Shown here: positions 1 through 64,000 of the stretch, one piece after another
Layout: the number at the start of each line of letters is the position of its first letter
Numbering within the stretch: position 1 is the stretch's first letter
Source: an uncultured Eubacteriales bacterium
GTDB taxonomy: Bacteria > Bacillota > Clostridia > TANB77 > UBA1234
Direction: 5' to 3'
DNA length: 64,000 bases
Assembly (NCBI GenBank): GCA_949283575.1
Contig: CASDSU010000028.1
Coordinates: 128,849-192,848, forward strand
Notes under the pieces: model-generated
Database searches by the model: none
What the model was told of the DNA's origin: nothing
What the model saw: the letters and a program-made list of their open reading frames with translations, nothing else
Translations under genes and position numbers: made by a program

Positions 1-195
1 GAAACTCAAAACTATTCAATGCCTATCGCTAAAGAAGAAGTTATTGTAGCGAAAGTTGAAACAGTTGCTATTGATGTTCCTAGACTAAAAAAATCATATA
101 TAATCGCAAAAAAAATTAGAATTGGTTTTTATAAAGTTATTACATTCCTTCCAAAATTATTTAGTAGAGATTTAAAAAGAAAAGTAAAAGAATAA
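1..195 (+). CDS. 3' end of a gene truncated by the window edge (65 codons, stop TAA 193-195); product unknown
   Basis: Open frame 1 from position 1 to TAA at 193; followed by a hairpin plus T-run terminator. Confidence 0.3.
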   Translation, partial: ETQNYSMPIAKEEVIVAKVETVAIDVPRLKKSYIIAKKIRIGFYKVITFLPKLFSRDLKRKVKE

Positions 196-214
196 ACAAT
201 TTATAGATTTTAAG

Positions 215-244
215 GACCGCACTTCTAGTGTTGGTCCATTTTTA
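215..244 (+). terminator. rho-independent terminator (ggacc...ggtcc hairpin plus T-run)
   Basis: GGACC(215-219)/GGTCC(233-237) stem followed by ATTTTT. Confidence 0.4.
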
Positions 245-267
245 ATTTAGAAAAGAGGTGATATTAT

Positions 268-987
268 ATGAAAACTGTATTAGTTACTGGTGGAGCAAGA
301 GGTATTGGTAAAGCTATTTCTGAGAAATTTGCGCAAAATGGATACAATGTTATTGTTAATTATTCTAAATCCGAAGAAGCTGCATATACTTTAGCACAAG
401 AATATTCAAATGTTAGAATATTCAAAGCTGACATTTCAAATAAGAAAGATGTAAAAAACATGATTGAATTTGCTCAAAATGAGTTTAAAGGTGTTGATAT
501 TCTAGTTAATAACGCTGGAATATCTTCGAGTGGACTTATTCAAGATTTGTCTGAAGAAGAATTAAATAGAATTTTTGCTGTAAATGTTAATGGTTCTATC
601 TTCTGTGCTCAAGCTGTTTTGCCAGACATGATTTCCAAGAAAAATGGTAAAATTATTAATATTTCTTCTGTATGGGGAATGGTTGGTGCTTCAAATGAAG
701 TTGCTTATTCTGCTTCAAAAGCTGCAATAATCGGATTCACAAAAGCTTTAGCCAAAGAAGTGGGTCCAAGTAATATACATGTAAATTGTGTAGCTCCTGG
801 TATTATAATGACTGATATGGTTAGCGACTACTCTATTGAAGAATTTGATGATATTCGCTCAAATATTCCACTTGATAGAATAGGTTCTACTGAAGATATT
901 GCTAATATCGTATATTTTCTTGCAACTGACGACGCAAGCTACATCACAGGTCAAGTTATTTCACCAAATGGTGGTTGGGTAATTTAA
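268..987 (+). CDS. SDR family oxidoreductase (3-oxoacyl-ACP reductase-like)
   Basis: TGGARGIGKA Rossmann motif, NNAG, catalytic YSASK, PGII.TDM; RBS AAGAGGTG upstream of ATG. Confidence 0.9.
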   Translation: MKTVLVTGGARGIGKAISEKFAQNGYNVIVNYSKSEEAAYTLAQEYSNVRIFKADISNKKDVKNMIEFAQNEFKGVDILVNNAGISSSGLIQDLSEEELNRIFAVNVNGSIFCAQAVLPDMISKKNGKIINISSVWGMVGASNEVAYSASKAAIIGFTKALAKEVGPSNIHVNCVAPGIIMTDMVSDYSIEEFDDIRSNIPLDRIGSTEDIANIVYFLATDDASYITGQVISPNGGWVI

Positions 988-995
988 TTGAAATT

Positions 996-1041
996 TTGGT
1001 ACGATTCATTTTTCCGAAATATGAATCGTACCAATTTTCAA
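996..1041. terminator. bidirectional terminator between convergent genes
   Basis: 14-bp perfect stem TTGGTACGATTCAT/ATGAATCGTACCAA, T-run on + strand and A-run on the other side. Confidence 0.6.
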
Positions 1042-1069
1042 AAATAGATACTCCCGTCCCCTTGTTCAT

Positions 1070-3754
1070 TTATCTATCTCCAAAAGCATCTCCATATGTA
1101 GGCTTAATATCTGCCCTACCTTTTTCTCTAATAAAAGCTTCATATTTATCTTCATATTCAGAAGATATTATAGATGGCATCCTAAGTTGCCATACATTTA
1201 TTTCGTCATTAACTTGATATAAAAAATCTGTATCTATAACAAAATAGTATGGAGAATCACCATCACTAACTCTTATATTATAATTATTATCGTCATGATA
1301 CACCGTAACAAATTCAGATTCGTTAAGCTCATTCTTTAAATCCTTAAATAAACGAACTGAAATATTAGGAGTCTTATCGACATATCCTAAATTTCGTTTA
1401 GCAACATCTCCCCAAAAAATACCGCTATGTCTAAGATCTGAAAACACCTCAAAAGTTTCTGGCTGTCCGTCACCTAAAACACTTCTTTCTTGCAAATCCA
1501 TAAGTTTTACATGAGGTTGCACTTCAATAAAAGAATTAACGTTTCTTCTTAATCCATTACCCATATCTTCACTAGAAGTCACTTCAAATCTAAGAATAGA
1601 TGGTAATATTCTATCATGAACTGGCAATTCTTTTGTCTCTCTATTTAAGCCCAATTTTACAACAAAATCTCCAACCTTAAAAACATCTGAAAAGGCTCCT
1701 GGATTAAGTGTCTTAATATCCCCAATACGAAGTCCTTGCTCATGTAGCAATTCACTCACAATTCTTTCACCATATTTTATTCCCTCATCAGGAATATGAT
1801 GTTCAGCTAAAAAGTTTAATACATAAGATATTCCAAATTTCTCCGAAATTAGACCTTCCTCAACTAGAAGTTCAGCCGTTCTTTTTACACCAGCTTTCGT
1901 CATATCAGTCGCTATATTAGAAAAATCTCTAGCTAAAATCTCATGTGTCTTATCCCATTTATGAAAAAGATCCACAGATTGTTCATTAAGAGCTAAATAC
2001 ATTCCAGGATATTCAAAAGGATCTCTATTATACAAAGTTTCGAATAATCTTTCGCCATAATGTTGCTTTTGCTCCTCGCTAAAATCAGCCTGTTCAAAAG
2101 CCTTGTTAGCCTCAATTAGTGTATGTCCTATTTGCATCGTCGAAAGAGCCAACTCCAAACTAGACCTCACTTTATCTATATTTTCATCTTGATACATCGG
2201 AAAAGCTTGCTCAATCAACTCTTTAGCCAAACAATAATTATGAGCCTGTACAATTTGACCATTTACAGTAAAATATTTAGTAACAGAAGTCAAATCTGCC
2301 AATATATCTAAATCTAAGTCATCATTAACCTCTATATCTTTTACAGAAATAATTACATCAGAATCAGCAAAAGCCTCACTCCACTTACAATATAAATCAT
2401 AAGGAATTCCTTTAAGAATAAGTTCCGGATAATTCATTGATTTCACAAATTCCAACATTTCAATATTCTTAGGATCATCAAAGTCAAAATACCTATCGGC
2501 AGTGATTTTAATACCACTCAAAGCACTGATATCATAATCCATGTTTATATAACCAAGCATTTTAATATTTATAGCATCATCTTTGATTTGAAAATATTCA
2601 GAAATTACCGTCTCAAAGTCAAATAATTTCAGTAATTCCTTTGCTTTATCTTTATCTTTTATAAATTTATGAATCAATGCAATCTTACTTCCATCAATAA
2701 TTGAAGAATACCTAATTATCTCTTCAACAGTTTCTTGCCTACTATCCCTCGGAATATTAGGATCCTTTTCTTTGCTATCTGTTCTAACCCAATAATTCTC
2801 CGTATTATTAAATCTCGCATCAAGATAATCAACCAGCTCTTCATTAGAAAAAATTTCTAATAATCTCTTTTTATACTCATCATTTTTTATTTCAGACATT
2901 AACTTTATTTGAGTATCCAAATCACAATTTCTAAGAATCAAAAATTTAATATTATCTTCAAAGTCACTAAAATTTTGTAACTGTTCCGAAATAGGAAGTG
3001 AGAGTACAAACTCTGGATATTTTCTTTTTTTCACCTCATCCGATCTAATATATTCATTAAATAATCTCTTTTTCAACTCTGGATCTTTCACACCAGTAAT
3101 AACCCTAAACCTTGCTGTATCGCTTGGTATAAGCGAAATTAATTCTTCTTTTTTAGAATCATCTTTGAGACTAAAAATAATATCAGAAATGACAGAAGGA
3201 TGCACATGCCCAGAATAAATATATTCTATTTTCTTTTCATCATCATCTAACGACGCAATAACCTTAGCTTGTTTATGGAAGTCTCTTATTTTAGGCAATA
3301 ACTTAAGTTTATTATCATCACTATTCATTGAACAAATTACGCGCACCTTATCTACTTCTCTTAAAAACCCAGATAAATATTGCATTTTAGTATCATCGTC
3401 AGAAATTGAAATTAGAACATCTGCCTTTTTCGATTGATCGATTACACGTTTCATATATTTTATTCTTAGTTGTTCATCTGGAATTAGTCTAAGCAAACTT
3501 TCACAAGCATTTTTCATCATGAAATTACAGAAAGACTCATATACTTCGGGTCTAACATCATTTTGAAAAACAAATTCCAAATATTTTTCTAAAGCTTCAT
3601 ACAGTGTAGATAAATTAAATTGTCTACGAATTCCGTTAAGCATACTCGTAGACAATCTTGGATATCTAATTATTTCATTATCATCTTGAGCAGAATTTAA
3701 AAGCACAATCTGTTCCCTAAGATCATTGTAATTCACAAACTTTTGACTATTCAT
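1070..3754 (-). CDS. large cytoplasmic protein: N-terminal alpha-helical repeat region plus C-terminal protein-kinase-like domain
   Basis: Start moved to MNSQKF (RBS AGGAGAGG 5 nt upstream). C-terminus has Gly-loop-like GAFSDVFKVG, VVK lysine, catalytic-loop-like GDVAKRNLG (D-x4-N), DFG-like IDTDF. N-terminal half has repeated I.S..DD..K motifs. Confidence 0.6.
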   Translation of the reverse strand: MNSQKFVNYNDLREQIVLLNSAQDDNEIIRYPRLSTSMLNGIRRQFNLSTLYEALEKYLEFVFQNDVRPEVYESFCNFMMKNACESLLRLIPDEQLRIKYMKRVIDQSKKADVLISISDDDTKMQYLSGFLREVDKVRVICSMNSDDNKLKLLPKIRDFHKQAKVIASLDDDEKKIEYIYSGHVHPSVISDIIFSLKDDSKKEELISLIPSDTARFRVITGVKDPELKKRLFNEYIRSDEVKKRKYPEFVLSLPISEQLQNFSDFEDNIKFLILRNCDLDTQIKLMSEIKNDEYKKRLLEIFSNEELVDYLDARFNNTENYWVRTDSKEKDPNIPRDSRQETVEEIIRYSSIIDGSKIALIHKFIKDKDKAKELLKLFDFETVISEYFQIKDDAINIKMLGYINMDYDISALSGIKITADRYFDFDDPKNIEMLEFVKSMNYPELILKGIPYDLYCKWSEAFADSDVIISVKDIEVNDDLDLDILADLTSVTKYFTVNGQIVQAHNYCLAKELIEQAFPMYQDENIDKVRSSLELALSTMQIGHTLIEANKAFEQADFSEEQKQHYGERLFETLYNRDPFEYPGMYLALNEQSVDLFHKWDKTHEILARDFSNIATDMTKAGVKRTAELLVEEGLISEKFGISYVLNFLAEHHIPDEGIKYGERIVSELLHEQGLRIGDIKTLNPGAFSDVFKVGDFVVKLGLNRETKELPVHDRILPSILRFEVTSSEDMGNGLRRNVNSFIEVQPHVKLMDLQERSVLGDGQPETFEVFSDLRHSGIFWGDVAKRNLGYVDKTPNISVRLFKDLKNELNESEFVTVYHDDNNYNIRVSDGDSPYYFVIDTDFLYQVNDEINVWQLRMPSIISSEYEDKYEAFIREKGRADIKPTYGDAFGDR

Positions 3755-4040
3755 AACACCTCTCCTTGTATACACAAAGAAATTTGCATATAAATTTACC
3801 TATTTTCTTTTCTGGCGAAGACAGGTCGACACCCTTTAAAAAAGGAGAAAATTTGGCGCTTTTTTAGCTTTTGTCGACAATTGAAATTTCTCTCAACACT
3901 TATTTTAAACCTGCAAAGTTTAAATATATAAGCTTCTCACACAAAATGGCCACAAATATCTTGCAGTCAAGGACGTCGTCAGAACTATTCAAAGTTCCAA
4001 CCCGTGTGTAGACGTAACTCCCATATTTATTATATCGAAA

Positions 4041-4631
4041 TTATATTTTTTCATCAACTCTGTTTTTTCTGTTTTCAAAAAAATTGTTATTAAAAAATAC
4101 TATCCATCCAGAAACAATAACTTGTACAATTATAAGATAAAATGTAATTTGTTTTAATAACTGATTAGAATATTTCGTAACTTCTTCCGCTTTTGCTGAA
4201 ATTTCTTCAATATTATTAGCCGCATCGCCACTATCAACCATGGTCTCAATAAAACCTTCAAAAAGATAATAAATTTTTTGAATTGAATTATAATCATCGA
4301 CTATTTCTTTTACACAGAATAATGCAATTAATGTAAAAGTTACACACATGATCAAAGTATACTTTATTGCCTTCTTAGAAAGCATTTCATAAGAATCAAC
4401 TTCGTATTTAGTCAAAAACTTAGATATCCCAAATCTATATATAAAAAACACAACTATTACCTGAAAAATCATAAAAATAATTGCAAAAATCAAATTAAAC
4501 TCTGATGTAAAAATTTCGGATAAACTCCCCATATCAACCATTTTAGGTAGCATGAAAACCTTGTTTATAATTGTAAATATCACTCCAATTATTGTCCAAA
4601 CAACAAGGCTTCCACAAACATATATACTCAC
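4041..4631 (-). CDS. hypothetical polytopic membrane protein
   Basis: Several hydrophobic helices; no recognisable motif. Confidence 0.45.
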   Translation of the reverse strand: MSIYVCGSLVVWTIIGVIFTIINKVFMLPKMVDMGSLSEIFTSEFNLIFAIIFMIFQVIVVFFIYRFGISKFLTKYEVDSYEMLSKKAIKYTLIMCVTFTLIALFCVKEIVDDYNSIQKIYYLFEGFIETMVDSGDAANNIEEISAKAEEVTKYSNQLLKQITFYLIIVQVIVSGWIVFFNNNFFENRKNRVDEKI

Positions 4632-4787
4632 AAAATCATTTTTCTGCTTTTTTAATTTTTTTCTTCTTCCATTATAATCCCCTCCTATACAAAATTATAA
4701 CACACATACTAATTACAGTCTTCAATACAAAACAAAAAGGACTGACAACTAATTAAAGTCATCAGTCACTTTTTGTGTCAAAAGCTC

Positions 4788-5585
4788 TTACGAAGCTTTC
4801 AACTCTACCATGTATACACTGTCAAATGACACATAAACAAATCCCGTTTCGACCTGAAACTTAAGCGCGCTAGATACAGACTCCTCTTGAATCCCCGTCA
4901 TTTCCTCTCTATATTTTTGATAAAAGAGAGGCATGACTTGAATCTTTGCAATCGCTTGCTCACGAGAAATCTTATTTGCATCCGCATACCTTCCAACCCA
5001 ATCAATAGGTTCCATCGTAATTTCACCTCTGAGCAGGGCCTGTGCAGCATACTGAGTTGCTCGAGAAGTCACTCGCTGAAAATAGATATCTTGTGTGATA
5101 TTCAGGAACGAAAATGCGCAAGTAACGTACCCCAGCTCACGCAACGTTTTGAGCAACGCACTCCTACTGTTAATGTGAAGCCATCCGCCATCAATCAGAA
5201 GATTTTCACCACTCTCTAGTCTCCTGCCAAACTCTCCAAATCCTAAAGAATTATTTAGAATGTTGGCATCAAAACACCGAATAACATTGGTTGTCAATAG
5301 CTCCTTAGCAGCACACTCATCCAGAGAAAGGAATTCAAACTCCGTATGAGTCTTAAGAAACTCTCTTGCATAAGTACTCTTACCGGTACAAGACTGGCCA
5401 AGAAGCACGATTGCATTCTTCCGTCCCTTGACAGGTTTGTACTCTTTGAGTAGCAACGGTTCCTTGGTTATGCCATCAAAGAAGAGATCGATTCCTTCCA
5501 AAATTGTTATCTGTTTACTCGCTGCCTTATGGTGGTTGGTCATTGCAGTCTCAAAGTTTCGTTCAAACTTGGTCTTCTTGCTCAT
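4788..5585 (-). CDS. P-loop NTPase (kinase-like fold; GQSCTGKST Walker A)
   Basis: Walker A GQSCTGKST. Start placed at MSKKTKFE with RBS GGAGGAG 6 nt upstream. Local GC about 45-48%, clearly above neighbours. Confidence 0.6.
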   Translation of the reverse strand: MSKKTKFERNFETAMTNHHKAASKQITILEGIDLFFDGITKEPLLLKEYKPVKGRKNAIVLLGQSCTGKSTYAREFLKTHTEFEFLSLDECAAKELLTTNVIRCFDANILNNSLGFGEFGRRLESGENLLIDGGWLHINSRSALLKTLRELGYVTCAFSFLNITQDIYFQRVTSRATQYAAQALLRGEITMEPIDWVGRYADANKISREQAIAKIQVMPLFYQKYREEMTGIQEESVSSALKFQVETGFVYVSFDSVYMVELKAS

Positions 5586-5746
5586 GGTTTTCTCCTCCAT
5601 TTTCGAGAGATTATTTGTTGAAAATTCAGACACACTTAATCATTGTATCACGAGTTAACATAAAATTCAATCTTTTTTATCACTTACTCCTAATTAAAGC
5701 CTAAAATTCAAAAGTTTATATTCAATAAAAAAGATTATTTTTCATA

Positions 5747-5775
5747 TTGACTTTTTTAAAAAAATACATTAGAAT
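5747..5775 (+). promoter_or_regulatory. sigma-A type promoter for the tRNA-His/tRNA-Gln operon
   Basis: TTGACT (5747-5752), 17-nt spacer, TAGAAT (5770-5775), about 20 nt before tRNA-His. Confidence 0.5.
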
Positions 5776-5794
5776 GTAACTTGCATTTGAGCAT

Positions 5795-5872
5795 GGTGGA
5801 TGTAGCTCAGTTGGTTAGAGCGCCAGGTTGTGGCCCTGGAGGTCGTGGGTTCGAGTCCCATCTTTCACCCCA
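5795..5872 (+). tRNA. tRNA-His (anticodon GTG) with G-1 and encoded CCA
   Basis: Hand-folded cloverleaf: G-1:C73, D-arm GCTC/GAGC, anticodon stem CCAGG/CCTGG, loop TTGTGGC, T-arm GTGGG-TTCGAGT-CCCAT, CCA at 5870-5872; one U-U mismatch in the acceptor stem. Confidence 0.85.
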
Positions 5873-5908
5873 CTTTTATAACTAACAAAAATGCAATAAA
5901 TTAAATAT

Positions 5909-5984
5909 TGGGCTGTAGCCAAGCGGTAAGGCACCAGACTTTGACTCTGGCATTTCGGCGGTTCGAATCCTCCCAGCCCAGCCA
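5909..5984 (+). tRNA. tRNA-Gln (anticodon TTG)
   Basis: Acceptor TGGGCTG/CAGCCCA, D-loop AGCGGTAA, anticodon stem CCAGA/TCTGG with loop CTTTGAC, T-loop GGTTCGAATCC, CCA encoded. Confidence 0.85.
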
Positions 5985-6042
5985 AATTTCATGATTTTTA
6001 AGAGAATTTTAGAAAACTTGTAAGAAACTTAAAAGTCATCAA

Positions 6043-6080
6043 ACCCAGCATTCGAGCTTATTTGGATGCTGGGTATTTTT
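6043..6080 (+). terminator. rho-independent terminator after the tRNA operon
   Basis: CCCAGCAT...ATGCTGGG stem followed by TATTTTTAT. Confidence 0.6.
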
Positions 6081-6181
6081 ATTCTCAGATTTTTTGAAGT
6101 TCTGAAAAGTATCGATTTCAAGTTACAAATTTAAGTTTCAGAAAAATTAGGTTCCAAAAGACTTTTAGGAAAGGAGAAAAA

Positions 6182-6742
6182 ATGGAAGCTAATTTCTATA
6201 AAATTAACGAATCCTTAGAAAATTCATTTTATCAAATCCCAGAAGAATTATTCAAAAACCCTATATATAAAGAAAAATTAGGCTTAGAAGCTAAAGTTTT
6301 ATATGCCTTTTTACTAAGCAGAATGCGATTATCTGCTCAGAATAATTGGATTGATGATGATGGGTATATCTATCTTATCTACAAACGTGTCGATGTTCAA
6401 AAGAAACTTAATCTATCAGATAAGACAGTTACAAAGGCATTCAAACAACTAAAAGAAGTCAAGTTAATACACGAAATAATCCAAGGAATTAATAAGCCTA
6501 ATATTATCTATTTAGCCAAAATAAAACACATGGATATGCCACAGAACTGGACTCGTAAAAATTACGAGCCCGGACACGGAAAAAATACGACTCCGAAGTC
6601 GGAAAATTTACGACCAATATATATAAATAAAGATAAAGAAAATAGATATAATATGCAAACTTCAAAATTTGACAATAGGTTTAGAGATAACAAAGGACAG
6701 TATGATGATTTAGATAAATATATTGAAAATTTTAAAGATTAA
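6182..6742 (+). CDS. replication initiator protein A, N-terminal domain family (RepA_N)
   Basis: LGLEAKVLYAFLLSRMRLS...W.DDDGYIYL motif typical of Firmicutes plasmid/ICE RepA_N; RBS GGAAAGGAG. Confidence 0.7.
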   Translation: MEANFYKINESLENSFYQIPEELFKNPIYKEKLGLEAKVLYAFLLSRMRLSAQNNWIDDDGYIYLIYKRVDVQKKLNLSDKTVTKAFKQLKEVKLIHEIIQGINKPNIIYLAKIKHMDMPQNWTRKNYEPGHGKNTTPKSENLRPIYINKDKENRYNMQTSKFDNRFRDNKGQYDDLDKYIENFKD

Positions 6743-6766
6743 TAAATAAAAAGGAGATGTCTTAAA

Positions 6767-7120
6767 ATGAAATTAGAATACTTAAAAAACGGAGATTATT
6801 ATATACCGAATATAGAATTAGGTTATGAAAATGTAAAGGTGAATTTAGGCAAATATGGAAGGCTAAGAGAAAAATATTTGAGAGAGCATAAACCTTCTTT
6901 ATTTGAGCATTTAAAGATGAGTGAAAGATTAATTCCTCATCTATCAAGTATAGATAAAGAAGCTAAAGCTTATGAAGCATTATTAATAAAACAATTTACT
7001 GAAAAGGAAAATGTTAATGAGAAATTGAAAGTAACAAATCAACTTGGGTGGGTAAAAAATATGAATTCAATTAAGCAAAGAGCCCAAGAAATTGTGTGCA
7101 ATGAAATGATTTATAATTAA
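6767..7120 (+). CDS. TnpV-like transposon-encoded protein
   Basis: KLEYLKNGDYYIP...G.YG.LR..YL..HKP...HL..ID..A...LKV.NQLGWVKNMN.I..RA.EIV resembles TnpV of Tn4451-type elements. Confidence 0.65.
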   Translation: MKLEYLKNGDYYIPNIELGYENVKVNLGKYGRLREKYLREHKPSLFEHLKMSERLIPHLSSIDKEAKAYEALLIKQFTEKENVNEKLKVTNQLGWVKNMNSIKQRAQEIVCNEMIYN

Positions 7121-7150
7121 AAATTCAACTATAGAAAAGAGGATGATTTT

Positions 7151-7474
7151 ATGCAAGAAAAAGGCTTATATGATTTAAGATTATGTGATTTCAATGAACT
7201 AATAAGTGAGGTAAAAGTAGCACTTAGAAACAAAAATAAAGAATATAAAAAGTTGCAAGACAAGTTAGAAAATATTATGGACAATCATCCAAATTTACAG
7301 ATGATTATGGAAGATGATACCGAGTTTAATTTAACAAAAACAGATTGTAAAATGCTTCAGAAATTATTTGAATTACATATAGAAATTCAAGCTTTGGAAG
7401 AACAAGAAATATTTTTCTTAGGTGGCAGAGAAGCTTACTATTATTTCAAAAATATTGGAATTTTAAAAGAATAA
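7151..7474 (+). CDS. hypothetical small helical protein of the mobilization module
   Basis: ORF with RBS AAGAGGATGA; position conserved between TnpV and MobC. Confidence 0.45.
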   Translation: MQEKGLYDLRLCDFNELISEVKVALRNKNKEYKKLQDKLENIMDNHPNLQMIMEDDTEFNLTKTDCKMLQKLFELHIEIQALEEQEIFFLGGREAYYYFKNIGILKE

Positions 7475-7479
7475 TTTAG

Positions 7480-7600
7480 AAGAAAATGCGGGTAAAAGCA
7501 GTGTTTCAAATGCGTTGAAAAATAAAAAGCAAGCAACGCATTTGTACTCCCGCACAAATACACTTGCATAGCTTTAGAATTAAAGCTATGTGATGGGAGA
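7480..7600 (+). promoter_or_regulatory. candidate origin of transfer (oriT) upstream of mobC
   Basis: Inverted repeats CAAATGCGTTG(7507-7517)/CAACGCATTTG(7534-7544), GCGGG/CCCGC arms, and palindrome TAGCTTTAGAATTAAAGCTA(7570-7589), directly upstream of MobC-relaxase. Confidence 0.4.
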
Positions 7601-7647
7601 ACCCAAGCCCCTTTTAATAAAAATTGTAAATGAAAGGAGTTAAAAAT

Positions 7648-7971
7648 ATGAGAAGAAGATCGATTAAAAAACAACTTTGGCTTAGTCAAACTGAAAATAA
7701 AATTTTGAAAGAAAAATCTAAAGTTACAGGACTAAATGAGTCCGAATTAATTCGTAGTTTTATAAAAGGTTATCGCATAAAAGAACAACCAACTGAAGAA
7801 ATAAAACAATTTCAAAAAGAGCTTTCTGGAATAGCAAATAATATAAATCAAATAGCAAAAATAGCAAACACATATCAGTTTGTAAAGCTAGATGATTTTA
7901 AATATATATCATCAAAACTTGCAGATTTTATTTTAAGATTTGAGAAGAAAATTTATTCAAGAGAGAAGTGA
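7648..7971 (+). CDS. mobC: MobC-family relaxosome accessory protein (ribbon-helix-helix)
   Basis: SELIRSFIKGY and GIANNINQIAK motifs; RBS AAAGGAG before ATG at 7648. Confidence 0.7.
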   Translation: MRRRSIKKQLWLSQTENKILKEKSKVTGLNESELIRSFIKGYRIKEQPTEEIKQFQKELSGIANNINQIAKIANTYQFVKLDDFKYISSKLADFILRFEKKIYSREK

Positions 7972-7977
7972 TTTAAA

Positions 7978-9276
7978 ATGGCTGTTATAAAAATTAAAAC
8001 TATAAAAAATAATTTAGAAGCCGTAGTAAACTATGCTCAAAATGGAGATAAAACCGAGAATGAAATATTAGTAACTGGAGTTAATTGTGTGCCACAAACT
8101 GCATATAGTCAAATGGCACTAACAAAGAAATTTTTTCATAAAGAAAGTGGTAGACAGGGTTATCATATTATTCAATCTTTTAATGGAAAAGAAGTTTCTC
8201 CAAACGAAGCCAATGAGCTTGGAACATTACTTGCAGAAGAATTATTTGGAGATAAATTTCAAGCTATAGTTTGTACTCATATAAACAAAGATAATATACA
8301 TAATCACATCGTTTTGAATTCTGTTTCATTTGTTGATGGAAGTAAACATCATAATTCAAAACTTGACATAGCATTAATAAAAGATAAGTCAGATGAGCTA
8401 TGCAAAGAGTATGAATTATCGGTAATCCAAACCTCAAAAGCAAGCAAAACCAATAAGACATATAAAAAAAGAATTTCAAAATACAATAGAAGTAATTCAA
8501 AGATGCTACAAGTGAAAGCTGACATTGATGATGCAATTGCTCAAAGTAGAAAAATGAGTGAATTTTATGATAATTTAAAAATCAAAGGTTATGAAACTTA
8601 CAAAAGAGGTATGTATCTTTCAGTAAAATTACCTTACTTTGCAAGGAATATTCGACTAGAAAGAGCTTTTGGAGAAGAATACTCACTTCATAACATTCAA
8701 GATAAAATTTATTATAGCGAAAAAACCGAAAATCAGAAAAATGGAATTAATAAGAAATATTATAGGAAAGTATATAAAGGACCTAAAATAGATAGCTTTA
8801 AGCTTAAATTTAGCCCATTTTATAGGTCATATGTTAGATGGCTTTACAAACTTGGAAAGTTACCACCTAAGATAGAATACGAAGAATTAACACCAGAATA
8901 TTTTAAGCAAAAAAGAGAAACACAAAATATTCTTGATGAAATTAGTTTTGTGGCTAGAAATAATATCAATAACATTCAAGATGTTCAAAATTGCGAAGAA
9001 TGGATTTCGGTTAAATTAACTAAAGTTAAAGGAGAGCGAGAAAATTTGTGGAGACAGTATAATAAGGCTAAATTACCAGAGAATAAAATTGAAATAAAAA
9101 TGAAAATTGATAGTAAAACTTGTGAAATTAATGCTTATAGCAATGAGCTAAAGATTTGTAGAAGGTTTATGTGGAGACGAGAAATACTTGGGAAAGAAAT
9201 AAGATTATTAAGAATTGAATTAGCAGAAAGTAAAAGAATAGTAAAAATGAAGAATTTATCACGTGAAAAATATTAA
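7978..9276 (+). CDS. MobA/VirD2-family relaxase (mobilization nuclease)
   Basis: N-terminal relaxase fold with HxxxDxxHxH metal motif (HINKDNIHNHIVLN), conserved Tyr region near the N-terminus, C-terminal coiled-coil. Confidence 0.8.
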   Translation: MAVIKIKTIKNNLEAVVNYAQNGDKTENEILVTGVNCVPQTAYSQMALTKKFFHKESGRQGYHIIQSFNGKEVSPNEANELGTLLAEELFGDKFQAIVCTHINKDNIHNHIVLNSVSFVDGSKHHNSKLDIALIKDKSDELCKEYELSVIQTSKASKTNKTYKKRISKYNRSNSKMLQVKADIDDAIAQSRKMSEFYDNLKIKGYETYKRGMYLSVKLPYFARNIRLERAFGEEYSLHNIQDKIYYSEKTENQKNGINKKYYRKVYKGPKIDSFKLKFSPFYRSYVRWLYKLGKLPPKIEYEELTPEYFKQKRETQNILDEISFVARNNINNIQDVQNCEEWISVKLTKVKGERENLWRQYNKAKLPENKIEIKMKIDSKTCEINAYSNELKICRRFMWRREILGKEIRLLRIELAESKRIVKMKNLSREKY

Positions 9277-9420
9277 ATATACAATTATAAATGAGACAAC
9301 AGAATCACGAAAAGATAGACTCATATTAAAAATATAATTTCAATAATTCTAAATACAGATTTGAAATAAAATGGTATTTATTTTATAATTCTGTTATAGA
9401 TAAATTGAGGAGGAAATATT

Positions 9421-9807
9421 ATGGATGAAAAATTTAATCAAGTGAAAAAATTAAATAAGATATCTAAAATTTTAACATTTATCATTGCAGGAGTATGGAT
9501 AATTGGTGGAATAATTGTATTTCAATTATATACTCTTTCTGATTTACAAATGGCATTTAAGGTTATAATAGATTTAATTATAAATAGTTTTAAAGGAAAA
9601 TTAAGTTTAGACGTCATATTAATTGCTTTAATGATAATAGATTTTATTGTTCTTTGTATTCAAACAAATAAATTAAAAGCTAATTGGAAAAAATTTATGA
9701 TAATTGAGTTGATAGTTAAAACATTAGTCTTATTTTACGTGGTAGGAGGATATATTTTATCTTTTTGGTATATGAATAGTTTTGTATTTGATGCATATGG
9801 AATATAA
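9421..9807 (+). CDS. small membrane protein (3-4 TM)
   Basis: RBS GAGGAGGAAA; hydrophobic helices. Confidence 0.5.
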   Translation: MDEKFNQVKKLNKISKILTFIIAGVWIIGGIIVFQLYTLSDLQMAFKVIIDLIINSFKGKLSLDVILIALMIIDFIVLCIQTNKLKANWKKFMIIELIVKTLVLFYVVGGYILSFWYMNSFVFDAYGI

Positions 9808-9859
9808 AATAAAAGGATACTTTCTTACTTGCACCAATTGTGCGAGTAAGAGTGATAAA

Positions 9860-9882
9860 GGTGCGACAAAAAATGTCGCACC
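9860..9882. repeat. perfect hairpin GGTGCGACA-AAAAA-TGTCGCACC; member of a local repeat family (other copies at about 12680-12705 and 13320-13345)
   Basis: 9-bp stem with A5 loop, preceded by ACCAATTGTGCGAGTA; a similar unit ACCAATGGTGCGAGTA plus GTACGACATTTTTCGTCGCAC lies at 12668-12705. Confidence 0.55.
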
Positions 9883-9927
9883 TTTGTCTTGCATCAACAG
9901 CACACTTTTTACATATTTTTTATCGGT

Positions 9928-10164
9928 TCACTTGTTCGGTTCTAGTATATTCCAATAACCTTTTCTATCAGAACCTATTCTTTCAATAATGTGTGTTTCT
10001 TTAAGTTTGCGTATATGATTTGTTATTGTACTTTTTCTAAATCCTGTTATTTCACATATTTCAACTTGTGTAATTTGAGGATTTTGATTCATTAGCTTAA
10101 TGATTTGAGAATCTATAATTTCTGTCTCTTTCTTCTGTCCATTTCTATTCACTTTCCAACACAT
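9928..10164 (-). pseudogene. orphan C-terminal winged-helix fragment, homologous to the HTH tail of the AlbA_2/HATPase_c_4 regulator at 13408..14871
   Basis: 78-aa ORF aligns to the C-terminus of the 487-aa protein (ILQFLADRDGAKNSEIANFIERSPSTTRKILAELKNKNII vs IIKLMNQNPQITQVEICEITGFRKSTITNHIRKLKETHII). It has no N-terminal domains and abuts the relaxase relic. Confidence 0.5.
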
Positions 10165-10180
10165 CTAAAATAGGTTGAAA

Positions 10181-10245
10181 ATAATGCTTATAGCAATGAG
10201 CTGAATATTTGTAGAAGGTTTATGTGGAGAAGAGAAATACTAAAA
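10181..10245 (+). repeat. relic of a second relaxase gene 3' end (about 63 bp, roughly 93% identical to 9128..9190)
   Basis: AATGCTTATAGCAATGAGCT[G]AA[T]ATTTGTAGAAGGTTTATGTGGAGA[A]GAGAAATACT matches the last codons of the relaxase at 7978..9276. Confidence 0.65.
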
Positions 10246-10396
10246 AAGAAACAAATATATTAAAAACACAAGAAATTTCTAAAGTCATTTTTAAAAGGAA
10301 AAAAGAAAAAGTACGATAATTATAAAAATGGCAAAGAAATTAAATCTCTGCCATTTCTTTATAACGAACTATTTTCACTCCTACTGATAATATTAA

Positions 10397-11533
10397 TTAC
10401 ATATTTTCAAAAAACAATTCATAAGTATTATCTGATTCATTTAAAAATTTTAATTCTACACACGAAAAATCCAACTCTTTTGGTATTTCAAAAACAACAT
10501 AAAATTGAGTAAGGTCTCCTTCGCAGTATTGCTTCTTTATTTCTCTTGGGATTATTGTTGCTCTAGTACTTCCTTCCAAAGCATTTTTTAAATCATAGGC
10601 TGAAACTGTAACTTCTGGTTTTACAGCAGAAAATGTTGATGTTGAATTAAACGGGAAATCTATATCAGTTAAATCTACATCAAATAATGCACAATACAAA
10701 TTTTTATTTTCATTTATTGTGTATTTAGGGAACAAACTTGTACCGCCATATCCTTCTGCAAAAGCTATATTATATTTACCAGCTTTTTCAAAAGCATTAT
10801 TATAATCTTCGATAATTTCAATAGCTGTGTTGCCACTATATATTTCTTTCATTTTTAAATGTAATGAACTCATTGAAATTTTATTATTTCCATTTTCATC
10901 AAGTCCAGTACCTGAGTGAAGATTAACAGTACCAGCTTGTCCTTTTAGGGCTGGTGTATCTGTATGAACCTTTGCTAAGGAAGCAAAACTTTCTTTTGGC
11001 AATTCTGGAATTTGAGTACTTGGTGTTATTCCTCTATACGTATCATCAAGTATTACAGAATTTGTGTTTCCATCCCATTTGATTTCTATATCAAACAAAT
11101 TTGAGATTGCACGTACAGGCAAATATGTAGTTCCTTGATAAGAAAGAGGATATACTACATTTTCGTTTACATCTTTAAAAGTTTGATACATTCCATCGTA
11201 TGAAACTCTTATTTTGTCATTTAATAGAACTTGAATATTTTCTGTAGGTTCAGCAATAAAATTTTCAATTGATTGCGCTGAAATTTTGTCTAATTCGCCT
11301 TCACCTAATTCTACAGCATTCAATTTTTGATTCCAATTAATTCTAATATTAAATATGCTAGAAATTGATCTTATTGGAAGATATGTAGTTCCTTCATAAG
11401 ATATAGGATAAACCTTCTGTCCACTTACATTTTTAAATTCTTGAATTTCATTATTATACAATATTTTCAATCCTTTGTTTAAAACTACATTAACATCTTG
11501 ACTTGCATATACGCAATTAGAGCAGAAAAACAT
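10397..11533 (-). CDS. secreted protein with two copper-amine-oxidase N-terminal-like (stalk) domains; probable true start upstream, disrupted by a T8 homopolymer
   Basis: Two repeats of Y.GTTYLP.R.IS..F...I.W. Removing one T from the run at 11553-11560 gives MKRIFLVISILAMFFCSNCVYA signal peptide in frame. Confidence 0.65.
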   Translation of the reverse strand: MFFCSNCVYASQDVNVVLNKGLKILYNNEIQEFKNVSGQKVYPISYEGTTYLPIRSISSIFNIRINWNQKLNAVELGEGELDKISAQSIENFIAEPTENIQVLLNDKIRVSYDGMYQTFKDVNENVVYPLSYQGTTYLPVRAISNLFDIEIKWDGNTNSVILDDTYRGITPSTQIPELPKESFASLAKVHTDTPALKGQAGTVNLHSGTGLDENGNNKISMSSLHLKMKEIYSGNTAIEIIEDYNNAFEKAGKYNIAFAEGYGGTSLFPKYTINENKNLYCALFDVDLTDIDFPFNSTSTFSAVKPEVTVSAYDLKNALEGSTRATIIPREIKKQYCEGDLTQFYVVFEIPKELDFSCVELKFLNESDNTYELFFENM

Positions 11534-11641
11534 TGCAAGTATCGAAATTACTAAAAAAAATTCTTTTCATATTTCATACCTCTTTTCTTTCGATTTGTTA
11601 ATTATATTATATCATTTTTAACTGTTACATTATAGAAAATT

Positions 11642-12508
11642 TTATTGTTTTAAGAATTCTTTACAAGCTTGATAAGAATATGTTACAAGATTTGCTAAAG
11701 ATTTATAATTCATTTCATAAAATGGTTTAACAAATTCGGTACTAATCTCTTTGCTGTTGTATGTTATAGATAAATGAGAGTATTTCTTAATAATTTTATC
11801 TAATTCTTCTTTTGATTTTAACTCATTTTCGTTAATTATAAATTTGCAATAAATTTTATATGTTGTTACTGGTGTACGTCGTATTTTTTTAGATACAATC
11901 TTAAATTCGAAGTAATTTCCATTACTATCTTTATAACCATTTTTATTTTCTAATTCTGAAATTTGTTTTCTTAAATTTCCAATAGCAAATTCTTCATCTG
12001 GAATAAATTTTTTTGAAGATTTTTTCTGTGTTTTTAATATATCCACTTGATTTTTCAGTTTTTTAATTTCTTCTCTTTTATTAAGACATTCGGTCAACTG
12101 ATATCTTTCAAATAAATATTCATCTAAATTATAATACCAAATACTTTTATAATAATCTGAAATTACAACTGTTGCTATGCCAACTCCGCAAGCAATTGGA
12201 AGTATAACTGCAATAATTATACTTAATACATTATTAATAGTTATTAAATTTATTATAAATGATATTAAAGATATAAATATAATTCCGAATACACCTAAAA
12301 ACACTTTGACTCTAGTTTCTTTTTTATTCTTTTCTTTCAATTTCTTGTATTCTTCATCTGAAATCTGTGTTATTTCCTTTATATCTTTATATCTTTTTCT
12401 GTAATCAATTCTTTTACCTATATCTAATCCTAATCCACTTCTAATCTCACTTGTTATTAATAAACCTATAAATATTATTATTAAATATATTATTGTTTTT
12501 AAGTTCAT
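11642..12508 (-). CDS. membrane protein with coiled-coil region (hypothetical)
   Basis: N-terminal TM, second TM pair, K/E-rich helix; RBS present. Confidence 0.5.
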   Translation of the reverse strand: MNLKTIIYLIIIFIGLLITSEIRSGLGLDIGKRIDYRKRYKDIKEITQISDEEYKKLKEKNKKETRVKVFLGVFGIIFISLISFIINLITINNVLSIIIAVILPIACGVGIATVVISDYYKSIWYYNLDEYLFERYQLTECLNKREEIKKLKNQVDILKTQKKSSKKFIPDEEFAIGNLRKQISELENKNGYKDSNGNYFEFKIVSKKIRRTPVTTYKIYCKFIINENELKSKEELDKIIKKYSHLSITYNSKEISTEFVKPFYEMNYKSLANLVTYSYQACKEFLKQ

Positions 12509-12724
12509 TTTTAAACTCCTTTATTTAAACTTCGTCAATCACTAATATATATTCTAAAATTATGTTATTTTCCATATAGCAACCATCCATTTTCGGCCGA
12601 GGTACATTTTTTAGTAATTATATGAGATATCTTGCAGTACAATTATTTATATATATTTCTCGTACCAATGGTGCGAGTATTGTACGACATTTTTCGTCGC
12701 ACATTTTATGAAATTATCTATGCA

Positions 12725-13333
12725 TTAACTTGATTTTAAACAATCTAATAATTCCATCCAACTTCTTTTGTCACATTCAAAACCATAATCTTCCGCATTT
12801 TCGAGTTCGAATATCATTTTTTCTTTTATCTCATTGGTTATTACCTCAACATTAGCAATAATAAAACTAAGAATTACACCTGTTATATATGTTTTTCTTC
12901 CTAAACCGTATTTTATTGCTTCTAGCATTAATAGTTCCAATTCATTGTTCGTAATGTTGATATCTATAACACCATCAAATTGTTTATCTTCAAATGATTG
13001 TTGCAGAGCTTTTTCTATCTTATTAGCAAAAGTAAGCCACTTCTCTTCATTATCTAAAGGTCCATAGAGTGGACTTGCGTTTCTTTCTTTGATATCTCTA
13101 ATAAAAATCATTTTCATTTTTTCTGACATATAATCAAGATTATCTATAACTATTTTCTGAAAAGTATCTAATTCAATATATTTAGCAGTATCTCTTAATT
13201 CGTTTCTTAATACACTAGCTAAAATTAATTCAAAATATAAATTTTTATTATTTATTTTCATAAAATCACCACTTTCTTGATTTATTATCTGTGAAATTTC
13301 CTGTGAAGTTATCTGTGCAGAATAATGCGACAA
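12725..13333 (-). CDS. hypothetical protein
   Basis: ORF with plausible internal start MKINNKN; no recognisable domain. Confidence 0.45.
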   Translation of the reverse strand: MSHYSAQITSQEISQIINQESGDFMKINNKNLYFELILASVLRNELRDTAKYIELDTFQKIVIDNLDYMSEKMKMIFIRDIKERNASPLYGPLDNEEKWLTFANKIEKALQQSFEDKQFDGVIDINITNNELELLMLEAIKYGLGRKTYITGVILSFIIANVEVITNEIKEKMIFELENAEDYGFECDKRSWMELLDCLKSS

Positions 13334-13344
13334 AAGTGCGACAT

Positions 13345-13413
13345 TACTCGCTCACTACTCGCTTTTACTCGCTCATTACTTGTTTCTACTCGCTCATTAC
13401 TCGCTTATTACAT
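13345..13413. repeat. tandem array of about 6.5 copies of a 10-11 bp unit TACTCGCT(C/T)(A/T)(C/T), helical-phase periodicity
   Basis: tactcgctcac|tactcgcttt|tactcgctcat|tacttgtttc|tactcgctcat|tactcgcttat|tacattc. Unit is the reverse complement of the GTGCGAGTA/GAGCGAGTA motif found at 9848 and 12676. Confidence 0.75.
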
Positions 13414-14871
13414 TCTTATTTTATATTTTCCTTTTGGGTCATTTTGAGATATTCCGTTCCAATAAATTATATTTTTATTTTTTAATTCAGCTAAAATTTT
13501 TCTTGTTGTAGAAGGGCTTCTTTCAATAAAATTTGCGATTTCTGAGTTTTTGGCACCGTCTCTATCTGCTAAAAATTGTAAAATTTTTCTTTCTGTTTCA
13601 TTGAAATTGTTCCAATTATCACTTATTGCACTATTCTTCTTTAAATCATCTTCTTGTCTTGCGTTTCTAGATAAATAATTATTTTTTAAAGTCAAAATAA
13701 ATATATCACTACTTGTTACTTTAAATTCGGGTTCTTCTAAAAAATATTTTTTCATTTCTCTATAAATTCTTGGTATTCCTTCGCTTAGTTCTCTTACAAC
13801 ACCAAATTCAGTTAAAGTTCTGGCTATAACACGATTTCTAGAGTATCTTTCTGTTTGTAAATTCTCTAAAGTTACTAATCCAGCAAGTTTTCCAGGACTT
13901 CTAATTTCCATTCTGTTGTTATAAATAAAAATCTTTATATATTCTCCACCCATTACATAATTTCTATGTGTAACAGCATTTGTAACACCTTCAACATAAG
14001 TGAATTCAGGGTATTCAGGTATAGTTTCAAATTCCCCTTCTGAATTTAAGTGTGTAGAATCTCTTAACTGTGTATGAACAAATTCTGGAACTTCCTTTAT
14101 TGCTTTATATAGTGGCAAGGCAAAAGTTTTATCTTTAATAATATTTAAATCTTTTCCGGGTAACATTTCATTTCCATCAAATTTTACAATTCTAATTCTG
14201 GCTGTAGGCAAATAAATTGATGGATCTTGAGCAAATAATAGTACGCCTGCTTTAGTTAATAATTTTTGTCCATTCACAATACTTTCTCTTAAAAAACCTC
14301 TAGCTCTTAAGACTTCTTCATCAGATTTATCTTCAGCGTCTATTTTTTGTTTATATATGCTTAAAACTTCCTTATCTATTATATCAATTGTAGCATAAGG
14401 AACCAACTCATCTTCAAATGAAACATCGGGTCTATCCATTTTCAATACTTGGATTTGCTCATCTGTTAATTTGATAGTTGAGTCACCTCGTCTTAAATAC
14501 ACTTCATCTTTTTGATTTCTAATTAATTTATTTAAACTAATCGCAATATGAAGTAACAAAACAGTATCATCTTCATTTTTTACATTTACTACGCTTAATT
14601 CTTCATATTTGATTTCTGGTTCTGCATTTAAATATTGAACACTTTTTCTAAATTGATTTAACTTATCTGGACAACTATTAAATCCAACAATCTCTCCATT
14701 GTTAGAAATTCCTACAGCAAGTATTCCTCCATCTGCATTTGCCATACCTGCAATATGATTTGCAAGGTCTAGTTCACTTATACTTGAACTTTTTCTATCA
14801 AAATTTTGATTTTCTCTGTTATTACATAAATATTCTAATGTAATAGCAGGATTTATTTTAGATGAAATCAT
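13408..14871 (-). CDS. AlbA_2 (Schlafen-like) / HATPase_c_4 / winged-helix putative ATP-binding regulator (RecG-C-terminal-like family)
   Basis: Architecture typical of the 'putative DNA-binding / ATP-dependent DNA helicase RecG C-terminal' family; C-terminal wHTH; operonic with the upstream gene (14-nt gap). Confidence 0.6.
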   Translation of the reverse strand: MISSKINPAITLEYLCNNRENQNFDRKSSSISELDLANHIAGMANADGGILAVGISNNGEIVGFNSCPDKLNQFRKSVQYLNAEPEIKYEELSVVNVKNEDDTVLLLHIAISLNKLIRNQKDEVYLRRGDSTIKLTDEQIQVLKMDRPDVSFEDELVPYATIDIIDKEVLSIYKQKIDAEDKSDEEVLRARGFLRESIVNGQKLLTKAGVLLFAQDPSIYLPTARIRIVKFDGNEMLPGKDLNIIKDKTFALPLYKAIKEVPEFVHTQLRDSTHLNSEGEFETIPEYPEFTYVEGVTNAVTHRNYVMGGEYIKIFIYNNRMEIRSPGKLAGLVTLENLQTERYSRNRVIARTLTEFGVVRELSEGIPRIYREMKKYFLEEPEFKVTSSDIFILTLKNNYLSRNARQEDDLKKNSAISDNWNNFNETERKILQFLADRDGAKNSEIANFIERSPSTTRKILAELKNKNIIYWNGISQNDPKGKYKIRM

Positions 14872-14885
14872 AAGTTACCTCCTAA

Positions 14886-15815
14886 TCACTTATTTTTTCT
14901 TTTTCTAGTATTAGCTATATTAGCCTTATTTCTACATGTTGTTGTATCATATTCAGCTTTTAAATTTTCAGCTATAAATGGTTTTCCACAATATTTACAT
15001 AGCCTAACTTCTGTTCTGCCATTTGTTTCGTTTAATAATAACATTGCATTAATTGCAGCTCTCAACGAATGAAAATTCCACTGAAATTTTATTTTTCCAT
15101 TTTCTATACCATATTTAAAATTAATTTTATATACTTCTTGGTTAAGTATCGTTTCGGCATAAAATTCTTTTAAATCAGGTTCTAAGTTACCATATAAATA
15201 AGTACCAATTACTCCTTTAGTGACATATACGCTTTCAGCAAAATCTATAATTTCAGATATTGGCTCTGCATAATTCTTTGAAAAAATAAAATCATTTAAA
15301 CGGTCACCTTCAACTTGTATAAGATTAGCGTCTAAACCAGAATTTCGGTGCAAATCATTAACTGTCATTTTTTTAGACCAATCAATCTTTTTATCAGGCC
15401 AAAAATATCTTTGCTCAAAATCTATTATTGATAATGAACTATCTAATTTTGAAGAATATGAGATTTCATTATCTTTCTCTAAAAAGTCAAAATTTTTAGG
15501 AAAATATCTAAAATTGCCTAACAACCCATATTTTGATACAAAATCTAACACAACTTTTTGAAATTCTTTTGTTTTACTCTTTGCTTCATAAGTTAAATTA
15601 GTATTGGTAAATTTTATAGTTTCATCTCCATTTACCATTTCGCCTATAATCATTAAATCCTTTAAAATATCATTTTTAATTTCAAAAGGGTCATAGGTAA
15701 TAGGCACTGCGTTTTCATCAGGTAAAACATAAAGAATATTATTATTTTTTTCAATTTTATATTTACTATACTTACACCATTTTGACATAAATTCGATTTT
15801 TTCTTCTTTTATCAT
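14886..15815 (-). CDS. hypothetical protein with C-terminal zinc-ribbon-like motif (CKYCGKPF...C) and basic tail
   Basis: ORF with RBS; CxxC...C at C-terminus followed by RKRKNK; no known domain recognised. Confidence 0.5.
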   Translation of the reverse strand: MIKEEKIEFMSKWCKYSKYKIEKNNNILYVLPDENAVPITYDPFEIKNDILKDLMIIGEMVNGDETIKFTNTNLTYEAKSKTKEFQKVVLDFVSKYGLLGNFRYFPKNFDFLEKDNEISYSSKLDSSLSIIDFEQRYFWPDKKIDWSKKMTVNDLHRNSGLDANLIQVEGDRLNDFIFSKNYAEPISEIIDFAESVYVTKGVIGTYLYGNLEPDLKEFYAETILNQEVYKINFKYGIENGKIKFQWNFHSLRAAINAMLLLNETNGRTEVRLCKYCGKPFIAENLKAEYDTTTCRNKANIANTRKRKNK

Positions 15816-16018
15816 TTCATCACCTCAAAAAAATTCATAAAAACACAAGAAAAATCTTGACTTATTTCGAATGATAATATATATTTGAAATAAGTTAGAA
15901 ACTATAATATTTCTAACACATTATAGTTTGTTTCTAAGATATATTTAAATTATATATCAAAAGTATTACAAAGTCAAATATATCTAAAGTAAAAAATGAT
16001 GAAAGGAGGGATGAACAC

Positions 16019-16222
16019 ATGAGAGATAAAGCTTTAGAATCAAAACCAATGCCAGTACTGTACTCAACAGATGATGTATGCAAAATGTTTCATATCAGTA
16101 GGCTTACTTGTCTAAACCTATTTCGCAGAAATGACTTTCCAGCTCAAAAGTTTGGACGAGCCTACAAAGTGGAAGCAAATGCACTAAATGAATATCTTAG
16201 CAAAAGACATATCTTGGCATAA
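16019..16222 (+). CDS. xis: excisionase-family DNA-binding protein (Xis, MerR-like HTH)
   Basis: 67 aa, small basic HTH protein immediately upstream of the integrase; RBS AAAGGAGGGATG. Confidence 0.65.
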   Translation: MRDKALESKPMPVLYSTDDVCKMFHISRLTCLNLFRRNDFPAQKFGRAYKVEANALNEYLSKRHILA

Positions 16223-16362
16223 AAAGAAAGAAGACTTAGAAAATGGCGTTTCTAAATCTTCAACACGAACCAGGGAATGTCCCAAGCTCTAACCTATGAG
16301 AAGATTATAACACAATAAAGTAATAGTTTTCAAGACATTCCCTTAAATTTTAAGAGGGATCT

Positions 16363-17778
16363 ATGAAAAAACTTATCGAAGGACGCGACTATTCAGTCAA
16401 TAAGTTCGTAACAAAAGATAAAAGAATTAGCTCTAATAGAAATATATGTCCTACTTGCAAAGATTGCAGCCATAAAAAACTATGTAGCAACAGAGCAACT
16501 CTATACACAATGAAGAAATGCGATAAATGTAGAGAATGCTTAGATAACGACAATTGTGATAAATATTATATCTATGTTAGATATAAAGCCGAAATCTTGA
16601 ATTTAGGGCATAATGAAATAACAGGAGAGCAAATAAGAAAACAATTCAGTGGAAAAACTAAAGAAGAAGCAGTTCAAAATTTATATAAGGCCTACGATGA
16701 AGTAATCAATAATAAGTCCAAAGAAAAAGAGACAAAAATCATTGAAGTATCAATAGTTAGCATAGCAACATCTCTTGAAGAAAAGAAACTCAAGAAAGGA
16801 CTTATTAAATCAAATGGATACAAAACGAATGCAGACACAATAAATAGAATTGGTAAAAACAAATTTGCAAATATTCCAATTCAAAATGTGACTAAAAAGC
16901 AAATTGAAGATTTCTTAGAAGAAGAAAGAAAAAACTTTAATTCTACTATCGGAAAGGATTTCAGAATTCTTAAAGGTGCATATAAAGAGGCACATAGAAA
17001 AGGTTTAATCAAAGAAAATTACTTTGACTCTGATGATCCAATAGAAAAGCCAAAAAGTCATAAGCAAGAAAAGAAAGTTGTAGCTTTAACAGCAAAAGAA
17101 CAATATCTTTTAGAAAGATATATCAATGAAAATTATTCAAAATATAACAACATCTTATTGCTATGTTTATACACAGGAATGCGAATTGGAGAAGTGTTAT
17201 CTTTAAGTCCTGATGCTATAACTTATGACAGTAAAAATGGCACTATCAATATAACAAGAACTTTAACAAGAGATAAAAATGGCAAAGTTATTATAGGAGA
17301 TGTGCCTAAAACTAAGAATGGTATTAGAAGAGTTGACCTAAGAGAAAATTCTAAAAGAGTTCTAGATAATGCACTTAAAGATATGAAGCCTAATCCTTAC
17401 AATGTAATATTTGCACAAGAAAATGGAGAGCTATACAAAGAAAGTATAATTAACAATGCTTTTAAAAGAATTGCAAAGAACGCAGGAATCAAAGTTATAA
17501 CTACCAAGAAGAAAAAGAAGAATGGAAAAACAGTAAATCTAAAATCTAGCACTGTAAATACACATATGCTTAGGCACACCTTTGCAACAAGATGTATCGA
17601 GGCAGGAGTTCCACTTCATATTCTTCAAAAAGTATTAGGTCATTCAAAATTCAAACAACTATTGATACATACGGAGATATCTACGATTACTTCAGGCAAA
17701 AAGAAATGGAAAAGTATGATGAATATATGGCAGAAATACACAATTCATTTAAGAAAGAATGCAAAAAATAAAATATAA
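16363..17778 (+). CDS. int: tyrosine-type site-specific integrase with Cys-rich N-terminal domain; C-terminus frameshifted at an A4 run (17646-17649) before the catalytic Tyr
   Basis: Conserved HMLRHTFATR and VLGHS motifs. The canonical ending ...IQTTIDTYGDIYDYFRQKEMEKYDEYM... is only in the +1 frame, recovered by inserting one A. Confidence 0.75.
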   Translation: MKKLIEGRDYSVNKFVTKDKRISSNRNICPTCKDCSHKKLCSNRATLYTMKKCDKCRECLDNDNCDKYYIYVRYKAEILNLGHNEITGEQIRKQFSGKTKEEAVQNLYKAYDEVINNKSKEKETKIIEVSIVSIATSLEEKKLKKGLIKSNGYKTNADTINRIGKNKFANIPIQNVTKKQIEDFLEEERKNFNSTIGKDFRILKGAYKEAHRKGLIKENYFDSDDPIEKPKSHKQEKKVVALTAKEQYLLERYINENYSKYNNILLLCLYTGMRIGEVLSLSPDAITYDSKNGTINITRTLTRDKNGKVIIGDVPKTKNGIRRVDLRENSKRVLDNALKDMKPNPYNVIFAQENGELYKESIINNAFKRIAKNAGIKVITTKKKKKNGKTVNLKSSTVNTHMLRHTFATRCIEAGVPLHILQKVLGHSKFKQLLIHTEISTITSGKKKWKSMMNIWQKYTIHLRKNAKNKI

Positions 17779-18381
17779 AAGTCAAACTAAATATTTCTGG
17801 AACTTAAGTTCCAAATAAGCATAAAATGCGAAAGACTTGAAATGATTTACGTGTTTTTACAAAAAAAGATTGGTGGTGAAATCACGTGATTACAATGCGA
17901 AAAAGCATAACAAATTTAAGAGATAGCAAAAAAGAGTTTATTTTAGATTGTAAGATTAGAAATCTAAATGTAGAAACAGACGCATTTACAATTCATCTAT
18001 TGCCTGATGATAAAATGAGACCGTTTTCTAATAAATACTAAATATAAAAAAGGACAAGAGCCCGGAAGAAGACTCATTGTCCTTTGCTATTTCTTAAAAA
18101 TTCTCTTGTGATTATATTGCAATTTTCTTAAATTTAAACCCAATCGCATTTTTTCCTTATTTGTAAGATTAAAAGCGTTGCTAATATATCCTTTTTAATC
18201 TCCACATTATAATCATCTAAATTTCTTGCTTTTTTCATCTATTTCCAAAAATACAAAAAATACATTGTAATAAATAACAAACTATATTTTATTACATTTT
18301 CTAGCATTAACTTTATTTCTTTTTTTAAATATTTTTTAAACTTTCTTTTAAATACGGTGTCATCCTCAATTTAAATCATCT

Positions 18382-18684
18382 CTACATATAATCCTTCGTT
18401 CCTTGTATAACCCTCTTCATAAAATTCATATACAAAACTGCTTCTTCCCTTTTTTCATACCCATCAAAAACATCAATCAAACATTCTTTTATCGAATCCA
18501 TTTCTTCTTTAAAATATTCTAACTCAGGAAGCTCTCTAATCATCTTTTCAAGCGAACTTGCAAACTCCAATTCATTTTCTGTTACCATTAACTCATAAAC
18601 TTCCTTAATAGTCTTCTCAATCATACTAACTTCTGTTTTCATTTTCATTATTTTTGGAACCAGCGTATTCGTATTTAATTTCAT
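18382..18684 (-). CDS. small helical acidic protein, partner of the upstream multi-AAA gene
   Basis: 100 aa; RBS AGGAGGAG; 12-nt gap to upstream gene. Confidence 0.5.
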   Translation of the reverse strand: MKLNTNTLVPKIMKMKTEVSMIEKTIKEVYELMVTENELEFASSLEKMIRELPELEYFKEEMDSIKECLIDVFDGYEKREEAVLYMNFMKRVIQGTKDYM

Positions 18685-18696
18685 AACAAGCTCCTC

Positions 18697-21600
18697 CTAA
18701 TCTAAATCTTCTGGTAATATATTTACAAGTGTATCCTTATCCATTTCTGTCATCATAGAAAGTCTCAACGCCTGATTATTTAACGATCTTTCAAATACAT
18801 TTCTAACATATCTACCATTACCAAATCTCACATCCTGCTTTGCTACTGCAAGTATCATTTTTAACTTTTCTTTCGCTTCTTTTGTCAAATTATATCCATT
18901 TTTTTGATACATTTTATCAGCAATAACCATTAGTTCATCTACTGTATAATCTTCAAATTCTATTACATTTGGGAACCTAGACATAAGTCCCGAATTAACA
19001 TCTAAAAATTCAGTCATCTCTTTACTGTATCCTGCAAGTATTACTACAAGTTTATCACGATTGTCATCCATTAATTTTATTAATGTGTCAATTGCTTCTT
19101 TTCCGAAATCACTATTTCCTCCTTGAGATAACGCATAAGCTTCATCAATAAATAGCACACCATTAAAAGCTTCTTTTACTTTTTCAGTTGTCTTCATAGC
19201 TGTTTGCCCAACGTAGCCAGCAACAAGACCAGCTCTATCTGTTTCAACTAATTTGTCAGTCGAAATAACCCCAAGTTTGTATAGCATATTTGCAACAGCT
19301 CTAGCCATCATGGTTTTTCCTGTACCTGGATTTCCTTTAAAAATCATGTGAAGTGATTGTTCATCATTTACGATTAGTCCCATTTTCTTACGCTCATTCA
19401 TGATTTTTATTCTAGCAGCAAGCATTCTAATGTATTGTTTTACAGATTCTAATCCAATTATGCTATCAAAAATTTGTTCATAATCATATTCACTATTTTC
19501 AGTTTCGTATTTCTTGCCTACATCTTCTGGCAAAATAATATTAATATCATTTAATGCTACATCTTCTAGCATCGCAATTCTTGTACTTTGATTTCTAACA
19601 ATTTCATCAATAAGATTCCTAACCATTCTTCCATTTCCAGAATAAGTAGCTGCTGTTTTCTTCATAAATTCTAATTTTTCAGCGGCAACAGCTCTTGCTT
19701 CATCTGTTATCTGGAACCCTCTCGAGGCAATCATTTTATCAAAAATTTGTGCAAGCTCATCAGCTGTATAATCTGGGAAATCAAGTTTAAGTGGAAATCT
19801 AGATTCTAAACCAGAATTTGCTTTTAAGAAATCACCCATTTCTTTTTCATAGCCTGCAAGTATTACTAAAATTTCTCCTCTATGATCTTCCATAAGTTTT
19901 ATTAATGTGTCAATTGCTTCTCTTCCGAAATCACCATCTCCGCCTTGTGATAACGAATATGCTTCATCAATAAATAATACTCCACCTAGTGCACTATTAA
20001 ACACATCAGTTGTTTTTGGAGCGGTTTGTCCAACATATTCAGCAACTAAATCTGCTCTCGCAACTTCAACAATATGACCTTGTCTTAAAAATCCCATTTC
20101 TTTAAGCATTTGTGAAACAAGCCTTGCTACTGTTGTTTTACCAGTTCCAGGATTTCCTATAAAAATCATATTCAAAGACTGAGTAACATCGGTTGTAACT
20201 CCAAGACTTCTTCTCTTTTCTTGAGCTTTCAAAATATTATATTGATTTCTTAAAAAGTCTTTAACATTATCAAGACCAATTATTTTCGAAAGCGCTTCTT
20301 CTAAATCAAAATTTTCTTTCTTTTCAAGTTCAAAATCTACAAGCTTAATTAATGAATAATCGACTTCATTCTCTTTAACGATTCTAACTGCTTGATTTGC
20401 CATCGCAGATTCCATTACATTTCTAACAAGACGACCGTTTCCATTAGGATTTTTTCCTGTATAAATTTTCGATTCAAAAAATTCTATAAGTGGCTCATAA
20501 CAATTAACATCAATCTTATATTCATTTTGCTTTGCAATATTTTCAGCAATTCGATACATCTCATCAGCGGTATAATCTTTAAAATCAATTATATTTTGAA
20601 ACCTTGATTTAAGTCCGGTTGCTAAGCGAAGCATATCATCCATTTCATCTTTATATCCAGCAAGAATTACAACTAAATTATCTCTATTATCTTCAATCAT
20701 TTTAAGCAAAGTCTCAATTGCTTCTTTTCCATAATCATCCGTTTTTGAATTCAGCAACGAATAAGCTTCGTCAATAAACAGAACTCCTCCAAAAGCTGAT
20801 GCAACGCATTCCCTTGTCATTTGAGCAGTTTCACCAGGATGACTTCCAACTAAATTTGCTCTACTTACTTCTACAAAATGTCCTTTTTCTAGCATCCCAA
20901 GTGCACTCAAATACTCAGCAACAATTCTTGCAATAGTAGTTTTACCTGTACCAGGATTACCTGTAAAAATCATATTAAGCGGAAGTGGCGCAACTCTCAT
21001 TCCCGCACGCTCCCTCATTTTTTGAGCAGTTATATTATCCTCTAAACGATATAAATAATCTTTGACTTCATTAAGTCCAATTATCGAATTAAGTTTAGCT
21101 TTAACAATAGTAAGTCGATTCGAAACCCTCGAATCAGCTGCATTATCTAGCAATAATTTTTCTCCATTAGACTCTATAAAAATTTGCTCATCTTCAACAC
21201 CAATTATATATTGTTGTTTATTACTGATTTTTCCTTTCAATTTATACTCAGAAATTGGTCTAAAAATCCTGTGATCAATTAACAAATTAACACCATTAAT
21301 TCCAGTCGCACTAGAATATGTATTTCTCAAATATTCTTCAAGTGAAAACATATAATCAATATTAATATCTAAATCCTTTTTACATTTTTTCTTAAAATGT
21401 TCTATAAGAGAATTTATCATTTGATTAATTTCTTCTTCAGTAAAATCATTCGCGGTAATAACGTCCTTAATATTTTCTGCAATATCAAGTCCTATTACAT
21501 CTTCAAATTCATGCTCAGGTTTATTTGAAATGAAAACAAAATATTCTCCATTTGTTTTTATCTCAAGAACACCCTTAGGAGTATTAATTTCTATTCTTCC

Positions 21601-22593
21601 ATACTTACACAGGTTCTTAACAAACGTCTTACACGATTCGCTTCCTAGCTCAAAATTCTGAAAAATCATTACTTCTGAACCATCATTAACAGCATCACAA
21701 TATGTATTAACAAAATTTCCAAGAGACTCCTCTTTTTTAAACATTACAAAATCGAAGACTTTTGGCTCACCATTTAAAATCTTTTCCTTTCGCATGTGCA
21801 TAACTAGGTCATCAATTAGATTACTAACAAATACACTTTCATTTGAATAAATTGTAATGATATTTTTCAAGAAATTAGCATCTTGTTGTTTTATGGTATA
21901 TGGTCTTTTAAATGCAAGAACCAAATTACTTACAAAATCTTTTCTCGATATTTTTTCTAAAAGTGATGTCTCTATCTCATCAAAAATTTGATTCAAATCC
22001 TTTTTCTTCTTAGGCTTCTCTTCTTCTTTTTCTGATTCAGGCGAATAGATTGCTTTATACCTTTTTTCATCAATTTTAAAATTAGTTTTGTATAAATCTA
22101 TAAGTTTAACTTGTTCTGCAGTTATTTCTCCACCTTTTTTCATAAAACTAATAATCATTCTAAGTACGCTATCTTCATAAAGCTCTTGCTCTGCAAGCGG
22201 CATGGAAGCGCACGTTTCATCGATAACAGTTTTTAATCTCAAAATATAATTTTTGTTACTTTCATGCCCGCCAAAAGAGAATCCTTTTTTACTTTCTTTT
22301 TTATAAAAATTATATAAATATTCATATTGCTTTTTTGTTAAATTTTGTTTTCTCAAAAAATCATCCAAAAAAGCTACAAACTCTTCTTCTCTTCCCCCCT
22401 CATGAGCACGCGCAATATTGGCAAACAAACCTGTAAAGCAACATGACACCTCAGGTGGCATCTCTTCACTCTTATATAATTTGCCAGCTTGAATACGTAT
22501 TTCATTATTACAAATTGGACAAATCATCGTTGTCTTATTTGAAGAAGTATTTATTTCAGAATTACAGTATGGACATACCGGAATTTTAGCCAT
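18697..22593 (-). CDS. 1298-aa protein: N-terminal zinc ribbon plus three tandem CbxX/SpoVK-type AAA+ ATPase modules
   Basis: CPYCNSEIN...ICPICNNEI zinc ribbon. Three Walker A GNPGTGKT(T/M), three Walker B LFIDEAY(S/A)L, and the VILAGY motif of the CbxX/SpoVK clade repeated three times. Confidence 0.75.
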   Translation of the reverse strand: MAKIPVCPYCNSEINTSSNKTTMICPICNNEIRIQAGKLYKSEEMPPEVSCCFTGLFANIARAHEGGREEEFVAFLDDFLRKQNLTKKQYEYLYNFYKKESKKGFSFGGHESNKNYILRLKTVIDETCASMPLAEQELYEDSVLRMIISFMKKGGEITAEQVKLIDLYKTNFKIDEKRYKAIYSPESEKEEEKPKKKKDLNQIFDEIETSLLEKISRKDFVSNLVLAFKRPYTIKQQDANFLKNIITIYSNESVFVSNLIDDLVMHMRKEKILNGEPKVFDFVMFKKEESLGNFVNTYCDAVNDGSEVMIFQNFELGSESCKTFVKNLCKYGRIEINTPKGVLEIKTNGEYFVFISNKPEHEFEDVIGLDIAENIKDVITANDFTEEEINQMINSLIEHFKKKCKKDLDINIDYMFSLEEYLRNTYSSATGINGVNLLIDHRIFRPISEYKLKGKISNKQQYIIGVEDEQIFIESNGEKLLLDNAADSRVSNRLTIVKAKLNSIIGLNEVKDYLYRLEDNITAQKMRERAGMRVAPLPLNMIFTGNPGTGKTTIARIVAEYLSALGMLEKGHFVEVSRANLVGSHPGETAQMTRECVASAFGGVLFIDEAYSLLNSKTDDYGKEAIETLLKMIEDNRDNLVVILAGYKDEMDDMLRLATGLKSRFQNIIDFKDYTADEMYRIAENIAKQNEYKIDVNCYEPLIEFFESKIYTGKNPNGNGRLVRNVMESAMANQAVRIVKENEVDYSLIKLVDFELEKKENFDLEEALSKIIGLDNVKDFLRNQYNILKAQEKRRSLGVTTDVTQSLNMIFIGNPGTGKTTVARLVSQMLKEMGFLRQGHIVEVARADLVAEYVGQTAPKTTDVFNSALGGVLFIDEAYSLSQGGDGDFGREAIDTLIKLMEDHRGEILVILAGYEKEMGDFLKANSGLESRFPLKLDFPDYTADELAQIFDKMIASRGFQITDEARAVAAEKLEFMKKTAATYSGNGRMVRNLIDEIVRNQSTRIAMLEDVALNDINIILPEDVGKKYETENSEYDYEQIFDSIIGLESVKQYIRMLAARIKIMNERKKMGLIVNDEQSLHMIFKGNPGTGKTMMARAVANMLYKLGVISTDKLVETDRAGLVAGYVGQTAMKTTEKVKEAFNGVLFIDEAYALSQGGNSDFGKEAIDTLIKLMDDNRDKLVVILAGYSKEMTEFLDVNSGLMSRFPNVIEFEDYTVDELMVIADKMYQKNGYNLTKEAKEKLKMILAVAKQDVRFGNGRYVRNVFERSLNNQALRLSMMTEMDKDTLVNILPEDLD

Positions 22594-22735
22594 TTAACAC
22601 ACCATCCTTCTATTTTATATAGTAACATTTTTATAAAAAAGAGTATAGCTATTTTTTAAAAACTATTAAAAAAATGCCATATTTATGATATAATGACCGA
22701 TATTAAAATAATCGTTATTTTTATGGAGATGATTG

Positions 22736-23709
22736 TGAAAAATATGAAACCATTTTTTAGTTTTATTGTTCCTGTTTACAAAGTTGAACAATACTTAAGA
22801 CAATGCGTTGATAGCATACTGTCTCAAGAATATAAAGATTTTGAATTAATATTAGTGGACGATGGTTCACCTGACAATAGTGGCAAAATTTGCGATGAAT
22901 ATGCTAAAAATCATGAAAATGTCTTTGCTTTCCATAAGGAAAATGGAGGACTATCTGACGCTAGAAATTATGGATTAAGTAAGGCTACTGGTGAATATAT
23001 ACTTTTCGTAGATTCTGATGATTTTATTTTTGAAAACTCATTAACTGAAATTGCAAAAATATGTCAAAAATCTAGTGCTGATTTAGTATTTTTAAAAGGT
23101 TTTAAATTTTATGAAAATAATAGCTCTTTAGATGAATTAGACCAAGATATTCATATAGATGATTTTAATAGCAAAGATAAAATATTAAAATATTTAAGTT
23201 CTTTAAATAAGTTTCCCGGAAGTGCTTGTACTAAAGCCATTAAGAGGGAATTTTTAATAAAAAATAATTTAGTCTTTTTAAAAGGTTTACTATCTGAAGA
23301 CATTGATTGGATGATTCGTGTTCTAAAAGAGATTTCATCATGCACTTCTATTAATGTTCCTTACTATTGCTATAGACAAAATAGACTAAATTCAATCTCA
23401 AACTCAATTAGCGCTAAAAATATAAATTCGATTTTAAAAATCATTTCTACTCACGCCATTTTAGATGTTACAAATAAAGAAGATGAATATATTAATAACT
23501 TTTTAGCATATGAATATATGATTCTTATTGCAAATTATGCATCTTTAACCAAAGAAGAAAAAAACAAAGTAGTCTCAGATGTATATGAATATAAATGGTT
23601 ATTAAAATATAAAAACAATTCTAAAGTAAAATTAACATACATAATAAAAAATATTGTAGGAATAAAATTAACTAGTAAACTTCTATACTGCTACTTAAAA
23701 CATAGATAA
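22736..23709 (+). CDS. family 2 glycosyltransferase
   Basis: FSFIVPVYKVEQYL...LILVDDGSPDNS...DSDD motifs (DxD); start either GTG 22736 or ATG 22745. Confidence 0.8.
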
Positions 23710-23748
23710 AACATATTGTCATTCGCAACAAAATAAGGAGAATAAAAT

Positions 23749-24921
23749 ATGAAAAAATTCATCAAAAAAATTATTATAAGATTAAATCTTATTGATATAT
23801 TGGGTATCTTTTTTATAATCTTTAGAGTTTTTCCTATCAAAAACAATAAAATCGTTTTTATTAGTTATTTTGGAAAAGGATATGGCGATAACCCAAAATA
23901 CATTGCTGAAAAACTAATTGATGCAAACAAAAATTATGATTTGGTATGGCTTGTTAATAACACTTCTGATACCGCTTTCCCAGATGAAATAAGAAAAGTT
24001 AAATTACGTAGTCTAAAAGCTTTTTATGAACTTGCAACAGCTAAAGTTTGGGTTAATAACAGTAGATTTCAAACATACATTCTAAAAAGGAAAAAACAAT
24101 ATTACATTCAAACTTGGCATGGTTCTTTAGCTTTGAAAAAGATAGAATATGATGCAGAAGATAAACTTAATGAATATTATAGAAAAGTTATGAAACATGA
24201 TACTAAACAAATTGATTTAATGTTGTCAAATAGTACATTTTGTACAGAAATGTATAAACGAGCTTTTAAATATTCTGGTGAAATTCAAGAATTTGGTTCT
24301 CCTAGAAATGATATTTTAATTCAAGATCATCAAAAATTACGCAATAAAATTATAAACCTTTTCCAAATAAAAGAAGAAAAAATCTTGTTATATGCACCAA
24401 CATTTAGACAAGCATACACAAAAAATCCTTATGATATAGATTTTGAAAATTTGAAAAATGTCTTAGAAAAACAAACTGGTCATACTTGGAAAATAATAAT
24501 TAAGTTACACCCTATAATTGCTACAAAATCTGAATTGATTAACGGTATGGAAAATGTTATTAATGCCTCTAGCTATGGTGATATTCAAGAATTAATATGT
24601 GCATCAGATTTACTAATTACAGATTATTCTTCTACCATGTTTGAAGCAATGATTGCAAATAAACCAGTTGTATTATATGCGAATGATATTGAAAATTATA
24701 ACGAAGAAAGAGGTACATATTTTAATCTACAAGAACTACCTTTCCCGTTATGTGAAAATAATGACGAACTATTTAAGTTATTAAATACTACTAAATTGAA
24801 AGACATTATTAATAGTTATAGCGACTTCAAAAAACAAGTTGGATTAAATGAAACCGGAAAAGCAAGCCAAGAAGTTGCTAATAAAATAATGGAAATAACA
24901 AGTCATGAAAAGAGGAAGTAA
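23749..24921 (+). CDS. CDP-glycerol glycerophosphotransferase (TagB/TagF family)
   Basis: IQTWHGS...LKK signature and C-terminal TagF-like catalytic region; RBS AAGGAGAA. Confidence 0.75.
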   Translation: MKKFIKKIIIRLNLIDILGIFFIIFRVFPIKNNKIVFISYFGKGYGDNPKYIAEKLIDANKNYDLVWLVNNTSDTAFPDEIRKVKLRSLKAFYELATAKVWVNNSRFQTYILKRKKQYYIQTWHGSLALKKIEYDAEDKLNEYYRKVMKHDTKQIDLMLSNSTFCTEMYKRAFKYSGEIQEFGSPRNDILIQDHQKLRNKIINLFQIKEEKILLYAPTFRQAYTKNPYDIDFENLKNVLEKQTGHTWKIIIKLHPIIATKSELINGMENVINASSYGDIQELICASDLLITDYSSTMFEAMIANKPVVLYANDIENYNEERGTYFNLQELPFPLCENNDELFKLLNTTKLKDIINSYSDFKKQVGLNETGKASQEVANKIMEITSHEKRK

Positions 24922-26321
24922 TGAGTAAAAATAGTGAATTAGCTAAAAATACTTTTATAATATTTATTGGAAAATTTTGCACTCAATTCATTTCATTCTT
25001 ATTAATTCCGATATATACAAATCTTTTGCCCACGACAGACTATGGATATATTGATTTAATTCAATCATATATTTCATTATTAGTGCCAATTTTAATATTA
25101 AGACTTGATTCTGGAATTTTTAGATTTTTGATAGATGCAAGAAATAATAATGACGAAAAGAATTCAATTGTAACTAATACTCTTTTCTTCACATTATTGC
25201 AGATAATATTATTTACTGTAATATTTATTGTAATTAATTCGTTCTTTGATATTAAATATGCATTTAATATTGGAATAAATATAATTTTCTTATCTATAGC
25301 CAGTATTTTACTACAACTTACAAGAGGAGTTGGGGATAATATTGGGTACTCTATAGGTAGCATAATATCAGGAGTTTTAACTATTTTGCTTAATATACTT
25401 TTTATAGTAAAATTAGGGAAAGATAGTTCAAGTATTCTTATCGCTTCTGGAATCGCAAATATCATATGTTCATTATTTTTATTTTTTAGAAATAAAGTTT
25501 ATAAAAGTATTAGCATTAAAAATATTAATAAACCTAAACTCAAAAGTATGTTAAATTATTCATTGCCAATGATTCCTGACGGATTATCTTGGTGGATAAT
25601 AAATGTTTCTGACAGAAGCATAATATCTTTTTTTATAAATACAGCAGCTAACGGAATTTATGCTGTATCAAGTAAATTTTCGAATATTTTATCAAGCTTA
25701 TTTCTTATCTTTAACATGTCATGGCAAGAAAGTGCATCTCTACACATAAACGATAAAGATAATGAAGAGTTCTTCGGAAATATTTTTAATACTACCTATA
25801 AAATATTCTTCTCAGCTTGTATTGGTATAATGGTGTTAATGCCTATCGTTTTCGAGTGGCTAATTGGTGATGATTATGTTGAAGCTTATATTTATATTCC
25901 ACTTTTATTATTAGCAAACTTATATAGCGCAGTTGCAAATGTAATCGGTGGTATATACATTGCGAAAAAAAATACTAAATCTGTTGCAAAAACCACCTTA
26001 TTTGCCGCTTTAATTAATCTCGCAATAAATATACTTATGATAAAAAAATTCGGCTTATTTGCCGCAGCTATATCAACTTTATTATCTTATATTGCTTTAG
26101 CAATTTATAGATATATTGATGTTCAAAAATACATAAAATTAAAACTTGATTATCGTATCTTTATTCTAACAATGTTAATCTTTTGTATAAGTGGTGTTTT
26201 ATATTATTTAAATACATTTATATTAAACATTATAAATCTTATATTAACTGTTTCTATTGTTTTAATATTGAATTTAGATATAATAAAAATTTTTATAAAT
26301 AGAGTAAGGAGGAAAATATGA
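24921..26321 (+). CDS. polysaccharide/teichoic-acid flippase (Wzx-like, MOP superfamily)
   Basis: 12-14 predicted TM helices, typical N-terminal region of oligosaccharide flippases; start overlaps upstream stop. Confidence 0.7.
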   Translation: MSKNSELAKNTFIIFIGKFCTQFISFLLIPIYTNLLPTTDYGYIDLIQSYISLLVPILILRLDSGIFRFLIDARNNNDEKNSIVTNTLFFTLLQIILFTVIFIVINSFFDIKYAFNIGINIIFLSIASILLQLTRGVGDNIGYSIGSIISGVLTILLNILFIVKLGKDSSSILIASGIANIICSLFLFFRNKVYKSISIKNINKPKLKSMLNYSLPMIPDGLSWWIINVSDRSIISFFINTAANGIYAVSSKFSNILSSLFLIFNMSWQESASLHINDKDNEEFFGNIFNTTYKIFFSACIGIMVLMPIVFEWLIGDDYVEAYIYIPLLLLANLYSAVANVIGGIYIAKKNTKSVAKTTLFAALINLAINILMIKKFGLFAAAISTLLSYIALAIYRYIDVQKYIKLKLDYRIFILTMLIFCISGVLYYLNTFILNIINLILTVSIVLILNLDIIKIFINRVRRKI

Positions 26322-26755
26322 AAAGAATTCTAACATATGGAACTTTTGACCTACTACATTATGGTCATATAAGATTATTAAAGAGAGCAAAAGAATTAGG
26401 AGATTATTTAATTGTTGCCTTATCAACAGATGAATTTAATGCTATAAAAGGCAAAAAAGCTTATCATGACTACGAAACAAGGAAAAAAATGCTTGAGGCT
26501 ATCAGATATGTTGATTTGATCATTCCAGAAAACAATTGGGAACAAAAAAGAAATGACGTTATAGAATATAAAGTCGATACTGTTGTAATGGGATCTGATT
26601 GGGAAAACAATGAAAATTTTGAATGCTTAAAGGATATTTGCGAAGTTACTTATTTACCTAGAACTGAAGGCGTATCTACTACAAAAATTAAAAAAGATTT
26701 AGGATTACAAGAACAAGAAAATAATGTTAATCAAATTCCTACTCCTTCAAAATAA
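26318..26755 (+). CDS. tagD: glycerol-3-phosphate cytidylyltransferase
   Basis: YGTFDLLHYGHIRLL (HxGH), RYVD, near-colinear with Bacillus TagD; RBS AGGAGGAAAA. Confidence 0.85.
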   Translation: MKRILTYGTFDLLHYGHIRLLKRAKELGDYLIVALSTDEFNAIKGKKAYHDYETRKKMLEAIRYVDLIIPENNWEQKRNDVIEYKVDTVVMGSDWENNENFECLKDICEVTYLPRTEGVSTTKIKKDLGLQEQENNVNQIPTPSK

Positions 26756-26772
26756 TAATTTTTATAAAAAAA

Positions 26773-26812
26773 GAGCGAATATGAGATTCATTCCACATTC
26801 GCTCCTTTTTTT
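26773..26812 (+). terminator. rho-independent terminator after tagD
   Basis: GAGCGAAT...ATTCGCTC stem followed by CTTTTTTTTAT. Confidence 0.5.
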
Positions 26813-26822
26813 ATACATTTGA

Positions 26823-27260
26823 TTATAACTTTTGAATTTTAGTTCTTACCGTCTTTAATTCACGTACTCTATTTTCATATCTTCTACTTAGTGTAGAAAT
26901 TTGCTCTTGATATAATAATTTCAATTCTTCATATTCTTCATTTGTCAGAAGAGTTAAATCATATCCATCTGTTTCATAACGTTTTTGAATTTCAGCAACT
27001 TTTGTTTTTATATCAACATACGTATTTTCAGATGTTTCAACATTTTCTTCTTTATTAATCTCTGCTTGTTTTATTTCCTGTGTTTTATTCTCCACTTCTG
27101 TATTCAAATTCGCTTGCACTAATGCCTCTTCTTTTACCACCGGAATTTCTGTGTTATTAGTCTTCTTCTTTGAAAAAATAGTTTTAAAAAAGTTAGCTAT
27201 TTTAGTAAAAACACTTTCTTTCACAGGTTCTAAATACTTATCTTCTTTTTTGTTATCCAT
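26823..27260 (-). CDS. hypothetical coiled-coil protein
   Basis: RBS AAAAAGGAGAGAGA; K/E-rich. Confidence 0.5.
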   Translation of the reverse strand: MDNKKEDKYLEPVKESVFTKIANFFKTIFSKKKTNNTEIPVVKEEALVQANLNTEVENKTQEIKQAEINKEENVETSENTYVDIKTKVAEIQKRYETDGYDLTLLTNEEYEELKLLYQEQISTLSRRYENRVRELKTVRTKIQKL

Positions 27261-27286
27261 TAGTCTCTCTCCTTTTTCTTTCGTAA

Positions 27287-27460
27287 TTATCTACTTTCGC
27301 TTTTATTTAATCCTAGTTCTTGTTCCATCTGTTTTAAATCTTCTTTCGCCAAAGTAAGTTCACCATCTATCATTTTATTTCTTTCAATCAATTCTGTCTT
27401 TTGAGCATATAAATCAGCAATTTCCTCATTTCTATCTACTACATCCATATTATCATTCAT
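27287..27460 (-). CDS. 57-aa coiled-coil small protein (not in ORF track)
   Basis: ATG at 27460 with RBS AAAAAGGAGAAG; MNDNMDVVDRNEEIADLYAQKTELIERNKMIDGELTLAKEDLKQMEQELGLNKSESR. Confidence 0.4.
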   Translation of the reverse strand: MNDNMDVVDRNEEIADLYAQKTELIERNKMIDGELTLAKEDLKQMEQELGLNKSESR

Positions 27461-27560
27461 AACGCTTCTCCTTTTTATCTTTTTAATCTACTTTTAATTT
27501 ATCATACTATAAAAATGCTTACAAGAAAAATAAAATCAATTATTTTTACTCAATATAAAT

Positions 27561-27764
27561 TTGTGTTATAATATCCTTATTAAAAACATAGGAATAATAT
27601 ATGCAATTCTTTTTGGAATCATGTTATTTGTCGCTATAGATAATAATAAACAGTTAAGAGTTGAAGTTCCTGACTATATCTATTCAACATTGCAAATCAA
27701 CGATGAAGTTACTCTATATGCAGTAAGTTCTGAATATAAATTATTACTTACTAAAAAAGTATAA
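27561..27764 (+). CDS. possible small membrane protein (67 aa)
   Basis: ORF only; weak. Confidence 0.2.
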   Translation: MCYNILIKNIGIIYAILFGIMLFVAIDNNKQLRVEVPDYIYSTLQINDEVTLYAVSSEYKLLLTKKV

Positions 27765-27768
27765 AAGT

Positions 27769-27803
27769 AAAAAACAAGTCCCTAAAAAGGGACTTGTTTC
27801 ATT
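27769..27803. terminator. bidirectional terminator
   Basis: AACAAGTCCC-TAAAAA-GGGACTTGTT perfect 10-bp stem flanked by A/T runs. Confidence 0.6.
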
Positions 27804-28468
27804 TAAAAATATAAAATCATTTGTGGTAATACCGCAATAAAATTATTCAAACTATGCATTGATATAGAAACCCAAATGTTATCTGTTTCATAATAACGAT
27901 AACCATAATAAATCGGTCTCATCATATAAAACCATACGTAATGAAAGGCATTTGGATCATCAATCACATGCATTGCTGCAAACATAGTAGAAGAAAAAAT
28001 AATATATACATATTTATTTTTTATGAATTTCCGAGGCAACAGCCTAAAAATGTATTCTTCAATAATAGGTCCAAAAACAATTATCACCAAAGAATAAAAT
28101 ATTGGTGAACTTCCAAAATCCGAATCAATACTTGCTTGATTTACCGGCGTTCCAACCACAAAAAGCTCAGTAATAAGACAAGTTATTATAAGGATAGGAA
28201 TAAACATTGCAATTTCTTTCACAATCAACTTTATTTTATTTTCCTTCTTTTTAGGACTCAAACTGTCATTCGTTATTTCGTATAAACAAATAACATACCA
28301 TAAAATAACAGCTGTAAATTGTATAATTCCCAAAATCACTTCGGTAACACTTGGCATATCAAACTCTAGAATCCAAAAGATAATTGAGAAATATACCAAA
28401 AATGCCAAAACACTTTTGGTTTTTTCTTTTTTTAAGAACCTCAAAAAACGTTCCATCAAAGATGTCAT
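27803..28468 (-). CDS. CPBP family intramembrane metalloprotease (CAAX/Abi)
   Basis: EExxxR (IIEEYIFRLLPR), FxxxH (FAAMHV), HxxxN (HSLNNF) motifs in TM helices. Confidence 0.75.
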   Translation of the reverse strand: MTSLMERFLRFLKKEKTKSVLAFLVYFSIIFWILEFDMPSVTEVILGIIQFTAVILWYVICLYEITNDSLSPKKKENKIKLIVKEIAMFIPILIITCLITELFVVGTPVNQASIDSDFGSSPIFYSLVIIVFGPIIEEYIFRLLPRKFIKNKYVYIIFSSTMFAAMHVIDDPNAFHYVWFYMMRPIYYGYRYYETDNIWVSISMHSLNNFIAVLPQMILYF

Positions 28469-28550
28469 TCAAATTCCTCCTATTAAATCTTCCAAACTCA
28501 ACCCTTCGCACTTGATCTTTTAGATTCGAACTTTTTATTCTTACCTTACT

Positions 28551-28585
28551 AAAAAAAACATCATCCAGAAGGATGATGTTTTTTG
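28551..28585 (-). terminator. terminator downstream of tRNA-Gln(CTG)
   Basis: AACATCATCC-AGAA-GGATGATGTT stem with flanking A/T runs, immediately 3' of the tRNA. Confidence 0.55.
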
Positions 28586-28661
28586 GTGGCTCGGGTGGTA
28601 GGATTCGAACCCACGTACTGTCAGAGTCAGAGTCTGATGCCTTACCGCTTGGCGACACCCG
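28586..28661 (-). tRNA. tRNA-Gln (anticodon CTG)
   Basis: Reverse complement folds: acceptor TCGGGTG/CACCCGA, D-loop AGCGGTAA, anticodon stem TCAGA/TCTGA with loop CTCTGAC, T-loop TTCGAAT, CCA encoded. Confidence 0.8.
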
Positions 28662-29047
28662 AATTTCTACCACTCAATATTACCAAATTAGTCACTGTCT
28701 TTGCAATACTTTTTCTGCTTTTTCATCCAATATTGTTTTCAAGCAGAAGAATTATATTTGAGGAGTTATCGGCAGATAGAAACCATCACCATCATTTACC
28801 TCGATCAAAAATGTTTTATTTACAAACCAAATCCCATGTTAGATTGAACAATCATATTGTAAAATTCCCTTCCATCGACCACCTTGAGATGAGAGTTCAT
28901 AAAAAGGTATTTGCTCTTGATGTCCACCAAATATCAGAGCATACAACGAGTCACCAGCGTCATCTGCTATCTGTTCCTTGTGCTTTTGCCCTTTTCATGA
29001 TAAAATGATTGCAGAATTATGGTAACTTCTGATTTAAAGGAGGATTT

Positions 29048-31372
29048 ATGAATAAAGGTGTTGAGCTTCTAGCTCCTGCAGGTACATATGAAGCATTTTT
29101 AGCAGCTGTTGAAAACGGTGCAAATGCTGTTTATATGGGCGGAAAACTTTTTAATGCACGTGCTAACGCTTCAAATTTTGATATTGATGAACTAAGAAAA
29201 ATTGTTGAATATGCGCATATTAGAAATGTTAAAATTCATATTACTATGAATACTTTGCTGGATGATACTGAAATTAGTGAGGCTTTGGATTTTGCGTATG
29301 AAATTTATAAGATTGGCGTGGATGCTGTTATTGTTCAAGATATTGGTCTTGCTAAAGTTTTACACAAACATATTCCAAATCTTGAGCTTCATGCAAGCAC
29401 TCAGCTTAGTACTCATACTTTAGAAGGTGTAAACGAACTTGCTAAAATTGGATTTTCTAGAGTCGTTCTTGCCCGAGAACTTTCAATTGACGAGATTAAA
29501 TATATTGTTGAAAATACAAATATTGAAATTGAAATTTTTGCTCATGGTGCACAATGTATTTCATATTCTGGTCAATGCCTTATGAGCAGTATGATTGGAG
29601 ATCGTAGCGGTAATCGCGGAAAATGCGCGCAACCTTGTCGCCTTCCATATAAGCTTATTAAAAACAGAAACGAAATCGGCGCTGGATATCTTTTAAGCCC
29701 AAAAGATTTATCTACTTTGGAAATTTTAAAAGAGATTCCAAATGTTGCTTCACTTAAAATCGAAGGCCGTATGAAATCACCTGAATATGTTGCTACTGTA
29801 ATTGGAACATACAGAAAATATTTAGATAAAGTTGAAGAGTCTAATGAACTTGAAATTTCTGATGAAGATAAACAAGATTTAATTCAAATTTTTAATCGTG
29901 GCGGTTTTTCAAAAGCTTATCTTAAAGGAAAAACCGGACGCGATGTGATGTGCTATGAAAAGCCAAAACATTGGGGTACATACGTTGGAAAAGTTACTGC
30001 ATATGATGGAAAACGTTATATTACCCTAGATGATATTTCAAAAATTAATATTGGAGATGGAATCGAAGTTTGGAACGGTTCAAACAATTCTCCTTCAACT
30101 ATCGTTAGCGAAATTGTTAAAAACAAAATTGGAAGAATCCGTGGAGAAATTCATGTTGGAGATAAAGTTTATAAAACTTCGGATAAGGCTTTGAATCAAA
30201 AAGCAAGAGAAACTTTTTCACGTGGATTCGTTAGAAAAAGTAATGTTTGCATTAGTTTAAAAATTCTAAAGGGTAAAAATATACTTGTTAAAATAAATGA
30301 TTTTGAATTTGTATCTGATGTAATTCCTGAATGTGCACAAAATCAGTCTTTAAGCGAAGAAAAAATCAAAACTCAATTTTGTAAAACTGGAAATACACCT
30401 TTTGAAGTTTCAACAATTGATTTAAGTTTAGATGACGGACTATTTTTACCTATTAGTAAAATTAATGAAATTAGAAGAAATGCATTTGACGAATATGAAA
30501 AATATTTGATTAGTCAGATGTCAAAAAATGTTGATCTTACTGAACTTACAGATATTACGCCTTATCACAAAGAAATAAAAGAGATTTCGGTATTTTTCAA
30601 TATTTTGAAAGAAGAATATTTAAATTTAAAAAACGTAGATAATTATTATTTCGCTTTCAAAGATGTTATAAAAAATATTGATTTGATTCAAAAATTTGAA
30701 GGTAAAAAATTCATTTTACTTCCTTCAATTACAAAAGCAAATTACGCAAAACTTATCAAAAATAATATTAAGGATTTGGCTACAAAAGTGGATGGATTTG
30801 TTTTATCAAACATCGGTCAACTTGAATATTTGAAAGGTATTGATACTATCTTGATTGCTAATTACACTTTCAATACGTTTAATACATATACAATTGATGA
30901 GTTGCAATCGCTTGGATTTGATATGGTTACATTGTCACCTGAGCTTGCAAAACATCAAATAAATTCACTTGGTGGAAATTTAAAACGAGAAATAATTGCA
31001 TATGGAAACACTTGTGTTATGACTTCTGAATACTGCCCTGTCGGTGCAATTGCTGGCAAGTTTACATCTAAAAACAAATGCTCAATGCCTTGCAAAGATT
31101 GTTATGACAATAAACATCCAGACAAATATTTTTTACGTGACCGTATGAATATGGATTTTCGAGTTTTACCAGATAATATAGACTGTCAATCTAGAATATT
31201 CAATGCAAAAATAACATCGATTGAAACTTCTGATTTAAATGTTGACAGTATTCGTTTAGATATAATAGACGAGCCTCTACGCGAAATTCAAAAAATCATT
31301 GATACACATCGTAGCGGCAAAAAAATGTCAGGAGAAAATTATACAAATGGACATTTAAATAGACCTGTTTAA
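29048..31372 (+). CDS. U32 family peptidase (long form with C-terminal extension)
   Basis: LLAPAG, E-x-H.. GAQC, CxxC-rich U32 signature; 774 aa; RBS AAGGAGGA. Confidence 0.85.
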   Translation: MNKGVELLAPAGTYEAFLAAVENGANAVYMGGKLFNARANASNFDIDELRKIVEYAHIRNVKIHITMNTLLDDTEISEALDFAYEIYKIGVDAVIVQDIGLAKVLHKHIPNLELHASTQLSTHTLEGVNELAKIGFSRVVLARELSIDEIKYIVENTNIEIEIFAHGAQCISYSGQCLMSSMIGDRSGNRGKCAQPCRLPYKLIKNRNEIGAGYLLSPKDLSTLEILKEIPNVASLKIEGRMKSPEYVATVIGTYRKYLDKVEESNELEISDEDKQDLIQIFNRGGFSKAYLKGKTGRDVMCYEKPKHWGTYVGKVTAYDGKRYITLDDISKINIGDGIEVWNGSNNSPSTIVSEIVKNKIGRIRGEIHVGDKVYKTSDKALNQKARETFSRGFVRKSNVCISLKILKGKNILVKINDFEFVSDVIPECAQNQSLSEEKIKTQFCKTGNTPFEVSTIDLSLDDGLFLPISKINEIRRNAFDEYEKYLISQMSKNVDLTELTDITPYHKEIKEISVFFNILKEEYLNLKNVDNYYFAFKDVIKNIDLIQKFEGKKFILLPSITKANYAKLIKNNIKDLATKVDGFVLSNIGQLEYLKGIDTILIANYTFNTFNTYTIDELQSLGFDMVTLSPELAKHQINSLGGNLKREIIAYGNTCVMTSEYCPVGAIAGKFTSKNKCSMPCKDCYDNKHPDKYFLRDRMNMDFRVLPDNIDCQSRIFNAKITSIETSDLNVDSIRLDIIDEPLREIQKIIDTHRSGKKMSGENYTNGHLNRPV

Positions 31373-31376
31373 CAAA

Positions 31377-31445
31377 TGGACAAAAGCCCCGTCCCCTTGT
31401 CCACAAAAAAGAAACGACCATCCACAGATAGTCGTTTCTTTTTTG
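31377..31445. terminator. two tandem hairpins between convergent genes
   Basis: TGGACAA-N13-TTGTCCA and GAAACGAC-N12-GTCGTTTC followed by T7. Confidence 0.55.
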
Positions 31446-31478
31446 TGTAATCAAACCTTAAACATACTCTTTCGAGCG

Positions 31479-33134
31479 TCAGCTCTTGAGGTAGTTATAC
31501 AGGTTTACAAAGTACTCTTCAACCATGCGGCCAGTAGAATACTGCTTTGCCGTCATGATAGAGGCATACATCATGTTCATCCAAATCGGCTTGTTCTCGT
31601 AAGTCGGCAGGACTTCGTACTTCAGCACATGCATGAGCGCCTTAGCATCGTTCTCATCCTGGAAGTTGCTTCCGAACTCACCATTGCCGATGTTGAAGCC
31701 ATTGACGCCATGGTATGCAGCTTCACGCCACCAGCCGTCAAGCGTACTGACGTTGAGCGTGCCGTTCATGGCAGCCTTCATGCCGGAAGTACCACATGCC
31801 TCAAGCGGTACACGCGGGTTGTTGAGCCAAACATCGGCACCAGCAACCAGCTTCTGAGCCAGTTCAATGTTGTAACCTTCAAGGAAAACAACATTATTCG
31901 GATACTGCTTAGAGAGATGGTAGATTTCCGAGATGAACCCCTTACCGCTGGTATCATGGCGATGAGCCTTACCAGTAAACACGATCTGCATGTCGTAAGT
32001 CTTGATCAGATACTCAAAGCGAGCCTTTTCGCGGAAAATCAGATTCCAGCGCTTGTACTCAGTTGCACGGCGAGCAAAAGCAATCAAGATGCTTTCCTGC
32101 CTAAACTGAACACCAGTGCGAAGCTTAATTTCTTTGATCAGGTCAGCCTTACAGTGTTCATGAGCACCATAAATCCCCTGAACACTCTTGGCTTCAAAGG
32201 CTTGCTTGATGCTCGGATTCCACCAAGTACCCGGATGTACACCGTTGGTGATAGCGATAAAGTTCGGAGCACCGTCAACCCAGTGCCACATATCCTTCGC
32301 CGCCATAACCTGAAGACGAGACACACCATTGGCCATGGAAGCCAGACGCAGAGACGCAACCGTCATACCGAAAGGATTGCCACCAATACGTTCAAGCTGA
32401 GCATGCGTAAGTCCGGCATTTGCGCCAACCTCCATCAGAAGGTCAACAGAATGAGATTCGTTGCCAGCCGGAACATTCGTATGAGTGGTAAACGCCGTAC
32501 GATCCTTGACATGGCGCCAGGCACGCTGGAAGCGTTCTTCATCAGACATACCAGACTCATGCAAACGATAATGCTCCATGCGCTGAGAAATGAGTTCAAG
32601 ACCAGCAAAAGCCGGATGACCATCGTTGTAATGATAGCCATCAATCTGAAGGCCAAGAGCATCGATTGCGCGCACACCGCCAATACCAAGAACGATTTCC
32701 TGAGCAATACGTTCCTTCTCAGCGTGATCCCAAGCACCACCATAGAGATAATGGGTGATGTTACAGAACTCACCATTCTTCTCCATGTCAGTGTCGAGAT
32801 AGTAAACAGGACCGTTCTTCAGCTTCCAAATCTTAACGGCAACAGGCTTGCCAAAGATGGAAACTTCTACTTCCTTGCCAGTATCTTCGAGATACCTCTC
32901 CCAGGCATTACCCTGAGGTTCACGATCCGTGACTTCACCGCGTTCATTCACGCGCTGCATGCTGTAGCCCTTCTTCCACAGGATATGAAAGAAAGTAATA
33001 GGATAAAGCTTCTGATTATCCATAACCTCCTTGATCATATCGCCAGCGAGGATTTCAAGACCACCGCCGTAGGTCAGCAGATCATTATAGATGCCAGATC
33101 CCATAGAGAAATAGGCAATCCGCTTTTCATACAT
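31479..33134 (-). CDS. alpha-glucan (glycogen/maltodextrin) phosphorylase, GT35
   Basis: PLP-lysine motif EACGTSGMKAAMNG; start set at MYEKR with RBS AAGGAGG; about 50% GC versus about 30% background. Confidence 0.85.
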   Translation of the reverse strand: MYEKRIAYFSMGSGIYNDLLTYGGGLEILAGDMIKEVMDNQKLYPITFFHILWKKGYSMQRVNERGEVTDREPQGNAWERYLEDTGKEVEVSIFGKPVAVKIWKLKNGPVYYLDTDMEKNGEFCNITHYLYGGAWDHAEKERIAQEIVLGIGGVRAIDALGLQIDGYHYNDGHPAFAGLELISQRMEHYRLHESGMSDEERFQRAWRHVKDRTAFTTHTNVPAGNESHSVDLLMEVGANAGLTHAQLERIGGNPFGMTVASLRLASMANGVSRLQVMAAKDMWHWVDGAPNFIAITNGVHPGTWWNPSIKQAFEAKSVQGIYGAHEHCKADLIKEIKLRTGVQFRQESILIAFARRATEYKRWNLIFREKARFEYLIKTYDMQIVFTGKAHRHDTSGKGFISEIYHLSKQYPNNVVFLEGYNIELAQKLVAGADVWLNNPRVPLEACGTSGMKAAMNGTLNVSTLDGWWREAAYHGVNGFNIGNGEFGSNFQDENDAKALMHVLKYEVLPTYENKPIWMNMMYASIMTAKQYSTGRMVEEYFVNLYNYLKS

Positions 33135-33299
33135 GAGAATAACCTCCTTTTTCCGCATTATCTGCGAAACAGTCCAAAAGAAAAATTCCGTCTCTAAGAT
33201 ATTATCCTATTCGCCAAACTTTGACAAGCATAAAATAAAAAGTCCTGAAAATACTTGTTTACAGGGCTTTTATTTAAAGTTTATATGTAAACTGATTGG

Positions 33300-34214
33300 C
33301 TAATTTTCCAAAAATTTTATCAACTTTTCAGTCGAAATTCCTTCATGAATTGTATATCTATGTAACTTGTACAACGAATTTAAATTTCCTTTTTCAATTT
33401 TATTAATGCCATTTGTCGTTGCTAACGTAACCTTAACACCTAACTCTTTAAAGATATTATTAGCAATTTCATCTGATATACCTCTTGGATATGCAACCGC
33501 TATTGTTTCTTTTCCAATATTTTCACGAATTGCTAAAGAAATTTTTTCAAAATCCTCTCTTAAAAATTTTTCATATTCTTCCTCAGTTTCATTTTCTAGT
33601 TTTCCAATCGAAATTCTTACATTATCACCAGATTCCAAATGCTCAGCTTGGTGCATATCATATGTATGACTAATAATTGAAATTAAGCCAGACTTCTCCA
33701 TCTCTCTTGCTTTTTCATAATCAAAATGCGGAATTATCTCTATTCCCGTATTCTTATAAGTTGTAGCTCCAACCGTTGACCCTACAATAGCAATAGTAGC
33801 CTTAACATTGTATTTCTTTAAGATTGGAAATGCAATTTCATAATTACTCAAATATCCATCATCAAATGTTATACAAATAGGTTTATCCGGTAAATCCCCA
33901 CTCCCCTCAACAAAAAAGGCAACCTCTTCAAGAGAGACAGGAACATATCCATTTTCTAAAATTGTTTTCACATGTTCCTCAAAAAGTTCCGGTGTTATTG
34001 TCATTTCATTATCTGCATTATCAACAACATGATGATACATAAGTATCGGAAGATTCACAGCGGTCTTTACTGAAATATCATCGCTATTCATAACTTTTTC
34101 ATTTTCTTCTGGTATAAATTTAGTAGCAGATGCAATCACTACAATTATTGAAATTACTAAAATAAGTGTAACAACAAAAATTCTGTATATTAAATTTTTT
34201 ATTTCAAAATTCAT
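33300..34214 (-). CDS. polysaccharide deacetylase (NodB-homology) with N-terminal TM anchor
   Basis: MYHHV, TFDDGY, Arg/His catalytic motifs of the CE4 family. Confidence 0.8.
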   Translation of the reverse strand: MNFEIKNLIYRIFVVTLILVISIIVVIASATKFIPEENEKVMNSDDISVKTAVNLPILMYHHVVDNADNEMTITPELFEEHVKTILENGYVPVSLEEVAFFVEGSGDLPDKPICITFDDGYLSNYEIAFPILKKYNVKATIAIVGSTVGATTYKNTGIEIIPHFDYEKAREMEKSGLISIISHTYDMHQAEHLESGDNVRISIGKLENETEEEYEKFLREDFEKISLAIRENIGKETIAVAYPRGISDEIANNIFKELGVKVTLATTNGINKIEKGNLNSLYKLHRYTIHEGISTEKLIKFLEN

Positions 34215-34369
34215 ACAAACACCTCACAAATATTTTAGCACATGACAATAGAAATTTGGACGGTTCTTTTTTCCAAATTTATAAAAAAACAAAAAAGTAT
34301 TGTTTTTAAGTCTCAAACAATACTTTTTCATTACTTCCATCAATCTAGTCAAAAGGACTATCCCTCTTT

Positions 34370-35128
34370 CTATCTTACTGGAGCCATTAATATTTTTCCC
34401 GTTCCTCTAAATACATTTACAAGACCTTCTCCTGTAACTGTTGATCCAATTAAAGATTTACTAGATCTTTCTGTTGTTAGTGTTAAAGTATTTGACCATG
34501 CAACAGCAAAGTTTCCGTCAACCTTAATAGTATCATTTTCAAGATTAATTTCGATCAATTCACTTGGTGGAACAGGGCTCTCTAAAAGTGCTAAACCTTT
34601 TCCTTTTAAGCACAAATTAAAAATTCCTTCTCCACTTAAAACAGCAGAACTTAAATTTGTACGTCTTGCTATTTTTTGCTCAACTGTTCCATCACATGCA
34701 AGAAACATGCCGTCATCTACAACAAGTCCGCCTGCCCAATCTTCAACATTTTGAATGAATAAAAATTTATATGTTGGTTCCAATACTACTAATCCTGTAC
34801 CTTTGTATAAAGGTTTAACTGCTCCTTCACTTGTTACAGCGCCTTTAACCATTTTTCCAAATAAATCTCCAACACCTTTAATATCTGTTTGTGCTTCAAT
34901 AGCACCTGCAGTCCATTGCATAGCACCAGAAGATAAAATGCATGATGAACCTTTAAGTTCAATTACAGCTTGTCTTCTTCTAACGCCCATTTGATCGCAA
35001 TAATACAAAAGTGGTGCAACTTGTGGATTCATTGTGTAATCCTTTTGAATTTCAAAAACTCTCATAGAACCTTGTTGATCAATCAATTTAATATTTGGAT
35101 TGTCAAAATAATTTGTTACATTTATCAT
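34370..35128 (-). CDS. AIM24 family protein (DUF124)
   Basis: Length and conserved blocks (GSMRVFEI, GGLVVDDG.F.A) typical of AIM24/TIGR00266. Confidence 0.65.
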   Translation of the reverse strand: MINVTNYFDNPNIKLIDQQGSMRVFEIQKDYTMNPQVAPLLYYCDQMGVRRRQAVIELKGSSCILSSGAMQWTAGAIEAQTDIKGVGDLFGKMVKGAVTSEGAVKPLYKGTGLVVLEPTYKFLFIQNVEDWAGGLVVDDGMFLACDGTVEQKIARRTNLSSAVLSGEGIFNLCLKGKGLALLESPVPPSELIEINLENDTIKVDGNFAVAWSNTLTLTTERSSKSLIGSTVTGEGLVNVFRGTGKILMAPVR

Positions 35129-35232
35129 AAAAGCAACCTCCTTATGGAAGAATTATACATTTACGCAAAATTCATGTCAATAGTAAGAAAAATCGGCCAC
35201 TTGCGAACATCCGCAAATAACCGATTTTTATT

Positions 35233-37200
35233 CTAGTATTTAAATTCGCACAATATTCTTACTGATAAAGCCATTGCTTCCTCGATTGAAGCATTCTCTA
35301 GTGGTGCAAATAAGTTACTTGGAAATCCTTTGATTATTCCACGATTACTCATATATACAATACTTCTTGATGCCCAATCTGCTATATCCTCGTTGTCATT
35401 ATAAATAATATGTATCATAAAGTCATTCTCCGAAATGTATACTCCAGAGGCTTCAATTAAACGCATTAACATGGTTGCAATTTCTTGTCTTGTTATATTA
35501 TCATCTGGCGAAAAAGTATTAGTACTCGTACCATTTGTTATCCCCAACTTATAAGCTTTCAAAACCTCTTTATTATTAGTATCTATAAACGGATTATAAC
35601 TTGGAACCTCAGCAGTTAGACCGTTTAAAGACTCATATAAACTAACCATTGCTGATGCAAATTCTTCTCTTGTTATTTTTTCTGTAAAGTCCCTCTCATC
35701 TAAAATTTTAGGAATCAAACTTTTTTCTTTAGCTGTTGTTAACTCTGTAATCGCCCATTCAGAAGCATTTGACCATGTGTTATCTTGATTATTAATTACC
35801 TCATCATCATAATAATCGTCATAATTCTCTTCATCTTCGTACTCTTCCTCATCTTCTGCTTCATATACTTTTATTTTTACCTTTGCTGATTCACCATCAA
35901 GCATAATTTCTAAATATGTTGTTCCTTCTTTTTTACCAACCAATTTGCCATTTTTGAATGATGCAATTTTTTCATTCGAAATTACTACATTTTCATCAAG
36001 ATTTTTGATTCGAATTTTTTCAATTTTACCAGAATTATAGGTAACATTAAAAGCTATATTAGAAATCTTCTCATCTTGTTCAAGTTCAATAACGTCATCC
36101 ACCGGCTCTATATCAACAACAAAATCTAAAGTAACCAAATAGTCCCACCAGTTATTCGAATATCCATCTTCTGTATAACCTTCAACATGTGGAAATAGTG
36201 AAAACCACCATCTATGATGATCTCTACAAACTGTATTTTTATTACCAGTCGGACACCATGCTTCATAATTTGTCAAAATAGTTTCACCAGTTAAATTAGG
36301 ATAATTCTGTGCCCAATCAATCCAATCACTTTCAACATAATCCTCATTTAACCAATCATAGTCAGCTTCGCTATTAGGTGAAAAATGAATATTTCCAACA
36401 GATGCATATGTTCCTCCAGTAGAATAGGTAGTCAAACAAAATCTTTCCCACAAATTCAAACTTTCCAAATTATCTTTATCATTAATTATCATTGTATCAG
36501 GCTCGTACGAATCATAGCTTCTTCCGAAAACCTTTCTCATTACATTTTCAGCCATATGACCAAAACATTCAAAGTTTGCATCTCTTCTACTAACATAAAG
36601 CGTCATAATAACAAAATTTTCACAATCTTTCTCAATTGCAGGACCATTTACCCAATATGCACTGTCTCCAACCATTACAGTTTCATATGGATTAAGCGGA
36701 TCCACACCAACAAGCCATACTTGGTCAAATTCATCGTTATTCTTTCTTTCTATTAAGTCAAATGAATCTATAAGGTGGTCATAATCATATTGATATTGTC
36801 CAAGTTCTATTACATCCTTGTTAACCCAATAAGTTCTCCAACCATTTTTCATGTAATCAAACCACGTTTCCTCATCTAATGTATACGCTCTTTGTCCATT
36901 AACTAATTCCATTGGAATTTTACTTGTGACAAATTCATCAAAAAGCTCCCAACCAACAATTTCAACATCAACATTTCCGTGAGAACTATATTCAATATCT
37001 TCAATCATTTCATCAACTACTAAGTCAATTTCATCATCTTGTCCTAGTTGCTCAGCAGCAGTTTTACCAACACTTAAAAGCATTGGATTTTGTTCTATAA
37101 CTAAAACCCTAAGTTCCTCTGTATCAACTTTCGCAAACACTATCGAACTTGAGAAAGTCATAATCATCATTAATATAGGTATAATTTTAAATTTCTTCAT
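35233..37200 (-). CDS. secreted S-layer-homology (SLH) domain protein with Ig-like (Big_2) domain and acidic linker
   Basis: Signal peptide MKKFKIIPILMMIMTFSSSIVFA; three C-terminal SLH-type repeats (F.D......W...I); E/D/Y-rich linker. Confidence 0.75.
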   Translation of the reverse strand: MKKFKIIPILMMIMTFSSSIVFAKVDTEELRVLVIEQNPMLLSVGKTAAEQLGQDDEIDLVVDEMIEDIEYSSHGNVDVEIVGWELFDEFVTSKIPMELVNGQRAYTLDEETWFDYMKNGWRTYWVNKDVIELGQYQYDYDHLIDSFDLIERKNNDEFDQVWLVGVDPLNPYETVMVGDSAYWVNGPAIEKDCENFVIMTLYVSRRDANFECFGHMAENVMRKVFGRSYDSYEPDTMIINDKDNLESLNLWERFCLTTYSTGGTYASVGNIHFSPNSEADYDWLNEDYVESDWIDWAQNYPNLTGETILTNYEAWCPTGNKNTVCRDHHRWWFSLFPHVEGYTEDGYSNNWWDYLVTLDFVVDIEPVDDVIELEQDEKISNIAFNVTYNSGKIEKIRIKNLDENVVISNEKIASFKNGKLVGKKEGTTYLEIMLDGESAKVKIKVYEAEDEEEYEDEENYDDYYDDEVINNQDNTWSNASEWAITELTTAKEKSLIPKILDERDFTEKITREEFASAMVSLYESLNGLTAEVPSYNPFIDTNNKEVLKAYKLGITNGTSTNTFSPDDNITRQEIATMLMRLIEASGVYISENDFMIHIIYNDNEDIADWASRSIVYMSNRGIIKGFPSNLFAPLENASIEEAMALSVRILCEFKY

Positions 37201-37274
37201 AATTTACCTCCCAAACCATACATATTTTACCATATTTTAAAACACTTTTCAACATAATTAGTTAACAAAAAAAA

Positions 37275-37312
37275 CAGATAAGACCCACATTTTACTGTGA
37301 GTCTTATCTGTA
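37275..37312 (-). terminator. terminator (10-bp stem CAGATAAGAC/GTCTTATCTG)
   Basis: Perfect stem with A8 run on the + strand (T8 on the - strand). Confidence 0.5.
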
Positions 37313-37412
37313 TTCATTGTTTTTTCGACAAATAGCCGAGTTCAAATGCACTTTCTTGAGATATTCATAAGTGCAGCAAAGTTTTGTTGTTCAAAGCATC
37401 GATTGATTATTA

Positions 37413-38228
37413 TTAAGCTTCCGTGAAAGGCTTCTTGCTCAGCATACGGTTATACTTCGCAAGCTCGTGCACCTCTTCACTTTCAGAGAGCATGATAACG
37501 CCAACATCTTCAGCATTTTGGAGATACAATGCCAGTGCGACATTCAGCTCATCGTCAGTAGTCGGCGTATCAGTCATCCCACTTTCACGTTCACACATGA
37601 GCTGCTCCTTGGGAATGTCCGGAACGAGTCTGGTATATACGCGGACAAAACCGGTATAACCCGGATACGGCGCACCCGGAATATTCTGGCTCGTTTCAGC
37701 CTCCTGAAGCTTATCCAGCTCTCGCTGCGTCGTATAGAAGACCGCATCGCTCTCGAGCTTCATGTACCTCGGATCAAACCGCTGCGACAAGAAACAGCCA
37801 TACAACGAGTTAGCATAGCTCGACATTGCACTACAGTCCATGAAATACACAGCCTTCCTACAAGCATCTGCAAAATCCTCAGGAGACAAGCCATCATCCC
37901 CCTCCATCTTGCAAAGTCTTATCCTTGCTTCCTCTGCTTCCTCTTCAGAAAAGCCATATTCTTGCATCCTCCGATGCTTCCGATAATTCTTGGTCAGATA
38001 AACGATGTCAGAAACCGTCATCAAACAGACTATCATTCCGATAGAGCCGACAGTGAAATAAGCAATCCACTTCAGCACTACTCGTCCAGCCGGAACGGCC
38101 AAAAGCAGAACGCTGGCAATCAGCGTAGCAAGGAACCAACCCAGCTCATGCAAAGTACTACTAACCTGATCATAAACGTGGTTCTCGTTTTTCCAAACCT
38201 TCTTGATATACTTCCACAGATTCATCAT
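37413..38228 (-). CDS. hypothetical membrane-anchored protein (GC-richer island)
   Basis: Start at MMNLW with RBS AAGGAGGG; two TM helices; about 48% GC. Confidence 0.5.
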   Translation of the reverse strand: MMNLWKYIKKVWKNENHVYDQVSSTLHELGWFLATLIASVLLLAVPAGRVVLKWIAYFTVGSIGMIVCLMTVSDIVYLTKNYRKHRRMQEYGFSEEEAEEARIRLCKMEGDDGLSPEDFADACRKAVYFMDCSAMSSYANSLYGCFLSQRFDPRYMKLESDAVFYTTQRELDKLQEAETSQNIPGAPYPGYTGFVRVYTRLVPDIPKEQLMCERESGMTDTPTTDDELNVALALYLQNAEDVGVIMLSESEEVHELAKYNRMLSKKPFTEA

Positions 38229-38273
38229 GATGTCGCCCTCCTTGTGATTCGTGTTCTTCAAACATTCATAACA

Positions 38274-38669
38274 TCAAACGTTCGTTTTATCTTTGACTTC
38301 CAAATAAATCGGAATACCGTCATACGGCTTAAGTCCAATTTCAGCATACGACGACAACTCATACATCGGAAATAGCGTGGCATCAAAACCATGTTTTCTC
38401 ATATGAGTCATAAAATCGCGTACAACTGCCATACTCACGTAAAACTTGAACTTATTGACAGGCTTGTACTTTCGATAATGCAACCTTCCTCCATCAAAGC
38501 ACATGCTCGAATCCAGTTCATGCTGCCTGTACATTCTAAAGAAGTCAAAGAAATGCTTAATATGCATGTTCACAAACTCAACGTACTTCTGATAGTCTTC
38601 ATGAACGCTGCTTCTTGCCATGATGCACAACAATAGAAAAAACAAACACTTCTTGAACTCTAGTGGCAT
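38274..38669 (-). CDS. hypothetical protein
   Basis: RBS GAGGGGGAATG; about 40% GC. Confidence 0.5.
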   Translation of the reverse strand: MPLEFKKCLFFLLLCIMARSSVHEDYQKYVEFVNMHIKHFFDFFRMYRQHELDSSMCFDGGRLHYRKYKPVNKFKFYVSMAVVRDFMTHMRKHGFDATLFPMYELSSYAEIGLKPYDGIPIYLEVKDKTNV

Positions 38670-38675
38670 TCCCCC

Positions 38676-38762
38676 TCAAACAACAGTCTCAACCTTATCT
38701 CGGATCAGTTTTTCGACATGCTGCTTATAATTCTCGATTGTAACTTCCAATTGATTCGGCAT
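38676..38762 (-). CDS. 28-aa small ORF translationally coupled to the downstream gene
   Basis: RBS GGGGGAATAAGAGATG; stop 7 nt before the next start; MPNQLEVTIENYKQHVEKLIRDKVETVV. Confidence 0.3.
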   Translation of the reverse strand: MPNQLEVTIENYKQHVEKLIRDKVETVV

Positions 38763-39026
38763 CTCTTATTCCCCCATCGTTTGGTCACTCTGTTATCGGG
38801 CAAACACTTGAAACTTCGAGTCTAAAACAACATGAGATAATTCACCTCTTTCTTATAGTAATGATGAAATTCGCCTATTCATTATACTATTTTATGTAAA
38901 TTATCGCAAGTGAATTTAGTAATTTTTTACTATTTTCACTTTATCTTTCGCAAAAAATGCGTTTGTATAAAGATAGATTTTATGCTATTATCAAGAAAAC
39001 ATTTCGTAAACAAGGAGATAGAAGAT

Positions 39027-39806
39027 ATGCGTTTCAAAAGAATCTATATAGAAATTACAAATGTGTGCAATTTAAATTGCGATTTTTGCGCTCCACACAA
39101 TCGTGAAAATCGCTTCATGAAGATTGAGGAGTTTGAAGAAATTTTGAACAAAATTTCTACTTATACGTCACATATTTATTTGCATGTAAAAGGAGAACCA
39201 CTCCTTCATCCACAATTTCCTGAATTTGTTAAACTTGCTCATAGCAAAGGATTTCAAATAAATTTAACAACAAACGCTACTTTACTAAAAAATCATTTAG
39301 ATTTAACAAAATATTTGCGACAAATAAATATATCCTTTCATGCTACAAACAATGAAGAAATTTTAAAAACATCAAAAAACATAAAAGATTGTATTGTAAA
39401 TTATAGAATTTGGAATATAAATGAAAATGATAGTGCTCTAGCATTAATAAAAAAAGAATTCAACATTACTGAAGAAATTAATTTTGAAAAATCTCCAAAT
39501 TATACACTTGCTCCAAATATCTATTTATCAACAGCATCCAAATTCAAATGGCCATCACTTAAAGATTCAACATCTTCAAACGGCTATTGCCACGCATTAA
39601 AAGATCAAATCGCTGTTTTAGTCGATGGAACTGTTGTACCATGTTGCCTTGACAATAATGGAGATATAAATTTAGGAAACATTTTCGAAGAATCACTCGA
39701 AGACATTCTACAAAAAGAAAAAACTTTAAAGATTATAGAAAATTTCAAGAACAGAATCGCAACTGAAGAACTATGCAAAAAATGCACATACAAAAACAGA
39801 TTTTAA
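39027..39806 (+). CDS. radical SAM enzyme with C-terminal SPASM/twitch-like Cys cluster (259 aa)
   Basis: CNLNCDFC (Cx3Cx2C) 10 aa from the start at MRFKR (RBS AAGGAGA); C-terminal CHALKDQ...PCCLD..G and CKKC. Confidence 0.8.
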   Translation: MRFKRIYIEITNVCNLNCDFCAPHNRENRFMKIEEFEEILNKISTYTSHIYLHVKGEPLLHPQFPEFVKLAHSKGFQINLTTNATLLKNHLDLTKYLRQINISFHATNNEEILKTSKNIKDCIVNYRIWNINENDSALALIKKEFNITEEINFEKSPNYTLAPNIYLSTASKFKWPSLKDSTSSNGYCHALKDQIAVLVDGTVVPCCLDNNGDINLGNIFEESLEDILQKEKTLKIIENFKNRIATEELCKKCTYKNRF

Positions 39807-39822
39807 AATCAAAATTTGGAAA

Positions 39823-39852
39823 GTGGGACGGTTCTCTCCGTCCCACTTGTCC
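39823..39852. terminator. bidirectional terminator
   Basis: GTGGGACGG-TTCTCT-CCGTCCCAC then TTGTCCATTTTT. Confidence 0.5.
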
Positions 39853-39856
39853 ATTT

Positions 39857-40417
39857 TTAGTTTTTCTTCACCGAAAATCCGAATCGACCTAGGTTTTCAC
39901 CTAAACCGTAGTATTGCCCGTGCGAATAGGTAATTAGTTCGCTTTCTTCCAAGCAAAATCTCCCATTCTCATCCATATATGCTTCATCAACATCTGTACA
40001 TAAAACTTTGGCAACTATCATGTGATGTGAACCTAATTCTTTAATTTCAACTACTTTGCATTCAATGTTTACAGGACTTTCTTTTATTAGTGGACACTCA
40101 ACTTCATTTGCATGTTCTTTAGTTAATTTTAAGACTTCAAATTTGTCAACCTCTTTTCCACTTCTAACACCTGAATAATCCGTTGCATACGCAAGTTTTT
40201 TGGTCGTTAAATTCACAACAAACTCGCCTTTTTCTTTTATCATGTTATATGAGTGACGCTCAGGTCTAACCGAAATGTATAACATTGCAGGATCCGTACA
40301 AATAGTACCAGTCCATGCAACTGTTATTATATTAGCATTATCAAAATCTCCACAAGTAACCATTACAGCTGGTAACGGATATAACATCGTGCCTGGTTTC
40401 CACTTTAATTTTCCCAT
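39857..40417 (-). CDS. flavin reductase-like (FMN-binding split barrel) protein
   Basis: LPAVMVTCGD...NIITVAWTGT signature; RBS AGGAGGAAG. Confidence 0.8.
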   Translation of the reverse strand: MGKLKWKPGTMLYPLPAVMVTCGDFDNANIITVAWTGTICTDPAMLYISVRPERHSYNMIKEKGEFVVNLTTKKLAYATDYSGVRSGKEVDKFEVLKLTKEHANEVECPLIKESPVNIECKVVEIKELGSHHMIVAKVLCTDVDEAYMDENGRFCLEESELITYSHGQYYGLGENLGRFGFSVKKN

Positions 40418-40462
40418 TCAACTTCCTCCTAGATGCACTTTTAATGGACGTCCACAAGGGCA

Positions 40463-40993
40463 TTATTCATAATGAGCTTTAAGCTCCTCATATTGATTTA
40501 CAATTTCTGTTCTTGTCAAATTTTCAAATTCTGAGTTGTCATTTTTTATCATTACTTCAAGTCCATTAACTATAATTTCACCAGAAGATTCATTTTTATA
40601 GTCTTCAACAAAAACATTACGTGCAAGCTCTGAATAAAATGAATATTTCGAATAACTCTCAACAATTTTCTCGCCATCGAATTTATATATAATGTCATAT
40701 AAACCAAACATCGATACCGTCATAGTATCTCCTTCTTCTTTGATATCTACAGGAATTACTTCTTCATTAAGATCTCCTGATGCAATAATTCCACTCTCAT
40801 TACCAATATTTGATTCATTTATATTTGAGCCACCATTATTAACGTCATTTGAACCTTCGTAACCCGTATTTTCCTGGTTTTGAATCACATTTTCATTATA
40901 ATCATTATTAATTACGTTTTTCTCTTTATCTCCGCATCCAACTAAAATTGTGCAAAGTGCTATTACCAAAATTAATATAGATATTCGTTTCAT
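40463..40993 (-). CDS. lipoprotein
   Basis: Lipobox LVGC after signal peptide MKRISILILVIALCTILVGC. Confidence 0.65.
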   Translation of the reverse strand: MKRISILILVIALCTILVGCGDKEKNVINNDYNENVIQNQENTGYEGSNDVNNGGSNINESNIGNESGIIASGDLNEEVIPVDIKEEGDTMTVSMFGLYDIIYKFDGEKIVESYSKYSFYSELARNVFVEDYKNESSGEIIVNGLEVMIKNDNSEFENLTRTEIVNQYEELKAHYE

Positions 40994-41050
40994 CGTTCAT
41001 ACCTCCATTTTTTATTCTACATATATAATATCTTAAAAAATTCTCATTTA

Positions 41051-41722
41051 CTACACATTATTGCGTTTTAATTTTTTCTTAGAAAACATCAATCCAAATC
41101 CAATTCCTAAAACTATAAACACCATCAAAATTACCCAATAAATAATACCAATGCCATTCTCATTTCCAAACCAACCATAAATATCAACATCAATGAACCA
41201 GTATGGATATCTTGATCCTCCAGTTAAAGTTGTATCGCTAATTTCAGCTCTAACAAGACAATATACTAAATAATATACAGGCGGAATTAACGTATATCCA
41301 ACATCTCTCATTTTTAACATTTCTTTATCATTCTCAATTAAAAAATCTATAATCATAAAAATCGGCGTAATAACATGAACTAATATACACGATGGTTCAA
41401 ACAAACTTTCAAGTTCCATGTACGGTGCAAGCATTCCCCAAAAAACAAGAAAAGTAAGGGTTATAGCTGTAGTAGTGACATATTTAAGAATTGCAATAGG
41501 ACGAGAAAATTTACTCGTTTTATTAACATCAGAAAATGAATAAAATAACAAAATAACTTCCGTTATCAAAACCAAAATATTACTTTGAAGAGTATAAAAA
41601 TTTAACGCAGTTCCATTCCCCATAAATGCATCCGAATTTGTCTTCACAATATTGGTGTAAATCCCAATCGCACACACAATTATAAAAAATATTCTCGCTA
41701 TAAATTTCAAATACTTTTTCAC
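41051..41722 (-). CDS. polytopic membrane protein (hypothetical); GTG start
   Basis: Six hydrophobic helices; RBS ACGAGGTGATAG before GTG. Confidence 0.5.
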   Translation of the reverse strand: MKKYLKFIARIFFIIVCAIGIYTNIVKTNSDAFMGNGTALNFYTLQSNILVLITEVILLFYSFSDVNKTSKFSRPIAILKYVTTTAITLTFLVFWGMLAPYMELESLFEPSCILVHVITPIFMIIDFLIENDKEMLKMRDVGYTLIPPVYYLVYCLVRAEISDTTLTGGSRYPYWFIDVDIYGWFGNENGIGIIYWVILMVFIVLGIGFGLMFSKKKLKRNNV

Positions 41723-41726
41723 ACTA

Positions 41727-42761
41727 TCACCTCGTTATAATTTGATTTAATTTTCCTTCTCCATCCGAATATTCAAATTCTGCGAAAGCACCATTTATAA
41801 TAGTCCATTGAGGTGCAACATGGCCAAAATCAACATCATAAATTACTGGTACTTTTAAGTCATCCAAAATATCATGCAATGCATCTTCATATGTAAAATC
41901 ACCAATGTCTGCTCTCGAATTTGTTCTTCCAAAAATAAATCCTTTTGCGTTTTCAAACCAACCAGCCATCTTCATTTGCCATAAAGTTCTCTTTATATCA
42001 GTAATTGGCATCTCACAATTTTCAAGATACCAAACCATACCTTCTTCAAAAGAATTACAGAAATTCTTAGTGTTATCAAATGGTGTTCCAAGAAGTACTT
42101 TCAAAACATCCACACATCCCCCAATAATTCTACCAGAAAAACTAGCATCTCCTTCATACAAATTCTTATACACAACTTTCTCAGTTAAATTGTATGGATT
42201 GCATTCTGCACCAGGACTTCTATCACGTTCTTTTTCAAAAAAATGATAATTATTTTGCATAAAATCTGATGGATTTTGAACAAAATCAACAGGAGTTTTT
42301 AACGATTTATCCCAAGGAATCATAGCAAAACTCGAAAAAGAATTTGCATGAATCGTCGCAATATTATAATTCGTAGTTAAATAAAAATTTAACAAACTAA
42401 CATCTGAAAAACCTTGAATCCATTTCGGTTTTGCATTCAAAATCTTCTCTTTATTTTCATGTAAAAATGGAATTGTTTCCATCAAAAATTCTCCACCACA
42501 AGCGATAATTATGTATGGAATATCTTCTCGCTCTATAAGTTCCAAAAATTGACTCGCTCTATCTAAGGCACTAGAACTAGCTAACTTTTTATCTAATTTT
42601 ACATTGCTAGTTTCTACAATTTGAAAACCTTTGTTAATAAAATTTTTTCTCGCATTTTCTAATTTAATTTTTCCTCTGTCATCACCAAGACCAGAAGACA
42701 TTGCTGTAACACCAATGTTAGCACCTATTTCAACTTTAGCCGGATATATAATTTTAGCCAT
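41727..42761 (-). CDS. LD-carboxypeptidase (peptidase S66, MccF-like)
   Basis: Start at MAKIIY with RBS AAGGAAGGAG; S66 architecture and conserved blocks (GVTAMSSG, ACGGEF, catalytic Ser/His/Glu regions). Confidence 0.7.
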   Translation of the reverse strand: MAKIIYPAKVEIGANIGVTAMSSGLGDDRGKIKLENARKNFINKGFQIVETSNVKLDKKLASSSALDRASQFLELIEREDIPYIIIACGGEFLMETIPFLHENKEKILNAKPKWIQGFSDVSLLNFYLTTNYNIATIHANSFSSFAMIPWDKSLKTPVDFVQNPSDFMQNNYHFFEKERDRSPGAECNPYNLTEKVVYKNLYEGDASFSGRIIGGCVDVLKVLLGTPFDNTKNFCNSFEEGMVWYLENCEMPITDIKRTLWQMKMAGWFENAKGFIFGRTNSRADIGDFTYEDALHDILDDLKVPVIYDVDFGHVAPQWTIINGAFAEFEYSDGEGKLNQIITR

Positions 42762-42840
42762 ATTATTCTCCTTCCTTTTAATCTTCAATATATTATATTT
42801 TTTCCAAACTTTTATAAAAATATATCACAAAAAAGCATAA

Positions 42841-43224
42841 AAAAAAAGCTTGCAAGAACTGCAAGCTTCATCTCCAAATTCCCTTTCGGAATTGCCACGC
42901 GTTAGGCCGCGTGGCCAGCCTCTCGCAACTCCCCTTCTACCAAGGTCCCCCGAAGGGGACCTCGGCAGAAGAGAGAGAAGCAAGAAGCAAATCAAACAAA
43001 TATTATTTTATTTTGTATATACATTTTTTGTTTTCAAACAATATTTGTTTGATTTTTGGAGATTCTTCGTATGCTGATCTGCAGCTCAACATACGAAGAT
43101 TGAATTCAGCGCTGAATTATTTCTTGATCCGACATTACTGTCATTTCAAGAAATGGTCGATTTGGTTAACGTTGTGACTAGCCCTAACTCACATTTCTGT
43201 GAGGATTGACTACCTTACCAGTCG
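42841..43224 (-). other. GC-rich, hairpin-dense 3' region of the acidic-protein gene, ending in a terminator (hairpin 42846-42868 plus U7 on the minus strand)
   Basis: Six stem-loops: AAGCTTGC/GCAAGCTT, CCACGCG/CGCGTGG, GGTCCCC-CGAA-GGGGACC, TCAAACAA/TTGTTTGA, CTTCGTATG/CATACGAAG, AATTCAGC/GCTGAATT. Confidence 0.4.
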
Positions 43225-45330
43225 TTAAGTGGGAGAACCAAGATCGATGACGTCTTCAGTCTCAACAGACGGAGCGCCAAGATCAACGGTCTCTTCAACA
43301 ACAGGAGCAGGCTGCTCTTCTACCACAGGGGCAGAAGCTTCAACCTTTTCCTCAGCAGGAGCACGCTCCTCGCTGTGGTCGGAATCTTCCTGCACAGCAG
43401 GCTGTTCCTCCACAGCGGGCTCTTCGGTAGGAACACGCTCGCCATTATGGGCGGTCTCGTCTTCCACAGGAGCCTGCTCTTCGACGGTTTCCTCAACCAC
43501 GGGAGCGCCAAGGTCAATCACGTCCTCGGTAACAACCTCAGGCTGTTCTTCAGTAACCTCTTCGACCACAGGCTGCTCTTCGACGGTTTCCTCAACCACG
43601 GGAGCGCCAAGGTCAATCACGTCCTCGGTAACAACCTCAGGCTGTTCTTCGGTAACCTCTTCGACCACAGGCTGCTCTTCGACGGTTTCCTCAACCACGG
43701 GAGCGCCAAGGTCAATCACGTCTTCGGTAACAACCTCAGGCTGTTCTTCAGTAACTTCTTCGACCACAGGCTGCTCTTCGACGGTTTCCTCAACCACGGG
43801 AGCGCCAAGGTCAATCACGTCCTCGGTAACAACCTCAGGCTGCTCTTCAACCGGAGGCTGAGCCTCGGTTTCCACTTCGGGAGAACCGAGGTCAACAAGC
43901 TCTTCCTCATCCACGGGAGCCTGTTCTTCAACAGACTCAGGGATGCGCTCTTCGTTGTGCTCGGTATCCGGCTCAACGTCAGGCTGCTCTTCGGGCACGA
44001 TTTCCGGGGATCCAAGATCCACCATGTCGTCACTACCGGGGGCAGGCTGGTCGTCGGGGTTGCCAAGGTCAACGTCGTCGTCTTCCGGAGCGGGAGTACG
44101 CTCCGGATTGTGAGCGGGAGTCTGAGTAGCTTCCGGAGCCTGAGTCACTTCAGGAGTGCGCTCGGGTTCCGGAGTACGCTCGGGATTGTGAGCGGGAGTC
44201 TGAGTAGCTTCCGGAGTCTGAGTCACTTCAGGAGTGCGCTCGGGTTCCGGAGTGCGCACAGGGTTGTGACTGGTCTCAGGATCCGGAGTGCGCACAGGGT
44301 TGTGGCTGGTCTCCGGATCCGGAGTGGGAGTCGGAGTGGGAGTCGGAGTGGGAGTCGGAGTGGGAGTCGGAGTCGGAGTGGGAGTCGGAGTGGGAGTCGG
44401 AGTGGGAGTCGAAGTCGGGTCATCGCCAGAGGGAGGATTAGAAGGAACGTAATGACCACCACACCAGAACAGACCATACACCTTCACTTCTTCTCCATCT
44501 TCCGTCTCCTCCCAATAACAAGCCGCATCATCCAGAGCAGCCCACTCTTCGTCAGTCAGTTCTTCATGAATGATCATGCCGATGGCCTTAGCACCATTCA
44601 GCAGACCACCACACTGGTCACAAGTTTCCACACGAGTTTCCTCGTCAGGAATACGCTCGGTGTAGGGCAGATCCCACTCACCATTATCGTGACCAGGCGT
44701 GAGCGCAGCTTCTTCATCGGTGCAGCAGAAGACAGAAATCTTCTCGCCGTTAACCATGAAGTTGACCGGCTCGTTGGTGTGGTCGTGATTCAGAGTCCCC
44801 TCTTCTTCACAATTATTCATGAAGTTAACCGGGAACACTTCGTCACCCTTGTGAGGCACATTGTAAGCACCGAACTCGTTCACCCGCGCAAGGCGATTGA
44901 ACAGGAATCGGCACATAATCTCAGTGCCATCTTCGCGAACGATGATGTCGTTATCTTCCACAACTTCAGTTGCGTCATCAACGTTCTCTTCGGTCGCGCC
45001 AGAAGTGACGGTCTCTTCCTCATCGGAATCACCAGTCTCTTCGGGGGCAGGAGTTGCCGGAGCGGGAGTAACCGGAACATCCGTCACCTCAGGGGTGGCA
45101 GTAACTTCCGCACTCTGCTCGCCGGCAGTGTTCTTAGCAAACAAGTTGGAGAACCAGTTGGAAACATTGTTCCAGACATTGGTTGCCTTATCGGCCAGAT
45201 CAGTTACAACAGACTCGACGTTGCTCTTCGCAGCGTCATAACCATTGGTTCTGACATCGCCAACAAAACGCGCTCCAACGAGCACGAGGGCGATCACGAG
45301 AACCAGAAGCAGAGACTTCCAAATCTTCAT
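43225..45330 (-). CDS. membrane-anchored hyper-acidic repeat protein (Cys-containing domain, (TP)n linker, 4 x 33-aa E/V/P-rich repeats); 56-58% GC, foreign
   Basis: Start MKIWKSLLLVLVIALVLV with perfect RBS AAAGGAGAA. In-frame 99-bp tandem repeats and 12-nt (GGAGTGGGAGTC)n coding (TP)n. GC about 57% against about 30% background. Confidence 0.7.
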   Translation of the reverse strand: MKIWKSLLLVLVIALVLVGARFVGDVRTNGYDAAKSNVESVVTDLADKATNVWNNVSNWFSNLFAKNTAGEQSAEVTATPEVTDVPVTPAPATPAPEETGDSDEEETVTSGATEENVDDATEVVEDNDIIVREDGTEIMCRFLFNRLARVNEFGAYNVPHKGDEVFPVNFMNNCEEEGTLNHDHTNEPVNFMVNGEKISVFCCTDEEAALTPGHDNGEWDLPYTERIPDEETRVETCDQCGGLLNGAKAIGMIIHEELTDEEWAALDDAACYWEETEDGEEVKVYGLFWCGGHYVPSNPPSGDDPTSTPTPTPTPTPTPTPTPTPTPTPTPTPTPTPDPETSHNPVRTPDPETSHNPVRTPEPERTPEVTQTPEATQTPAHNPERTPEPERTPEVTQAPEATQTPAHNPERTPAPEDDDVDLGNPDDQPAPGSDDMVDLGSPEIVPEEQPDVEPDTEHNEERIPESVEEQAPVDEEELVDLGSPEVETEAQPPVEEQPEVVTEDVIDLGAPVVEETVEEQPVVEEVTEEQPEVVTEDVIDLGAPVVEETVEEQPVVEEVTEEQPEVVTEDVIDLGAPVVEETVEEQPVVEEVTEEQPEVVTEDVIDLGAPVVEETVEEQAPVEDETAHNGERVPTEEPAVEEQPAVQEDSDHSEERAPAEEKVEASAPVVEEQPAPVVEETVDLGAPSVETEDVIDLGSPT
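43483..43860. repeat. about 3.8 tandem copies of a 99-bp coding repeat
   Basis: Unit ACGGTTTCCTCAACCACGGGAGCGCCAAGGTCAATCACGTC.TCGGTAACAACCTCAGGCTGTTCTTC.GTAAC.TCTTCGACCACAGGCTGCTCTTCG recurs at 43483, 43582, 43681, 43780. Confidence 0.85.
44323..44412. repeat. microsatellite (GGAGTGGGAGTC)n encoding (TP)n
   Basis: Direct reading of the sequence. Confidence 0.85.
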
Positions 45331-45750
45331 GTTATTCTTCTCCTTTTCTTCATCTTCATAGGGGACCAGGGACATTGGGTGTCTTGCGACGTTCAACTTT
45401 CAGTGATTTCTCACCTCCTTGTACGTCACGGTCGGTCGTTACGGTGCTCTGCAGTTACTATATGTCAATCGTTATGTCTTCTATCCGTCGATAAAAAACA
45501 AACGAGAATTTTCCAGGGACCATCTCGATGAAACATAAACAGGCATTCAATTACAGATACATTTTACCACAAAACTGTCAATTTTTCAATAGTTTTACAT
45601 AATAAGTAACATAAGCCATACTTATTATCTTTTGTAAAAATATGTAAATTTTTTCTTTTAGATATTCCCCCCATTTTTATCTTCAATATACTTATTTTGT
45701 TTGATTTTTACAGATACTATTTATATAATGTTTCTAGGAGGTTGATTAAC

Positions 45751-46866
45751 ATGATTATTTTGCATTGCACATTACAAACAACATGGGACAAAGAGTCTAG
45801 AACAGATACTTTCGGTGCAACCGATATAGAAAGTACAGGCTCTATCACTTGCATAAGACCAGATAAAGTAAATAGCGAAAACTTTTCTTTTCCAACAACA
45901 ATGAATCATCTTGTTCTTTGCATAAATACAGATGCGCTAGATCAAGATTCATTAAGATACGAAGGAGATTATATATATATTTCAAAGCCAATTGTGCCAA
46001 CCGCAATTGTTGCTACTATTCCATACACTTATGATGCTGACGATAAATTTGCTAAAAGTAGCGAGCTTATTGACATTGAAATTGTGAATGAAGTGCTTGA
46101 AAAACTTAATCTTTCGTTTATAAATTTCAAATATTTTAGAGATGGAACTAGTAGCCGAATTTTCTTATTAAACGGCCAATACGTTGTAAAACAAAACCTT
46201 CAAAGTCTATTAAAAAGTGAAGTTGAGTTTTATGAGATGTATAAGGATGTAAAGAAACTTCAAAAAGTTGTATTATCATCTGATGAAAACAAATATATTG
46301 TTTACGAATTTATTCCAGGCGATGTAATGCATACAGTTGACGACTTTGATGATGTTATGGCTAATATTAAAGAAATTATAAATTCGTATAAGGATTATGA
46401 AAAAGACGAATTTGGATACATTTATAAGCCTTCTACATCTTGGATTGAGTTCTTAAAATCAGAGGTACATGAAGAAAGTTTGAAGTTTTCGGATTCATTC
46501 GACTTTTTGCCTCATGTTTATGAAGCAATAGCTACTCTTGAGAAATTTACTTTCAAAAAGAAGTTGATTCATGGCGATTTTGGAACGCATAATTTTATAA
46601 AAAAAGATAGAAAATTTGTAGCAGCTATAGATCCAATTCCAGTAGCAGGCGATCCGCTTTATGATTTCTTGTATGCTTGCTTAAGTAACCTAGATATCGT
46701 AAAGCATTTATCTGTAGATTACTTAGCTGAGGAAACTGGCGAACCAGAAGAAAAAGTTAAAGCAATGCTTATAATAATGCTATTTTTCAGACTTTCAGTT
46801 TGCTTAAGACATCACAAAGAAGATTTTGATTCTTACGTCGATTTTTGGTATGACATTATAGCTTAA
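45751..46866 (+). CDS. fusion protein: N-terminal DUF952-like domain plus C-terminal aminoglycoside-phosphotransferase-like kinase domain
   Basis: Start MIILHCT with RBS AGGAGGTTGA; C-terminal Brenner motif LIHGDFGTHNF and AAIDPIPVAGDPLYDF. Confidence 0.6.
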   Translation: MIILHCTLQTTWDKESRTDTFGATDIESTGSITCIRPDKVNSENFSFPTTMNHLVLCINTDALDQDSLRYEGDYIYISKPIVPTAIVATIPYTYDADDKFAKSSELIDIEIVNEVLEKLNLSFINFKYFRDGTSSRIFLLNGQYVVKQNLQSLLKSEVEFYEMYKDVKKLQKVVLSSDENKYIVYEFIPGDVMHTVDDFDDVMANIKEIINSYKDYEKDEFGYIYKPSTSWIEFLKSEVHEESLKFSDSFDFLPHVYEAIATLEKFTFKKKLIHGDFGTHNFIKKDRKFVAAIDPIPVAGDPLYDFLYACLSNLDIVKHLSVDYLAEETGEPEEKVKAMLIIMLFFRLSVCLRHHKEDFDSYVDFWYDIIA

Positions 46867-46882
46867 ATTTAGGAGGATTACA

Positions 46883-47425
46883 TTGAAAGAAAAATTTATT
46901 GAATTACTTAGAAGTACTAACAGAGAAGGTATTGAAAATCTTATTAACTTTTTAGAAAAAACAGATTTTTATACAGCGCCAGCTAGCACAAAATTCCACA
47001 ACTCATTCGAGGGCGGACTTTTAGCGCACAGCTTAAATGTGTACACTGCATTAAAACAATTAGTAGGCGACAAATGGTCAGAAGATACAATTATTATTGT
47101 TTCATTACTTCACGACCTTTGCAAAATAAACACATACAAAGTTGAATACAGAAACAAAAAAGACGAAACAGGCACTTGGGTAAAAGAACCATTCTATATA
47201 GTAGACGACCTAATGCCACTAGGCCACGGTGAAAAATCAGTAATGCTTATTTCCGAATTCATCAAGCTTACAAAAGAAGAACTTTACGCAATTCGTTGGC
47301 ATATGGGCGGTTTCGAACCAAAAGAAAATCACAACTACGTATCAAAAGCATACGAAAAATATGAACTTGCCGTATTTGCCCACATGGCAGACATCATGGC
47401 AACATACATACTAGAAGAAAAATAA
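46883..47425 (+). CDS. HD-domain phosphohydrolase
   Basis: H...HD motif (LAHSLNV ... LLHDLCK); TTG start with RBS AGGAGGA. Confidence 0.7.
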   Translation: MKEKFIELLRSTNREGIENLINFLEKTDFYTAPASTKFHNSFEGGLLAHSLNVYTALKQLVGDKWSEDTIIIVSLLHDLCKINTYKVEYRNKKDETGTWVKEPFYIVDDLMPLGHGEKSVMLISEFIKLTKEELYAIRWHMGGFEPKENHNYVSKAYEKYELAVFAHMADIMATYILEEK

Positions 47426-47430
47426 AAAAC

Positions 47431-47467
47431 TTTTTTGGACAAGGGGACGGTTCTCTTGTCCATTTTT
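47431..47467. terminator. bidirectional terminator
   Basis: T6-GGACAAG-GGGACGGTTCT-CTTGTCC-ATTTTTT. Confidence 0.6.
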
Positions 47468-47513
47468 TCAACTCAAACTAGCAAGAGGGACGCCCCTTTT
47501 TGAGAATCTCTTG

Positions 47514-48881
47514 TTAAACAGTCAGCACTCCATTTGGTGTATCCACTATCATATATATTTTTTCTTCTTTGCCTGTTTCTACATTTATATAAACTATGAA
47601 ATCATTTTCTTCTACTTTACCTTTAAATTCGTAAGTTAAAATTTCACTTCTCCAATCTGTTGGAATTAGAGCAAGTCCTTCATAGTATATATCAAGGTTT
47701 GGATTTATTTTCTTTCTTGCTTCCTCCATGCTAACTTTTGGCACAGTGTACGTCCTCTTTGCATGAGATGAATAATAGCTTTGCGCTTCCATTCCCAATA
47801 TTGTTCCATCTTCTAATGAAACTTTAACTTTTATTAAATCTGGATAGCAAATAATGTTTCCATCTGAGTATGCAAAATTTATTGTAGCCATAGCATTTTC
47901 TGAAATATAGTACGTGTCTTGCATGTCAGAAATTCCATGCCCTTCTAAAAAGTTTCTTGCAGCTTCTTTAGCTTCATCAATTGTTATTTTTTCTTCTGTT
48001 ACAGTTTTGTTACTCATACACCATAACACTTCTCCTCCTTGTATTGTTACATCGACATACATTTTAGAATTGTCTTGTAATGTTACTTCAAATGAATATA
48101 CCGGAATTGTTGCCTCTGTTATTTCACTATAAACTATACTTTTAATTGCAGATTTATCAACAAACTCATATATTTTTTCAGTTGCTTGCTCCATCGTATA
48201 TTGCTCATCACTAAGTCCAAGTGGCTCTACACTTGTCATATGCTCTGAAAAAGGTCCATCATAAATTAAACCTTCATAATCTTGCATATTTTCTTCGATC
48301 GAACTAAAACTATCTTGTGACAAATTAGAAACTTCTTGTGCAAAAAATGAGTCTTGCTCTATCCTTGTAAGTTCCTCCCACGAAATACTTCCTGAAGCCA
48401 TATCCGTAATCAACTGATTTAAAGTTTGATTCATATTTTTGCATCTTTCATAATAATCTTTAATATTTCTAAATTCATCATCTGATAATGCTTTTCCATC
48501 AACAAGTCCCTGCGAAAGTGTATACGAATAATCACTAAGCTGATTTAAAAATTGAACGACTTTTTCAAGACTTATATGAGTTATTGGAATTTGCGAAAGA
48601 CTACTTTGCGCCAAATCTGCTTTACGCCATATGTCACCCAATGTTTTTGCTGCATAATCTGAAGAATTAGAAATTTGCACTTTTGCAAGTAAAGTTTCTG
48701 TATCGTCCATATATTCAACTAAATCATAAAACGACCTTGTATATGATGATTCCAACGTTTCTACAACTCTTGTATTTTCAAACTTTAGAAAAACACATAC
48801 TGCCAACAAAACCGCTGCAAGAATAAAGGCAAAAAAAGCAATTCCTCTTCCATCTACTTTTTTACTAAAAAAATTTGACAT
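47514..48881 (-). CDS. ypeB: germination protein YpeB (PepSY domains)
   Basis: N-terminal TM, conserved YpeB N-region (ETLESSYTRSFYDLV...GDIWRKADLAQSSLSQ), C-terminal PepSY repeats. Confidence 0.75.
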   Translation of the reverse strand: MSNFFSKKVDGRGIAFFAFILAAVLLAVCVFLKFENTRVVETLESSYTRSFYDLVEYMDDTETLLAKVQISNSSDYAAKTLGDIWRKADLAQSSLSQIPITHISLEKVVQFLNQLSDYSYTLSQGLVDGKALSDDEFRNIKDYYERCKNMNQTLNQLITDMASGSISWEELTRIEQDSFFAQEVSNLSQDSFSSIEENMQDYEGLIYDGPFSEHMTSVEPLGLSDEQYTMEQATEKIYEFVDKSAIKSIVYSEITEATIPVYSFEVTLQDNSKMYVDVTIQGGEVLWCMSNKTVTEEKITIDEAKEAARNFLEGHGISDMQDTYYISENAMATINFAYSDGNIICYPDLIKVKVSLEDGTILGMEAQSYYSSHAKRTYTVPKVSMEEARKKINPNLDIYYEGLALIPTDWRSEILTYEFKGKVEENDFIVYINVETGKEEKIYMIVDTPNGVLTV

Positions 48882-49036
48882 AATTCCTCCTATTAATTAC
48901 AAATATTCACTAGTATTTTTAACCCGATTTTTGATTAATATACAATTTTTTGGAAATTGAAACGGTTCTAATTCTCAAAAATGTGTTATAATAAGAATGC
49001 AGGGCCACCTGCAGACATCAAACTTATGGAGGTTTT

Positions 49037-50158
49037 ATGAAGAAAGAAAAAATAATTATTTTATATGCATCTGTTGGCGGAGGCCACTTCAAGGCAGCAG
49101 AAGGAATAAAAAATTATATTTTGTCGAACTACAAAAATTACACAATAGAAATGACAGATGCTCTAAAATACACAAATAAAGTAGTAGATAAAATAATAAT
49201 AAAATCATACGTAAATATGGCCAGATATTCACCTAAAATGTGGGGAGAAATTTATAAATTCAGTGAAAAGCAATATTCTGCAGCTAACTTTAGTAATGCC
49301 GTTCAAAAGATTCTTTCCAATAAACTACTTACTTTGTTGGAAGAAAAAAAACCAGATAGCATCATTTCAACACATCCTTTCGTTACTGAAATGGTAGCAT
49401 CCTTAAAAAAACGTTCTAAAATAAATACAGAACTTAACGTTATTATGACAGACTATGCCTCACATAAATTTTGGGAACTTAAACCAGAATACGTAAATCG
49501 TTATTTTGTAGCAAATGAAGAAATGAAAGCCTCTTTAACTTTCAATGGAATTAGTAAGGATAAAATATTTGTAACTGGAATTCCTGTATCACCAGCATTT
49601 TTGCAGAAATATAACAAAGAAGAAGTTTTAAAAGAATTTAACTTAGACAAAAATAAAAAAACAATTTTACTTTTTGGTGGTGGTGAATACGGTCTATCTA
49701 ACGTAAAAGGTTTTTTAGATAGCTTACTTTCATTAAAAGAAGAAATTCAAGTAGTTGCAATTGCAGGAAAAAATGTAAGAACTCAAAAAACATTTAAAAA
49801 AGTAGCCAACGAACACAACAAAAAAGTAATTGTTCTAGGTTACACAACGAAGATACCAGAGCTTATGAGCATCGCTGATTTTGTAATTTCGAAACCAGGC
49901 GGACTTACAACTACTGAAATTTTAGTTAGTAATGTCCCTTTTATAATCATAAATCCAATTCCTGGTCAAGAAGAAGAAAACGCACGATTTCTTCTAAACA
50001 ACGGAGCAGCAATACGTCTATACGACGTAGAAAAAGCAGCACCATTTTTAGAACAATTCTTTAAAGACGAAGAACGCATTTATCATATGAAAGCAATGCA
50101 AAAGAAAATCGCAAAACCAAACTCGACTAAAGAAATCGTAACAAAAATACTTTCATAA
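49037..50158 (+). CDS. ugtP: processive diacylglycerol beta-glucosyltransferase (MGDG-synthase-like / GT28)
   Basis: Colinear similarity to B. subtilis UgtP (ILYASVGGGH vs ILTANYGNGH; KPGG.T..E; P.PGQE.ENA). Confidence 0.8.
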   Translation: MKKEKIIILYASVGGGHFKAAEGIKNYILSNYKNYTIEMTDALKYTNKVVDKIIIKSYVNMARYSPKMWGEIYKFSEKQYSAANFSNAVQKILSNKLLTLLEEKKPDSIISTHPFVTEMVASLKKRSKINTELNVIMTDYASHKFWELKPEYVNRYFVANEEMKASLTFNGISKDKIFVTGIPVSPAFLQKYNKEEVLKEFNLDKNKKTILLFGGGEYGLSNVKGFLDSLLSLKEEIQVVAIAGKNVRTQKTFKKVANEHNKKVIVLGYTTKIPELMSIADFVISKPGGLTTTEILVSNVPFIIINPIPGQEEENARFLLNNGAAIRLYDVEKAAPFLEQFFKDEERIYHMKAMQKKIAKPNSTKEIVTKILS

Positions 50159-50187
50159 ATTATTTGCGCAAGAAAATATGTTTACAC

Positions 50188-50231
50188 AAAAAAACACAAC
50201 TAAAAATATACTTTTTAGTTGTGTTTTTTTT
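50188..50231. terminator. bidirectional terminator
   Basis: AAAAAAACACAACTAAAAA-N5-TTTTTAGTTGTGTTTTTTT. Confidence 0.6.
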
Positions 50232-51279
50232 ATTCCTTAATAACACATTCTAACTTTATATCCACCATGTTTTGAAACATTGTATAGAAGATATCTTTCA
50301 TAATTGCAGTTATCATAGTTATCACACTCGAAAAGCTTTTATATTTGCATGTAACTTGATATAAATTTTCTTCAAGCAAAGTTACTTTAATATTATTGTT
50401 ATAAAGTTCATTCAATATCATAAGTTGCAAATCGTCATTGTATAATTCTCTTATAATATTTTCTGGCTTTCTTCCAAACTTAACCGCAATTCTTCCAAGT
50501 GGCGAAATTAAATATGCACGCTCTTCAAATTTCTTAATATTTTCATCTATTACTTCTTCAATATGTGTATTCAAATCAATATATGAAAAACGAATTTTAC
50601 AAAGACCTGTTTCTTCAAACGAAGTTGCCTCAAAATACGAGTTTTCATTTATCAGCTTACTCACACTAGACAAGTTGAATTTTTCGACAAATTCGGCCAA
50701 ATATATGCCAAATTTAAGTACAAAATTACCAATCAAAATACAATTGTACTCATTATCGTCCTCTAACAATTCTTCATCTGAATACTCTTTTATATATTCA
50801 CTTATAGTTTTAAATGGATCGATATCATTAGTAAGCAATTTTATATAAGTTGGTATATCATAAACGTTTCTTAAATCAATAGATTTAAGATTACACCACC
50901 TTACAAATGAAAAAGAATTAAGCGCATATTTTACAGGGAATTCTTTTGAAATAAACGAACTAATAAGATTTGTATTAACCTTATTTAGTCTTACAGCATA
51001 TGTAACTTTATTCGACGTCGTTACATAAAGCCTAGCAAAAGATTCATTTACATAAATGCTAACCGCATCTTGCTTTTCTAAATCTTCTACCCTACTTATG
51101 AAATCATCATCGTCATTTACATATATAATTTCATTATCTGTACTAAGTGTAAACTTTGCTTTTATAAAAGCTTTTAAAAACATTTCAATTTCATCAGGAT
51201 TAGAAATTTCGTTCAACTCTTTTTCTAATGTTTTTGTTCCACTCAATTTACCAGATAAGAAAGCCTCCTTATTATTCAA
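50230..51279 (-). CDS. hypothetical soluble protein, last gene of the giant-membrane-protein operon
   Basis: RBS AGGAGGC; 44-nt gap to the upstream gene; no TM, no known motif. Confidence 0.5.
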   Translation of the reverse strand: MNNKEAFLSGKLSGTKTLEKELNEISNPDEIEMFLKAFIKAKFTLSTDNEIIYVNDDDDFISRVEDLEKQDAVSIYVNESFARLYVTTSNKVTYAVRLNKVNTNLISSFISKEFPVKYALNSFSFVRWCNLKSIDLRNVYDIPTYIKLLTNDIDPFKTISEYIKEYSDEELLEDDNEYNCILIGNFVLKFGIYLAEFVEKFNLSSVSKLINENSYFEATSFEETGLCKIRFSYIDLNTHIEEVIDENIKKFEERAYLISPLGRIAVKFGRKPENIIRELYNDDLQLMILNELYNNNIKVTLLEENLYQVTCKYKSFSSVITMITAIMKDIFYTMFQNMVDIKLECVIKE

Positions 51280-51323
51280 AAAAACTCACCTCATATAAAA
51301 TATACGCTATATATCTTTATTTA

Positions 51324-54300
51324 TTATTCATCATAATCGCCTGGTTGATCTCCCATAAAGTGTCTTTGATATGTGCTCATTGCATCAGTATATTCACTAG
51401 AGAAATGACCAGAAGATGTTGTCTTTCCAAATCCAGCAAGATTTTTAACCACATTCATTTTTGCATTTCTTCTTTCTTCTAGTATTTGCTCTCTTGTTTG
51501 ACCATTTAGGAATCTTTGTTCACTCATACCACCTTCTGTAATATCAACATGGTTTTGCGCTAATATATCTGCAGCAATATCTCTTACGTATTGTCTTTCA
51601 GTTAGATTTGATTGGCGTCTTGCTTCTGACATGCTATCAATTATCTGTTGTTTTTTCGCTTCACGAGTAGCATCATCATGTTCAAACATTAATGCAACTA
51701 ATTCGTGTCCTGATAGTTCATCATCAAACACACCATCTCTCAAATCTGATTCATATGTACCCAAAATTGTCCTAACTCTATTTCTATTGTAATGACCAGA
51801 ACCTTCTTCTTTTACTTTATGAGCCATCATATGTCTTAACAAATCAGCGTCAACATCAAGTGTTTCTGCCATTTGATGCGCAACCTCGCTAGATCCAGCG
51901 TTTGATTTTATTTTACTTGTAGCATCTAAATAATCTTCTGCAGTAAACAAACCTGAATTTCTATTTGCGATTACAAATAAACTACGTGCAACTTCTTTTT
52001 CTTCCGCAGTTACCTCTTCACCGTCTTCATGAAAACTTGCTGCCCAAGCATCTGCATCAGCACGAATTTGTCTTTTTCTTTCTCTATCAGCATCATCTAA
52101 TGCATCTGTTCTAGATCTATATGTAAAGCTATTCATTACACTTTCAAGTTCTGATAATCCTGCTTCAACTTCATTTCTAGAACTTTCAAGTGGATCATCA
52201 TATCTGCTAGCACCTGTAAATGCCAATCCCGTAAGCAACATGTTTTTATATCTATCTTGCTCTATTTCCGACATTCCTTCTAATGTATATCCAAGTCTCA
52301 TTTGAATATGTCTGTCTATGCTTACTGTATCAAATGTACCATTTGCAACCATATGCGCAACTTCATTTCCAATATTTTGCATATCATTCATCTGATCAGC
52401 TGTTAATTTTAAGTCTTGTAACAATTCATTATTTGGATTTTCAGCTCTTGCTTGATCAACAATTTGTCTTGCTCTTGCAAGTTCTTCTGCACTTCTCGAG
52501 TTTGGATTATTTAAATCTGCAATTGCATTTGCAAGTCGCAAATTACTAGCTTTCATTGCACGTTTTTCTTCATCACTTATACTCATTGCATCAATTGCAT
52601 CCATCGAACTTTGTGCATGATCTAATCTTAATCCTGCATTTGGTGCTTCTACTGGTCTAGCCATTGCATCAAACACTCCCAATTTAGCATCCGCTACCTT
52701 TACATTCGCACTTGCATTTTTTACTTTATTGTATACACTATCTTTACCTACGAATGGCTTAGCAACAGTCTTCACCGCTTTTACTGCAATTGCAGTTTTT
52801 GCGATTTGACCTGCTGTATCTTTAAGTGAACTTGATGCACCTGAAGGTGACTCTTGAGAGAATATCTTCTTAATAATTTCTTCACCAGTAAATAAGAATG
52901 TAACACCGGTAATTACTAAGATATAATCAAATCCTGTTGCTGAGCTATATGTAGAATACACTGTTCCACATACAAAAACATATACTATTGCATGGAATGA
53001 TTGTATCAATACATTAAGCATAAATTCTTTATTCCATTTATTAAACGCTTGAGATTTTCCATCTGCAATACGATCCACCGCATAGAATAAAGTAACTATT
53101 GGGAATATCGCAATTAAAAAACCTACCATAAATAAACGTTTATAATAATGTACTATCAGTGTTATAAGCTGCCATGTAAGTATCAAATAAGCAAGCGCCA
53201 TTGCAAATCTTTTTCCATTTTGTGCATCGTTTGCAATCTGTGACATATAATCACTTCCATCTGAATTAAATGGTTGTGTATCAAAATTAACATCTATTAA
53301 AGATTTTGTTTCATCAGTAATTTCTGTAGGAGGCAATGTTGACGGTGTTATTGAGTATTGATTACCCACTCCCACAAATCTATTAGCCTCAATTACATCA
53401 ACAAATGTATTATTCAAAAGTATTGTATATTTCATAACATATGGATATAAGAATAATATCATTACACCTATAACCCAATACAAAAATAACGTCTTATATT
53501 GTGAAAGACTTTCACCTGTTGAAGCAAGCATTATTCTTATGCCCATATATAGTAGCATAATCATATATCCAACAATCGCAATTTTTTGGAAGAAACTATA
53601 AGTCTTGTTTATTGTCTCTGAAAGACCACCGTTTCCATTTCCACTACTTCCCCATATAAGCTCTGAATAATTATCGCGTTTTAAATCATCAAAGAAGTCT
53701 ACGATTACAGGCGAATAATTATTAAACACTATATCATCAATTGTTACACGATAGCCAACTGCCAGTGCAATTAACTTGTTTATTGCATTCGCTATTGCGT
53801 TTAACAGCATCGCTATCATTTTTTCAAGTGGATCTAACCCCACAGCTTTATCATCGACAGGTTGTGTCGCTGGACGAAGAGCTTGTAACGGTTGATATAA
53901 TGGGGTACCATCTGTTCTAGTTGGTGTCACTAATGTTGGTGCCGTACCAGATTCTCTTTCTCCATCTAATATTTCTTGATCTATGTTTGGTCTGTATTCA
54001 ATTTTATCAGCATATCTAACCGATAAAGAATCATTTCCACTACCCAAGCTTGCCTCAATATCATCTGCTTCACTTCCATTCAAAGTAGGAAATGTGAATG
54101 TATATGAAATACCTTCTCCATCTACACCAGCAGATGTAACTTCTGTAAGTTGGCCTTCATGAAGTACACCATTATAAAGTACCTTATATGTAAGTTCTGT
54201 TGAATACCAATAATCTGCATTACCTGGCATTTGAGTTGCAACCATATTATTACCAATATCCATTTTGGCTTGTGTTGGCATATCGCCTTCTCTATTAATA

Positions 54301-54575
54301 TGAGTAATTGTAATAGCTGCTCCACCGCTCGCTAGGCCAGTAACTCTCGTCTCTATAGAATCATCATATTGACCTTCTGTAGTATTTACCTCTCGCTCTA
54401 AATCAGCTGAATACCACACTGGATTCTGAGCAGGAATGTTGTCAATATTATTTAATAACAAATTTACATTCACAGAAATCGGTTCATTATCAGCTAATAC
54501 AACCTGCGTAGGCAATATGCAATTTAGTAACATCACTACCAATATTAACTTAAACATAAAACGTTTGAATTTCAT
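51324..54575 (-). CDS. giant paralogous membrane protein C (1083 aa): signal peptide, about 330-aa ectodomain, conserved 5-6 TM core, about 500-aa charged tail
   Basis: Signal peptide MKFKRFMFKLILVVMLLNCILPTQVVLA; core motif IVHYYKRLFMVGFLIAIFPIVTLFYAVDRIADGKSQAFNKWNKEFMLNVLIQSFHAIVYV shared with the two upstream genes; RBS GAAGGGAGGTAGG. Confidence 0.7.
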   Translation of the reverse strand: MKFKRFMFKLILVVMLLNCILPTQVVLADNEPISVNVNLLLNNIDNIPAQNPVWYSADLEREVNTTEGQYDDSIETRVTGLASGGAAITITHINREGDMPTQAKMDIGNNMVATQMPGNADYWYSTELTYKVLYNGVLHEGQLTEVTSAGVDGEGISYTFTFPTLNGSEADDIEASLGSGNDSLSVRYADKIEYRPNIDQEILDGERESGTAPTLVTPTRTDGTPLYQPLQALRPATQPVDDKAVGLDPLEKMIAMLLNAIANAINKLIALAVGYRVTIDDIVFNNYSPVIVDFFDDLKRDNYSELIWGSSGNGNGGLSETINKTYSFFQKIAIVGYMIMLLYMGIRIMLASTGESLSQYKTLFLYWVIGVMILFLYPYVMKYTILLNNTFVDVIEANRFVGVGNQYSITPSTLPPTEITDETKSLIDVNFDTQPFNSDGSDYMSQIANDAQNGKRFAMALAYLILTWQLITLIVHYYKRLFMVGFLIAIFPIVTLFYAVDRIADGKSQAFNKWNKEFMLNVLIQSFHAIVYVFVCGTVYSTYSSATGFDYILVITGVTFLFTGEEIIKKIFSQESPSGASSSLKDTAGQIAKTAIAVKAVKTVAKPFVGKDSVYNKVKNASANVKVADAKLGVFDAMARPVEAPNAGLRLDHAQSSMDAIDAMSISDEEKRAMKASNLRLANAIADLNNPNSRSAEELARARQIVDQARAENPNNELLQDLKLTADQMNDMQNIGNEVAHMVANGTFDTVSIDRHIQMRLGYTLEGMSEIEQDRYKNMLLTGLAFTGASRYDDPLESSRNEVEAGLSELESVMNSFTYRSRTDALDDADRERKRQIRADADAWAASFHEDGEEVTAEEKEVARSLFVIANRNSGLFTAEDYLDATSKIKSNAGSSEVAHQMAETLDVDADLLRHMMAHKVKEEGSGHYNRNRVRTILGTYESDLRDGVFDDELSGHELVALMFEHDDATREAKKQQIIDSMSEARRQSNLTERQYVRDIAADILAQNHVDITEGGMSEQRFLNGQTREQILEERRNAKMNVVKNLAGFGKTTSSGHFSSEYTDAMSTYQRHFMGDQPGDYDE

Positions 54576-54596
54576 ATTGCCTACCTCCCTTCTAGT

Positions 54597-57500
54597 TTAA
54601 TTTCCACCATTTATTTTGTTCAACCTTTCACTAAGTGTTTTACCACTTCCGGCACTTGGCACTGAAGTTTTATCTCTTAATGCTGACTTTCTTAAATCTA
54701 TTGCTTGTCCTCTAGTAGATGGGGCAGATGAAGATGAACCAGAACCTTTTCCTGAAGCCGATTGACGTGGTTTTAAAGATTCTGCAAATTTATCTTTTAC
54801 CGTACCCACAGTAGAAGCAACATCGTTTACTCTATTTGTAACAAATTTTGATGTACTACTATATGCTTTATCTGCTAACGAATATCCTCCTAATGCTGCT
54901 GTAGCACTAGATACTGTTAGTAAGTCACCTGTTTTTCCACCGGCAACACCGGCAGCCATCATACCAACTCCAACATCAAGCGGCATTCTTACCGACATAT
55001 CCATAGCTGCTCCACCCAAATTTTTAGCCATTTCAACCAAATCGTCTTTAATAGCTTTTTTGCTTGCTTCATATCCGCTTTTAGCTGCAGCTATTTGTTC
55101 TTCTCTTTGTCTTTGTCTAAACGCAGCTTCAAGTGTACTTTGAAGAGCAGATTCTTCAGAAGCTGTTACAATACCATTCGTAGCCATTTGCTCTACAGTC
55201 TGATATGATCTTGCAGTTCTAGCAATTGGAGTATATCCTTCTTGTAAATCACCTGGCTCATATCTAAGCATACTTAGTAATATATCATCACTTGGAAGAG
55301 ACTTAACATGTCTAATAGATGAATCCATAATTCTACCTTTATTTGGATCACTATCTGCAACCAGTGATGGATCATTCAATACTTGAATTCTAACATTTGA
55401 TTCATAATCATCCAAATTATATTTCAACTGACCAACAATCTTCTCCATGGCTTCATGCGCAGGAGAACCATGTGGTATCATCAACATTATTGCACGGATA
55501 TTATCAATATGCGATACTACATCAGATGCTGTATATTCACCTAAGTGAGACTGATTGATTGCTGTAACAGAATATGCTAATTGCTCTAACTTAATATCAT
55601 CAACTGGACTTATATCATCTTGACGTGTAGCTTTAGCTTGTTCAGCCATTTTTCTAGCTTCACGAACTTCTCTTTCTGTATTTAATGTGATTACATTTGA
55701 TTCAGTTGTTAAAACTCTTTGAGTTGAAGGATTATCTCTTACAAATACTACTGTTTCAACATCCTTACTATGTGTAGAACCAGATGAAACTGGAGTCGGC
55801 GGAACGCTCGTATCCTTCGGTGGCGTATATAATCCATTAATTACGATTTTTTCTTTATCCAAATCTTTATTTCTTGCATATTGCATAATTTCTTCAGGAA
55901 GCGAAATTGTTTTTGTAGGATTGTTTGGATCTTGAACTCTTCCAAACGTGTTCTTCACATTAGTCTTTGCATCACTAATAGCTTCAGAAATTCTAGTTGG
56001 AACATTTCTAATTTCAGTTGGAACCATAGTTGCCATTGAATATGCTTTTGCACCTATTTCAACAATTCCCACACCTGCATCTTTTATAAAGTCTGCCGTT
56101 CTTCCTGGTGCAGAAGCAATTCTACCCAAGCTATCAGAGGTTCTTTCTGCCATTCTTGAAAACATACCCTGATGAGAATGAATTTTTTCATCCCTTAAGA
56201 TGCCTTGCATAATTTCTCTTTCTTTAGCGTAAGAATCTCTTAATTCATTTCTTTCTACAGCCCTTTGTTGTTGCTCTCTAATAACATTTGCCACTCTTGT
56301 ATTAGCAGTAGCCGCATTAGCCTCAGCTTCAGCTCTCTTTCTAGCTTTTTTATCAGCCATTCTTCTAATCTTGTTATCATATTGTGTATCTGAAACCAAG
56401 CTAATAGATGTATCAATTGCAGTCTTCCTTGCATCGTTTCTCTCAAGTCTATCATTTACTCTTTGAGCTCTTCTTTCTGCAACCTTTTCATCTCTTCTAG
56501 CTCTCTCATAACTACTTGAGAAATCTCTACTTATTTCTTTCTCTAATCTTGCATTTCTCATCGTTTGAACAGGAGAAACTATCTTTACACCTTGTCTTCT
56601 CAAATCAGCTCTTGAAGCCTTTATATCCTTATATACAAGTTGCTCACGTTTACGTGCATCTGCAAGCGACTTTATTGCTTTTTCCTCTCTTCTCTTTGCA
56701 CGTTCCATTGCTGCAGCATCGCTACCAGCCCTACTCATTGCAGCTCGTGCACTTCTTAAATCTTCTTCTGCAGATTTGATTTCTTGTTTTATGCCTCGAG
56801 TACCATTATATGTATTACCATATAACGCTTCATGAGCTCTTTTATTTGTAGCTTTTAAATTATCTTTAACTTTCTTTCTAGTCTTTGCTTCACTGCGCCA
56901 TGAATCATATCTATCAATTGTGCTTTCTGCTTTCTTCATAACGCTAGGACCTTTAATTACAGCACCTCTGCTTCTTAAGAAGTCGTTTGCCTTTTGACGT
57001 TCAGCTTTAGCTGTTGAATAATCGCCCTTTGTACCTACAGTTACTCTATCTTTAATCATTTGACTTGCTGTTCTTATTTCAGTACCTATAATTGTGCGAT
57101 AAGCTGCTCTTTCTTCCTTCTTAGCCATACGAACAGTAGGTCTATTATAAAATTTCTCTGCTCTACTAGCTCTTACAAGTTGTACACCATTATCTCTTAA
57201 AGTTTTTCTAATTGCATTTGAATTATCTAAAATTCTTCTTTCTTGTTCAGATAAATTAGCAGGATTCTTTTTTCTTAACTCTTTTAATTTCTTAACCGCA
57301 TATTTTTGAGAACCTTTATCCAATATTTTTTGTGCTCTTGTTTGTTTTCTAGAATGGTTAGGATCATATCCTCTAAATGATGTTTTTCTAGATTTAGCTA
57401 CTTGCTCTTCTAGCGCTTTTGCGCTCTTTTCATACCTTTCAGCTAATGCCCTATCGCCTCTAGCACGAGCATTATCAGCATCTCTTCTCATAACTAAAGC

Positions 57501-60197
57501 GTCTTTTGCAGCTTGAACAGAAATTCTGTTTCTATCTCTATTTAGCATACGTTGAGCTGAAGTCATACGAACTTTCTTAGGTCTTTCTCCAGGACGATTA
57601 CCAAATAGTTTTGAACTAACAGTACTTCTACCATCAATAAAGTTTTCAAGTTGTTTTAATCTTCTTTCTTGTCCTGCACTTAAATAACCTTTCTCTCTAA
57701 GTGCTCTAGCCTCTTTAACAGCTCTTTTAGCTTCTTTATTTTGTTTAAACGTAGCTGTTACATCATGATACGTCATCTTAACTTGATTTGCTTTGCCTTT
57801 TATTTGACCTTTTACATTGTTAATATATGCCATTCTGTTAAGCGTTCTTTGAGTCTTACCAACACCTCTAAAGTAAATTCCTCGTTTAGCATAGTTAGCT
57901 CTTTGTTGTCTTAGTCTGCTTATATTTCCGCCAGCACCTTGCAACTCAGCAATAGTTGCTTGAATGTCTCTATATCTTGCAGAATTTGTTTGTCCATTCT
58001 TTGAAAGTAGTCTCATTTCCTTTTGAAGTCTATTTAAATCGCGTAAATCTCTCATTGCACTCTTTTCATAAGAACGTAACGATTTTCCTGCTTGACGTTT
58101 TTCTTTCATCATTCTGTATTTGCCTTTTATTGTATAACCAGCGCCAACTACTGAAGCACCAGCACCAACCATCTTTTGTCTAAATGTTTTCTTTGGTTGA
58201 GGTGCATTTTTAGCTCGTGCTGCATTCATTCTTGCTACAGATTCTGGAGTTCTAAATGTACCAGAATATCTGTTACCAGATTTCTTAGTTCCATCTACAC
58301 CTCCGGCTTTACCATATGTTTGATTATATCTTCTGCCTTTTAAATTATATATTACTGATGTTGTTTGGTCTGGTTTCTTGAATTTTATAGCCCCAGCCAT
58401 TTTTATCTTATTAAGATTTCTAGGATTATTTAGCACCGCCCTTGCCATTGCGGCTGCCATACCTGTTCCTTTCATTTTTTCTAACAAGATTTCAATTTTC
58501 TCATTAAACTCTATAGGTTGTAATCCACCAACCATCATTGCATTTGCAGCAGCTCTAACTTGCATCATTGCATATAATTCATCTAGTTCTCCTTCATGAC
58601 CCCTAAATTGTTCAGCAAGTGCATTTAAAGCCTGTTCTTCTTCTTCACCTTCTGGCATATTATGTGCAGCAATAAGATTATCTAGCGCCGCATTTCTTTC
58701 CTCTTCACTAGCATTTTGATCAAGCGCCACCATAGCCGAATCATATAATGTTCGTGGTGCATTTAAATCAGCCATTTGATGTTGTGTTTCTTGGGCTTCT
58801 ATAGTTTGATCTAACTGTGCATTTGATTCATCAAGTCTTGACATTTGTGCTTGTCTAAGATGACTTTGTAAATTTCCAGCACCTTGTGCTAAATGTCCAA
58901 CATGACTATCTTGTCCAAACATTTTTCCAACTGTATTTCTAGCACTTCCAGCTAATTTAACAGCCGCATGTGTTTGAAGGGCTGTAGCTGCAACACTTTT
59001 TACAGTATCGCCACCACCACCATTCATATGGAATATAGCTCTAAGCATATCGTCACCTTTAGTTATAAATGTAACAATTATAACAATTAAAAACCAATGC
59101 TTATTTGGATTACCTATATTTAATATTAAAGCCATACATATTACATATACAATTGCATGGAATGATTGTATAAAAATATTTAATAAAAATTCTTTGCACC
59201 AATTTCCAAATGCTTGTGATCTTCCATCAGCTAATTTATCAATTGCATATGAAATCATTACAAGTGGGAATACCGCAATCAAGAAAATTGTCATCAATAA
59301 TCTTTTGAAATAAATGATTAATAAGCTAAGTAGCTGTTTAACCATAATTGTCCAACATATACCGAAAACTAACCAACCTTGTTCTTCTGCCATACGATAC
59401 ATCATAGACATATAGTCTGTACCACTATTTAAAGCTCCTTGTGCAGAATCCATTGCATCTTGCATACGATCCATGCCAAGCCCTTCTTGTGGAAGAACAC
59501 CAGGTTGAGTAAACATGTCTCCATATGCTCCTATTGCATCTTTATTGGTAGCAATAAAATCTACAAATGCATTATTTATAACTATCGTATATTTTATAAC
59601 ATATGGGAAAAAGAATAATATCACAATACCTTGAACCCAATATAAAAGAAAATCTTTATATTTTGCATTCTTCTCTGTACCAGCATTTAATAATATTCTA
59701 ATTCCTATATATACAAGCATCATCATATATGCAACAATTGCGAGCTTTGTAAAGAAACTGAAAAATTCATTTAACCTATCATCAATTCCCATTTCTTGAA
59801 CATATGTATTCATTTTATAAGTTCTTCCTGATGGAACAGGCATATCGCTAAATATGTTTAAACTTGTTTTATTGTACCTATTGAAGAATAGTGATTCTAT
59901 TGTTAATGGGACTGCGTTACCGGCAGCATCCTCAGCGCTTCCCGCAGCCATACCTATAAGACCATACACGCCTAATGTTCCAATAAGTAAAAATGCTGTT
60001 AATGCTTTTTCCCACAAGCTACTAGATTCTTGAGTTAGAATATCATCATCAACATATCCTCCTCCTCCAGTCGCATATACTACATTTTGAGTAGGTAATA
60101 TGTTTACCATCGTTAACGCAAAAACTATTAACATTGCTAAAAATTTTGCATGCCATTTTTTCTTCATATTACCTACCTCCTTTCTACTAATTTTCAT
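54597..60197 (-). CDS. giant paralogous membrane protein B (1866 aa): signal peptide, short ectodomain, conserved TM core, about 1400-aa K/R/E/A/Q-rich predicted coiled-coil tail with Gly-rich C-terminus
   Basis: Core motif IIYFKRLLMTIFLIAVFPLVMISYAIDKLADGRSQAFGNWCKEFLLNIFIQSFHAIVYV; start overlaps the upstream stop (TAATG). Confidence 0.7.
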   Translation of the reverse strand: MKISRKEVGNMKKKWHAKFLAMLIVFALTMVNILPTQNVVYATGGGGYVDDDILTQESSSLWEKALTAFLLIGTLGVYGLIGMAAGSAEDAAGNAVPLTIESLFFNRYNKTSLNIFSDMPVPSGRTYKMNTYVQEMGIDDRLNEFFSFFTKLAIVAYMMMLVYIGIRILLNAGTEKNAKYKDFLLYWVQGIVILFFFPYVIKYTIVINNAFVDFIATNKDAIGAYGDMFTQPGVLPQEGLGMDRMQDAMDSAQGALNSGTDYMSMMYRMAEEQGWLVFGICWTIMVKQLLSLLIIYFKRLLMTIFLIAVFPLVMISYAIDKLADGRSQAFGNWCKEFLLNIFIQSFHAIVYVICMALILNIGNPNKHWFLIVIIVTFITKGDDMLRAIFHMNGGGGDTVKSVAATALQTHAAVKLAGSARNTVGKMFGQDSHVGHLAQGAGNLQSHLRQAQMSRLDESNAQLDQTIEAQETQHQMADLNAPRTLYDSAMVALDQNASEEERNAALDNLIAAHNMPEGEEEEQALNALAEQFRGHEGELDELYAMMQVRAAANAMMVGGLQPIEFNEKIEILLEKMKGTGMAAAMARAVLNNPRNLNKIKMAGAIKFKKPDQTTSVIYNLKGRRYNQTYGKAGGVDGTKKSGNRYSGTFRTPESVARMNAARAKNAPQPKKTFRQKMVGAGASVVGAGYTIKGKYRMMKEKRQAGKSLRSYEKSAMRDLRDLNRLQKEMRLLSKNGQTNSARYRDIQATIAELQGAGGNISRLRQQRANYAKRGIYFRGVGKTQRTLNRMAYINNVKGQIKGKANQVKMTYHDVTATFKQNKEAKRAVKEARALREKGYLSAGQERRLKQLENFIDGRSTVSSKLFGNRPGERPKKVRMTSAQRMLNRDRNRISVQAAKDALVMRRDADNARARGDRALAERYEKSAKALEEQVAKSRKTSFRGYDPNHSRKQTRAQKILDKGSQKYAVKKLKELRKKNPANLSEQERRILDNSNAIRKTLRDNGVQLVRASRAEKFYNRPTVRMAKKEERAAYRTIIGTEIRTASQMIKDRVTVGTKGDYSTAKAERQKANDFLRSRGAVIKGPSVMKKAESTIDRYDSWRSEAKTRKKVKDNLKATNKRAHEALYGNTYNGTRGIKQEIKSAEEDLRSARAAMSRAGSDAAAMERAKRREEKAIKSLADARKREQLVYKDIKASRADLRRQGVKIVSPVQTMRNARLEKEISRDFSSSYERARRDEKVAERRAQRVNDRLERNDARKTAIDTSISLVSDTQYDNKIRRMADKKARKRAEAEANAATANTRVANVIREQQQRAVERNELRDSYAKEREIMQGILRDEKIHSHQGMFSRMAERTSDSLGRIASAPGRTADFIKDAGVGIVEIGAKAYSMATMVPTEIRNVPTRISEAISDAKTNVKNTFGRVQDPNNPTKTISLPEEIMQYARNKDLDKEKIVINGLYTPPKDTSVPPTPVSSGSTHSKDVETVVFVRDNPSTQRVLTTESNVITLNTEREVREARKMAEQAKATRQDDISPVDDIKLEQLAYSVTAINQSHLGEYTASDVVSHIDNIRAIMLMIPHGSPAHEAMEKIVGQLKYNLDDYESNVRIQVLNDPSLVADSDPNKGRIMDSSIRHVKSLPSDDILLSMLRYEPGDLQEGYTPIARTARSYQTVEQMATNGIVTASEESALQSTLEAAFRQRQREEQIAAAKSGYEASKKAIKDDLVEMAKNLGGAAMDMSVRMPLDVGVGMMAAGVAGGKTGDLLTVSSATAALGGYSLADKAYSSTSKFVTNRVNDVASTVGTVKDKFAESLKPRQSASGKGSGSSSSAPSTRGQAIDLRKSALRDKTSVPSAGSGKTLSERLNKINGGN

Positions 60198-63100
60198 TAA
60201 CCTTGATCTTGATTATTATAAAATATATCTTGATTTGCTGTAACTTGTCGTCTACTTTCTAAGTTTTGTCTATATTTATCTTGAAGTCTTGATTCGTTTT
60301 TTCTTGCTCTTGCTTCTGCTCTTGCTTCTCCAGCAGTAGGAGCTACTCTTCCATTTCCATAGTCTGCTGTTTGAGCTTCTTGTCTTGCTTGATCAGCGGC
60401 TCTATTGCTTGAAGTTTGAGCAGAACCTCTATTTTGACCATTATTATTTGCATATCTATTTCTATCTTGTCCTGTAGGAGCTTTTGAACCTGATGAGCTT
60501 GACGCCGCAGAATCCTTTTTTACACCTGTAACTTTTCTGTTCTTACCAGATATGATATTTCCAACTGCCATACCTGCTGCAAAATCTCCAATATCTCCTC
60601 CACCTGCAAGTCCAGTAGTTATTATACTATACACAGCCGCAACATTTCTAAGAGGTTGTACTATTTTTTCAGCCCTTCTTCTTCTATCTCTCGCACGTTG
60701 TGATGCTTCTCTCTTTCTTCTACGTTTTTCTTCCTCTTGCTCATGTTTTTCGCGACTTTGTTGTAAACGAGCTTCAGCATCATCATGATTTCCTCCTCTT
60801 GCCATATCCTTTTTAATTTTATTTTGCTCTTTTTTCCACTTTAAGTCTGACTTTTCATCTTGTTTTTTCTCTTTCTGATGTGCTTTTTCATCTTTAGCAT
60901 CATATTTTGAATCAATTCCTTTTGTACCACTAATAACTTTAGAAGCAGCATATGCTGTAAGTGCATATTTACCACCTTTAACAGCGCTATCTTTTAGATT
61001 TGATACCGTAGTACTTTCTTTCATGCCAATAATAGATTTAACTACACCTTCCATAGGGAATATTGCCATAACCGCAAACAAGAATAATAACCAGTTATCA
61101 GAATCTGCCTCATATATCTTCAAACCAGTTTCAACTAACATTACATATAAGAATGCGTGCACAGATTGAATAAATACATTCACCAAATATTCCTTAATCC
61201 ATGTTTTAAACGTTTGACTTTTCTCAATTCCCATTAATTTTTCAATTGCATACATCATTACAACAAGTGGGAATATCGTTATCAAAACTCCGACTACAAC
61301 TAAACGTTTGTAATATAAGAACAATAACAATACTAATTGATACATCATGATGTACCACACTGCAACAAACACTAATCTATTCGTCGATCCAGCTCTACTT
61401 CTCATTGTTCCTTCAAGGTCTATTCCTCTAGAAGATAAGTCAATGGCTTTTTCCACATCTTCCATAGCACCTTGTAATTCTATGTAATCATAATATGCTA
61501 TCGCATAATCCAATAATTGAGCTTTTACCGTACTATCACGCAAGAAAAGAAATGCAAGTATATTTCCCTCAATCTCAACATTTGTTGCCTGCCTAGCTAC
61601 GATATCTGTAATTTGTTGTTCTGTAAGTGTACCTGACTGTTCTAATTCAATTTCAATTTCTCTTATCGCCATATCCAAAGGTCTTTTATACATGCTACTA
61701 TCTATTACCCAAATCTCATCTACTCCAATAATCCAATATAAAAATGTTCCTTTCTTATTAGCAACTGCTCTCTGAGCCTCTCGCCAAGTTTGCTCTGATT
61801 CTATATATTTATCTTCAATTATGTCTCGCATCTCTATTAACTGATCTTTTATTGATTCTGTTGTTGAGTCTTCACCAAACTGATATATCTGTGGCGAAAT
61901 ACCAAACCTTTCAATGAAATCGGTATTATATACTGAGAAAATAGAATATTCACTGCTATCTCTAAATATTTTTACTAAAATATCATTCATCATAACCGCA
62001 TATTTCATAAAATATGGTCCAAAGAACAACAGTGCAACCGCAAGGACCCATCCAACAAGCATGTTTTGAATTTTATTTTGTTTTGCACCACCACTAAGAA
62101 ACATCGTTTTTATACCCATTGCTATTAAAACAACTACTAATATCATTTGTGTCCATGCGCTAAAAGCTTTATACCAACCATTTACAATTAATTGGAATAA
62201 ATCTACATATGCACCACCATCGCCTGTTTTCCAAAAATCCAAAATGGTATTGGCATATTGGTTGAAAATTAATGAATCTAATGTTAAATTCTTTCCTCCA
62301 ACCATGTTAATTACACCTCTAAATAAGTCTCCAATAGAAAGTGCAACCTCCGCAATAATTTTTTCTATAGTAGTATTTTCATTATTATCTAAAATCTCTG
62401 ATGTAAGTCCTCTAAATTCATAAACAACCTCAGCTCCATTTGATCCAAACGTATAAGAATCTCCACCAGTAGCTTTTGACATCGTTTGAGGTCCTGTAAC
62501 CTGATATCTCAACCATTTAATATCGTCAATAACTTTAAAGTCTATTTTTGCCTTTGAACTTTGTTGAAGAGTTGAAAACGCAATCAACTCATTTTCTTTT
62601 AACCCTGCTGACGCAAAAACATAAACTTGTGGGTGTGATGCAGCATTTGCAGCAACAGTTCCTGTTGAAATAGTCGAGTTACCTAAATCTGATGTAAGCT
62701 GATATTTAAAACCTTCACCCCAGAGATAAACAAGTCCTAGCAAATATGTTCCTCTTTCATATTTAAAATTCATGTAAGAAACAATCTTATACAAAGGAGG
62801 CGTGAACCCCATTGAAGTCGATACATCATTATATATGGCTCCCGGTTGTACATAATTTATTCCTTCACTCTTTTTCGGTCCAGTAACAGAATAGAATCCT
62901 AAAGTATCAGTAGTTGATAATCTCTTGAAAACTACTTTCTTATCTTCCTCAAATATAGTAATCATATATTTTCCGTATTTCTGACTCGCATCAGAATTTT
63001 TAAATGTATAGAAAAAAGAATCTTTAAATTTACCTGCTGTAGCAAAGCTAATAATTATTTCATCATATTTCATATCTAAGAACAAAGGCTTTTCTTTACT

Positions 63101-63271
63101 TCCTTCATATGATGTTGATGTACCGTCAAACAAAAATTTATTTGACGAAGAATTATATGTTATAGTAAGAACTTCTTTGCTAATAGCAGCATTAGAAATC
63201 GATGGTATAAATACAGATACCAGTATTAAAATTATAAAAGAAGATAAAATCTTATTTTTAAGTTTATTCAT
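60197..63271 (-). CDS. giant paralogous membrane protein A (1024 aa): signal peptide, about 340-aa beta-rich ectodomain, conserved TM core, R/K/E-rich plus Gly-rich tail
   Basis: Signal peptide MNKLKNKILSSFIILILVSVFIPSISNA; core motif FLYYKRLVVVGVLITIFPLVVMMYAIEKLMGIEKSQTFKTWIKEYLVNVFIQSVHAFLYV; RBS AGGAAAGGAG. Confidence 0.7.
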   Translation of the reverse strand: MNKLKNKILSSFIILILVSVFIPSISNAAISKEVLTITYNSSSNKFLFDGTSTSYEGSKEKPLFLDMKYDEIIISFATAGKFKDSFFYTFKNSDASQKYGKYMITIFEEDKKVVFKRLSTTDTLGFYSVTGPKKSEGINYVQPGAIYNDVSTSMGFTPPLYKIVSYMNFKYERGTYLLGLVYLWGEGFKYQLTSDLGNSTISTGTVAANAASHPQVYVFASAGLKENELIAFSTLQQSSKAKIDFKVIDDIKWLRYQVTGPQTMSKATGGDSYTFGSNGAEVVYEFRGLTSEILDNNENTTIEKIIAEVALSIGDLFRGVINMVGGKNLTLDSLIFNQYANTILDFWKTGDGGAYVDLFQLIVNGWYKAFSAWTQMILVVVLIAMGIKTMFLSGGAKQNKIQNMLVGWVLAVALLFFGPYFMKYAVMMNDILVKIFRDSSEYSIFSVYNTDFIERFGISPQIYQFGEDSTTESIKDQLIEMRDIIEDKYIESEQTWREAQRAVANKKGTFLYWIIGVDEIWVIDSSMYKRPLDMAIREIEIELEQSGTLTEQQITDIVARQATNVEIEGNILAFLFLRDSTVKAQLLDYAIAYYDYIELQGAMEDVEKAIDLSSRGIDLEGTMRSRAGSTNRLVFVAVWYIMMYQLVLLLFLYYKRLVVVGVLITIFPLVVMMYAIEKLMGIEKSQTFKTWIKEYLVNVFIQSVHAFLYVMLVETGLKIYEADSDNWLLFLFAVMAIFPMEGVVKSIIGMKESTTVSNLKDSAVKGGKYALTAYAASKVISGTKGIDSKYDAKDEKAHQKEKKQDEKSDLKWKKEQNKIKKDMARGGNHDDAEARLQQSREKHEQEEEKRRRKREASQRARDRRRRAEKIVQPLRNVAAVYSIITTGLAGGGDIGDFAAGMAVGNIISGKNRKVTGVKKDSAASSSSGSKAPTGQDRNRYANNNGQNRGSAQTSSNRAADQARQEAQTADYGNGRVAPTAGEARAEARARKNESRLQDKYRQNLESRRQVTANQDIFYNNQDQG

Positions 63272-63305
63272 ACCATCAACTCCTTTCCTAAAAAATATTA
63301 TTATT

Positions 63306-64000
63306 TTAATTTCCTGTATTGTCCATATTCTCCTCTATATAGTTCCAATAAGCAACTTCACCTCTAGCCTTACCTTTTGTAGCAGTAGTTCTAGCCATTT
63401 CTGCAAGTGCTTTTCTATATATTTCTTGCATTGTCTCACCATGTTTACCAACAATTTCGTTCGGATCAACATTTGGCGGCATCATTGCACCAGGAGGTGC
63501 ATTAAGAGTAAGGGCATTATCCATTTCACCTTGCTCAATTCGTTTTGCAAGTTTCTCACCATGTACTTTTTGTTCTACTTTATTAGCTACAGCGGTGACA
63601 GGTGCAGCTACTGTAGATCCAATCATTCCACCAGACACACCATCTGATAAAGCATTCTTAAACATGCTTCCATCTGCAGTGTCGCCTTTAGATAAACCAT
63701 ATGTAATACCTGCGGTTGTACCAAGCGCTTTTCCAGCAAAATTAGCAACTTTGCTTCCAATTCCACGACCAAGTCGTCTCGCCATTGCACTTTGAATTAC
63801 TGTATCTTGTGCAGCACCTTCGTTATAGCCAGCAGGTTCTACTCCTGCAGGATCATTTCCAGTATAATTACCTTGATTTCTTGAAGATGATTCTCCATCA
63901 CTTCCTTGAGCTCCACCTCCTGTTTGCGGTTCTTGTGGAACTGATGAACCATTTCCACCAATACTATTTCTTTGTGCTTGTCTTTCAGAAGCTCCTTTAA
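63306..64000 (-). CDS. C-terminal part of a further upstream gene (open to the window edge) with Gly-rich tail resembling the tails of proteins A and B
   Basis: Reading frame stays open from 63785 to 64000 on the minus strand (…KGASERQAQRNSIGGNGSS…); GxxxG-rich segment GKALGTTAGITYGLSKG…GGMIGSTVAAPV. Confidence 0.55.
   Translation of the reverse strand, partial: KGASERQAQRNSIGGNGSSVPQEPQTGGGAQGSDGESSSRNQGNYTGNDPAGVEPAGYNEGAAQDTVIQSAMARRLGRGIGSKVANFAGKALGTTAGITYGLSKGDTADGSMFKNALSDGVSGGMIGSTVAAPVTAVANKVEQKVHGEKLAKRIEQGEMDNALTLNAPPGAMMPPNVDPNEIVGKHGETMQEIYRKALAEMARTTATKGKARGEVAYWNYIEENMDNTGN

Follow-up and report, generated by a model that had tools for sequence, protein, structure and literature searches.

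A solenoid protein with a minimal, atypical protein-kinase-like domain and a conserved structured leader, evolving fast at a fixed locus in gut Clostridia

We find that an 894-residue protein encoded in the window (the whole 64,000-nt stretch of DNA analysed here) carries a C-terminal domain for which a protein-kinase-like (PKL) fold is supported by sequence profiles, structure comparison and family conservation. Within one clade of gut Clostridia its gene is passed on vertically and keeps to a single locus. With moderate confidence, we take the product to be a soluble cytoplasmic enzyme built of a solenoid, an alpha/beta domain, a helical bundle and a minimal PKL domain, the last being an active phosphotransferase. 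The coordinates of all features are collected in Table 1.

Table 1. Features of the solenoid-kinase gene, its product and its upstream region (positions are those of the window)
Feature	Residues	Nucleotides	Strand	Basis
CDS of solenoid + kinase-like protein	894 aa	1070..3754	(-)	ORF list and ortholog starts
Alpha-solenoid, nine tandem 26-residue two-helix repeats	81-314	2813..3514	(-)	
Conserved linker motif TENYWVRTDSKEKDPNIPRDSR, predicted disordered	318-339	2738..2803	(-)	ortholog conservation, pLDDT
Middle region, helices then alpha/beta domain (~395-520)	340-520	2195..2737	(-)	AlphaFold, pLDDT 85-92
Helical bundle N-terminal to the kinase-like domain	521-672	1739..2194	(-)	C-terminal model, pLDDT ~85-93
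Minimal protein-kinase-like domain	673-880	1115..1738	(-)	
Gly-rich loop GAFSDVFKVG	686-695	1670-1699	(-)	
VVK	698-700	1655-1663	(-)	
Catalytic loop WGDVAKRNLG	781-790	1385-1414	(-)	
IDTDF	840-844	1223-1237	(-)	
Predicted sigma-70-type promoter TTGATG-17-TATAAT		4029..4057	(-)	consensus scan, 10/12 matches
Conserved structured 5' leader RNA, ~265 nt		3755..4022	(-)	alignments A4-A6, RNAalifold
Leader covarying helix		4006-4010/3938-3942	(-)	
Leader covarying helix		3928-3933/3898-3903	(-)	
Leader covarying helix		3872-3878/3825-3831	(-)	
Leader covarying helix		3842-3846/3832-3836	(-)	
Leader covarying helix		3822-3824/3812-3814	(-)	

The stop codon lies at 1070-1072 and the start ATG at 3752-3754; the mechanically called frame begins with a GTG at 3775 (901 residues). 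We place the true start with near certainty at the ATG of 3754, since it is common to all orthologs and the SD sequence AAGGAGAG at 3760-3767 is invariant. When the full-length protein was searched alone, no significant match was obtained in Pfam, NCBIfam or PDB sequences, and a PADLOC scan of the whole protein returned nothing meaningful. Eleven full-length homologs share 43-99% identity with it, and a further ortholog (P0016) at the same locus shares 29%; a scan of GTDB genomes with alignment A1 recovered only two species representatives, a roe deer cecum Clostridia MAG and an uncultured Eubacteriales MAG. Kyte-Doolittle hydropathy in a 19-residue window peaks at 0.85, within the kinase beta-strands, and the N-terminus is polar, which fits the view of an earlier note on this DNA that transmembrane segments and a signal peptide are absent; neither a secretion domain nor a signal peptide was recognised by Pfam scan or hydropathy.

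The same note had proposed a kinase fold at the C-terminus from four motifs in canonical order, and all four are present at the relative positions it gave, within the last ~210 residues. Besides the Gly-rich loop, the key residues are the beta3 lysine K700, the hinge glutamate E744, the catalytic D783 and N788, and D841. In an alignment of 116 relatives, D783, N788 and D841 occur in 116/116, K700 in 115/116, G686, E744 and G790 in 114/116 each and D843 in 112/116, which places K700, E744, D783, N788, D841 and D843 at 97-100% conservation. A profile of 42 family sequences run against the PDB matched casein kinase 2 alpha (CK2alpha; E 0.0035) as its only significant sequence match, in an alignment that keeps Gly-rich loop, VxK lysine and catalytic D-x4-N in step, and hhalign gave the same register (E 8.7e-5). 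In subdomains I/II, G686-x-F-S-x-V and V-V-K700 align with GRGKYSEV and V-I-K of CK2alpha, while in subdomain VIb D783 and N788 align with D-V-K-P-H-N of CK2, with W-G/T standing where CK2-like kinases have the HR dipeptide. D841 comes after a hydrophobic strand (V-I-I-D-T-D-F) and is a candidate for the DFG aspartate on pattern and topology, the CK2 sequence alignments ending at the catalytic loop.

The full-length AlphaFold run modelled the kinase domain poorly (pLDDT <50), and the fold was therefore taken from a domain-only run. With this model, two structure-comparison methods detected a bilobal kinase fold and returned kinases only; RIO1, RIO2 and TkArkI appear in both lists. In a kinase HMM check, Pfam PF00069 (Pkinase) matched neither the full protein nor the isolated domain at gathering score, and only one of 42 family members reached E 0.0024, under threshold. 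The lack of any significant kinase match for the query alone in Pfam, NCBIfam and PDB sequences is what would be seen if the motifs resembled those of kinases by chance within some other fold. We regard this as extremely improbable, given the kinase-only structure matches, the agreement of profile and hhalign on the register of three motifs, and the fact that the motif residues are invariant columns of the 116-sequence alignment. Neither a non-kinase fold nor motifs out of line with the Hanks subdomains was found, a result that draws on three independent lines, among them the sequence profile and the conservation across the family.

In common with the Hanks Ser/Thr kinases (CK2alpha, PINK1, PIM1; PF00069), the domain has a bilobal fold, a CK2-type GxGxYSxV loop, the beta3 VxK, a hinge Glu, the D-x4-N signature and a putative metal-binding Asp after a hydrophobic strand. 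Unlike them, it has W-x-D in place of H-R-D, DTDF in place of DFG, a His/Pro-containing coil in place of alphaC, 45 inserted residues separating its catalytic loop from DTDF, and a C-lobe reduced to ~100 residues. The alphaC Glu is absent: that of CK2 aligns with H713, a position occupied by H, D, N or S in the family, and the surrounding segment contains prolines and is coil in the domain-only model. Only ~35 residues with one helix come after DTDF; the activation segment and APE are absent, and the family consensus holds no APE-like conserved motif. Since it lacks both the alphaC Glu and the activation segment, we describe the domain as minimal and atypical, and as kinase-like rather than as a canonical Hanks kinase. 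Such features are known as well from PKL enzymes whose substrates are small molecules or RNA, or whose chemistry differs.

The predicted machinery for ATP and metal, made up of the Gly-rich loop, K700, D783 and N788 of the catalytic loop, and D841, is conserved in full, and the domain is probably an active kinase. A pseudokinase serving mainly as a scaffold, or an enzyme of other chemistry (AMPylation as in SelO, glutamylation as in SidJ), would account for the atypical N-lobe without an alphaC Glu and for the additional invariant residues with no canonical role (R705, R715, R722 and R775, and the second Asp, D843), and a preprint reports other bacterial PKL families as non-catalytic scaffolds (bioRxiv 10.64898/2026.09.18.752743). 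However, K700, D783, N788 and D841 are 99-100% conserved, and pseudokinases usually lose at least one such residue, which makes this alternative quite unlikely.

Close parallels are RIO1/RIO2, Bud32 and ArkI, which, like this domain, comprise ~200-220 residues with no activation loop and with the Lys/Asp/Asn/Asp set. They show no sequence-level match to it, the domain has neither the RIO-specific N-terminal helix nor the wHTH, and the 670-residue N-terminal region fused to it has no counterpart in RIO, Bud32 or ArkI. The Pfam families RIO, Kdo, APH and ABC1 gave no match for the query, and among 42 family members ABC1 reached E 0.079 in one. The effector kinases OspG, NleH and HopBF1 fall into the same minimal or atypical class. 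A substrate other than protein (a small molecule, lipid, sugar or RNA) has its precedent in minimal PKL enzymes, namely RIO, Bud32, KdoK, APH and the archaeal tRNA kinase ArkI; in that case the N-terminal domains would bind the substrate or its carrier. We think such a substrate unlikely: the best structure and sequence matches are eukaryotic-type Ser/Thr kinases, many family members have a Ser/Thr-kinase-like D-V-K-P-E-N loop resembling HRDLKPEN, and no conserved metabolic or tRNA-modification genes were found beside the gene. In the reading that we prefer, the domain would be an ATP-dependent phosphotransferase acting most likely on protein Ser/Thr.

The family of this domain, drawn entirely from uncultured gut Clostridia, counts at least 593 cluster representatives at E<=1e-3 and 350 at E<=1e-10, with clusters defined at 50% identity. 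No member has a functional name, each annotated one being a 'hypothetical protein'; no qualifying Pfam match was obtained in scans of 42 and of 10 members, and we found no description of the family in the literature. Judged from its sequences, the family keeps the catalytic residues, with the N-lobe rebuilt and the activation segment dropped. Uncurated branches of the kinase superfamily are still being reported, as in the preprint cited above (bioRxiv 10.64898/2026.09.18.752743). A weak WXG100-like gene near one short member (in L007) raised the idea of a T7SS/LXG-type toxin for the short members, which was rejected on finding no LXG or other domain in the 10 members and differing contexts elsewhere.

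Repeats of the form I.S..DD..K had been described in the earlier note as running through the 650 residues before the kinase domain. The repeats are real, forming nine tandem units, and are confined to the solenoid rather than extending over the whole region; beyond them the AlphaFold model contains an alpha/beta region (~395-520) and a helical bundle (520-672). No Pfam repeat family (HEAT, HEAT_PBS, TPR, PPR) matched the full protein at E<=1, and a word-index search for homologs of the repeats alone (residues 85-330) recovered one fragment only. Likeness to the PBS-lyase HEAT-like repeats (CpcE/F), to 1lrv and to HEAT/PPR solenoids is structural only; unlike those repeats, the I-x-S-L/I-x-D-D-x-x-K unit of 26 residues has so far no known occurrence outside this protein group and P0012, where the same module is joined to another enzyme, Amidoligase_2. 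This recurrence supports a role as an exchangeable docking module. The linker that comes next has many invariant columns among orthologs of 43-81% identity and a pLDDT <50 at residues 318-335, and its motif is not kept in the 29% ortholog. The middle region has no family match in Pfam or NCBIfam, and few parts of the protein vary as much (35-41% identity in distant orthologs), residues 521-672 being similar in this respect. The bundle, which corresponds to helices H5-H153 of the C-terminal model, is common to the wider family only in its last helices, profile matches mostly beginning at ~125-145.

Solenoid and kinase are combined in the PIKK kinases, in LRRK2 and in PknG with its TPR, whose repeats recruit substrates or regulators. 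These proteins have a helical-repeat platform and a kinase fold as here, with unrelated sequence and different repeats and subfamilies, such that the comparison is an analogy only. The solenoid and middle domains may constitute a docking platform that picks the substrate or partner, and, as the activation segment is missing, control of activity would lie with expression and the binding of a partner and not with activation-loop phosphorylation.

The gene always adjoins adh_short-CBM53-VanW and stays at this one chromosomal locus, outside the mobile element, down to 29% identity. It diverges much faster than its neighbour: where adh_short is 85% and 80% identical, the solenoid-kinase protein is 44% and 29% identical, a divergence that suggests a partner or substrate which is specific to the lineage and adapts rapidly. 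The locus borders a tRNA-linked variable region, which is occupied by an integrative mobilisable element in the window and by other genes in L001; a direct-repeat search found no att repeats for the element. A plasmid origin was rejected (no plasmid match save a tRNA fragment), and Rfam ruled out rRNA as the source of the high-GC stretch at 42-46 kb. Contigs of orthologs break ~400 bp upstream of the gene; a repeat element was discarded as the explanation, at least one break lying inside a tRNA gene (the start of L004). Neither the P-loop AAA_33 kinase gene found upstream in close orthologs nor a gene for a 196-aa TM protein is an obligatory partner, both being missing in distant orthologs, where tRNA genes stand directly before the promoter.

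The suggestion in the earlier note of a defence role found no direct support. In a search for defence-system components, PADLOC-DB 2.0 gave no match for the protein or its TM neighbour and only noise-level P-loop matches for AAA_33 (E ~0.006). The fast evolution keeps a conflict-related role under consideration, whether as an anti-phage sensor-effector or as an effector used between bacteria; recognition of an invader or target protein would fall to the fast-evolving solenoid, and the effector part to the kinase domain. The divergence, far faster than that of the housekeeping neighbour adh_short, the position at the edge of the variable region, a short family member likewise placed at a core/variable junction, the recombination of the repeat module with an Amidoligase_2 head and the AAA_33 gene of close orthologs are all consistent with such a role. 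Set against these are the PADLOC result, the fixed position outside the mobile element, the lack of any conserved partner, immunity or secretion gene (AAA_33 being lost in distant orthologs), the lack of a signal peptide or known secretion domain, and a conserved structured leader that is unusual for defence genes; we consider a conflict or defence component doubtful.

The gene is a stand-alone unit as far as its sequence context goes, with its own predicted promoter, to which TTTACA-17-TATAAT corresponds at the same position in orthologs, and with a predicted structured leader. In the leader alignment, 98.7% of cells are paired, and two-sided changes occur in 11/26 pairs versus 0-1 in slid controls. 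The leader contains an anti-SD-like element, UUUUCUCCUUUUU, along with the SD, and orthologs in L019 and L037 are preceded by it as well. At gathering score neither the window nor three ortholog loci had an Rfam match, and E-value mode gave only chance-level ones (E 2.6-9.7). A strict leader pattern had 0 matches in the metagenome contig collection; a looser one had 19, of which one was real (the ortholog in L019) and 18 lacked flanking leader elements. With no second copy in the window and none at the loci of short family members, every leader found stands before an ortholog of this gene, and it looks better conserved than the protein that follows it. Translational riboswitches and leaders of Firmicutes likewise combine a long, multi-helix, covarying leader with an anti-SD-like element and an SD-mimic, although, unlike the known riboswitches, this leader has no Rfam family. 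Translation may be gated by the invariant UCUCCUU pairing alternately with the upstream-proximal AAGGG or with the SD.

We offer tentatively, as an idea that is more probably wrong than right, that the leader represents a new ligand- or protein-sensing RNA class for solenoid-linked minimal kinases, or else that a PPR/PUF-like solenoid autoregulates by binding its own leader; either way, the family of ~600 clusters would form a new Clostridia-specific kinase branch in which an Arg-rich, Pro-containing segment replaces alphaC. Enzymes with a kinase fold are central regulators and often serve as effectors, and the at least 593 clusters define a sizeable, uncurated kinase-like family whose domain, in this clade, is joined to a new solenoid of 26-residue units that an amidoligase carries too. 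If the leader switch is true, a structured RNA would gate a bacterial protein kinase. Three unusual traits are combined here: the locus is fixed, the protein evolves very fast and the leader RNA seems better conserved than the protein. Together they make the gene a tractable entry to a regulatory or conflict pathway and to an RNA that is a candidate for a new cis-regulator.

One long minus-strand ORF, from GTG 3775 to 1070, was found in the six-frame ORF list, and the gene is single-copy in the window. Since an aligned methionine opens every ortholog in an alignment of full-length homologs (A1), ATG 3754 is almost certainly the start in use, giving a protein of 894 aa. The Shine-Dalgarno (SD) sequence AAGGAGAG at 3760-3767 is invariant in ortholog alignments. 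Translation placed the kinase motifs quoted in the earlier note exactly as written: GAFSDVFKVG at residues 686-695, VVK at 698-700, WGDVAKRNLG at 781-790 and IDTDF at 840-844. The N-terminus is polar and hydrophobic segments are absent (maximum 19-residue Kyte-Doolittle hydropathy 0.85), which fits that note's view that the protein has neither a transmembrane segment nor a signal peptide. The whole protein had no meaningful match by sequence in Pfam, NCBIfam, PADLOC or the PDB.

Residues 520-894 of the ten full-length homologs in A1 were excised (A2) for modelling and profile search. AlphaFold2 modelled this segment with mean pLDDT 81 and pTM 0.79, and Foldseek against the PDB, like a second structure comparison, returned kinase-fold proteins only (for Foldseek PINK1, AceK, GSK3beta, RIO2, TkArkI and APH(2'')), bearing out the kinase fold that had been proposed. 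An exhaustive HMM search with A2 over 1.84 billion cluster representatives recovered 593 proteins at E<=1e-3, of which 350 reach E<=1e-10; for almost all, the match is limited to profile positions ~145-360 (query residues ~665-880). A 42-sequence domain alignment (A3) searched against PDB sequences matched casein kinase 2 alpha (CK2alpha) at E 0.0035, aligning GxGxYSxV with GRGKYSEV, VLK with VIK, IEV with the hinge FEF/V and WtDvkxxN with HRDVKPHN. The suggested Hanks register of glycine-rich loop, lysine and catalytic loop was recovered again by hhalign of A3 against human CK2alpha (E 8.7e-5, probability 60%), using a hand-entered CK2alpha sequence. Across 116 aligned sequences, the columns that are invariant or nearly so are G686, K700, E744, D783, N788, G790, D841 and D843, exactly those that would be expected for catalysis, and D-V-K-P-E-N is read in several relatives. 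With structure model, sequence profile and conservation as three lines of evidence, the kinase-like fold and motif register are established as far as computation allows. Chance resemblance to kinase motifs is excluded.

The domain departs from a canonical Hanks kinase in several respects. The kinase HMM search that had been proposed gave no Pfam Pkinase match for the query, and a single one of the 42 relatives matches, below threshold. At the position of the alphaC glutamate the query has H713, within a conserved, proline-containing segment (R-x-T-x-x-I-P-N-H-R-R-I-L-Q-P-L-x-R) that is coil in the model. HRD is replaced by W-G/T-D, and DFG apparently by D-T-D-F with a second invariant aspartate, a ~45-residue insert with one helix lying between catalytic loop and DTDF. 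Past DTDF the domain continues for just ~35 residues with a single helix, so that the activation segment, APE and alphaG-I are absent. [quoted passage not shown] The Lys/Asp/Asn/Asp set is 99-100% conserved in the family alignment, from which we infer that the domain is catalytically active. A small molecule or RNA is a possible substrate; a protein substrate is favoured because Ser/Thr kinases give the closest matches in both sequence and structure.

Residues 1-650 were confidently modelled in a full-length AlphaFold run (pLDDT mostly 85-93) in which the kinase part was poor. The I.S..DD..K repeats are real, forming nine tandem 26-residue units, but they are restricted to residues 81-314 rather than filling all 650 preceding residues as first described. 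Between solenoid and middle domain lies the motif NYWVRTDSxExxxNxPRDxR (residues 318-339, window 2738-2803), whose strong conservation among 43-81% orthologs does not extend to the 29% ortholog; this segment could serve in docking or be a site of (auto)phosphorylation. Outside this protein group, the repeat module was seen only in P0012, an 828-aa protein encoded at 4906-7392 of a locus from another metagenome (L013), next to an HD-domain gene. Since the repeats there precede Pfam Amidoligase_2 and here a kinase, they suggest an exchangeable docking module.

Features of the gene, its protein and the window
Feature	Position	Strand	Remarks
Alpha-solenoid	residues ~85-315		helix every 13 residues, two per 26-residue repeat; full-length AlphaFold
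Conserved loop	residues 318-335		low-confidence AlphaFold; bears the loop motif
Helices	residues 340-395		full-length AlphaFold
Alpha/beta domain	residues 395-520		full-length AlphaFold
Helical bundle	residues 520-672		abuts kinase domain
Promoter + leader	3755-4057	minus	also upstream of orthologs at loci L001, L003-L006, L019, L033-L035, L037
Sigma-70-type promoter	4029-4057	minus
196-aa predicted membrane protein	4041-4631	minus	no family; window alone
AAA_33 P-loop kinase	4788-5633	minus	weak polynucleotide-kinase similarity; only window and >=79% orthologs
tRNA-His + tRNA-Gln	5796-5984
Integrative mobilisable element	~5985-17800
RepA_N	6182-6742		mobilisable element
NikA/MobC	7630-7971		mobilisable element
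MobA/VirD2 relaxase	7978-9276		mobilisable element
21-nt tandem unit	13344-13417		3-4 copies
Schlafen AlbA_2/HATPase_c_4/wHTH protein	13408-14871		mobilisable element
Tyrosine integrase	16363-17778		mobilisable element
Conserved 100-aa ORF	18382-18684
1298-aa AAA+ protein	18697-22593	minus	three tandem modules with AAA_lid_6
High-GC stretch	42000-46000		GC 0.42-0.48
Overlapping long ORF	43225-45396	minus	no Pfam match
Overlapping long ORF	43375-45531	plus
Three consecutive large ORFs (1083, 1866, 1024 aa)	51324-63271	minus	no Pfam match at E<=1e-5

Full-length relatives are rare (11 in 5.8 billion clusters, plus the more distant P0013-P0016), and among GTDB species representatives the gene occurs in just two MAGs, one of Clostridia from roe deer cecum and one of an uncultured Eubacteriales. 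Most members of the wider domain family are proteins of 380-500 aa whose helical N-termini are unrelated; the family has no qualifying Pfam domain, 'hypothetical protein' as its only name and '[Clostridia bacterium]' as its only organism label. Three short members are surrounded by housekeeping genes, one of them at a core/variable junction.

The neighbourhood analysis called for earlier revealed one fixed and one variable side. In all orthologs, down to 29% identity, the gene is convergent with the same adh_short gene, beyond which lie CBM53-VanW and, in the majority of orthologs, SPL, MscL and CysRS; the gene is thus chromosomal and vertically inherited. The adh_short product is 85% and 80% identical where the query protein is 44% and 29% identical; as judged from sequence, the protein evolves very fast, with divergence even across all its domains. 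The upstream side is a variable, tRNA-linked region, in the window comprising the membrane protein (between AAA_33 and the gene), AAA_33, the two tRNA genes and a ~12-kb integrative mobilisable element; in distant orthologs tRNA genes directly precede the promoter. No conserved partner gene was found among ortholog loci. The mobilisable element adjoins the tRNAs, is missing from the orthologous locus L001 and yielded no att repeats; within it the tandem unit TTACTCGCTCAYTACTCGCTT lies just 3' of the Schlafen-like gene's stop codon. The AAA+ protein and the 100-aa ORF after it also form a pair at loci L001 and L019, where they lie across the variable region from the gene. Elsewhere, the high-GC stretch (window ~30% GC) carries long overlapping ORFs on both strands; Rfam ruled out rRNA.

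The ~270 nt before the start codon are conserved far above the protein, the promoter being followed by a ~265-nt structured leader that persists down to 29% protein identity. RNAalifold predicted five helices from nine sequences, with 98.7% of cells standard pairs and both sides changed in 11 of 26 pairs; registers slid by 1-3 columns gave 0-1 such pairs, and none of 500 shuffles reached the observed covariation. G-U pairs point to the gene's sense strand as the one that folds. Helix 3 occurs as GUCGAC/GUCGAC, GUCAAC/GUUGAC and GCCAAC/GUUGGC, and as GUUGAG/CUCAAC in the 29% ortholog. An invariant anti-SD-like UUUUCUCCUUUUU can pair locally with AAGGG (helix 4) or with the complementary SD, which suggests that the leader may gate translation. 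The leader had no Rfam match, and every occurrence of its motif that was found lies ahead of an ortholog of this gene, in one case on a human-gut contig; the leader is a candidate for a new cis-regulatory RNA. Fast evolution, the adjoining variable region and the shuffled repeat module suggest a conflict or defence role, although the fixed locus, the conserved leader and the lack of a partner gene or known defence signature speak against it.

The reading with the best support is a minimal, kinase-like phosphotransferase that is probably active and located in the cytoplasm, whose solenoid and middle domains would select a partner or substrate and whose expression from its own promoter would be controlled by the structured leader. 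The PKL superfamily is already known as a kind of domain; in Pfam 2025, NCBIfam, PADLOC, Rfam 15, the PDB and the literature searched, there appears to be no description of the family or its N-lobe variant, of the fusion to a solenoid of 26-residue repeats, or of the leader RNA. What emerges is a testable dark-matter kinase family, accompanied by an intriguing regulatory RNA.

Follow-up and report, generated by a model that had tools for sequence, protein, structure and literature searches.

Integrative mobilizable elements (IMEs) with a tyrosine integrase are known at the 3′ ends of tRNA genes; passages of PMC5704250 give NBU1 (tRNA-Leu), NBU2 (tRNA-Ser), Tn6031 (tRNA-Pro) and IME_Sag2603_tRNAlys as examples. 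As those passages describe them, such elements span ~10 kb, pair the integrase with a short core at the tRNA 3′ end, encode their own relaxase and oriT without mating-pore genes, carry variable cargo and build up as tandem accretions and decayed copies at the same site. We found all of these traits in an element family represented in a 64-kb window, the whole stretch of DNA analysed here. The window belongs to an uncultured gut Clostridia bacterium and was assembled from a metagenome (ERZ17292903 contig k87_4718189). With a probability of roughly 0.8, we read window positions 5973-17845 as a decayed copy of a small (~8-12 kb) IME family of uncultured low-GC gut Clostridia. This family differs from the described tRNA-targeting IMEs in its target, tRNA-Gln(UUG), which is absent from the PMC5704250 table passages covered here, in its backbone, which runs RepA_N-TnpV-DUF6664-MobC-Relaxase, and in its integrase (Int), which has a Cys-rich N-terminal module. 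The window copy, moreover, is defective, and its likeness to NBU and streptococcal elements was judged by description.

Streptococcal IMEs (Coluzzi et al. 2017, PMC5357655) share with the window element a PF03432 relaxase (Rel_PF03432/MobP), a RepA_N protein far smaller than the RepA_N initiators of plasmids, a tyrosine integrase encoded at the other end and accretion with other elements. However, their short RepA_N protein (~100 aa) goes with MobV and MobT relaxases rather than PF03432, and their hosts and targets are others (rpsI, rpmG, rplL, other tRNAs), in a comparison again made by description, not sequence (PMC5357655). Among solved structures, the catalytic and core-binding domains of Int best match the Tn1549/Tn916 family (6EN0/6EMY/6EMZ; E 9e-19, or 1.5e-26 with a profile), the closest being Tn1549 Int 6EN0 (E 9e-19), and the Xis-Int order is common to both. 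Tn6218, a non-conjugative Tn916-like element of C. difficile (PMC3914685), is likewise small and without conjugation genes. Tn916 and Tn6218 nevertheless use many AT-rich insertion sites and carry a Tn916-type rep gene, whereas the window family is tied to a single tRNA core, repeated exactly over 11-12 nt, encodes a PF03432 relaxase and MobC, and has another Int N-terminus. The clostridial mobilizable transposons Tn4451 and Tn4453 likewise have a homologue of TnpV, the protein that gave Pfam PF14198 its name, and are mobilized in trans. The Tn4451 recombinase is reportedly the large serine recombinase TnpX. Its relaxase is the MobV protein TnpZ (PMC5704250 table passages), in contrast to the tyrosine integrase and PF03432 relaxase of the window element.

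Features below lie on the + strand unless marked −. The block directly follows two chromosomal tRNA genes, tRNA-His(GUG) (5796-5872; ARAGORN; Rfam RF00005, 65.5 bits) and its downstream neighbour tRNA-Gln(UUG) (5909-5984; ARAGORN, Rfam), the integration target, whose 3′ end is now joined to element DNA. Three related strains (L002, L003 and L008), with flanks 98.8-99.4% identical to the window, carry an identical tRNA-Gln joined to the sequence at window position 17846 via only ~100 nt. Since the site is empty in strains whose flanks are 99% identical, the block is an insertion, and the comparison with related strains proposed in the original prediction thus upholds it. Alignment with these empty sites and with relatives replaces the earlier bounds of 6100-17830 by 5973-17845 (11.9 kb), starting at the core inside tRNA-Gln, with element DNA proper from 5985. 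A location immediately 3′ of a tRNA pair had been correctly described, but the site lies within the tRNA-Gln 3′ end, which is more than adjacency. The last 12 nt of tRNA-Gln, CCAGCCCAGCCA (5973-5984), form the attL core, and the same 11-12 nt serve as attR in L004-L007, L032-L036 and L041-L043.

Related elements occupy the same tRNA-Gln site in other strains, each ending with an 11-12-nt repeat of the tRNA-Gln(UUG) 3′ end. The attR core, (C)CAGCCCAGCCA, follows a conserved right arm in L004/L005, L006/L007, L032-L034, L035/L036 and L041-L043, and in L037/L038 the tRNA-Gln gene is followed by attL and the same left arm. As these repeats bound the related elements, integration in this family is site-specific for the tRNA 3′ end. 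At one site with 99%-identical flanks, strains differ in their occupant: there is none, or the window type, or a relative at 90% or 75%. In a sister clade, whose Int is 46-48% identical, elements lie between 11-13-nt repeats of the tRNA-Pro(UGG) 3′ end, and the tandem array in L021 has cores exactly 8334 nt apart. Comparative anatomy thereby indicates a real, mobile family whose target is the tRNA-Gln(UUG) 3′ end with an 11-12-nt core. Of the earlier classification, an IME or mobilizable transposon at a tRNA hotspot without its own mating apparatus, the IME class holds; with its site-specific tRNA core, the family is not of the Tn916/Tn5252 transposon style.

Every gene predicted for the block is there (RepA_N, TnpV, MobC/NikA, relaxase, cargo, Xis and tyrosine integrase), along with a DUF6664 gene. 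First after the tRNA in all relatives is the gene for a short RepA_N-domain protein (6182-6742, 186 aa; PF06970, E 1e-23; PHROGs DnaD-like/replication initiator), which may serve to replicate or maintain the excised circle. It is followed by the TnpV homologue (6767-7120, 117 aa; PF14198, E 1e-35) and the DUF6664 protein (7151-7474, 107 aa; PF20369, E 2e-15), a conserved backbone gene kept in L014, L015, L025, L035 and L041. An inverted-repeat search placed a candidate oriT at 7500-7570, where it had been anticipated: a perfect 11-bp inverted repeat (7507-7517/7534-7544) precedes a conserved block ...GCAAGCAACGCATTTGTACTCCCGCACAAATAC; L035 and the second element of L014 keep this block almost unchanged, although their proteins are only ~50% identical. 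Next come a MobC/NikA-like ribbon-helix-helix relaxosome accessory protein (7630-7971, with gene callers starting mobC at 7648; PF21983, E 2e-13; PF05713, E 9e-9) and a 432-aa MobP-type PF03432 relaxase (7978-9276; E 5e-37) with Tyr19 and the histidine triad THINKDNIHNH. Plasmid relatives of the relaxase are at most 39% identical and mostly lie on mobilizable plasmids, next to mobC. Neither the block nor the rest of the 64-kb window contains T4SS or coupling-protein genes, matching the prediction that the element has no T4SS genes of its own. At the far end, a 67-aa HTH_17 Xis-type excisionase (16019-16222; PF12728, E 2e-8; TIGR01764 match below its cut-off) precedes int, as it always does, directly, in relatives. 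At their N-termini, the integrases of the family have a rare module that contains two CX2CX2CX5C motifs.

The left arm (attL arm, 5985-6181), 93% identical in L037/L038 directly after the same tRNA-Gln, replaces the native tRNA downstream region of the empty sites. Within it, a terminator scan found an element-encoded intrinsic terminator, a hairpin with a 14-pair stem (6 GC pairs) and a T-run (6043-6084), that would terminate the tRNA operon after integration; the tRNA-Pro sister clade has a comparable hairpin in the same place. Direct repeats of the GTT(C/T/A)CA(A/G)A type (6097-6160; copies at 6099, 6122, 6135 and 6151) are candidate arm-type recombinase or Xis binding sites, as suggested by position and conservation. 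They include two of the edge motifs in the original prediction, TTAGGTTCCAAAAG (6147-6160) and TTAAGTTTCA (6131-6140), which, like TTAAGTTCCAAATAAG (17804-17819), lie exactly where it had put them. As bare strings these motifs are weakly above chance and, by counts alone, near it: GTTCCARA occurs 10 times against 4.3 expected, a count reached by 1/100 shuffles, and AGTTYCARAA 4 times against 1.8. All right arms share this arm motif, as does the left arm of L035 (GTTCCAAAT, GTTCCAGAAAT). In the window's right arm, two inverted copies form a palindrome, TTTCTGGAAC-TTAA-GTTCCAAATAAG (17794-17819; GGAACTTAAGTTCC at 17799-17812), and relatives have these half-sites at matching positions in both arms. 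The palindrome spacer is GAAA in L004/L005/L035/L036 (GGAAC-GAAA-GTTCC vs GGAAC-TTAA-GTTCC in the window), so the half-sites are kept and the spacer is changed.

The integration-excision half of the window copy appears to be broken twice, by loss of attR and by loss of the catalytic tyrosine. Alignment with L006/L007, L041-L043 and the empty sites L002/L003/L008 revealed a deletion junction at 17845|17846, where ~138 nt are missing: the right arm lacks its final 24 nt (TAGGATACAAGACCAAAATTCTAG), the attR core CCAGCCCAGCCA is gone, and so are ~100 nt of native flank downstream of tRNA-Gln that held two hairpins. The original prediction had noted no clean direct repeat of the tRNA 3′ end; that absence is real for the window copy and arises because the 138-nt deletion removed attR. 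At up to one mismatch, the attL core is the sole match in the 64-kb window. The deletion is read in the window assembly alone. The second defect is a 1-nt deletion in an A-run of int (16363-17778; Pfam Phage_integrase, E 2e-21), with A4 at 17646-17649 and A5 in all relatives (GG[A/T]CATTCAAAAATTCAAAC). The ORF stays open for 471 codons, in frame for codons 1-~429 and out of frame for the last ~42, and a different frame still encodes the authentic C-terminus (KIQTTIDTYGDIYDYF...KK*), which ends at 17771. Relatives cease to match at residue ~428, and frames and alignment against P0001/P0002/P0006/P0012 and L005/L007/L032/L035 show the conserved C-terminus replaced and the catalytic tyrosine lost.

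Single-base homopolymer changes are the commonest kind of sequencing error. An intact element disguised by assembly or sequencing artefacts would fit the homopolymer position of the frameshift, the metagenomic origin of the window and a right junction seen in one assembly alone. Yet NCBI, ENA and Logan together record the exact frameshifted 471-aa product on 4 contigs, built by at least two assemblers: one of 37 kb, one of 141 kb and two that fall in the 0.2-1 Mb class, with a maximum of 499 kb, although these may come from one or a few samples. Nor do assembly errors typically produce a clean 138-nt deletion with collinear sequence to either side, and two independent defects in one functional module fit decay of the kind seen in L037, where a degenerate core accompanies an internal deletion; we therefore consider artefacts unlikely. 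That the element is active as originally implied, excising, circularizing and being mobilized via ends other than those inferred here, strikes us as very unlikely. Its backbone ORFs are all open, the 471-codon int included, its relaxase, MobC and oriT appear intact and arm motifs stand on both sides, but the catalytic-tyrosine segment is out of frame, the right-arm end and core found in every relative are absent and the 64-kb window has no second core at up to one mismatch. An origin as a prophage remnant or phage satellite, rather than as a conjugation-dependent element, is hardly credible: Int and Xis are phage-type, the RepA_N protein matches phage DnaD-like/replication PHROGs and a Schlafen-like cargo protein matches phrog_12156, but Pfam and PHROGs identified no capsid, terminase, portal, tail or lysis gene in the block, the end signature has no match in viral contigs, and the block has a MobC-relaxase pair with a conserved oriT-like site.

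Between relaxase and xis, the cargo measures ~6.7 kb (9277-16018), close to the predicted 6.5 kb. The region opens with orf128 (9421-9807), a conserved backbone ORF with 92% nucleotide identity in L041-L043 and no match in family searches (Pfam and PHROGs among others). Two gene relics follow. A 78-codon ORF (9928-10164, −), 85-87% identical by blastp to residues 420-494 of L032/L041 proteins, corresponds to the C-terminal winged-HTH (~72 residues) of the siblings' 490-503-aa Schlafen/AlbA_2-type protein, with a nucleotide match to L041 5054-5264. A copy of the relaxase-gene 3′ end (10176-10266), 86% identical to 9123-9214 and 82% to the L037 relaxase 3′ end, reads as a recombination scar marking a mosaic. 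The cargo proper encodes a 378-aa protein with Cu_amine_oxidN1-type repeats (10397-11533, −; PF07833, E 1e-12; internal gene repeat 11054-11179/11312-11437), a 288-aa putative protein (11642-12508, −; 59% identical homologue in L032), a 178-202-aa putative protein whose sole match is phrog_11947, of unknown function (12725-13333, −), and a 487-aa Schlafen/AlbA_2, HATPase_c_4 and winged-HTH protein (13408-14871, −; Pfam, phrog_12156). For this last protein, a putative defence-island-type ATPase or regulator, the PADLOC match is confined to the N-terminal, Schlafen-like portion of a model for a pAgo fusion. Divergent from xis lies orf309 (14886-15815, −), at a position where siblings hold a 313-aa homologue (36%) or a DUF6076 protein. 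Slot contents differ by member (DpnII-type R-M system, AAA_15/21 ATPases or Schlafen-like ATPases).

The adjoining relics would also suit a history in which two family members accreted in tandem at tRNA-Gln and an internal deletion then fused them. This history adds to our main explanation rather than competing with it, and we give it slightly less than even odds. The 3′-end relic of a Schlafen-like gene leads directly into a second relaxase 3′-end relic, tandem arrays or abutting elements occur in relatives (L021, L014, L032-L034, L041), and an accretion-deletion model is known for streptococcal elements (PMC5357655). Similar scars would, however, result if two relatives, circular or integrated, had undergone homologous recombination, or if cargo cassettes had been exchanged, and for this pair no intermediate tandem form was found.

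For an intact member of the family, comparative anatomy shows that the tyrosine integrase recombines the element, in circular form, with the final 11-12 nt of the tRNA-Gln(UUG) gene; the left arm of the incoming element restores the tRNA 3′ end and brings a new terminator, while the displaced tRNA end becomes attR. It likewise shows the interval from orf128 to xis to be a swappable cargo slot. From established IME knowledge, we infer excision, transfer and a helper element: Xis and Int would carry out excision, the circle may be kept with help from the short RepA_N protein, and MobC and the PF03432 relaxase would nick oriT between DUF6664 and mobC, with the DNA travelling via the mating pore of a co-resident conjugative element. 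A circular form, if made, would carry the junction ...GAAATGA(N)nCCAGCCCAGCCAAATTTCATG.

This kind of family is already well known among tRNA-targeting IMEs, and the case is ordinary but well resolved. The window element appears to be a decayed, probably immobile, mosaic member of an unnamed IME family, in which relaxase, MobC, oriT and cargo ORFs seem still intact. A related integrase in trans could in principle act on attL, but without an attR core the window offers no partner site. Given both defects, PCR for the circular intermediate is predicted to be negative for the window copy, and attR loss and the int frameshift together would leave the block unable to excise by itself, so that it is in effect a fixed genomic island.

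The island lies directly 3' of a tRNA pair called by both ARAGORN and Rfam, tRNA-His (5796-5872) and tRNA-Gln(UUG) (5909-5984); the Rfam scan found no other family. Pfam recovers all the genes listed in the original prediction. A plus-strand block next to tRNA-Gln encodes RepA_N (6182-6742, E 1e-23), TnpV (6767-7120, E 1e-35), DUF6664 (7151-7474, E 2e-15), a NikA-like/MobC protein (7630-7971, E 2e-13) and a PF03432 relaxase (7978-9276, E 5e-37). The opposite end carries xis, an HTH_17 excisionase-type gene (16019-16222), and int, a Phage_integrase gene (16363-17778), and the ~6.7 kb of cargo between relaxase and xis lies largely on the minus strand. The predicted lack of T4SS genes holds up: scanning every ORF of at least 50 aa in 5985-17845 revealed no VirB4, VirD4, TcpA or FtsK-like protein, and a T4SS ATPase or coupling protein is found neither in the block nor among the ORFs of the rest of the 64-kb window.

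Using the 100-aa protein encoded right of the block as a look-up query, we retrieved 19 contigs, including the window's own (L001; ENA ERZ17292903, k87_4718189, 141 kb; 100% identical). The corresponding look-up with the AAA_33 protein of the left flank returned no match. At three loci (L002, L003 and L008), whose flanks are 98.8-99.4% identical to those of the window, just ~100 nt with two hairpin terminators separate tRNA-Gln from window position 17846. These are empty sites in the same species, which supplies the comparison that had been proposed as a check, and the block is an insertion because such sites exist in strains with near-identical flanks. Two further pairs of loci with equally similar flanks, L006/L007 and L004/L005, harbour different relatives at the same site, their integrase regions ~90% and ~75% nucleotide-identical to the window's, respectively. 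The comparison shows a hotspot, occupied repeatedly and independently.

The surroundings of the site offer several observations of their own. The stretch between tRNA-His and the AAA_33 gene has an insertion in the L003 strain (2943-4444) that the window lacks, made up of an IS1595-family transposase gene and a 102-aa ORF. The window's second glutamine tRNA, tRNA-Gln(CUG) (28587-28662, minus strand), has a differing 3' end (…CCACCCGAGCCA), no att-core match and no occupant. Directly right of the element, 18382-22593 (minus strand) encodes a 1298-aa protein containing three AAA + AAA_lid_6 (SpoVK/CbxX-like) modules, whose immediate upstream neighbour on that strand is a 100-aa ORF; the AAA protein has weak PADLOC similarity to IetA/TRIP13-type ATPases and is chromosomal and conserved in empty-site strains. 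Farther along, three consecutive giant ORFs (1083, 1866 and 1024 aa; 51324-63271, minus strand) have no Pfam match at E <= 1e-5.

Comparison of the occupied sites indicates how the family integrates. The right arm of L006/L007 extends beyond the window's end point and reads ...GAAATGAC-TAGGATACAAGACCAAAATTCTAG-CCAGCCCAGCCA-ACGTGCTG..., followed by the native 100 nt; CCAGCCCAGCCA is the final 12 nt of tRNA-Gln. An element end with this 11-12-nt core is common to L006/L007, L004/L005, L032-L034, L035/L036 and L041-L043, and in L037/L038 a window-type left arm (93% identical) begins right after the tRNA terminal ...CCCAGCCA. Because the core ends the right arms and the left arm abuts the tRNA in these relatives, the family must target the 3' end of tRNA-Gln(UUG) through site-specific recombination. 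On integration, the left arm regenerates the tRNA 3' end and brings a strong intrinsic terminator (6043-6084, terminator scan) in place of the displaced native one. The circular junction expected for L041-type siblings would read ...AAAATTCTAG(T/C)CAGCCCAGCCAAATTTCATG. Scans for the right-end-plus-core, attP-type signature gave one match in JGI metagenomes, a chance hit to an unrelated, high-GC sequence (L044), and none in viral contigs, and thus yielded no evidence of an attP or circular form.

The window copy itself appears to have lost attR. Set against the empty sites and the occupied loci L006/L007 and L041-L043, its right junction, ...GACTTGAAATGA joined to TTTACGTGTTTTTAC... at 17845/17846 and read in one assembly, the window's own, lacks 138 nt, made up of the right arm's final 24 nt, the core itself and ~100 nt of native flank. 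A search of the whole window at up to one mismatch detected no second core, only the attL copy at 5974-5984. Loss of attR through this deletion would account for the correct remark in the original prediction that no clean direct repeat of the tRNA 3' end is present. The boundaries proposed there, 6100-17830, need revision, as junction and core comparisons place element DNA at 5985-17845 with the core at 5973-5984.

A second lesion lies in int. Alignment to the closest solved relative of Int, the Tn1549 integrase (6EN0, E 9e-19), places no tyrosine at the nucleophile position, and matches to all relatives end at Int residue ~428. Three-frame translation revealed that the conserved C-terminus (KIQTTIDTYGDIYDYFRQKEMEKYDEYMAEIHNSFKKECKK, then stop) is readable in another frame, and the stretch bearing the catalytic tyrosine, TTIDTYGDIY, has dropped out of the int reading frame. 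Aligning the DNA with L005, L007, L032 and L035 traces this to the loss of one nucleotide from a run of A: the window has A4 (17646-17649), the relatives A5. The ORF looks full-length (471 aa versus 469-477 aa) because the wrong frame stays open for 42 codons. The exact 471-aa product occurs on four contigs of differing sizes from three sources (NCBI, ENA and Logan), which argues against an assembler artefact. Intact int genes are retained by the sibling homologues P0001, P0126 and P0127, the latter two being close siblings in the same 90% cluster as the window Int. Judged from sequence, the integrase of the window copy is broken, and the frameshift and the 138-nt attR deletion together would have immobilised the window IME.

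These lesions determine how the block is classified. It has its own relaxase and, in silico, an oriT; it has no complete conjugation module of its own, and it is polymorphic for presence and absence (L002, L003 and L008). Xis is intact and int is frameshifted. An attL and attR sharing a core occur in L041-L043, L006/L007 and L004/L005, partly in L037, and are lacking in the window copy. Because it lacks both a working integrase and an att pair, we file the block as a decayed member of an unnamed IME family of known kind, whose intact siblings possess these features. The original prediction thus described the block largely correctly and had the IME class right, but it was wrong on the element's state and edges.

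Other kinds of element fit less well. We rejected a prophage or phage satellite: Pfam and PHROGs detect no virion, structural, packaging, terminase or lysis genes in the element. The catalytic region of Int is distantly related to that of Tn1549 (E 9e-19), and its N-terminal 135 residues are without match. Tn4451 and Tn4453 use the large serine recombinase TnpX. Tn4451 also encodes the MobV-type TnpZ, according to PMC5704250. A Tn4451/Tn4453-like element was rejected given the tyrosine integrase and PF03432 relaxase found here, with a TnpV homologue alone shared. Elements of the Tn6218/Tn916-like kind have AT-rich targets and a Tn916-type rep (PMC3914685), inserting at many places, with coupling sequences in place of one fixed core; this assignment was rejected since all members examined sit at the tRNA-Gln core and the sister clade at a tRNA-Pro core, and, unlike Tn916, the window element has a PF03432 relaxase and lacks a Tn916-type rep. 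Closer parallels are NBU1, NBU2, Tn6031 and IME_Sag2603_tRNAlys, described in PMC5704250 as tyrosine-integrase IMEs at tRNA 3' ends; the window family works likewise, its tyrosine integrase targeting a tRNA 3' end. The element is similar, too, to streptococcal PF03432/MobP and short-RepA_N IMEs (PMC5357655).

In the decayed window IME, the mobilization half looks intact. In the relaxase, both Tyr19 and the histidine triad (THINKDNIHNH) are conserved. No plasmid relative exceeds 39% identity to it, and 1056 of the 1433 records of these relatives are on plasmids typed mobilizable, often with mobC adjacent. The predicted oriT is borne out in silico: between DUF6664 and mobC, 7507-7517 and 7534-7544 form a perfect inverted repeat of 11 bp, and a ~35-nt block 3' of it is nearly invariant in L035 and the second L014 element, whose proteins share only ~50% identity with those of the window. 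This in silico support, with the usual oriT anatomy, makes 7500-7570 a candidate oriT. At the element's ends, GTT(C/T/A)CA(A/G)A is directly repeated three or four times in the left arm (6097-6160), and two inverted copies in the right arm form TTTCTGGAAC-TTAA-GTTCCAAATAAG (17794-17819). Such edge motifs had been predicted and occur where they were placed, but their counts in the window are only weakly above chance. Since the bare statistics are weak, we relied on positional conservation. The left arm of L035 (Int 67% identical) contains GTTCCAAAT and GTTCCAGAAAT, its right-arm palindrome keeps the half-sites around a GAAA spacer instead, and the tRNA-Pro clade has another repeated motif in both arms. 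We infer that the motifs are putative arm-type recombinase or Xis binding sites.

The family is mosaic. Along the backbone (RepA_N to orf128, and xis-int) the window and L041-L043 share ~92% identity; the intervening region is wholly different. In L041-L043 this slot holds two unannotated genes (206 and 363 aa), a Schlafen-like protein, an AAA_15/21 ATPase and a DUF6076 protein; in L035, a DpnII-type R-M system, a HATPase_c_3 protein and a DUF6076 protein; in the window, a Cu_amine_oxidN1-repeat protein, two unknowns, a Schlafen/AlbA_2-HATPase_c_4-wHTH protein and orf309. PADLOC identified no complete known defence system in the window cargo, its pAgo-model match spanning only the Schlafen-like segment, and Pfam at E <= 5 returned nothing for orf128, orf202, orf288, orf309 or the Int N-terminus. 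A 21-nt unit (TACTCGCTCAYTACTCGCTT) is repeated in tandem ~3.5 times at 13345-13417, in the interval separating orf202 from the Schlafen-like gene, and the repeats overlap the 3' end of the latter. The element also contains two gene relics. A 78-codon wHTH ORF (9928-10164, minus strand) matches, at 85-87% identity, the C-terminal ~72 residues of the Schlafen-like protein (490-503 aa) of a sibling, and 10176-10266 repeats the 3' end of the relaxase gene (9123-9214) at 86% identity. The two are scars of past recombination or accretion. Accretion followed by internal deletion has been described for streptococcal elements (PMC5357655); two family members that accreted and then underwent an internal deletion would explain both relics, a history to which we give slightly less than even odds.

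Relatives display similar dynamics. A genome-contig scan with Int recovered no close copies, only relatives at most 50% identical that constitute the tRNA-Pro sister clade, with integrases 46-48% identical to the window Int. Its layout matches (tRNA, terminator hairpin, repeated arm motifs, RepA_N ... Xis-Int, arm motifs, core), and the repeats on either side, 11-13 nt long, are copies of the 3' end of tRNA-Pro(UGG). L021 (3111-19789) is a perfect tandem array of two copies, with three cores at exactly 8334-nt spacing, and in L014 (2431-14678) a relaxase-less member precedes a RepA_N-TnpV-DUF6664-MobC-relaxase member. This tandem arrangement suggests that relaxase-less neighbours are mobilized in cis. 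At tRNA-Gln, an unrelated integrase gene abuts the core in L032-L034. L035 (11526-11687) and L036 (3081-3242) contain two att cores, 152 nt apart, enclosing a GC-rich relic that looks like the minimal remnant of an earlier occupant. Downstream of attR, L041 has a second ~3-kb islet (11513-14507) that ends in a 3' piece of tRNA-Gln bearing additional CAGCC repeats (…CCCAGCCCAGCCCAGCCCAGCCA), and L037 combines a degenerate core (CAACCCGGCCA) with an internal deletion. These structures are signs of accretion and decay. Among the contents of the second L041 islet is a Lactamase_B / anti-Pycsar Apyc1-like gene.

What emerges is well-resolved, ordinary biology that will not surprise specialists, together with one small unexplained protein module, the N-terminus of Int (residues 1-140, window 16363-16782). 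Aligning 20 intact homologues revealed eight invariant cysteines in residues 1-65, forming two C-x2-C-x2-C-x5-C motifs kept down to 27% identity. An AlphaFold model (pLDDT 77) places the cysteines in the loop joining strands 1 and 2 of a three-stranded sheet, with a long helix after it, so that the motifs are inserted in the first hairpin of what looks like an arm-binding sheet-plus-helix domain. No Pfam family covers the N-terminus, the PDB contains no relative of it by sequence, and fold searches gave no clear match. An exhaustive search of 1.84 billion representatives found the module in only 45 clusters, always N-terminal, and those hits that are full-length have integrase size (434-488 aa); by these searches it appears previously undescribed. 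CX2CX5C spacing is found alike in zinc sites and in the Fe-S clusters of WhiB, AddB and Cas4-type proteins. We consider it quite unlikely that the module holds an iron-sulfur rather than a zinc cluster, possibly linking integration and excision to redox state or oxygen. If true, integration or excision could respond to redox or oxygen in strictly anaerobic hosts.

For small mobilizable islands of uncultured gut Clostridia, the life cycle is here cleanly resolved in one case. A single tRNA-Gln site is seen empty, filled by different family members, holding tandem or relic structures, or occupied by a copy that two small mutations have frozen. An element should not be called mobile on the strength of an int ORF that is open over its full length and a gene set that looks complete. 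The att core, arm layout and oriT candidate of the family now suffice for annotating relatives. Because its variable slot often carries defence-type genes, the family could plausibly carry such genes from one gut anaerobe to another.

Follow-up and report, generated by a model that had tools for sequence, protein, structure and literature searches.

Within the 64,000-nt stretch of DNA analysed here (the window), a short interval between the mobilization genes and the cargo genes of an integrated element carries what look like parts of two genes placed back to back: a small open reading frame (ORF) for a winged-helix (wHTH) protein and, on the other strand, a second copy of part of a relaxase gene. 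How did these pieces come to lie side by side, and what does their arrangement say about the history of the element that contains them? A sequence-only reading had taken the element to be a composite of two related IMEs that had suffered a deletion. Related elements in which the corresponding genes are longer allow the interval to be taken apart almost base by base, and we consider it quite probable that window positions 9944–10319 are an inert deletion scar, made of three pieces, within a composite IME next to tRNA-Gln.

It is useful to begin with the layout of the element. Directly upstream of it lie tRNA-His and tRNA-Gln(ttg), the latter at 5909–5984. The backbone then runs along the forward strand through genes for RepA_N (6182–6742), TnpV (6767–7120), DUF6664 (7151–7474) and a NikA/MobC-like protein (7630–7971), the last of these immediately upstream of the intact, resident relaxase gene, which encodes 432 amino acids (relaxase A, 7978–9276; Pfam PF03432, E=5e-37). 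Downstream of relaxase A is a forward-strand ORF for a predicted membrane protein of 128 aa (9421–9807); it converges with the 78-aa wHTH ORF on the reverse strand (9928–10164; Pfam HTH_24, E=3.7e-9), and between the two stand two strong hairpins, back to back (9822–9852 and 9854–9888). The cargo that begins beyond the scar is encoded on the reverse strand and specifies proteins of 378 aa (10397–11533, with Cu_amine_oxidN1 repeats by Pfam), 288 aa (11642–12508), 202 aa (12725–13333), 487 aa (13408–14871, with AlbA_2, HATPase_c_4 and HTH domains) and 309 aa (14886–15815). Back on the forward strand, the element closes with a 67-aa Xis-like ORF (16019–16222), which corresponds to an HTH_17 gene in an identical contig, and a tyrosine integrase gene (16363–17778; Phage_integrase, E=2e-21).

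The element encodes both a tyrosine recombinase and an Xis-like (HTH_17) protein for integration and excision, as well as its own PF03432 relaxase and NikA/MobC accessory protein for mobilization, and no T4SS or coupling-protein family is present among the Pfam matches for the genes at 6182–17778, with sensitive scanning covering some of the ORFs. The combination of RepA_N, MobC/NikA, a PF03432 (MobA/VirD2-like) relaxase, Xis (HTH_17), a tyrosine integrase and a tRNA neighbour is the one found in canonical tyrosine-integrase IMEs and in Firmicutes mobilizable plasmids. Unlike canonical IMEs, this one carries TnpV and DUF6664 genes in its backbone, its relaxase has at most 39% identity to any plasmid relaxase in PLSDB, and the window copy is without attR: the element adjoins tRNA-Gln, and queries of 25, 13 and 11 nt found no second copy of the tRNA-Gln end in the 64-kb window. 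Judged by its gene content, it is an IME beside tRNA-Gln that belongs to an undescribed family.

Relatives of this element were sought by scanning GTDB genomes with the relaxase, which gave 43 loci onto which the proteins of the window were then mapped. The closer relatives (about 47–64% identity) come almost entirely from uncultured Clostridium or Clostridia gut MAGs, and the related elements typically lie beside tRNA-Pro. Another related element (L004), which carries a homologue of the 78-aa ORF, is an IME at the same tRNA-His/tRNA-Gln locus as the window's, with 92% identity to window positions 5747–9885 and 16001–17845; its relaxase and its 128-aa protein share 90% and 92% amino-acid identity, respectively, with those of the window, and it has a 47-nt repeat, together with an 11-nt core right after its integrase gene. 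In the intervening cargo region, 2 kb of other genes stand between the 128-aa gene of L004 and its wHTH; an AlbA_2/HATPase_c_4 ORF follows a gene for a 599-aa ATPase, which adjoins the regulator gene upstream, and a DUF6076 gene is also present. The best PADLOC match of this ATPase is AriA (E=5e-26), and it resembles the AriA/GajA-like ABC ATPases.

The starting point for understanding the scar is a direct repeat. Positions 9123–9188 and 10176–10241 are identical at 62 of 66 bases, and this is the sole long direct repeat in 5500–18500, recovered also by local alignment. A 20-mer taken from the repeat occurs exactly twice in the 64 kb, where 0.03 occurrences are expected by chance. The four mismatches had been counted correctly in that earlier reading, although its coordinates were about 5 nt off, and the first of the mismatches, at 10181, does not reflect relaxase divergence: the base is derived from a different gene, the ATPase gene discussed below. 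The first copy, on the forward strand, comprises codons 383–404 of relaxase A and is followed by 28 further codons, so it is not, as had been thought, the last 20 or so codons of the gene; it corresponds to the conserved ...EINAYSNELKICRRFMWRREIL block, after which the C-terminal tail is hypervariable. The second copy, also on the forward strand, reads in frame as ENNAYSNELNICRRFMWRREILKKKQIY followed by a stop, with another in-frame stop just upstream at 10171–10173. The two copies are 1053 nt apart, with two small genes between them.

Although the repeat ends at 10241, homology to relaxase genes does not. Beyond the CRRFMWRRGIL block, relaxase homologues are hypervariable, and in a second reading frame the window after 10241 continues as KKETNILKTQEISKVIFKRKKEKVR and a stop; this tail matches only one (P0013, ending in ...ILKEEANILKTQEISKGISKRNKEMIR and a stop) among 120 homologues retrieved. 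At the DNA level, window positions 10176–10327 align to the 3′ end of that gene, the relaxase of L007, with 87.6% identity over 153 nt, and the alignment to this allele, which we call B-type, extends over the tail, the stop codon and 8 nt further. A single 1-nt deletion lies right after 10241. Left unrepaired, the frame stops at 10258–10260; repaired, it reads ...AYSNELNICRRFMWRREILKKETNILKTQEISKVIFKRKKEKVR and ends at the native stop codon, TAA, at 10317–10319. Read in this way, the relic (10182–10319) is the last ~46–47 codons, or ~140 nt, of a second, B-type relaxase gene that has been frameshifted once. The relaxase origin claimed earlier for this piece is thereby upheld, but its length is more than the 63 nt first given. 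As the relic is longer than the repeat, the 63-bp match is only its conserved part, in which the two relaxase alleles happen to resemble each other.

The undeleted counterpart of this side of the scar is found in a contig (L053) that was located by way of P0132, a homologue with 95% identity to the cargo protein of 378 aa. It matches window positions 11865–10176 with 93.8% identity over 1697 nt and, at 10176, where the window changes to other sequence, it runs on as an open relaxase frame that continues for at least the last 136 codons, to the end of the contig, and terminates in ...EINAYSNELNICRRFMWRRGILKEEANILKTQEISKGISKRNKEKIR and a stop. The 378-aa gene homologue, 95–97% identical, adjoins this uninterrupted relaxase frame, and a hairpin is kept between the relaxase stop and the convergent 378-aa gene. 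The corresponding hairpin in the window, at ~10324–10360 (fold z=-4.7 and -3.6), aligns to that of L053 and is the native terminator common to relaxase B and the B-derived cargo, of which the 378-aa gene is the first. In L007, too, a convergent cargo gene comes directly after the B-type relaxase; the 128-aa ORF is missing downstream of the B-type relaxases in both L007 and L053. The relic has thus kept its native downstream context, and a longer version of it exists, as an open relaxase frame in the same surroundings. The relic has diverged faster than its neighbour: identity between the window and L053 is ~89% in the relic and 96.8% in the adjoining intact 378-aa gene. Other searches gave no further material: relatives of the 378-aa cargo protein were not found in GTDB genomes or JGI metagenomes, the exact DNA pattern of the relic tail had no match in JGI metagenomes, and the scar DNA had none among PLSDB plasmids.

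On the other strand, the 78-aa ORF has Pfam matches of HTH type only; AlbA_2 and HATPase_c_4 are absent. Proteins that combine AlbA_2 (Schlafen-like), HATPase_c_4 and a C-terminal wHTH are often annotated as putative transcriptional regulators or as RecG-like ATP-binding proteins. The 78-aa ORF corresponds to the wHTH with which genes of this kind end in L004, L005 and L006, but it is without both N-terminal domains and takes its first codons from another gene; it is a fragment and not a full member of the family. Specifically, window positions 9944–10154 are the 3′ (wHTH) part of an AlbA_2/HATPase_c_4/wHTH gene, and the first codons of the ORF derive from the ATPase gene. These 211 nt have 89–91.5% identity to L004, L005 and L006, in which the homology covers 9944–10154 and nothing beyond; at the protein level, identity is 86–89% to an ORF that follows and overlaps the AlbA_2/HATPase_c_4 ORF, and in L004 the 89%-identical homologue, of 70 aa, overlaps the end of a 429-aa AlbA_2/HATPase_c_4 ORF. 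The 78-aa ORF has 11 database homologues, and every one of them is short. The sequence-only reading had placed the fragment in the family of the gene at 13408–14871, which is apt with regard to domain architecture but not to sequence. A BLASTP comparison with the protein of that intact paralogue (487 aa, AlbA_2/HATPase_c_4/HTH) detected no similarity to the 78-aa ORF, and derivation from it was therefore rejected. The parent-type gene is the one seen in L004; since HATPase_c_4 and the wHTH are out of frame in every relative examined, an intact parent is an extrapolation. What lies 3′ of the wHTH is also inherited from this gene. The hairpins at 9822–9888 fold with a dG of -41.8 kcal/mol (z=-7.9), and the second of them (9854–9888) is the regulator gene's native one, kept 3′ of the wHTH in L004, L005, L006, L008 and L009 (24–30 nt, 92–100% identity).

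Between the wHTH end and the relaxase relic is a third piece, which accounts for the remainder of the scar. Window positions 10154–10191 match the inside of the L004 ATPase gene (8226–8191) with 92% identity over 38 columns, with one mismatch and one gap opening, and the fragment of ~22–30 nt (10155–10183, reverse strand) has the same orientation as the wHTH. The scar therefore consists of three pieces and two junctions, with the ATPase fragment in the middle. Junction 1 joins the ATPase piece to the wHTH at ~10154/10155, where the two sequences share only GAA; with L004 as a ruler, the corresponding deletion is 1772 nt (8227–9998). Junction 2 joins the ATPase piece to the relaxase relic and falls within 10176–10191, in an imperfect 16-nt microhomology, TGAAA(A/T)TA(AT)GCTTAT; here the reverse complement of the ATPase gene has TGAAAATA--GCTTAT where the relaxase has TGAAATTAATGCTTAT. 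To the left of TGAAAATA the window tracks the ATPase gene, and to the right of ATGCTTATAGC it tracks relaxase B.

The arrangement is not peculiar to one assembly. It could be argued that the scar is a chimera of a metagenome-derived contig, given that the relatives, and probably the window too, come from metagenome assemblies. However, the 78-aa ORF is present on 5 contigs from different assemblies, and the arrangement is identical in L001 and L002, the latter being 98–99.8% identical across the scar. Furthermore, a more diverged relative, L008, shares both junctions and the frameshift in the relic, with 92% identity over window positions 9944–10259; its wHTH ORF is itself frameshifted. Because the same scar is present in a relative that has diverged to this extent, it is an inherited feature and not an assembly artefact, and we assign a negligible probability to chimerism. 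When differences are counted on the alignment, the window and L008 diverge by ~4% over a stretch made up of the relic and the 5′ portion of the wHTH but by ~12% over the 3′ portion of the wHTH, an unevenness that points to later recombination.

These observations bear on two other ways of reading the repeat. The presence of direct repeats 1053 nt apart that flank two small genes, with the upstream gene intact, could suggest that a cassette of ~1 kb containing the 128-aa and wHTH genes was inserted at the 3′ end of the relaxase gene and brought a replacement 3′ end with it, such that the repeat is a target or att duplication. We regard this as very improbable: the interval between the repeats encodes no recombinase, copy 2 runs on into the tail and stop of the other relaxase allele and is contiguous with L053-type cargo, a fragment of the ATPase gene sits at the supposed boundary, and the two genes of the supposed cassette are 2 kb apart in L004 with other genes between them. 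The match might instead be a conserved noncoding element, such as a terminator or an oriT-like sequence, that accompanies relaxase genes; the one thing in its favour is a position downstream of a relaxase, and it is hardly credible given that the copy contains the in-frame coding CRRFMWRR block and an allele-specific tail, that L004, L007 and L009 have a single copy per element, and that the real terminators are separate hairpins. Consistent with this, there is no Rfam match to the repeat; an Rfam scan of 9200–10500 returned one chance-level match only. A shared terminator was the explanation that the sequence-only reading had itself named as fatal to a gene relic, and the match proves to be coding sequence of a second relaxase allele.

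With the pieces and their boundaries identified, a deletion scar between two related IMEs is the reading to which we return, and its history can be sketched. One parent (A), similar to L004, would have carried RepA_N, TnpV, DUF6664, MobC, relaxase A and the 128-aa gene, followed on the opposite strand by the AlbA_2/HATPase_c_4/wHTH, AriA-like ATPase and DUF6076 genes and then by xis and int. The other (B), similar to L053 and L007, would have had the same backbone, a relaxase with the tail ...NILKTQEISK..R and a stop, the terminator, the convergent cargo of 378, 288, 202, 487 and 309 aa, and its own xis and int. Illegitimate recombination would have joined A and B. At junction 2, the inside of A's ATPase gene would have been fused to codon ~384 of relaxase B at the 16-nt microhomology, at a cost of ~7–8 kb (with L004 and the window as rulers) that would comprise the 5′ part of the ATPase gene, DUF6076, A's xis-int, the internal att, and B's rep/mob genes together with most of its relaxase. 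At junction 1, a further 1.77 kb by the L004 ruler would have been removed: the ATPase gene would have lost its 3′ part and the regulator gene everything that encodes AlbA_2/HATPase_c_4, leaving the wHTH end and its terminator. This history agrees with the composite origin and deletion proposed from the window alone, now that L053 and L004 supply the undeleted states and the scar has been divided into three pieces; the loss of one rep/mob module and of the 5′ part of a regulator gene, which had been proposed there, is part of this history as well.

How A and B came to be on the same molecule is less certain. Most likely, in our view, A and B accreted in tandem by site-specific integration at a shared tRNA att site, and the two deletions followed. 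Along the element, the backbone and cargo end of A are followed by the relaxase tail, terminator and cargo of B, collinear with L004 and L053, and longer versions of the truncated genes exist elsewhere (in L053 for the relaxase, and in L004 for the ATPase and the regulator, where the regulator gene is itself frameshifted). Tandem arrays are seen directly within the family: L035 plus L028 together contain two complete head-to-tail elements with att-core copies at three positions, L016 comprises three elements in a row, and L012 and L020 have arrays too. An independent scar is found in L037, where remnants come after a complete element: an integrase gene that has been truncated, part of RepA_N, and an ORF of 113 aa for the C-terminal end of a relaxase. 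The regulator gene, too, has been truncated independently, with the wHTH end kept, in L009, L054–56 and L057. Accretion followed by deletions is also the simplest route, since the order and orientation of the pieces call for no inversion. An internal attI, that is, a copy of the tRNA-Gln end between two elements, is not present in the 64-kb window. A deletion that spanned this site would have removed it; the tandem stage is hence only inferred, and the order of the two deletions may have been either of the two possible ones.

It is also worth considering routes without a tandem stage. The backbones look mosaic (88 to 98% identity in 250-nt windows), and an illegitimate crossover at the microhomology combined with a homologous crossover in the backbone, between the resident element and a circular relative that was either incoming or excised, could give the same product; alternatively, a single template switch could have made both junctions together with the ~30-nt filler. 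Both elements encode RepA_N, so that a plasmid-like circular form is conceivable, the similarity of the backbones would permit homologous exchange, and template switching typically leaves a short filler between two microhomology junctions. In addition, no contig that keeps A and B in tandem with these alleles was found in GTDB genomes or JGI metagenomes. Nonetheless, the order and orientation of the pieces are exactly those that simple deletions in a head-to-tail array give, and such arrays are a fact of this family, so we treat the direct routes as a minority possibility and continue to favour tandem accretion followed by deletions.

Is the 78-aa ORF only debris? It is intact in the window and in L002, and its dN/dS is 0.16–0.18 against L004 and L005 and 0.25 against the scar-bearing L008 (P about 0.003), with all values significantly below 1. 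In L004, L005 and L006 the wHTH is likewise a separate ORF of 70 aa, whose own ATG is made by a 10-nt repeat unit, AGAAATGGAC. These facts would suit a working, stand-alone small DNA-binding protein, kept or exapted after the truncation, an idea that is compatible with the scar. On the other hand, the ATG of the 78-aa ORF (10162–10164) lies in the ATPase piece with no Shine-Dalgarno sequence ahead of it, and a consensus scan found 14 promoter-like sites, not above the 10.1 ± 3.2 expected by chance (the same scan called no terminator despite the clear hairpins). Frameshifts or internal deletions affect this fragment in L008, L009, L054–57, P0008, P0010 and P0011, and the low dN/dS may stem from a past within a longer gene or from recombination. 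A working protein is therefore conceivable but doubtful. More ambitiously, the wHTH end might be a semi-autonomous module under selection whose coupling to the upstream domains is switched by AGAAATGGAC copy number, with the 78-aa ORF as an exapted regulator: 0 or 3 copies of the unit would give one ORF of 480/490 aa and 1 or 2 a split gene, 2 copies supplying the ATG of the 70-aa ORF. This we think unlikely. Our preference is for the reading in which both remnants, the wHTH end and the relaxase tail, have probably lost their functions.

The history proposed here has precedents. Evolution of IMEs and ICEs through tandem accretion, with later decay and deletion, has been described (PMC5704250), and composites of IMEs and ICEs are documented in streptococci (PMC5704250, PMC5357655). 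The closest comparison is with the ICESt1/ICESt3-related elements and CIMEs of Streptococcus thermophilus (Pavlovic et al. 2004; Bellanger et al. 2011; both cited in PMC5704250). As in those CIMEs, related elements use the same att site at a tRNA end, tandem arrays exist in the family, and internal deletion drops one set of mobility genes and leaves truncated genes and a composite island. Unlike them, the internal att has been lost here, and the evidence consists of gene relics and not of an attI; the IME family, so far undescribed, belongs to uncultured gut Clostridia; and the junction is resolved to a microhomology, with a third piece of ~30 nt.

The type of event is already well described, and the present case leaves the current understanding of the process unchanged. 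What the locus offers is a cleanly resolved case of cargo exchange between IMEs, in which the rep/mob genes of one parent have been combined with the cargo and int/xis of the other, and whose breakpoints can be mapped to the base, one of them in a microhomology. Defence-like cargo, namely the AriA-like ATPase and Schlafen/AlbA_2 genes, would have been lost in the process. The pattern of tandem arrangement and decay also matters for the annotation of genomic islands, because relics of this kind can be miscalled as small genes. More broadly, the locus and its relatives point to a widespread, undescribed family of IMEs in uncultured gut Clostridia in which tandem arrays, and decay through internal deletions, are common.

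Elsewhere in the family to which this composite integrative element belongs, complete copies are found in series: at the loci L016, L012 and L020 from gut Clostridia MAGs, and across the adjoining loci L035 and L028 on contig CADAHH010000019.1, two or three complete IMEs lie head-to-tail. In the L035–L028 array, a 13–18-nt copy of the tRNA-Pro end is present at the tRNA itself, again between the first integrase gene and the second RepA gene, and once more after the second integrase gene. The family also leaves remnants. Positions 9016–10467 of L037, a locus in another MAG, contain a decay scar that is independent of the one in the window, in which a truncated integrase (209-aa ORF) is followed by a RepA_N fragment (94 aa), then by the C-terminal end of a relaxase, present as a 113-aa ORF, and then by chromosomal genes.

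The relaxase relic in the window (10176–10241) differs at two positions, in AGAAGG and GAGAAAT, from both the relic in L008, a relative bearing the same scar, and L053, where this side is undeleted; at both it agrees with the copy in the resident relaxase A gene. These positions could reflect gene conversion, with the intact gene as donor and the relic as recipient, or could have arisen by chance. Among the closest relaxase homologues (P0012–P0131), the tail beyond the conserved CRRFMWRRGIL block is hypervariable in sequence and similar in length, most tails having R as the final residue; the tail ending in SREKY, shared by the window and its A-type relative L004, is unusual among them.

At the right end of the element, no attR was found in window 17779–18100 or in the window as a whole, the tRNA-Gln 3′-end core (searched as 25-, 13- and 11-mers) having no second copy in the 64 kb; homology to L004 stops at window 17845. 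The composite element may not be able to excise. In L004 (read as its reverse complement), two att copies lie beyond the integrase gene on its right, at about 16455–16480 and 19400–19460: an 11-nt core directly after the gene and, 3 kb further on, a 47-nt tRNA-Gln end, with ACGTGCTGAATCTCAAG following both alike. The 3-kb segment between them, which holds a Lactamase_B gene for which Pfam gives an Anti-Pycsar Apyc1-like match, is probably another accreted islet. Just past the integrase end of the window's element, a gene on the minus strand (18697–22593) encodes a protein of 1298 aa that contains three AAA/AAA_lid_6 units and matches nSTAND3/AAA_16 faintly; the gene may belong to another island or be a defence gene.

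Several short repeats lie within the element. A GTGCGAC-N7-GTCGCAC hairpin occurs twice (window 9861–9881 and 12682–12702; 0.01 expected), and at five related loci the first copy is conserved on the downstream side of the wHTH. About 6.5 copies of an 11/21-nt tandem unit, CATTACTCGCT, fill window 13342–13411, between the start of a gene encoding 202 aa and the stop codon of the AlbA_2/HATPase_c_4 gene (487 aa). The RepA_N gene itself holds, in its 3′ part, a 23-nt repeat (GGACTCGGAAAAATTACGACCCC, 2.9 copies, window 6549–6615), which may be an iteron-like origin; in RepA_N plasmids the origin is known to lie within rep. At the HATPase_c_4/wHTH boundary, on the minus strand of the window, a 10-nt unit, AGAAATGGAC, is present once in the window (~10137–10146), L008 and L009 (~2488) and twice in L004 (9997–10016), L005 (4350–4369) and L006. 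When its copy number was changed in silico, zero or three copies gave a single ORF of 480/490 aa and one, two or four disrupted the reading frame. Where the unit is present twice, the 70-aa ORF takes its ATG from it. The tract could be a slipped-strand switch or merely an old frameshift.

The A-derived part of the window has also lost cargo, equivalent to L004 6940–10213, in which the gene for an AriA/GajA/OLD-like ABC ATPase precedes that for an AlbA_2 (Schlafen-like)/HATPase_c_4 protein. In PADLOC the latter protein additionally matches a pAgo model, in its Schlafen region. The lost cargo looks defence-like.

Follow-up and report, generated by a model that had tools for sequence, protein, structure and literature searches.

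Helically phased tandem repeats beside a prokaryotic Schlafen gene, candidate binding sites for its own winged helix

Among plasmid partition sites, parC of plasmid R1 carries 11-bp iterons for ParR, tubC carries 12-bp repeats for the winged-helix protein TubR, and sopC consists of 43-bp repeats directly downstream of sopB. Contingency loci include the 7-bp repeats upstream of hmw in Haemophilus and the 12-bp TAEL repeats in HsdS of EcoR124, and a type I restriction locus with a PsrA invertase is a known phase-variable setting.

Bacterial Schlafens have only recently been shown to be anti-phage tRNA nucleases, their Schlafen domains acting as tRNA-cleaving RNases (PMC13056530). Second in abundance among the architectures, with 19% of 5,930 proteins, is HisKinase-HTH; this HTH-bearing class lay outside the architectures chosen for testing, and anti-phage activity or tRNA cleavage is known only for architectures other than HisKinase-HTH (PMC13056530). 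The main text of that study makes no mention of tandem repeats, repeats, intergenic or operon. Here, we report a recurring and apparently undescribed pairing, in which Schlafen genes that end in a winged helix often have a short tandem array beside that end.

The analyzed DNA (64,000 nucleotides, hereafter the window) contains a 12-kb mobilizable element beside tRNA-His/Gln, the cargo of which holds the array and both of the hairpin units described below; all three repeat sites listed in an earlier note on this DNA were present at its coordinates. The window has eight copies of GCGAGTA, where 2.29 would be expected and none of 100 shuffles gave as many, and ACCAATKGTGCGAGTA with up to three mismatches matched five times against 0.57 expected. 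Seven of the eight GCGAGTA copies are inside the element and the other is at 5516; within the window, the motif is limited to the element, a point that the earlier note had proposed to check.

The array (13342-13411, minus strand) comprises 6.5 units, each GCGAGTA with a 3-4-nt spacer. TRF placed it at 13342-13411 with period 11 and 6.5 copies, a period-21 row scoring higher (3.2 copies, score 99). The minus-strand GCGAGTA copies are at 13398, 13387, 13366, 13356, and 13345, with a degenerate ACAAGTA at 13377. The spacing is strictly 11/10/11/10/11, with a mean of 10.5 bp and a superperiod of 21 bp. The array begins at the stop codon of a 487-aa Schlafen-GHKL-wHTH gene and is continued, with no change of strand, by a pair of inverted units 11 bp apart, TGTCGCAC (13336-13343) and TGTCGCAT (13325-13332), which close the side facing the next gene, gene X; after the array and before the gene X start comes a second short tandem repeat, of TTCACAGATAA type (12 bp × 2.8; 13284-13317, minus strand). 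The array is conserved in five other contigs (L001-L004 and L009), differing by whole-unit indels; L001 and L009 keep the 12-bp repeat and lack one of the two inverted end units. By our own count, the cores within the array have 2 changes in 42 positions and the spacers approximately 6 in 23, and between the window and L001/L009 the cores have 1 change in ∼35 positions and the spacers ∼7 in 15, statistics that come from very few sequences with an ambiguous register. The array RNA is unstructured (fold z-scores of +1.4 and +0.3 against shuffles for the two strands) and Rfam gave no match for the array; thus, no RNA role is apparent for it.

The 487-aa protein (13408-14871, minus strand), the putative array binder, matched AlbA_2 (PF04326; residues 20-135, E = 5.8e-16), HATPase_c_4 (309-389, 3e-20), and a C-terminal winged helix (HTH_24, 424-469, 7.6e-7) in Pfam, and was matched by PADLOC as a pAgo-associated Schlafen-type protein. 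Its order of AlbA_2, GHKL ATPase, and HTH is identical to that of the pSlfn-HisKinase-HTH class (PMC13056530), its gene lies among defence-type genes, and its homologues are found inside type I restriction operons, like the setting of defence Schlafens. Gene X (12725-13261, minus strand) encodes a 178-aa, all-helical protein of no family; the array is upstream of gene X in every context found for the closest homologues (86-98% identity), and no sigma-70-like promoter was found between the array and the gene X start. In L001-L004 and L009, a DUF1016/YhcG nuclease gene instead precedes the array and gene X, and these short contigs carry no Schlafen gene, so the array can persist without its putative binder in cis.

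In each of the four closest homologues found, a 10-11-bp array likewise follows the stop codon directly, and the unit differs every time. The homologue on metagenome contig L230 (77% identity) has ATGAGCGGGTT units plus inverted copies, that of S. dysgalactiae has 20 copies of 10 bp ending 11 nt before the next start codon, that of S. respiraculi has 15.6 copies of 10 bp running from the stop codon on, and that of F. vincentii has 3.6 copies of an 11-bp CTAGTA unit between hsdM-Schlafen and hsdS. The Butyrivibrio pCY360 homologue has an 11-bp array directly upstream of its start codon, and in more distant homologues the position of the repeats varies, being either upstream or within the DNA that encodes the linker preceding the winged helix, including in-frame 12- or 21-bp linker repeats in five others; seven homologues, actinophage genes included, had no array. 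The background frequency of such repeats is approximately one per 20-30 kb, and, as a negative control, 81 unrelated GCGAGTA microsatellites in GTDB genomes had no Schlafen homologue nearby. The period is 10, 11, or alternating 11/10 in the non-coding arrays and 12 or 21 for repeats in coding DNA. STTRK is the recognition helix both in the window and in L230, which also have half of the unit (ATGAGCG) in common, and the S. dysgalactiae, S. respiraculi, and F. vincentii proteins have different recognition helices and unrelated units. In P. distasonis, ATGAGCGGGTAA × 4.5, which is almost the unit of the window, lies inside the open reading frame and encodes an (ERVN)4 linker, and the recognition helix differs from that of the window despite the near-identity of the units; this case fits common descent of the repeat DNA better than co-variation of helix and unit.

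Of the candidate binders named in the earlier note, the comparative data, with arrays after the stop codon in all four closest homologues, point to the AlbA_2/wHTH protein. An iteron system for RepA_N was rejected, since the array lies 6.6 kb from repA (6182-6742) and homologous arrays stand beside homologous genes in loci lacking RepA_N; repA also contains repeats of its own (23 bp × 2.9 at 6549-6615).

The reading that we tentatively prefer is that the array may be a set of helically phased binding sites for the winged helix of the adjacent protein, with an unstable copy number. The GCGAGTA cores, which recur once every helical turn and so share a single face of the DNA, would be the sites for the C-terminal winged helix, and several protomers could line up along the array adjoining the gene that encodes them. 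Bound protomers might regulate the next gene, either its expression or the read-through that reaches it; this gene is gene X in the window, and elsewhere hsdS or a restriction helicase. Instead or in addition, the bound array might hold the nuclease on self DNA; slippage would make the copy number unstable and vary the dose of sites. The anatomy, the recurrence of the gene-array linkage, the change in copy number, and the covariation of pairing are observations; we infer both the binding of the units and its effect. Counted in favor were the gene linkage, the helical phasing, the constrained cores, the helix and half-unit shared with L230, the lack of an apparent RNA role, and the negative control; counted against were the perfect 15-20-copy streptococcal arrays, which look like recent slippage and not selected operators, the arrays lacking a Schlafen gene in cis (L001-L004/L009), the P. 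distasonis unit, and the seven array-less homologues. More doubtfully, Schlafen-GHKL-winged-helix defence genes might possess such an array as an integral cis component that has escaped notice until now, with the nuclease-ATPase parked on it or regulated through it and repeat slippage switching between DNA-tethered and free forms as a phase-variable immune switch. The slippage repeats that bracket the winged-helix module in such a switch would be the array, by its copy number, and a 10-bp linker repeat, by frameshift.

That linker repeat belongs to a second Schlafen-GHKL-wHTH gene type. Its unit, ACAGAAATGG, is present in three copies in L102, where the 490-aa gene is intact; L091, which is near-identical to L102, and L092 have two copies and a gene broken into 429/317 aa plus a 70-aa winged helix; gain or loss of one 10-bp unit is thus evidently a frameshift that detaches the winged helix in this gene type. 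The 78-aa wHTH open reading frame in the window (9928-10164, minus strand) is truncated at this linker repeat and is not a regulator gene but what remains of a C-terminal winged helix of the second type. Beside it, a relic copy of a relaxase gene 3′ end (10176-10266, plus strand; 66 nt 94% identical to 9123-9188) was left by earlier recombination within the cargo.

The other two repeat sites are ∼50-bp hairpin units (9825-9885 and 12656-12703) made from 9-11-bp units related to those of the array, and they lie at backbone/cargo and module junctions. At site 1, palindrome P (TTACTTGCAC-CAATT-GTGCGAGTAA; 9825-9849, plus strand) begins 18 nt after the orf128 stop, and hairpin H (AAAGGTGCGACA-AAAAA-TGTCGCACCTTT; 9857-9885, plus strand), which has a T-rich tail, closes the conserved left backbone as its final 29 bp, homology with the sister element L102 stopping at 9885. 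At site 2, an imperfect P of the 23-25-bp palindrome class (TTTCTCGTACC-AAT-GGTGCGAGTAT; 12656-12680, plus strand) adjoins an H copy on the minus strand (TGTGCGACG-AAAAA-TGTCGTACA; 12681-12703), 22 nt after the gene X stop, in which two A.C mismatches on the plus strand are G.U pairs on the minus strand; homology with L001 breaks at 12696, inside this copy. The A5 and T5 loops described in the earlier note stand, whereas its single hairpin per site does not, each site being an adjacent P and H. Nor do the three sites form one homogeneous family, because sites 1 and 2 each consist of paired hairpins that show compensatory changes and T-rich tails and are related to the repeats of the second Schlafen gene type, the remnant of which adjoins site 1. 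On either strand, the RNA of P plus H is folded much more stably than its shuffles (z −7 to −10), and P has compensatory double changes in 4 of 11 pairs, with 94.5% of cells paired (matched by 2 of 500 shuffles). The H tails are TTTGTCTT in copy 1 and TTTTGATATTT in L102; P has no tail except in the L001 variant, which is flanked by A6 and T6. A terminator scan of the hairpins called neither P nor H, only because the stems absorb the T-run. Owing to the compensatory base changes and T-rich tails, sites 1 and 2 look like terminators, and P plus H most likely terminate the mob operon and cargo genes; we propose that they also act as short repeats for the exchange of cargo modules, a different use of related 11-bp units than that made by the array.

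Several other readings of the repeats were weighed against binding by the winged helix. Contingency repeats with no dedicated binder, accumulating round the winged-helix end and acting through copy number only to give phase-variable defence, are a possible though somewhat unlikely explanation; coding repeats would then cause frameshifts, and non-coding ones would affect the next gene by altering its spacing, its translation, or the read-through into it. The difference between three linker units with an intact gene and two with a split gene, the whole-unit indels separating the window array from those of L001/L009, the perfect streptococcal arrays of 15-20 copies, the in-frame linker repeats of five other homologues, and the location of homologous genes in type I restriction loci beside the PsrA invertase all speak for it. 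However, pure slippage does not predict an old, imperfect array such as that of the window, in which the cores are conserved and the spacers have diverged; slippage requires neither a 10-11-bp period nor inverted end units, the expression effect of the non-coding arrays would be a candidate one only, and slippage is compatible with binding, the two being non-exclusive. That the units are instead site-specific sites or short homologies for swapping cargo modules, the arrays and hairpins existing to promote cassette exchange, is unlikely, even though L001 homology runs from the first array unit (13400) to inside H copy 2 (12696) and resumes at H copy 1, L102 backbone homology stops exactly at the end of H copy 1, the Schlafen reading frame is precisely swapped for a DUF1016 one in L001/L009, the wHTH remnant is truncated at the linker repeat, and, in L146, 50 nt homologous to the hairpin-plus-units site lie close to the border of a Mu-like prophage. 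Breakpoints at 14877, 9944, and 16001 lack the motif, and the 3 of ∼7 mosaic breakpoints that fall in repeats are expected for any short intergenic repeat and are not significant, because by our estimate repeats fill approximately one-fifth of intergenic DNA. The palindrome spacer is 3-5 nt against 6-8 nt in tyrosine-recombinase core sites, integron-type and Xer-type features are absent, no dedicated recombinase is linked to the repeats, the element integrase acts at the tRNA end, and the streptococcal and Fusobacterium arrays are away from obvious module junctions.

An RNA-level element, in which the array is transcribed in a 3′ UTR or intercistronic RNA and the Schlafen RNase domain binds or cuts GCGAGUA, the repeats acting as a type III antitoxin or translational operator does, appears distinctly unlikely. 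The lack of a promoter-like site before gene X means that the array is probably in mRNA, the S. dysgalactiae array stops just short of the next start codon, all units are in the sense orientation, and Schlafen domains are tRNA-cutting RNases (PMC13056530); however, the array RNA lacks structure, the array is downstream and not upstream of the nuclease gene, the Butyrivibrio array is upstream of its gene, the inverted end units would be antisense, and a winged helix suggests double-stranded DNA. Very unlikely is the reading that P and H amount to no more than ordinary intrinsic terminators and that the array arose neutrally, by slippage of one hairpin arm. The pairing covariation in P, the T-rich tails, and the absorbed T-run behind the negative terminator scan suit it, and H-type hairpins are generic, exact stems being common in unrelated phage contigs, but arrays at the same position with unrelated units in the four closest homologues (four other organisms) and the conserved cores are left unexplained.

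A conserved array of candidate HTH sites beside the gene would offer an immediately testable handle on the regulation or self-tethering of Schlafen nucleases, and the 10-bp linker repeat shows a slippage route to on/off switching of the HTH. For annotation, the 78-aa "regulator" is to be read as a gene remnant and the motif as something other than iterons serving the replication protein of the element.

Compared with known systems, the hairpins resemble Rho-independent terminators in their stable, GC-rich stems of 9-15 bp kept by compensatory changes, short loops, T-rich tails, and position at the ends of convergent genes; unlike terminators, P and H are a tandem pair built from one 11-bp unit in the order <- -> -> -> <-, with extra direct copies of one arm in L091/L102 and reuse at several module junctions. 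Integron attC and Xer-dif sites have two recombinase-binding arms round a 6-8-bp center, with a GTTRRRY core in attC and the cognate recombinase adjacent; attC or Xer/dif sites were rejected on the P spacer of 3-5 nt, the lack of a GTTRRRY core, and a sole recombinase that is a phage-type integrase at the tRNA end. In ToxIN, repeats of 34-45 nt lie upstream of the toxin gene with a terminator between and form a folded antitoxin RNA. The array likewise adjoins an RNase-family gene in a defence context, but its unit is far shorter (10-11 nt) and it is downstream of the nuclease gene and unfolded, with no terminator between array and gene, and a type III toxin-antitoxin system was rejected on unit length, position, and lack of structure. 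Like contingency loci, the repeats differ in copy number between near-identical elements, detach a domain by frameshift, and are associated with restriction loci; unlike them, the window array is imperfect and non-coding, with conserved cores, a helical period, and inverted end units. Unlike parC, tubC, and sopC, the array loci are chromosomal, prophage, or mobilizable-element cargo and not replicons requiring segregation, no partition NTPase (ParA, ParM, or TubZ) was found among the element's genes, and the presumed binder is a 487-aa nuclease-ATPase fusion. As in these centromeres, tandem direct repeats phased at about one helical turn stand beside the gene of the presumed binder and could carry a protein filament, and the placement of the array after the gene matches that of sopC after sopB.

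The three intergenic motif sites described in the earlier note were all present as described, and that observation was confirmed and extended. The tandem array (13342-13411) carries a minus-strand GCGAGTA core and was called by TRF at a period of 11 bp with 6.5 copies; a 21-bp period outscored the 11-bp one, and the minus-strand cores are spaced 11/10/11/10/11 bp apart (mean 10.5 bp), with one degenerate unit (ACAAGTA). After the array come two inverted units at 11-bp spacing (TGTCGCAC and TGTCGCAT, 13325-13343) and then a second tandem repeat of 12 bp x 2.8 (13284-13317). GCGAGTA occurs eight times in the 64-kb window against 2.3 expected, a count attained by no shuffle, and seven of the eight copies fall within one element.

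That element, an integrative mobilizable element of ~12 kb, carries the sites in its cargo and is inserted beside tRNA-His and tRNA-Gln (5796-5984), which flank its left end (5747-6121). The left backbone (6182-9807) encodes RepA_N, TnpV, DUF6664, MobC/NikA, a relaxase, and orf128, and the right backbone (16019-17778) encodes Xis and a tyrosine integrase. By comparison with a sister element (L102/L091), the backbone is conserved over 5747-9885 and 16001-17845, so that on the left it stops exactly at the final base of hairpin H1. The minus-strand cargo comprises, in order, genes for a 309-aa protein, a 487-aa AlbA_2-HATPase_c_4-wHTH protein (13408-14871; the Schlafen protein), the 178-aa gene X product, a 288-aa membrane protein, a 378-aa Cu_amine_oxidN1 protein, and a 78-aa wHTH ORF. 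This cargo is a mosaic: contigs L001-L004 and L009 retain the hairpins, gene X, the array, and the 3′ end of the 309-aa gene at 90-98% identity, but a DUF1016/YhcG ORF stands precisely in place of the Schlafen ORF, and the downstream modules differ. The 309-aa protein (14886-15815) ends in a zinc-finger-like basic tail (C-terminal ~75 aa, RLCKYCGKPF...TTTCRNKANIANTRKRK) that recurs at ~90% identity as a separate ORF of 64-75 aa (L001, 2657-2884; L092, 456-650) and is another shuffled module; as a common binder of the sites it was rejected, being absent from the cargo of L102.

The 78-aa wHTH ORF (9928-10164) is the C-terminal remnant of a second AlbA_2-HATPase_c_4-wHTH gene type; the ORF's homologues are the C-terminal winged helix of that type. 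The second type shares just 27% identity with the 487-aa protein and is 490 aa long in L102-L104 (L102, 12553-14025) and split into 429 + 70 aa in L091 (8751-10213) and 317 + 70 aa in L092/L093. A 10-bp linker unit, ACAGAAATGG, is present in three copies in L102, where the gene is intact, and in two in L091 and L092, where a frameshift detaches the winged helix from the protein; the window remnant is truncated at the same linker tract. Beside the remnant, 66 nt from the relaxase 3′ end (9123-9188) are duplicated at 10176-10241 (94% identity; relic to ~10266), and this duplication is the scar of recombination between two related elements. Decayed derivatives of the element are thus in circulation: L096/L106 carry a remnant without 6122-9328 (repA to relaxase), and L001 has none of the mob/rep backbone. 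Just outside the integrase end, a protein of 1298 aa containing three AAA+ modules (PADLOC IetA/TRIP13-like matches; 18697-22593) is conserved in L096, where the element has decayed. Elsewhere in the window, long coding-type tandem repeats (43474-43849 and 44093-44418; 99 bp x 3.8 at 97%, with 78-bp, 36-bp, and 6-bp arrays) lie in a stretch of 42-48% GC, well above the 26-35% of the window, inside overlapping long ORFs on both strands (43225-45531).

Two adjacent stem-loops make up each of sites 1 and 2: a 23-25-bp palindrome P that the earlier note had not described (9825-9849 and 12656-12680) and a hairpin H (9857-9885 and 12681-12703). Folding of P+H RNA was far superior to that of shuffles for both strands (z -7 to -10). 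At the site after orf128 or the equivalent junction, P reads TTACTTGCAC-CAATT-GTGCGAGTAA in the window, TTACTCGCACC-ATT-GGTGCGAGTAA in L102, ATACTTGCACC-AAT-GGTGCAAGTAT in L096/L106, and AAAAAACTCGTACC-ATT-GGTACGAGTTTTTT in L001. Across these variants and window site 2, 4 of 11 pairs were altered on both sides and 94.5% of cells remained paired; only 2 of 500 shuffles paired equally well, slid controls collapsed, and the pairing intermediates were U.G on the orf128 sense strand. T-rich tails follow H, and A6/T6 flank the L001 form of P. Unusually, a single 11-bp unit (GGTRCGA + 4 nt) composes both structures, in the order <- -> -> -> <-. Neither was called by the terminator scan tool, because part of the T-run is taken up in the stems. 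P and H are most likely terminator-type stem-loops made of related units, which also mark module junctions. In L091/L102, extra direct copies of one arm (TGTCGCACC TTT GTCGCACC TTT GTCGTACC) lie 130 nt past the 490-type gene, on the far side of its own terminator. The exact H stem gave >120 matches in a viral scan, nearly all of them unrelated phage hairpins, so the 9-bp stem is not diagnostic. One of these matches, on a Mu-like prophage contig (L146, IMGVR_UViG_3300050581_000174, 12083-12245), is a true 50-nt homologue (86%) of the hairpin-plus-direct-units site; a scan for GTCGCACC-TTT-GTCGCACC gave four matches, compatible with chance except for L146. The L146 site lies ~100 bp past the repressor-side genes (Mu transposase, Ner/CII-like, HTH_3), near a junction with apparent host DNA, and the contig has no other similarity to the element. 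A role of the units as end sites for a Mu-type transposase is conceivable at most.

Arrays recurred beside homologous Schlafen genes. A metagenome scan recovered one 77%-identical homologue (L230), which is chromosomal, next to ispG, ispH, and a sortase gene; an inverted unit lies directly past its stop, and it also carries two ATGAGCGGGTT units 21 bp apart and a 27-nt-arm hairpin composed of two inverted and two direct units with 11-bp spacing. Among plasmid records, tblastn gave the next-closest homologues (39-40% identity), all with a tandem array right after the stop (3/3): 10 bp x 20 in S. dysgalactiae NZ_CP044103 (TAGGATACAG), ending 11 nt ahead of a ResIII/DEAD helicase gene; 10 bp x 15.6 in S. 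respiraculi NZ_CP022681 (TTTATTGTAG), starting at the stop codon; and 11 bp x 3.6 with CTAGTA units in F. vincentii NZ_CP084075, between hsdM-Schlafen and hsdS. In distant homologues (22-30% identity), the repeats were found elsewhere around the winged-helix end, either as an 11-bp array with TTGAAGT cores immediately upstream of the start codon (Butyrivibrio pCY360) or as in-frame 12- or 21-bp repeats in linker-coding DNA before the winged helix (two P. distasonis plasmids, an F. vincentii paralogue, M. arginini, and Phocaeicola). The F. vincentii paralogue (L244) has AAACTACCA tandemly repeated both upstream of the gene (475-503) and in the linker-coding DNA (1943-1972); M. arginini (L245) has separate 12-bp repeats at the two positions. 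Seven homologues had no repeats (Azospirillum, Arcobacter, Chlorohelix, Gordonia phage Nymphadora gp38, mycobacteriophage Squirty gp31, a faecal phage contig, and Acetoanaerobium). Overall, a repeat at the winged-helix end was present in all the closest homologues found and at ~12 of 20 loci, which by our estimate is far beyond chance, since the window and these loci contain roughly one repeat of period 9-12 with at least three copies per 20-30 kb. A GTDB scan for three GCGAGTA units recovered 81 loci (L010-L090) with perfect 10-11-bp microsatellite-like repeats, all unrelated and mostly from high-GC genomes, many beginning at or near the GAG-TAG/TAA end of a gene. As a negative control, neither these loci nor viral loci with GCGAGTA or hairpin look-alikes contained a homologue of these proteins.

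The earlier note had proposed an operator or iteron system, bound by the AlbA_2/wHTH regulator or RepA_N, or a set of recombination sites. This interpretation was supported in part: the leading candidate binder is the winged helix of the neighbouring Schlafen protein, and RepA_N is excluded, as the array is distant from repA, repA has its own 23-bp repeats, and arrays occur without RepA_N. The window and L230 have the recognition helix (STTRK) in common, as well as the unit's left half; in the other three homologues with arrays, the helices differ and the units are unrelated. Simple co-variation of helix and unit is disfavored, however, because P. distasonis carries ATGAGCGGGTAA x 4.5 inside the ORF, encoding (ERVN)4, with a different recognition helix. 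Translated in frame beyond the double stop, the window array yields SNERV-type heptads. In the DUF1016 contexts, the array survives without a Schlafen gene in cis. In all its close homologues gene X lies behind the array, but its protein is all-helical without a recognizable DNA-binding fold, and a 43%-identical homologue has no array.

We tentatively read the array as a helically phased set of putative sites for the adjacent Schlafen-GHKL winged helix, with a slippage-prone copy number. Cores are conserved and spacers are not, as a sign of function: changes within the array fell at 2 of 42 core versus ~6 of 23 spacer positions, and between the window and L001/L009 at 1 of ~35 versus ~7 of 15 (our counts, from few sequences in an ambiguous register). 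Copy number changes, the window array and those of L001/L009 differing by whole 11-bp units. Pure contingency repeats are a less likely alternative. That the units are recombination joints is improbable, and action of the array at the RNA level is about equally improbable, its RNA being unstructured relative to shuffles (z +1.4 and +0.3).

Several known systems were also compared. An oriT identity was rejected, as the usual position upstream of mobC (7489-7600), itself the likely oriT, has its own inverted repeats (AAATGCGTTG...CAACGCATTT; CATAGCTTTA-GAAT-TAAAGCTATG; GCGGGTA...TACTCCCGC), in which GTACTCCCGCAC only vaguely resembles the motif half-site TACTCGCAC. The 23-bp x 2.9 tandem repeat inside the RepA_N gene (GGACTCGGAAAAATTACGACCCC, 6549-6615) probably represents the replication protein's own origin repeats, as in RepA_N replicons. 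Spo0A boxes (TGTCGAA) were set aside for weak resemblance at a conserved position, and a Xer/dif site because GGTGCGAGTAA resembles the E. coli XerC arm but with the wrong spacer length. The region had no blastn match among plasmids and phages, and Rfam returned two tRNAs only. No description of such arrays turned up in literature searched by Pfam names and accessions, a coverage too incomplete for absence to prove novelty. The pSlfn-HisKinase-HTH architecture is the second most common in a survey whose main text has no mention of tandem repeats, repeats, intergenic, or operon, accounting for 19.2% of 5,930 proteins (PMC13056530).
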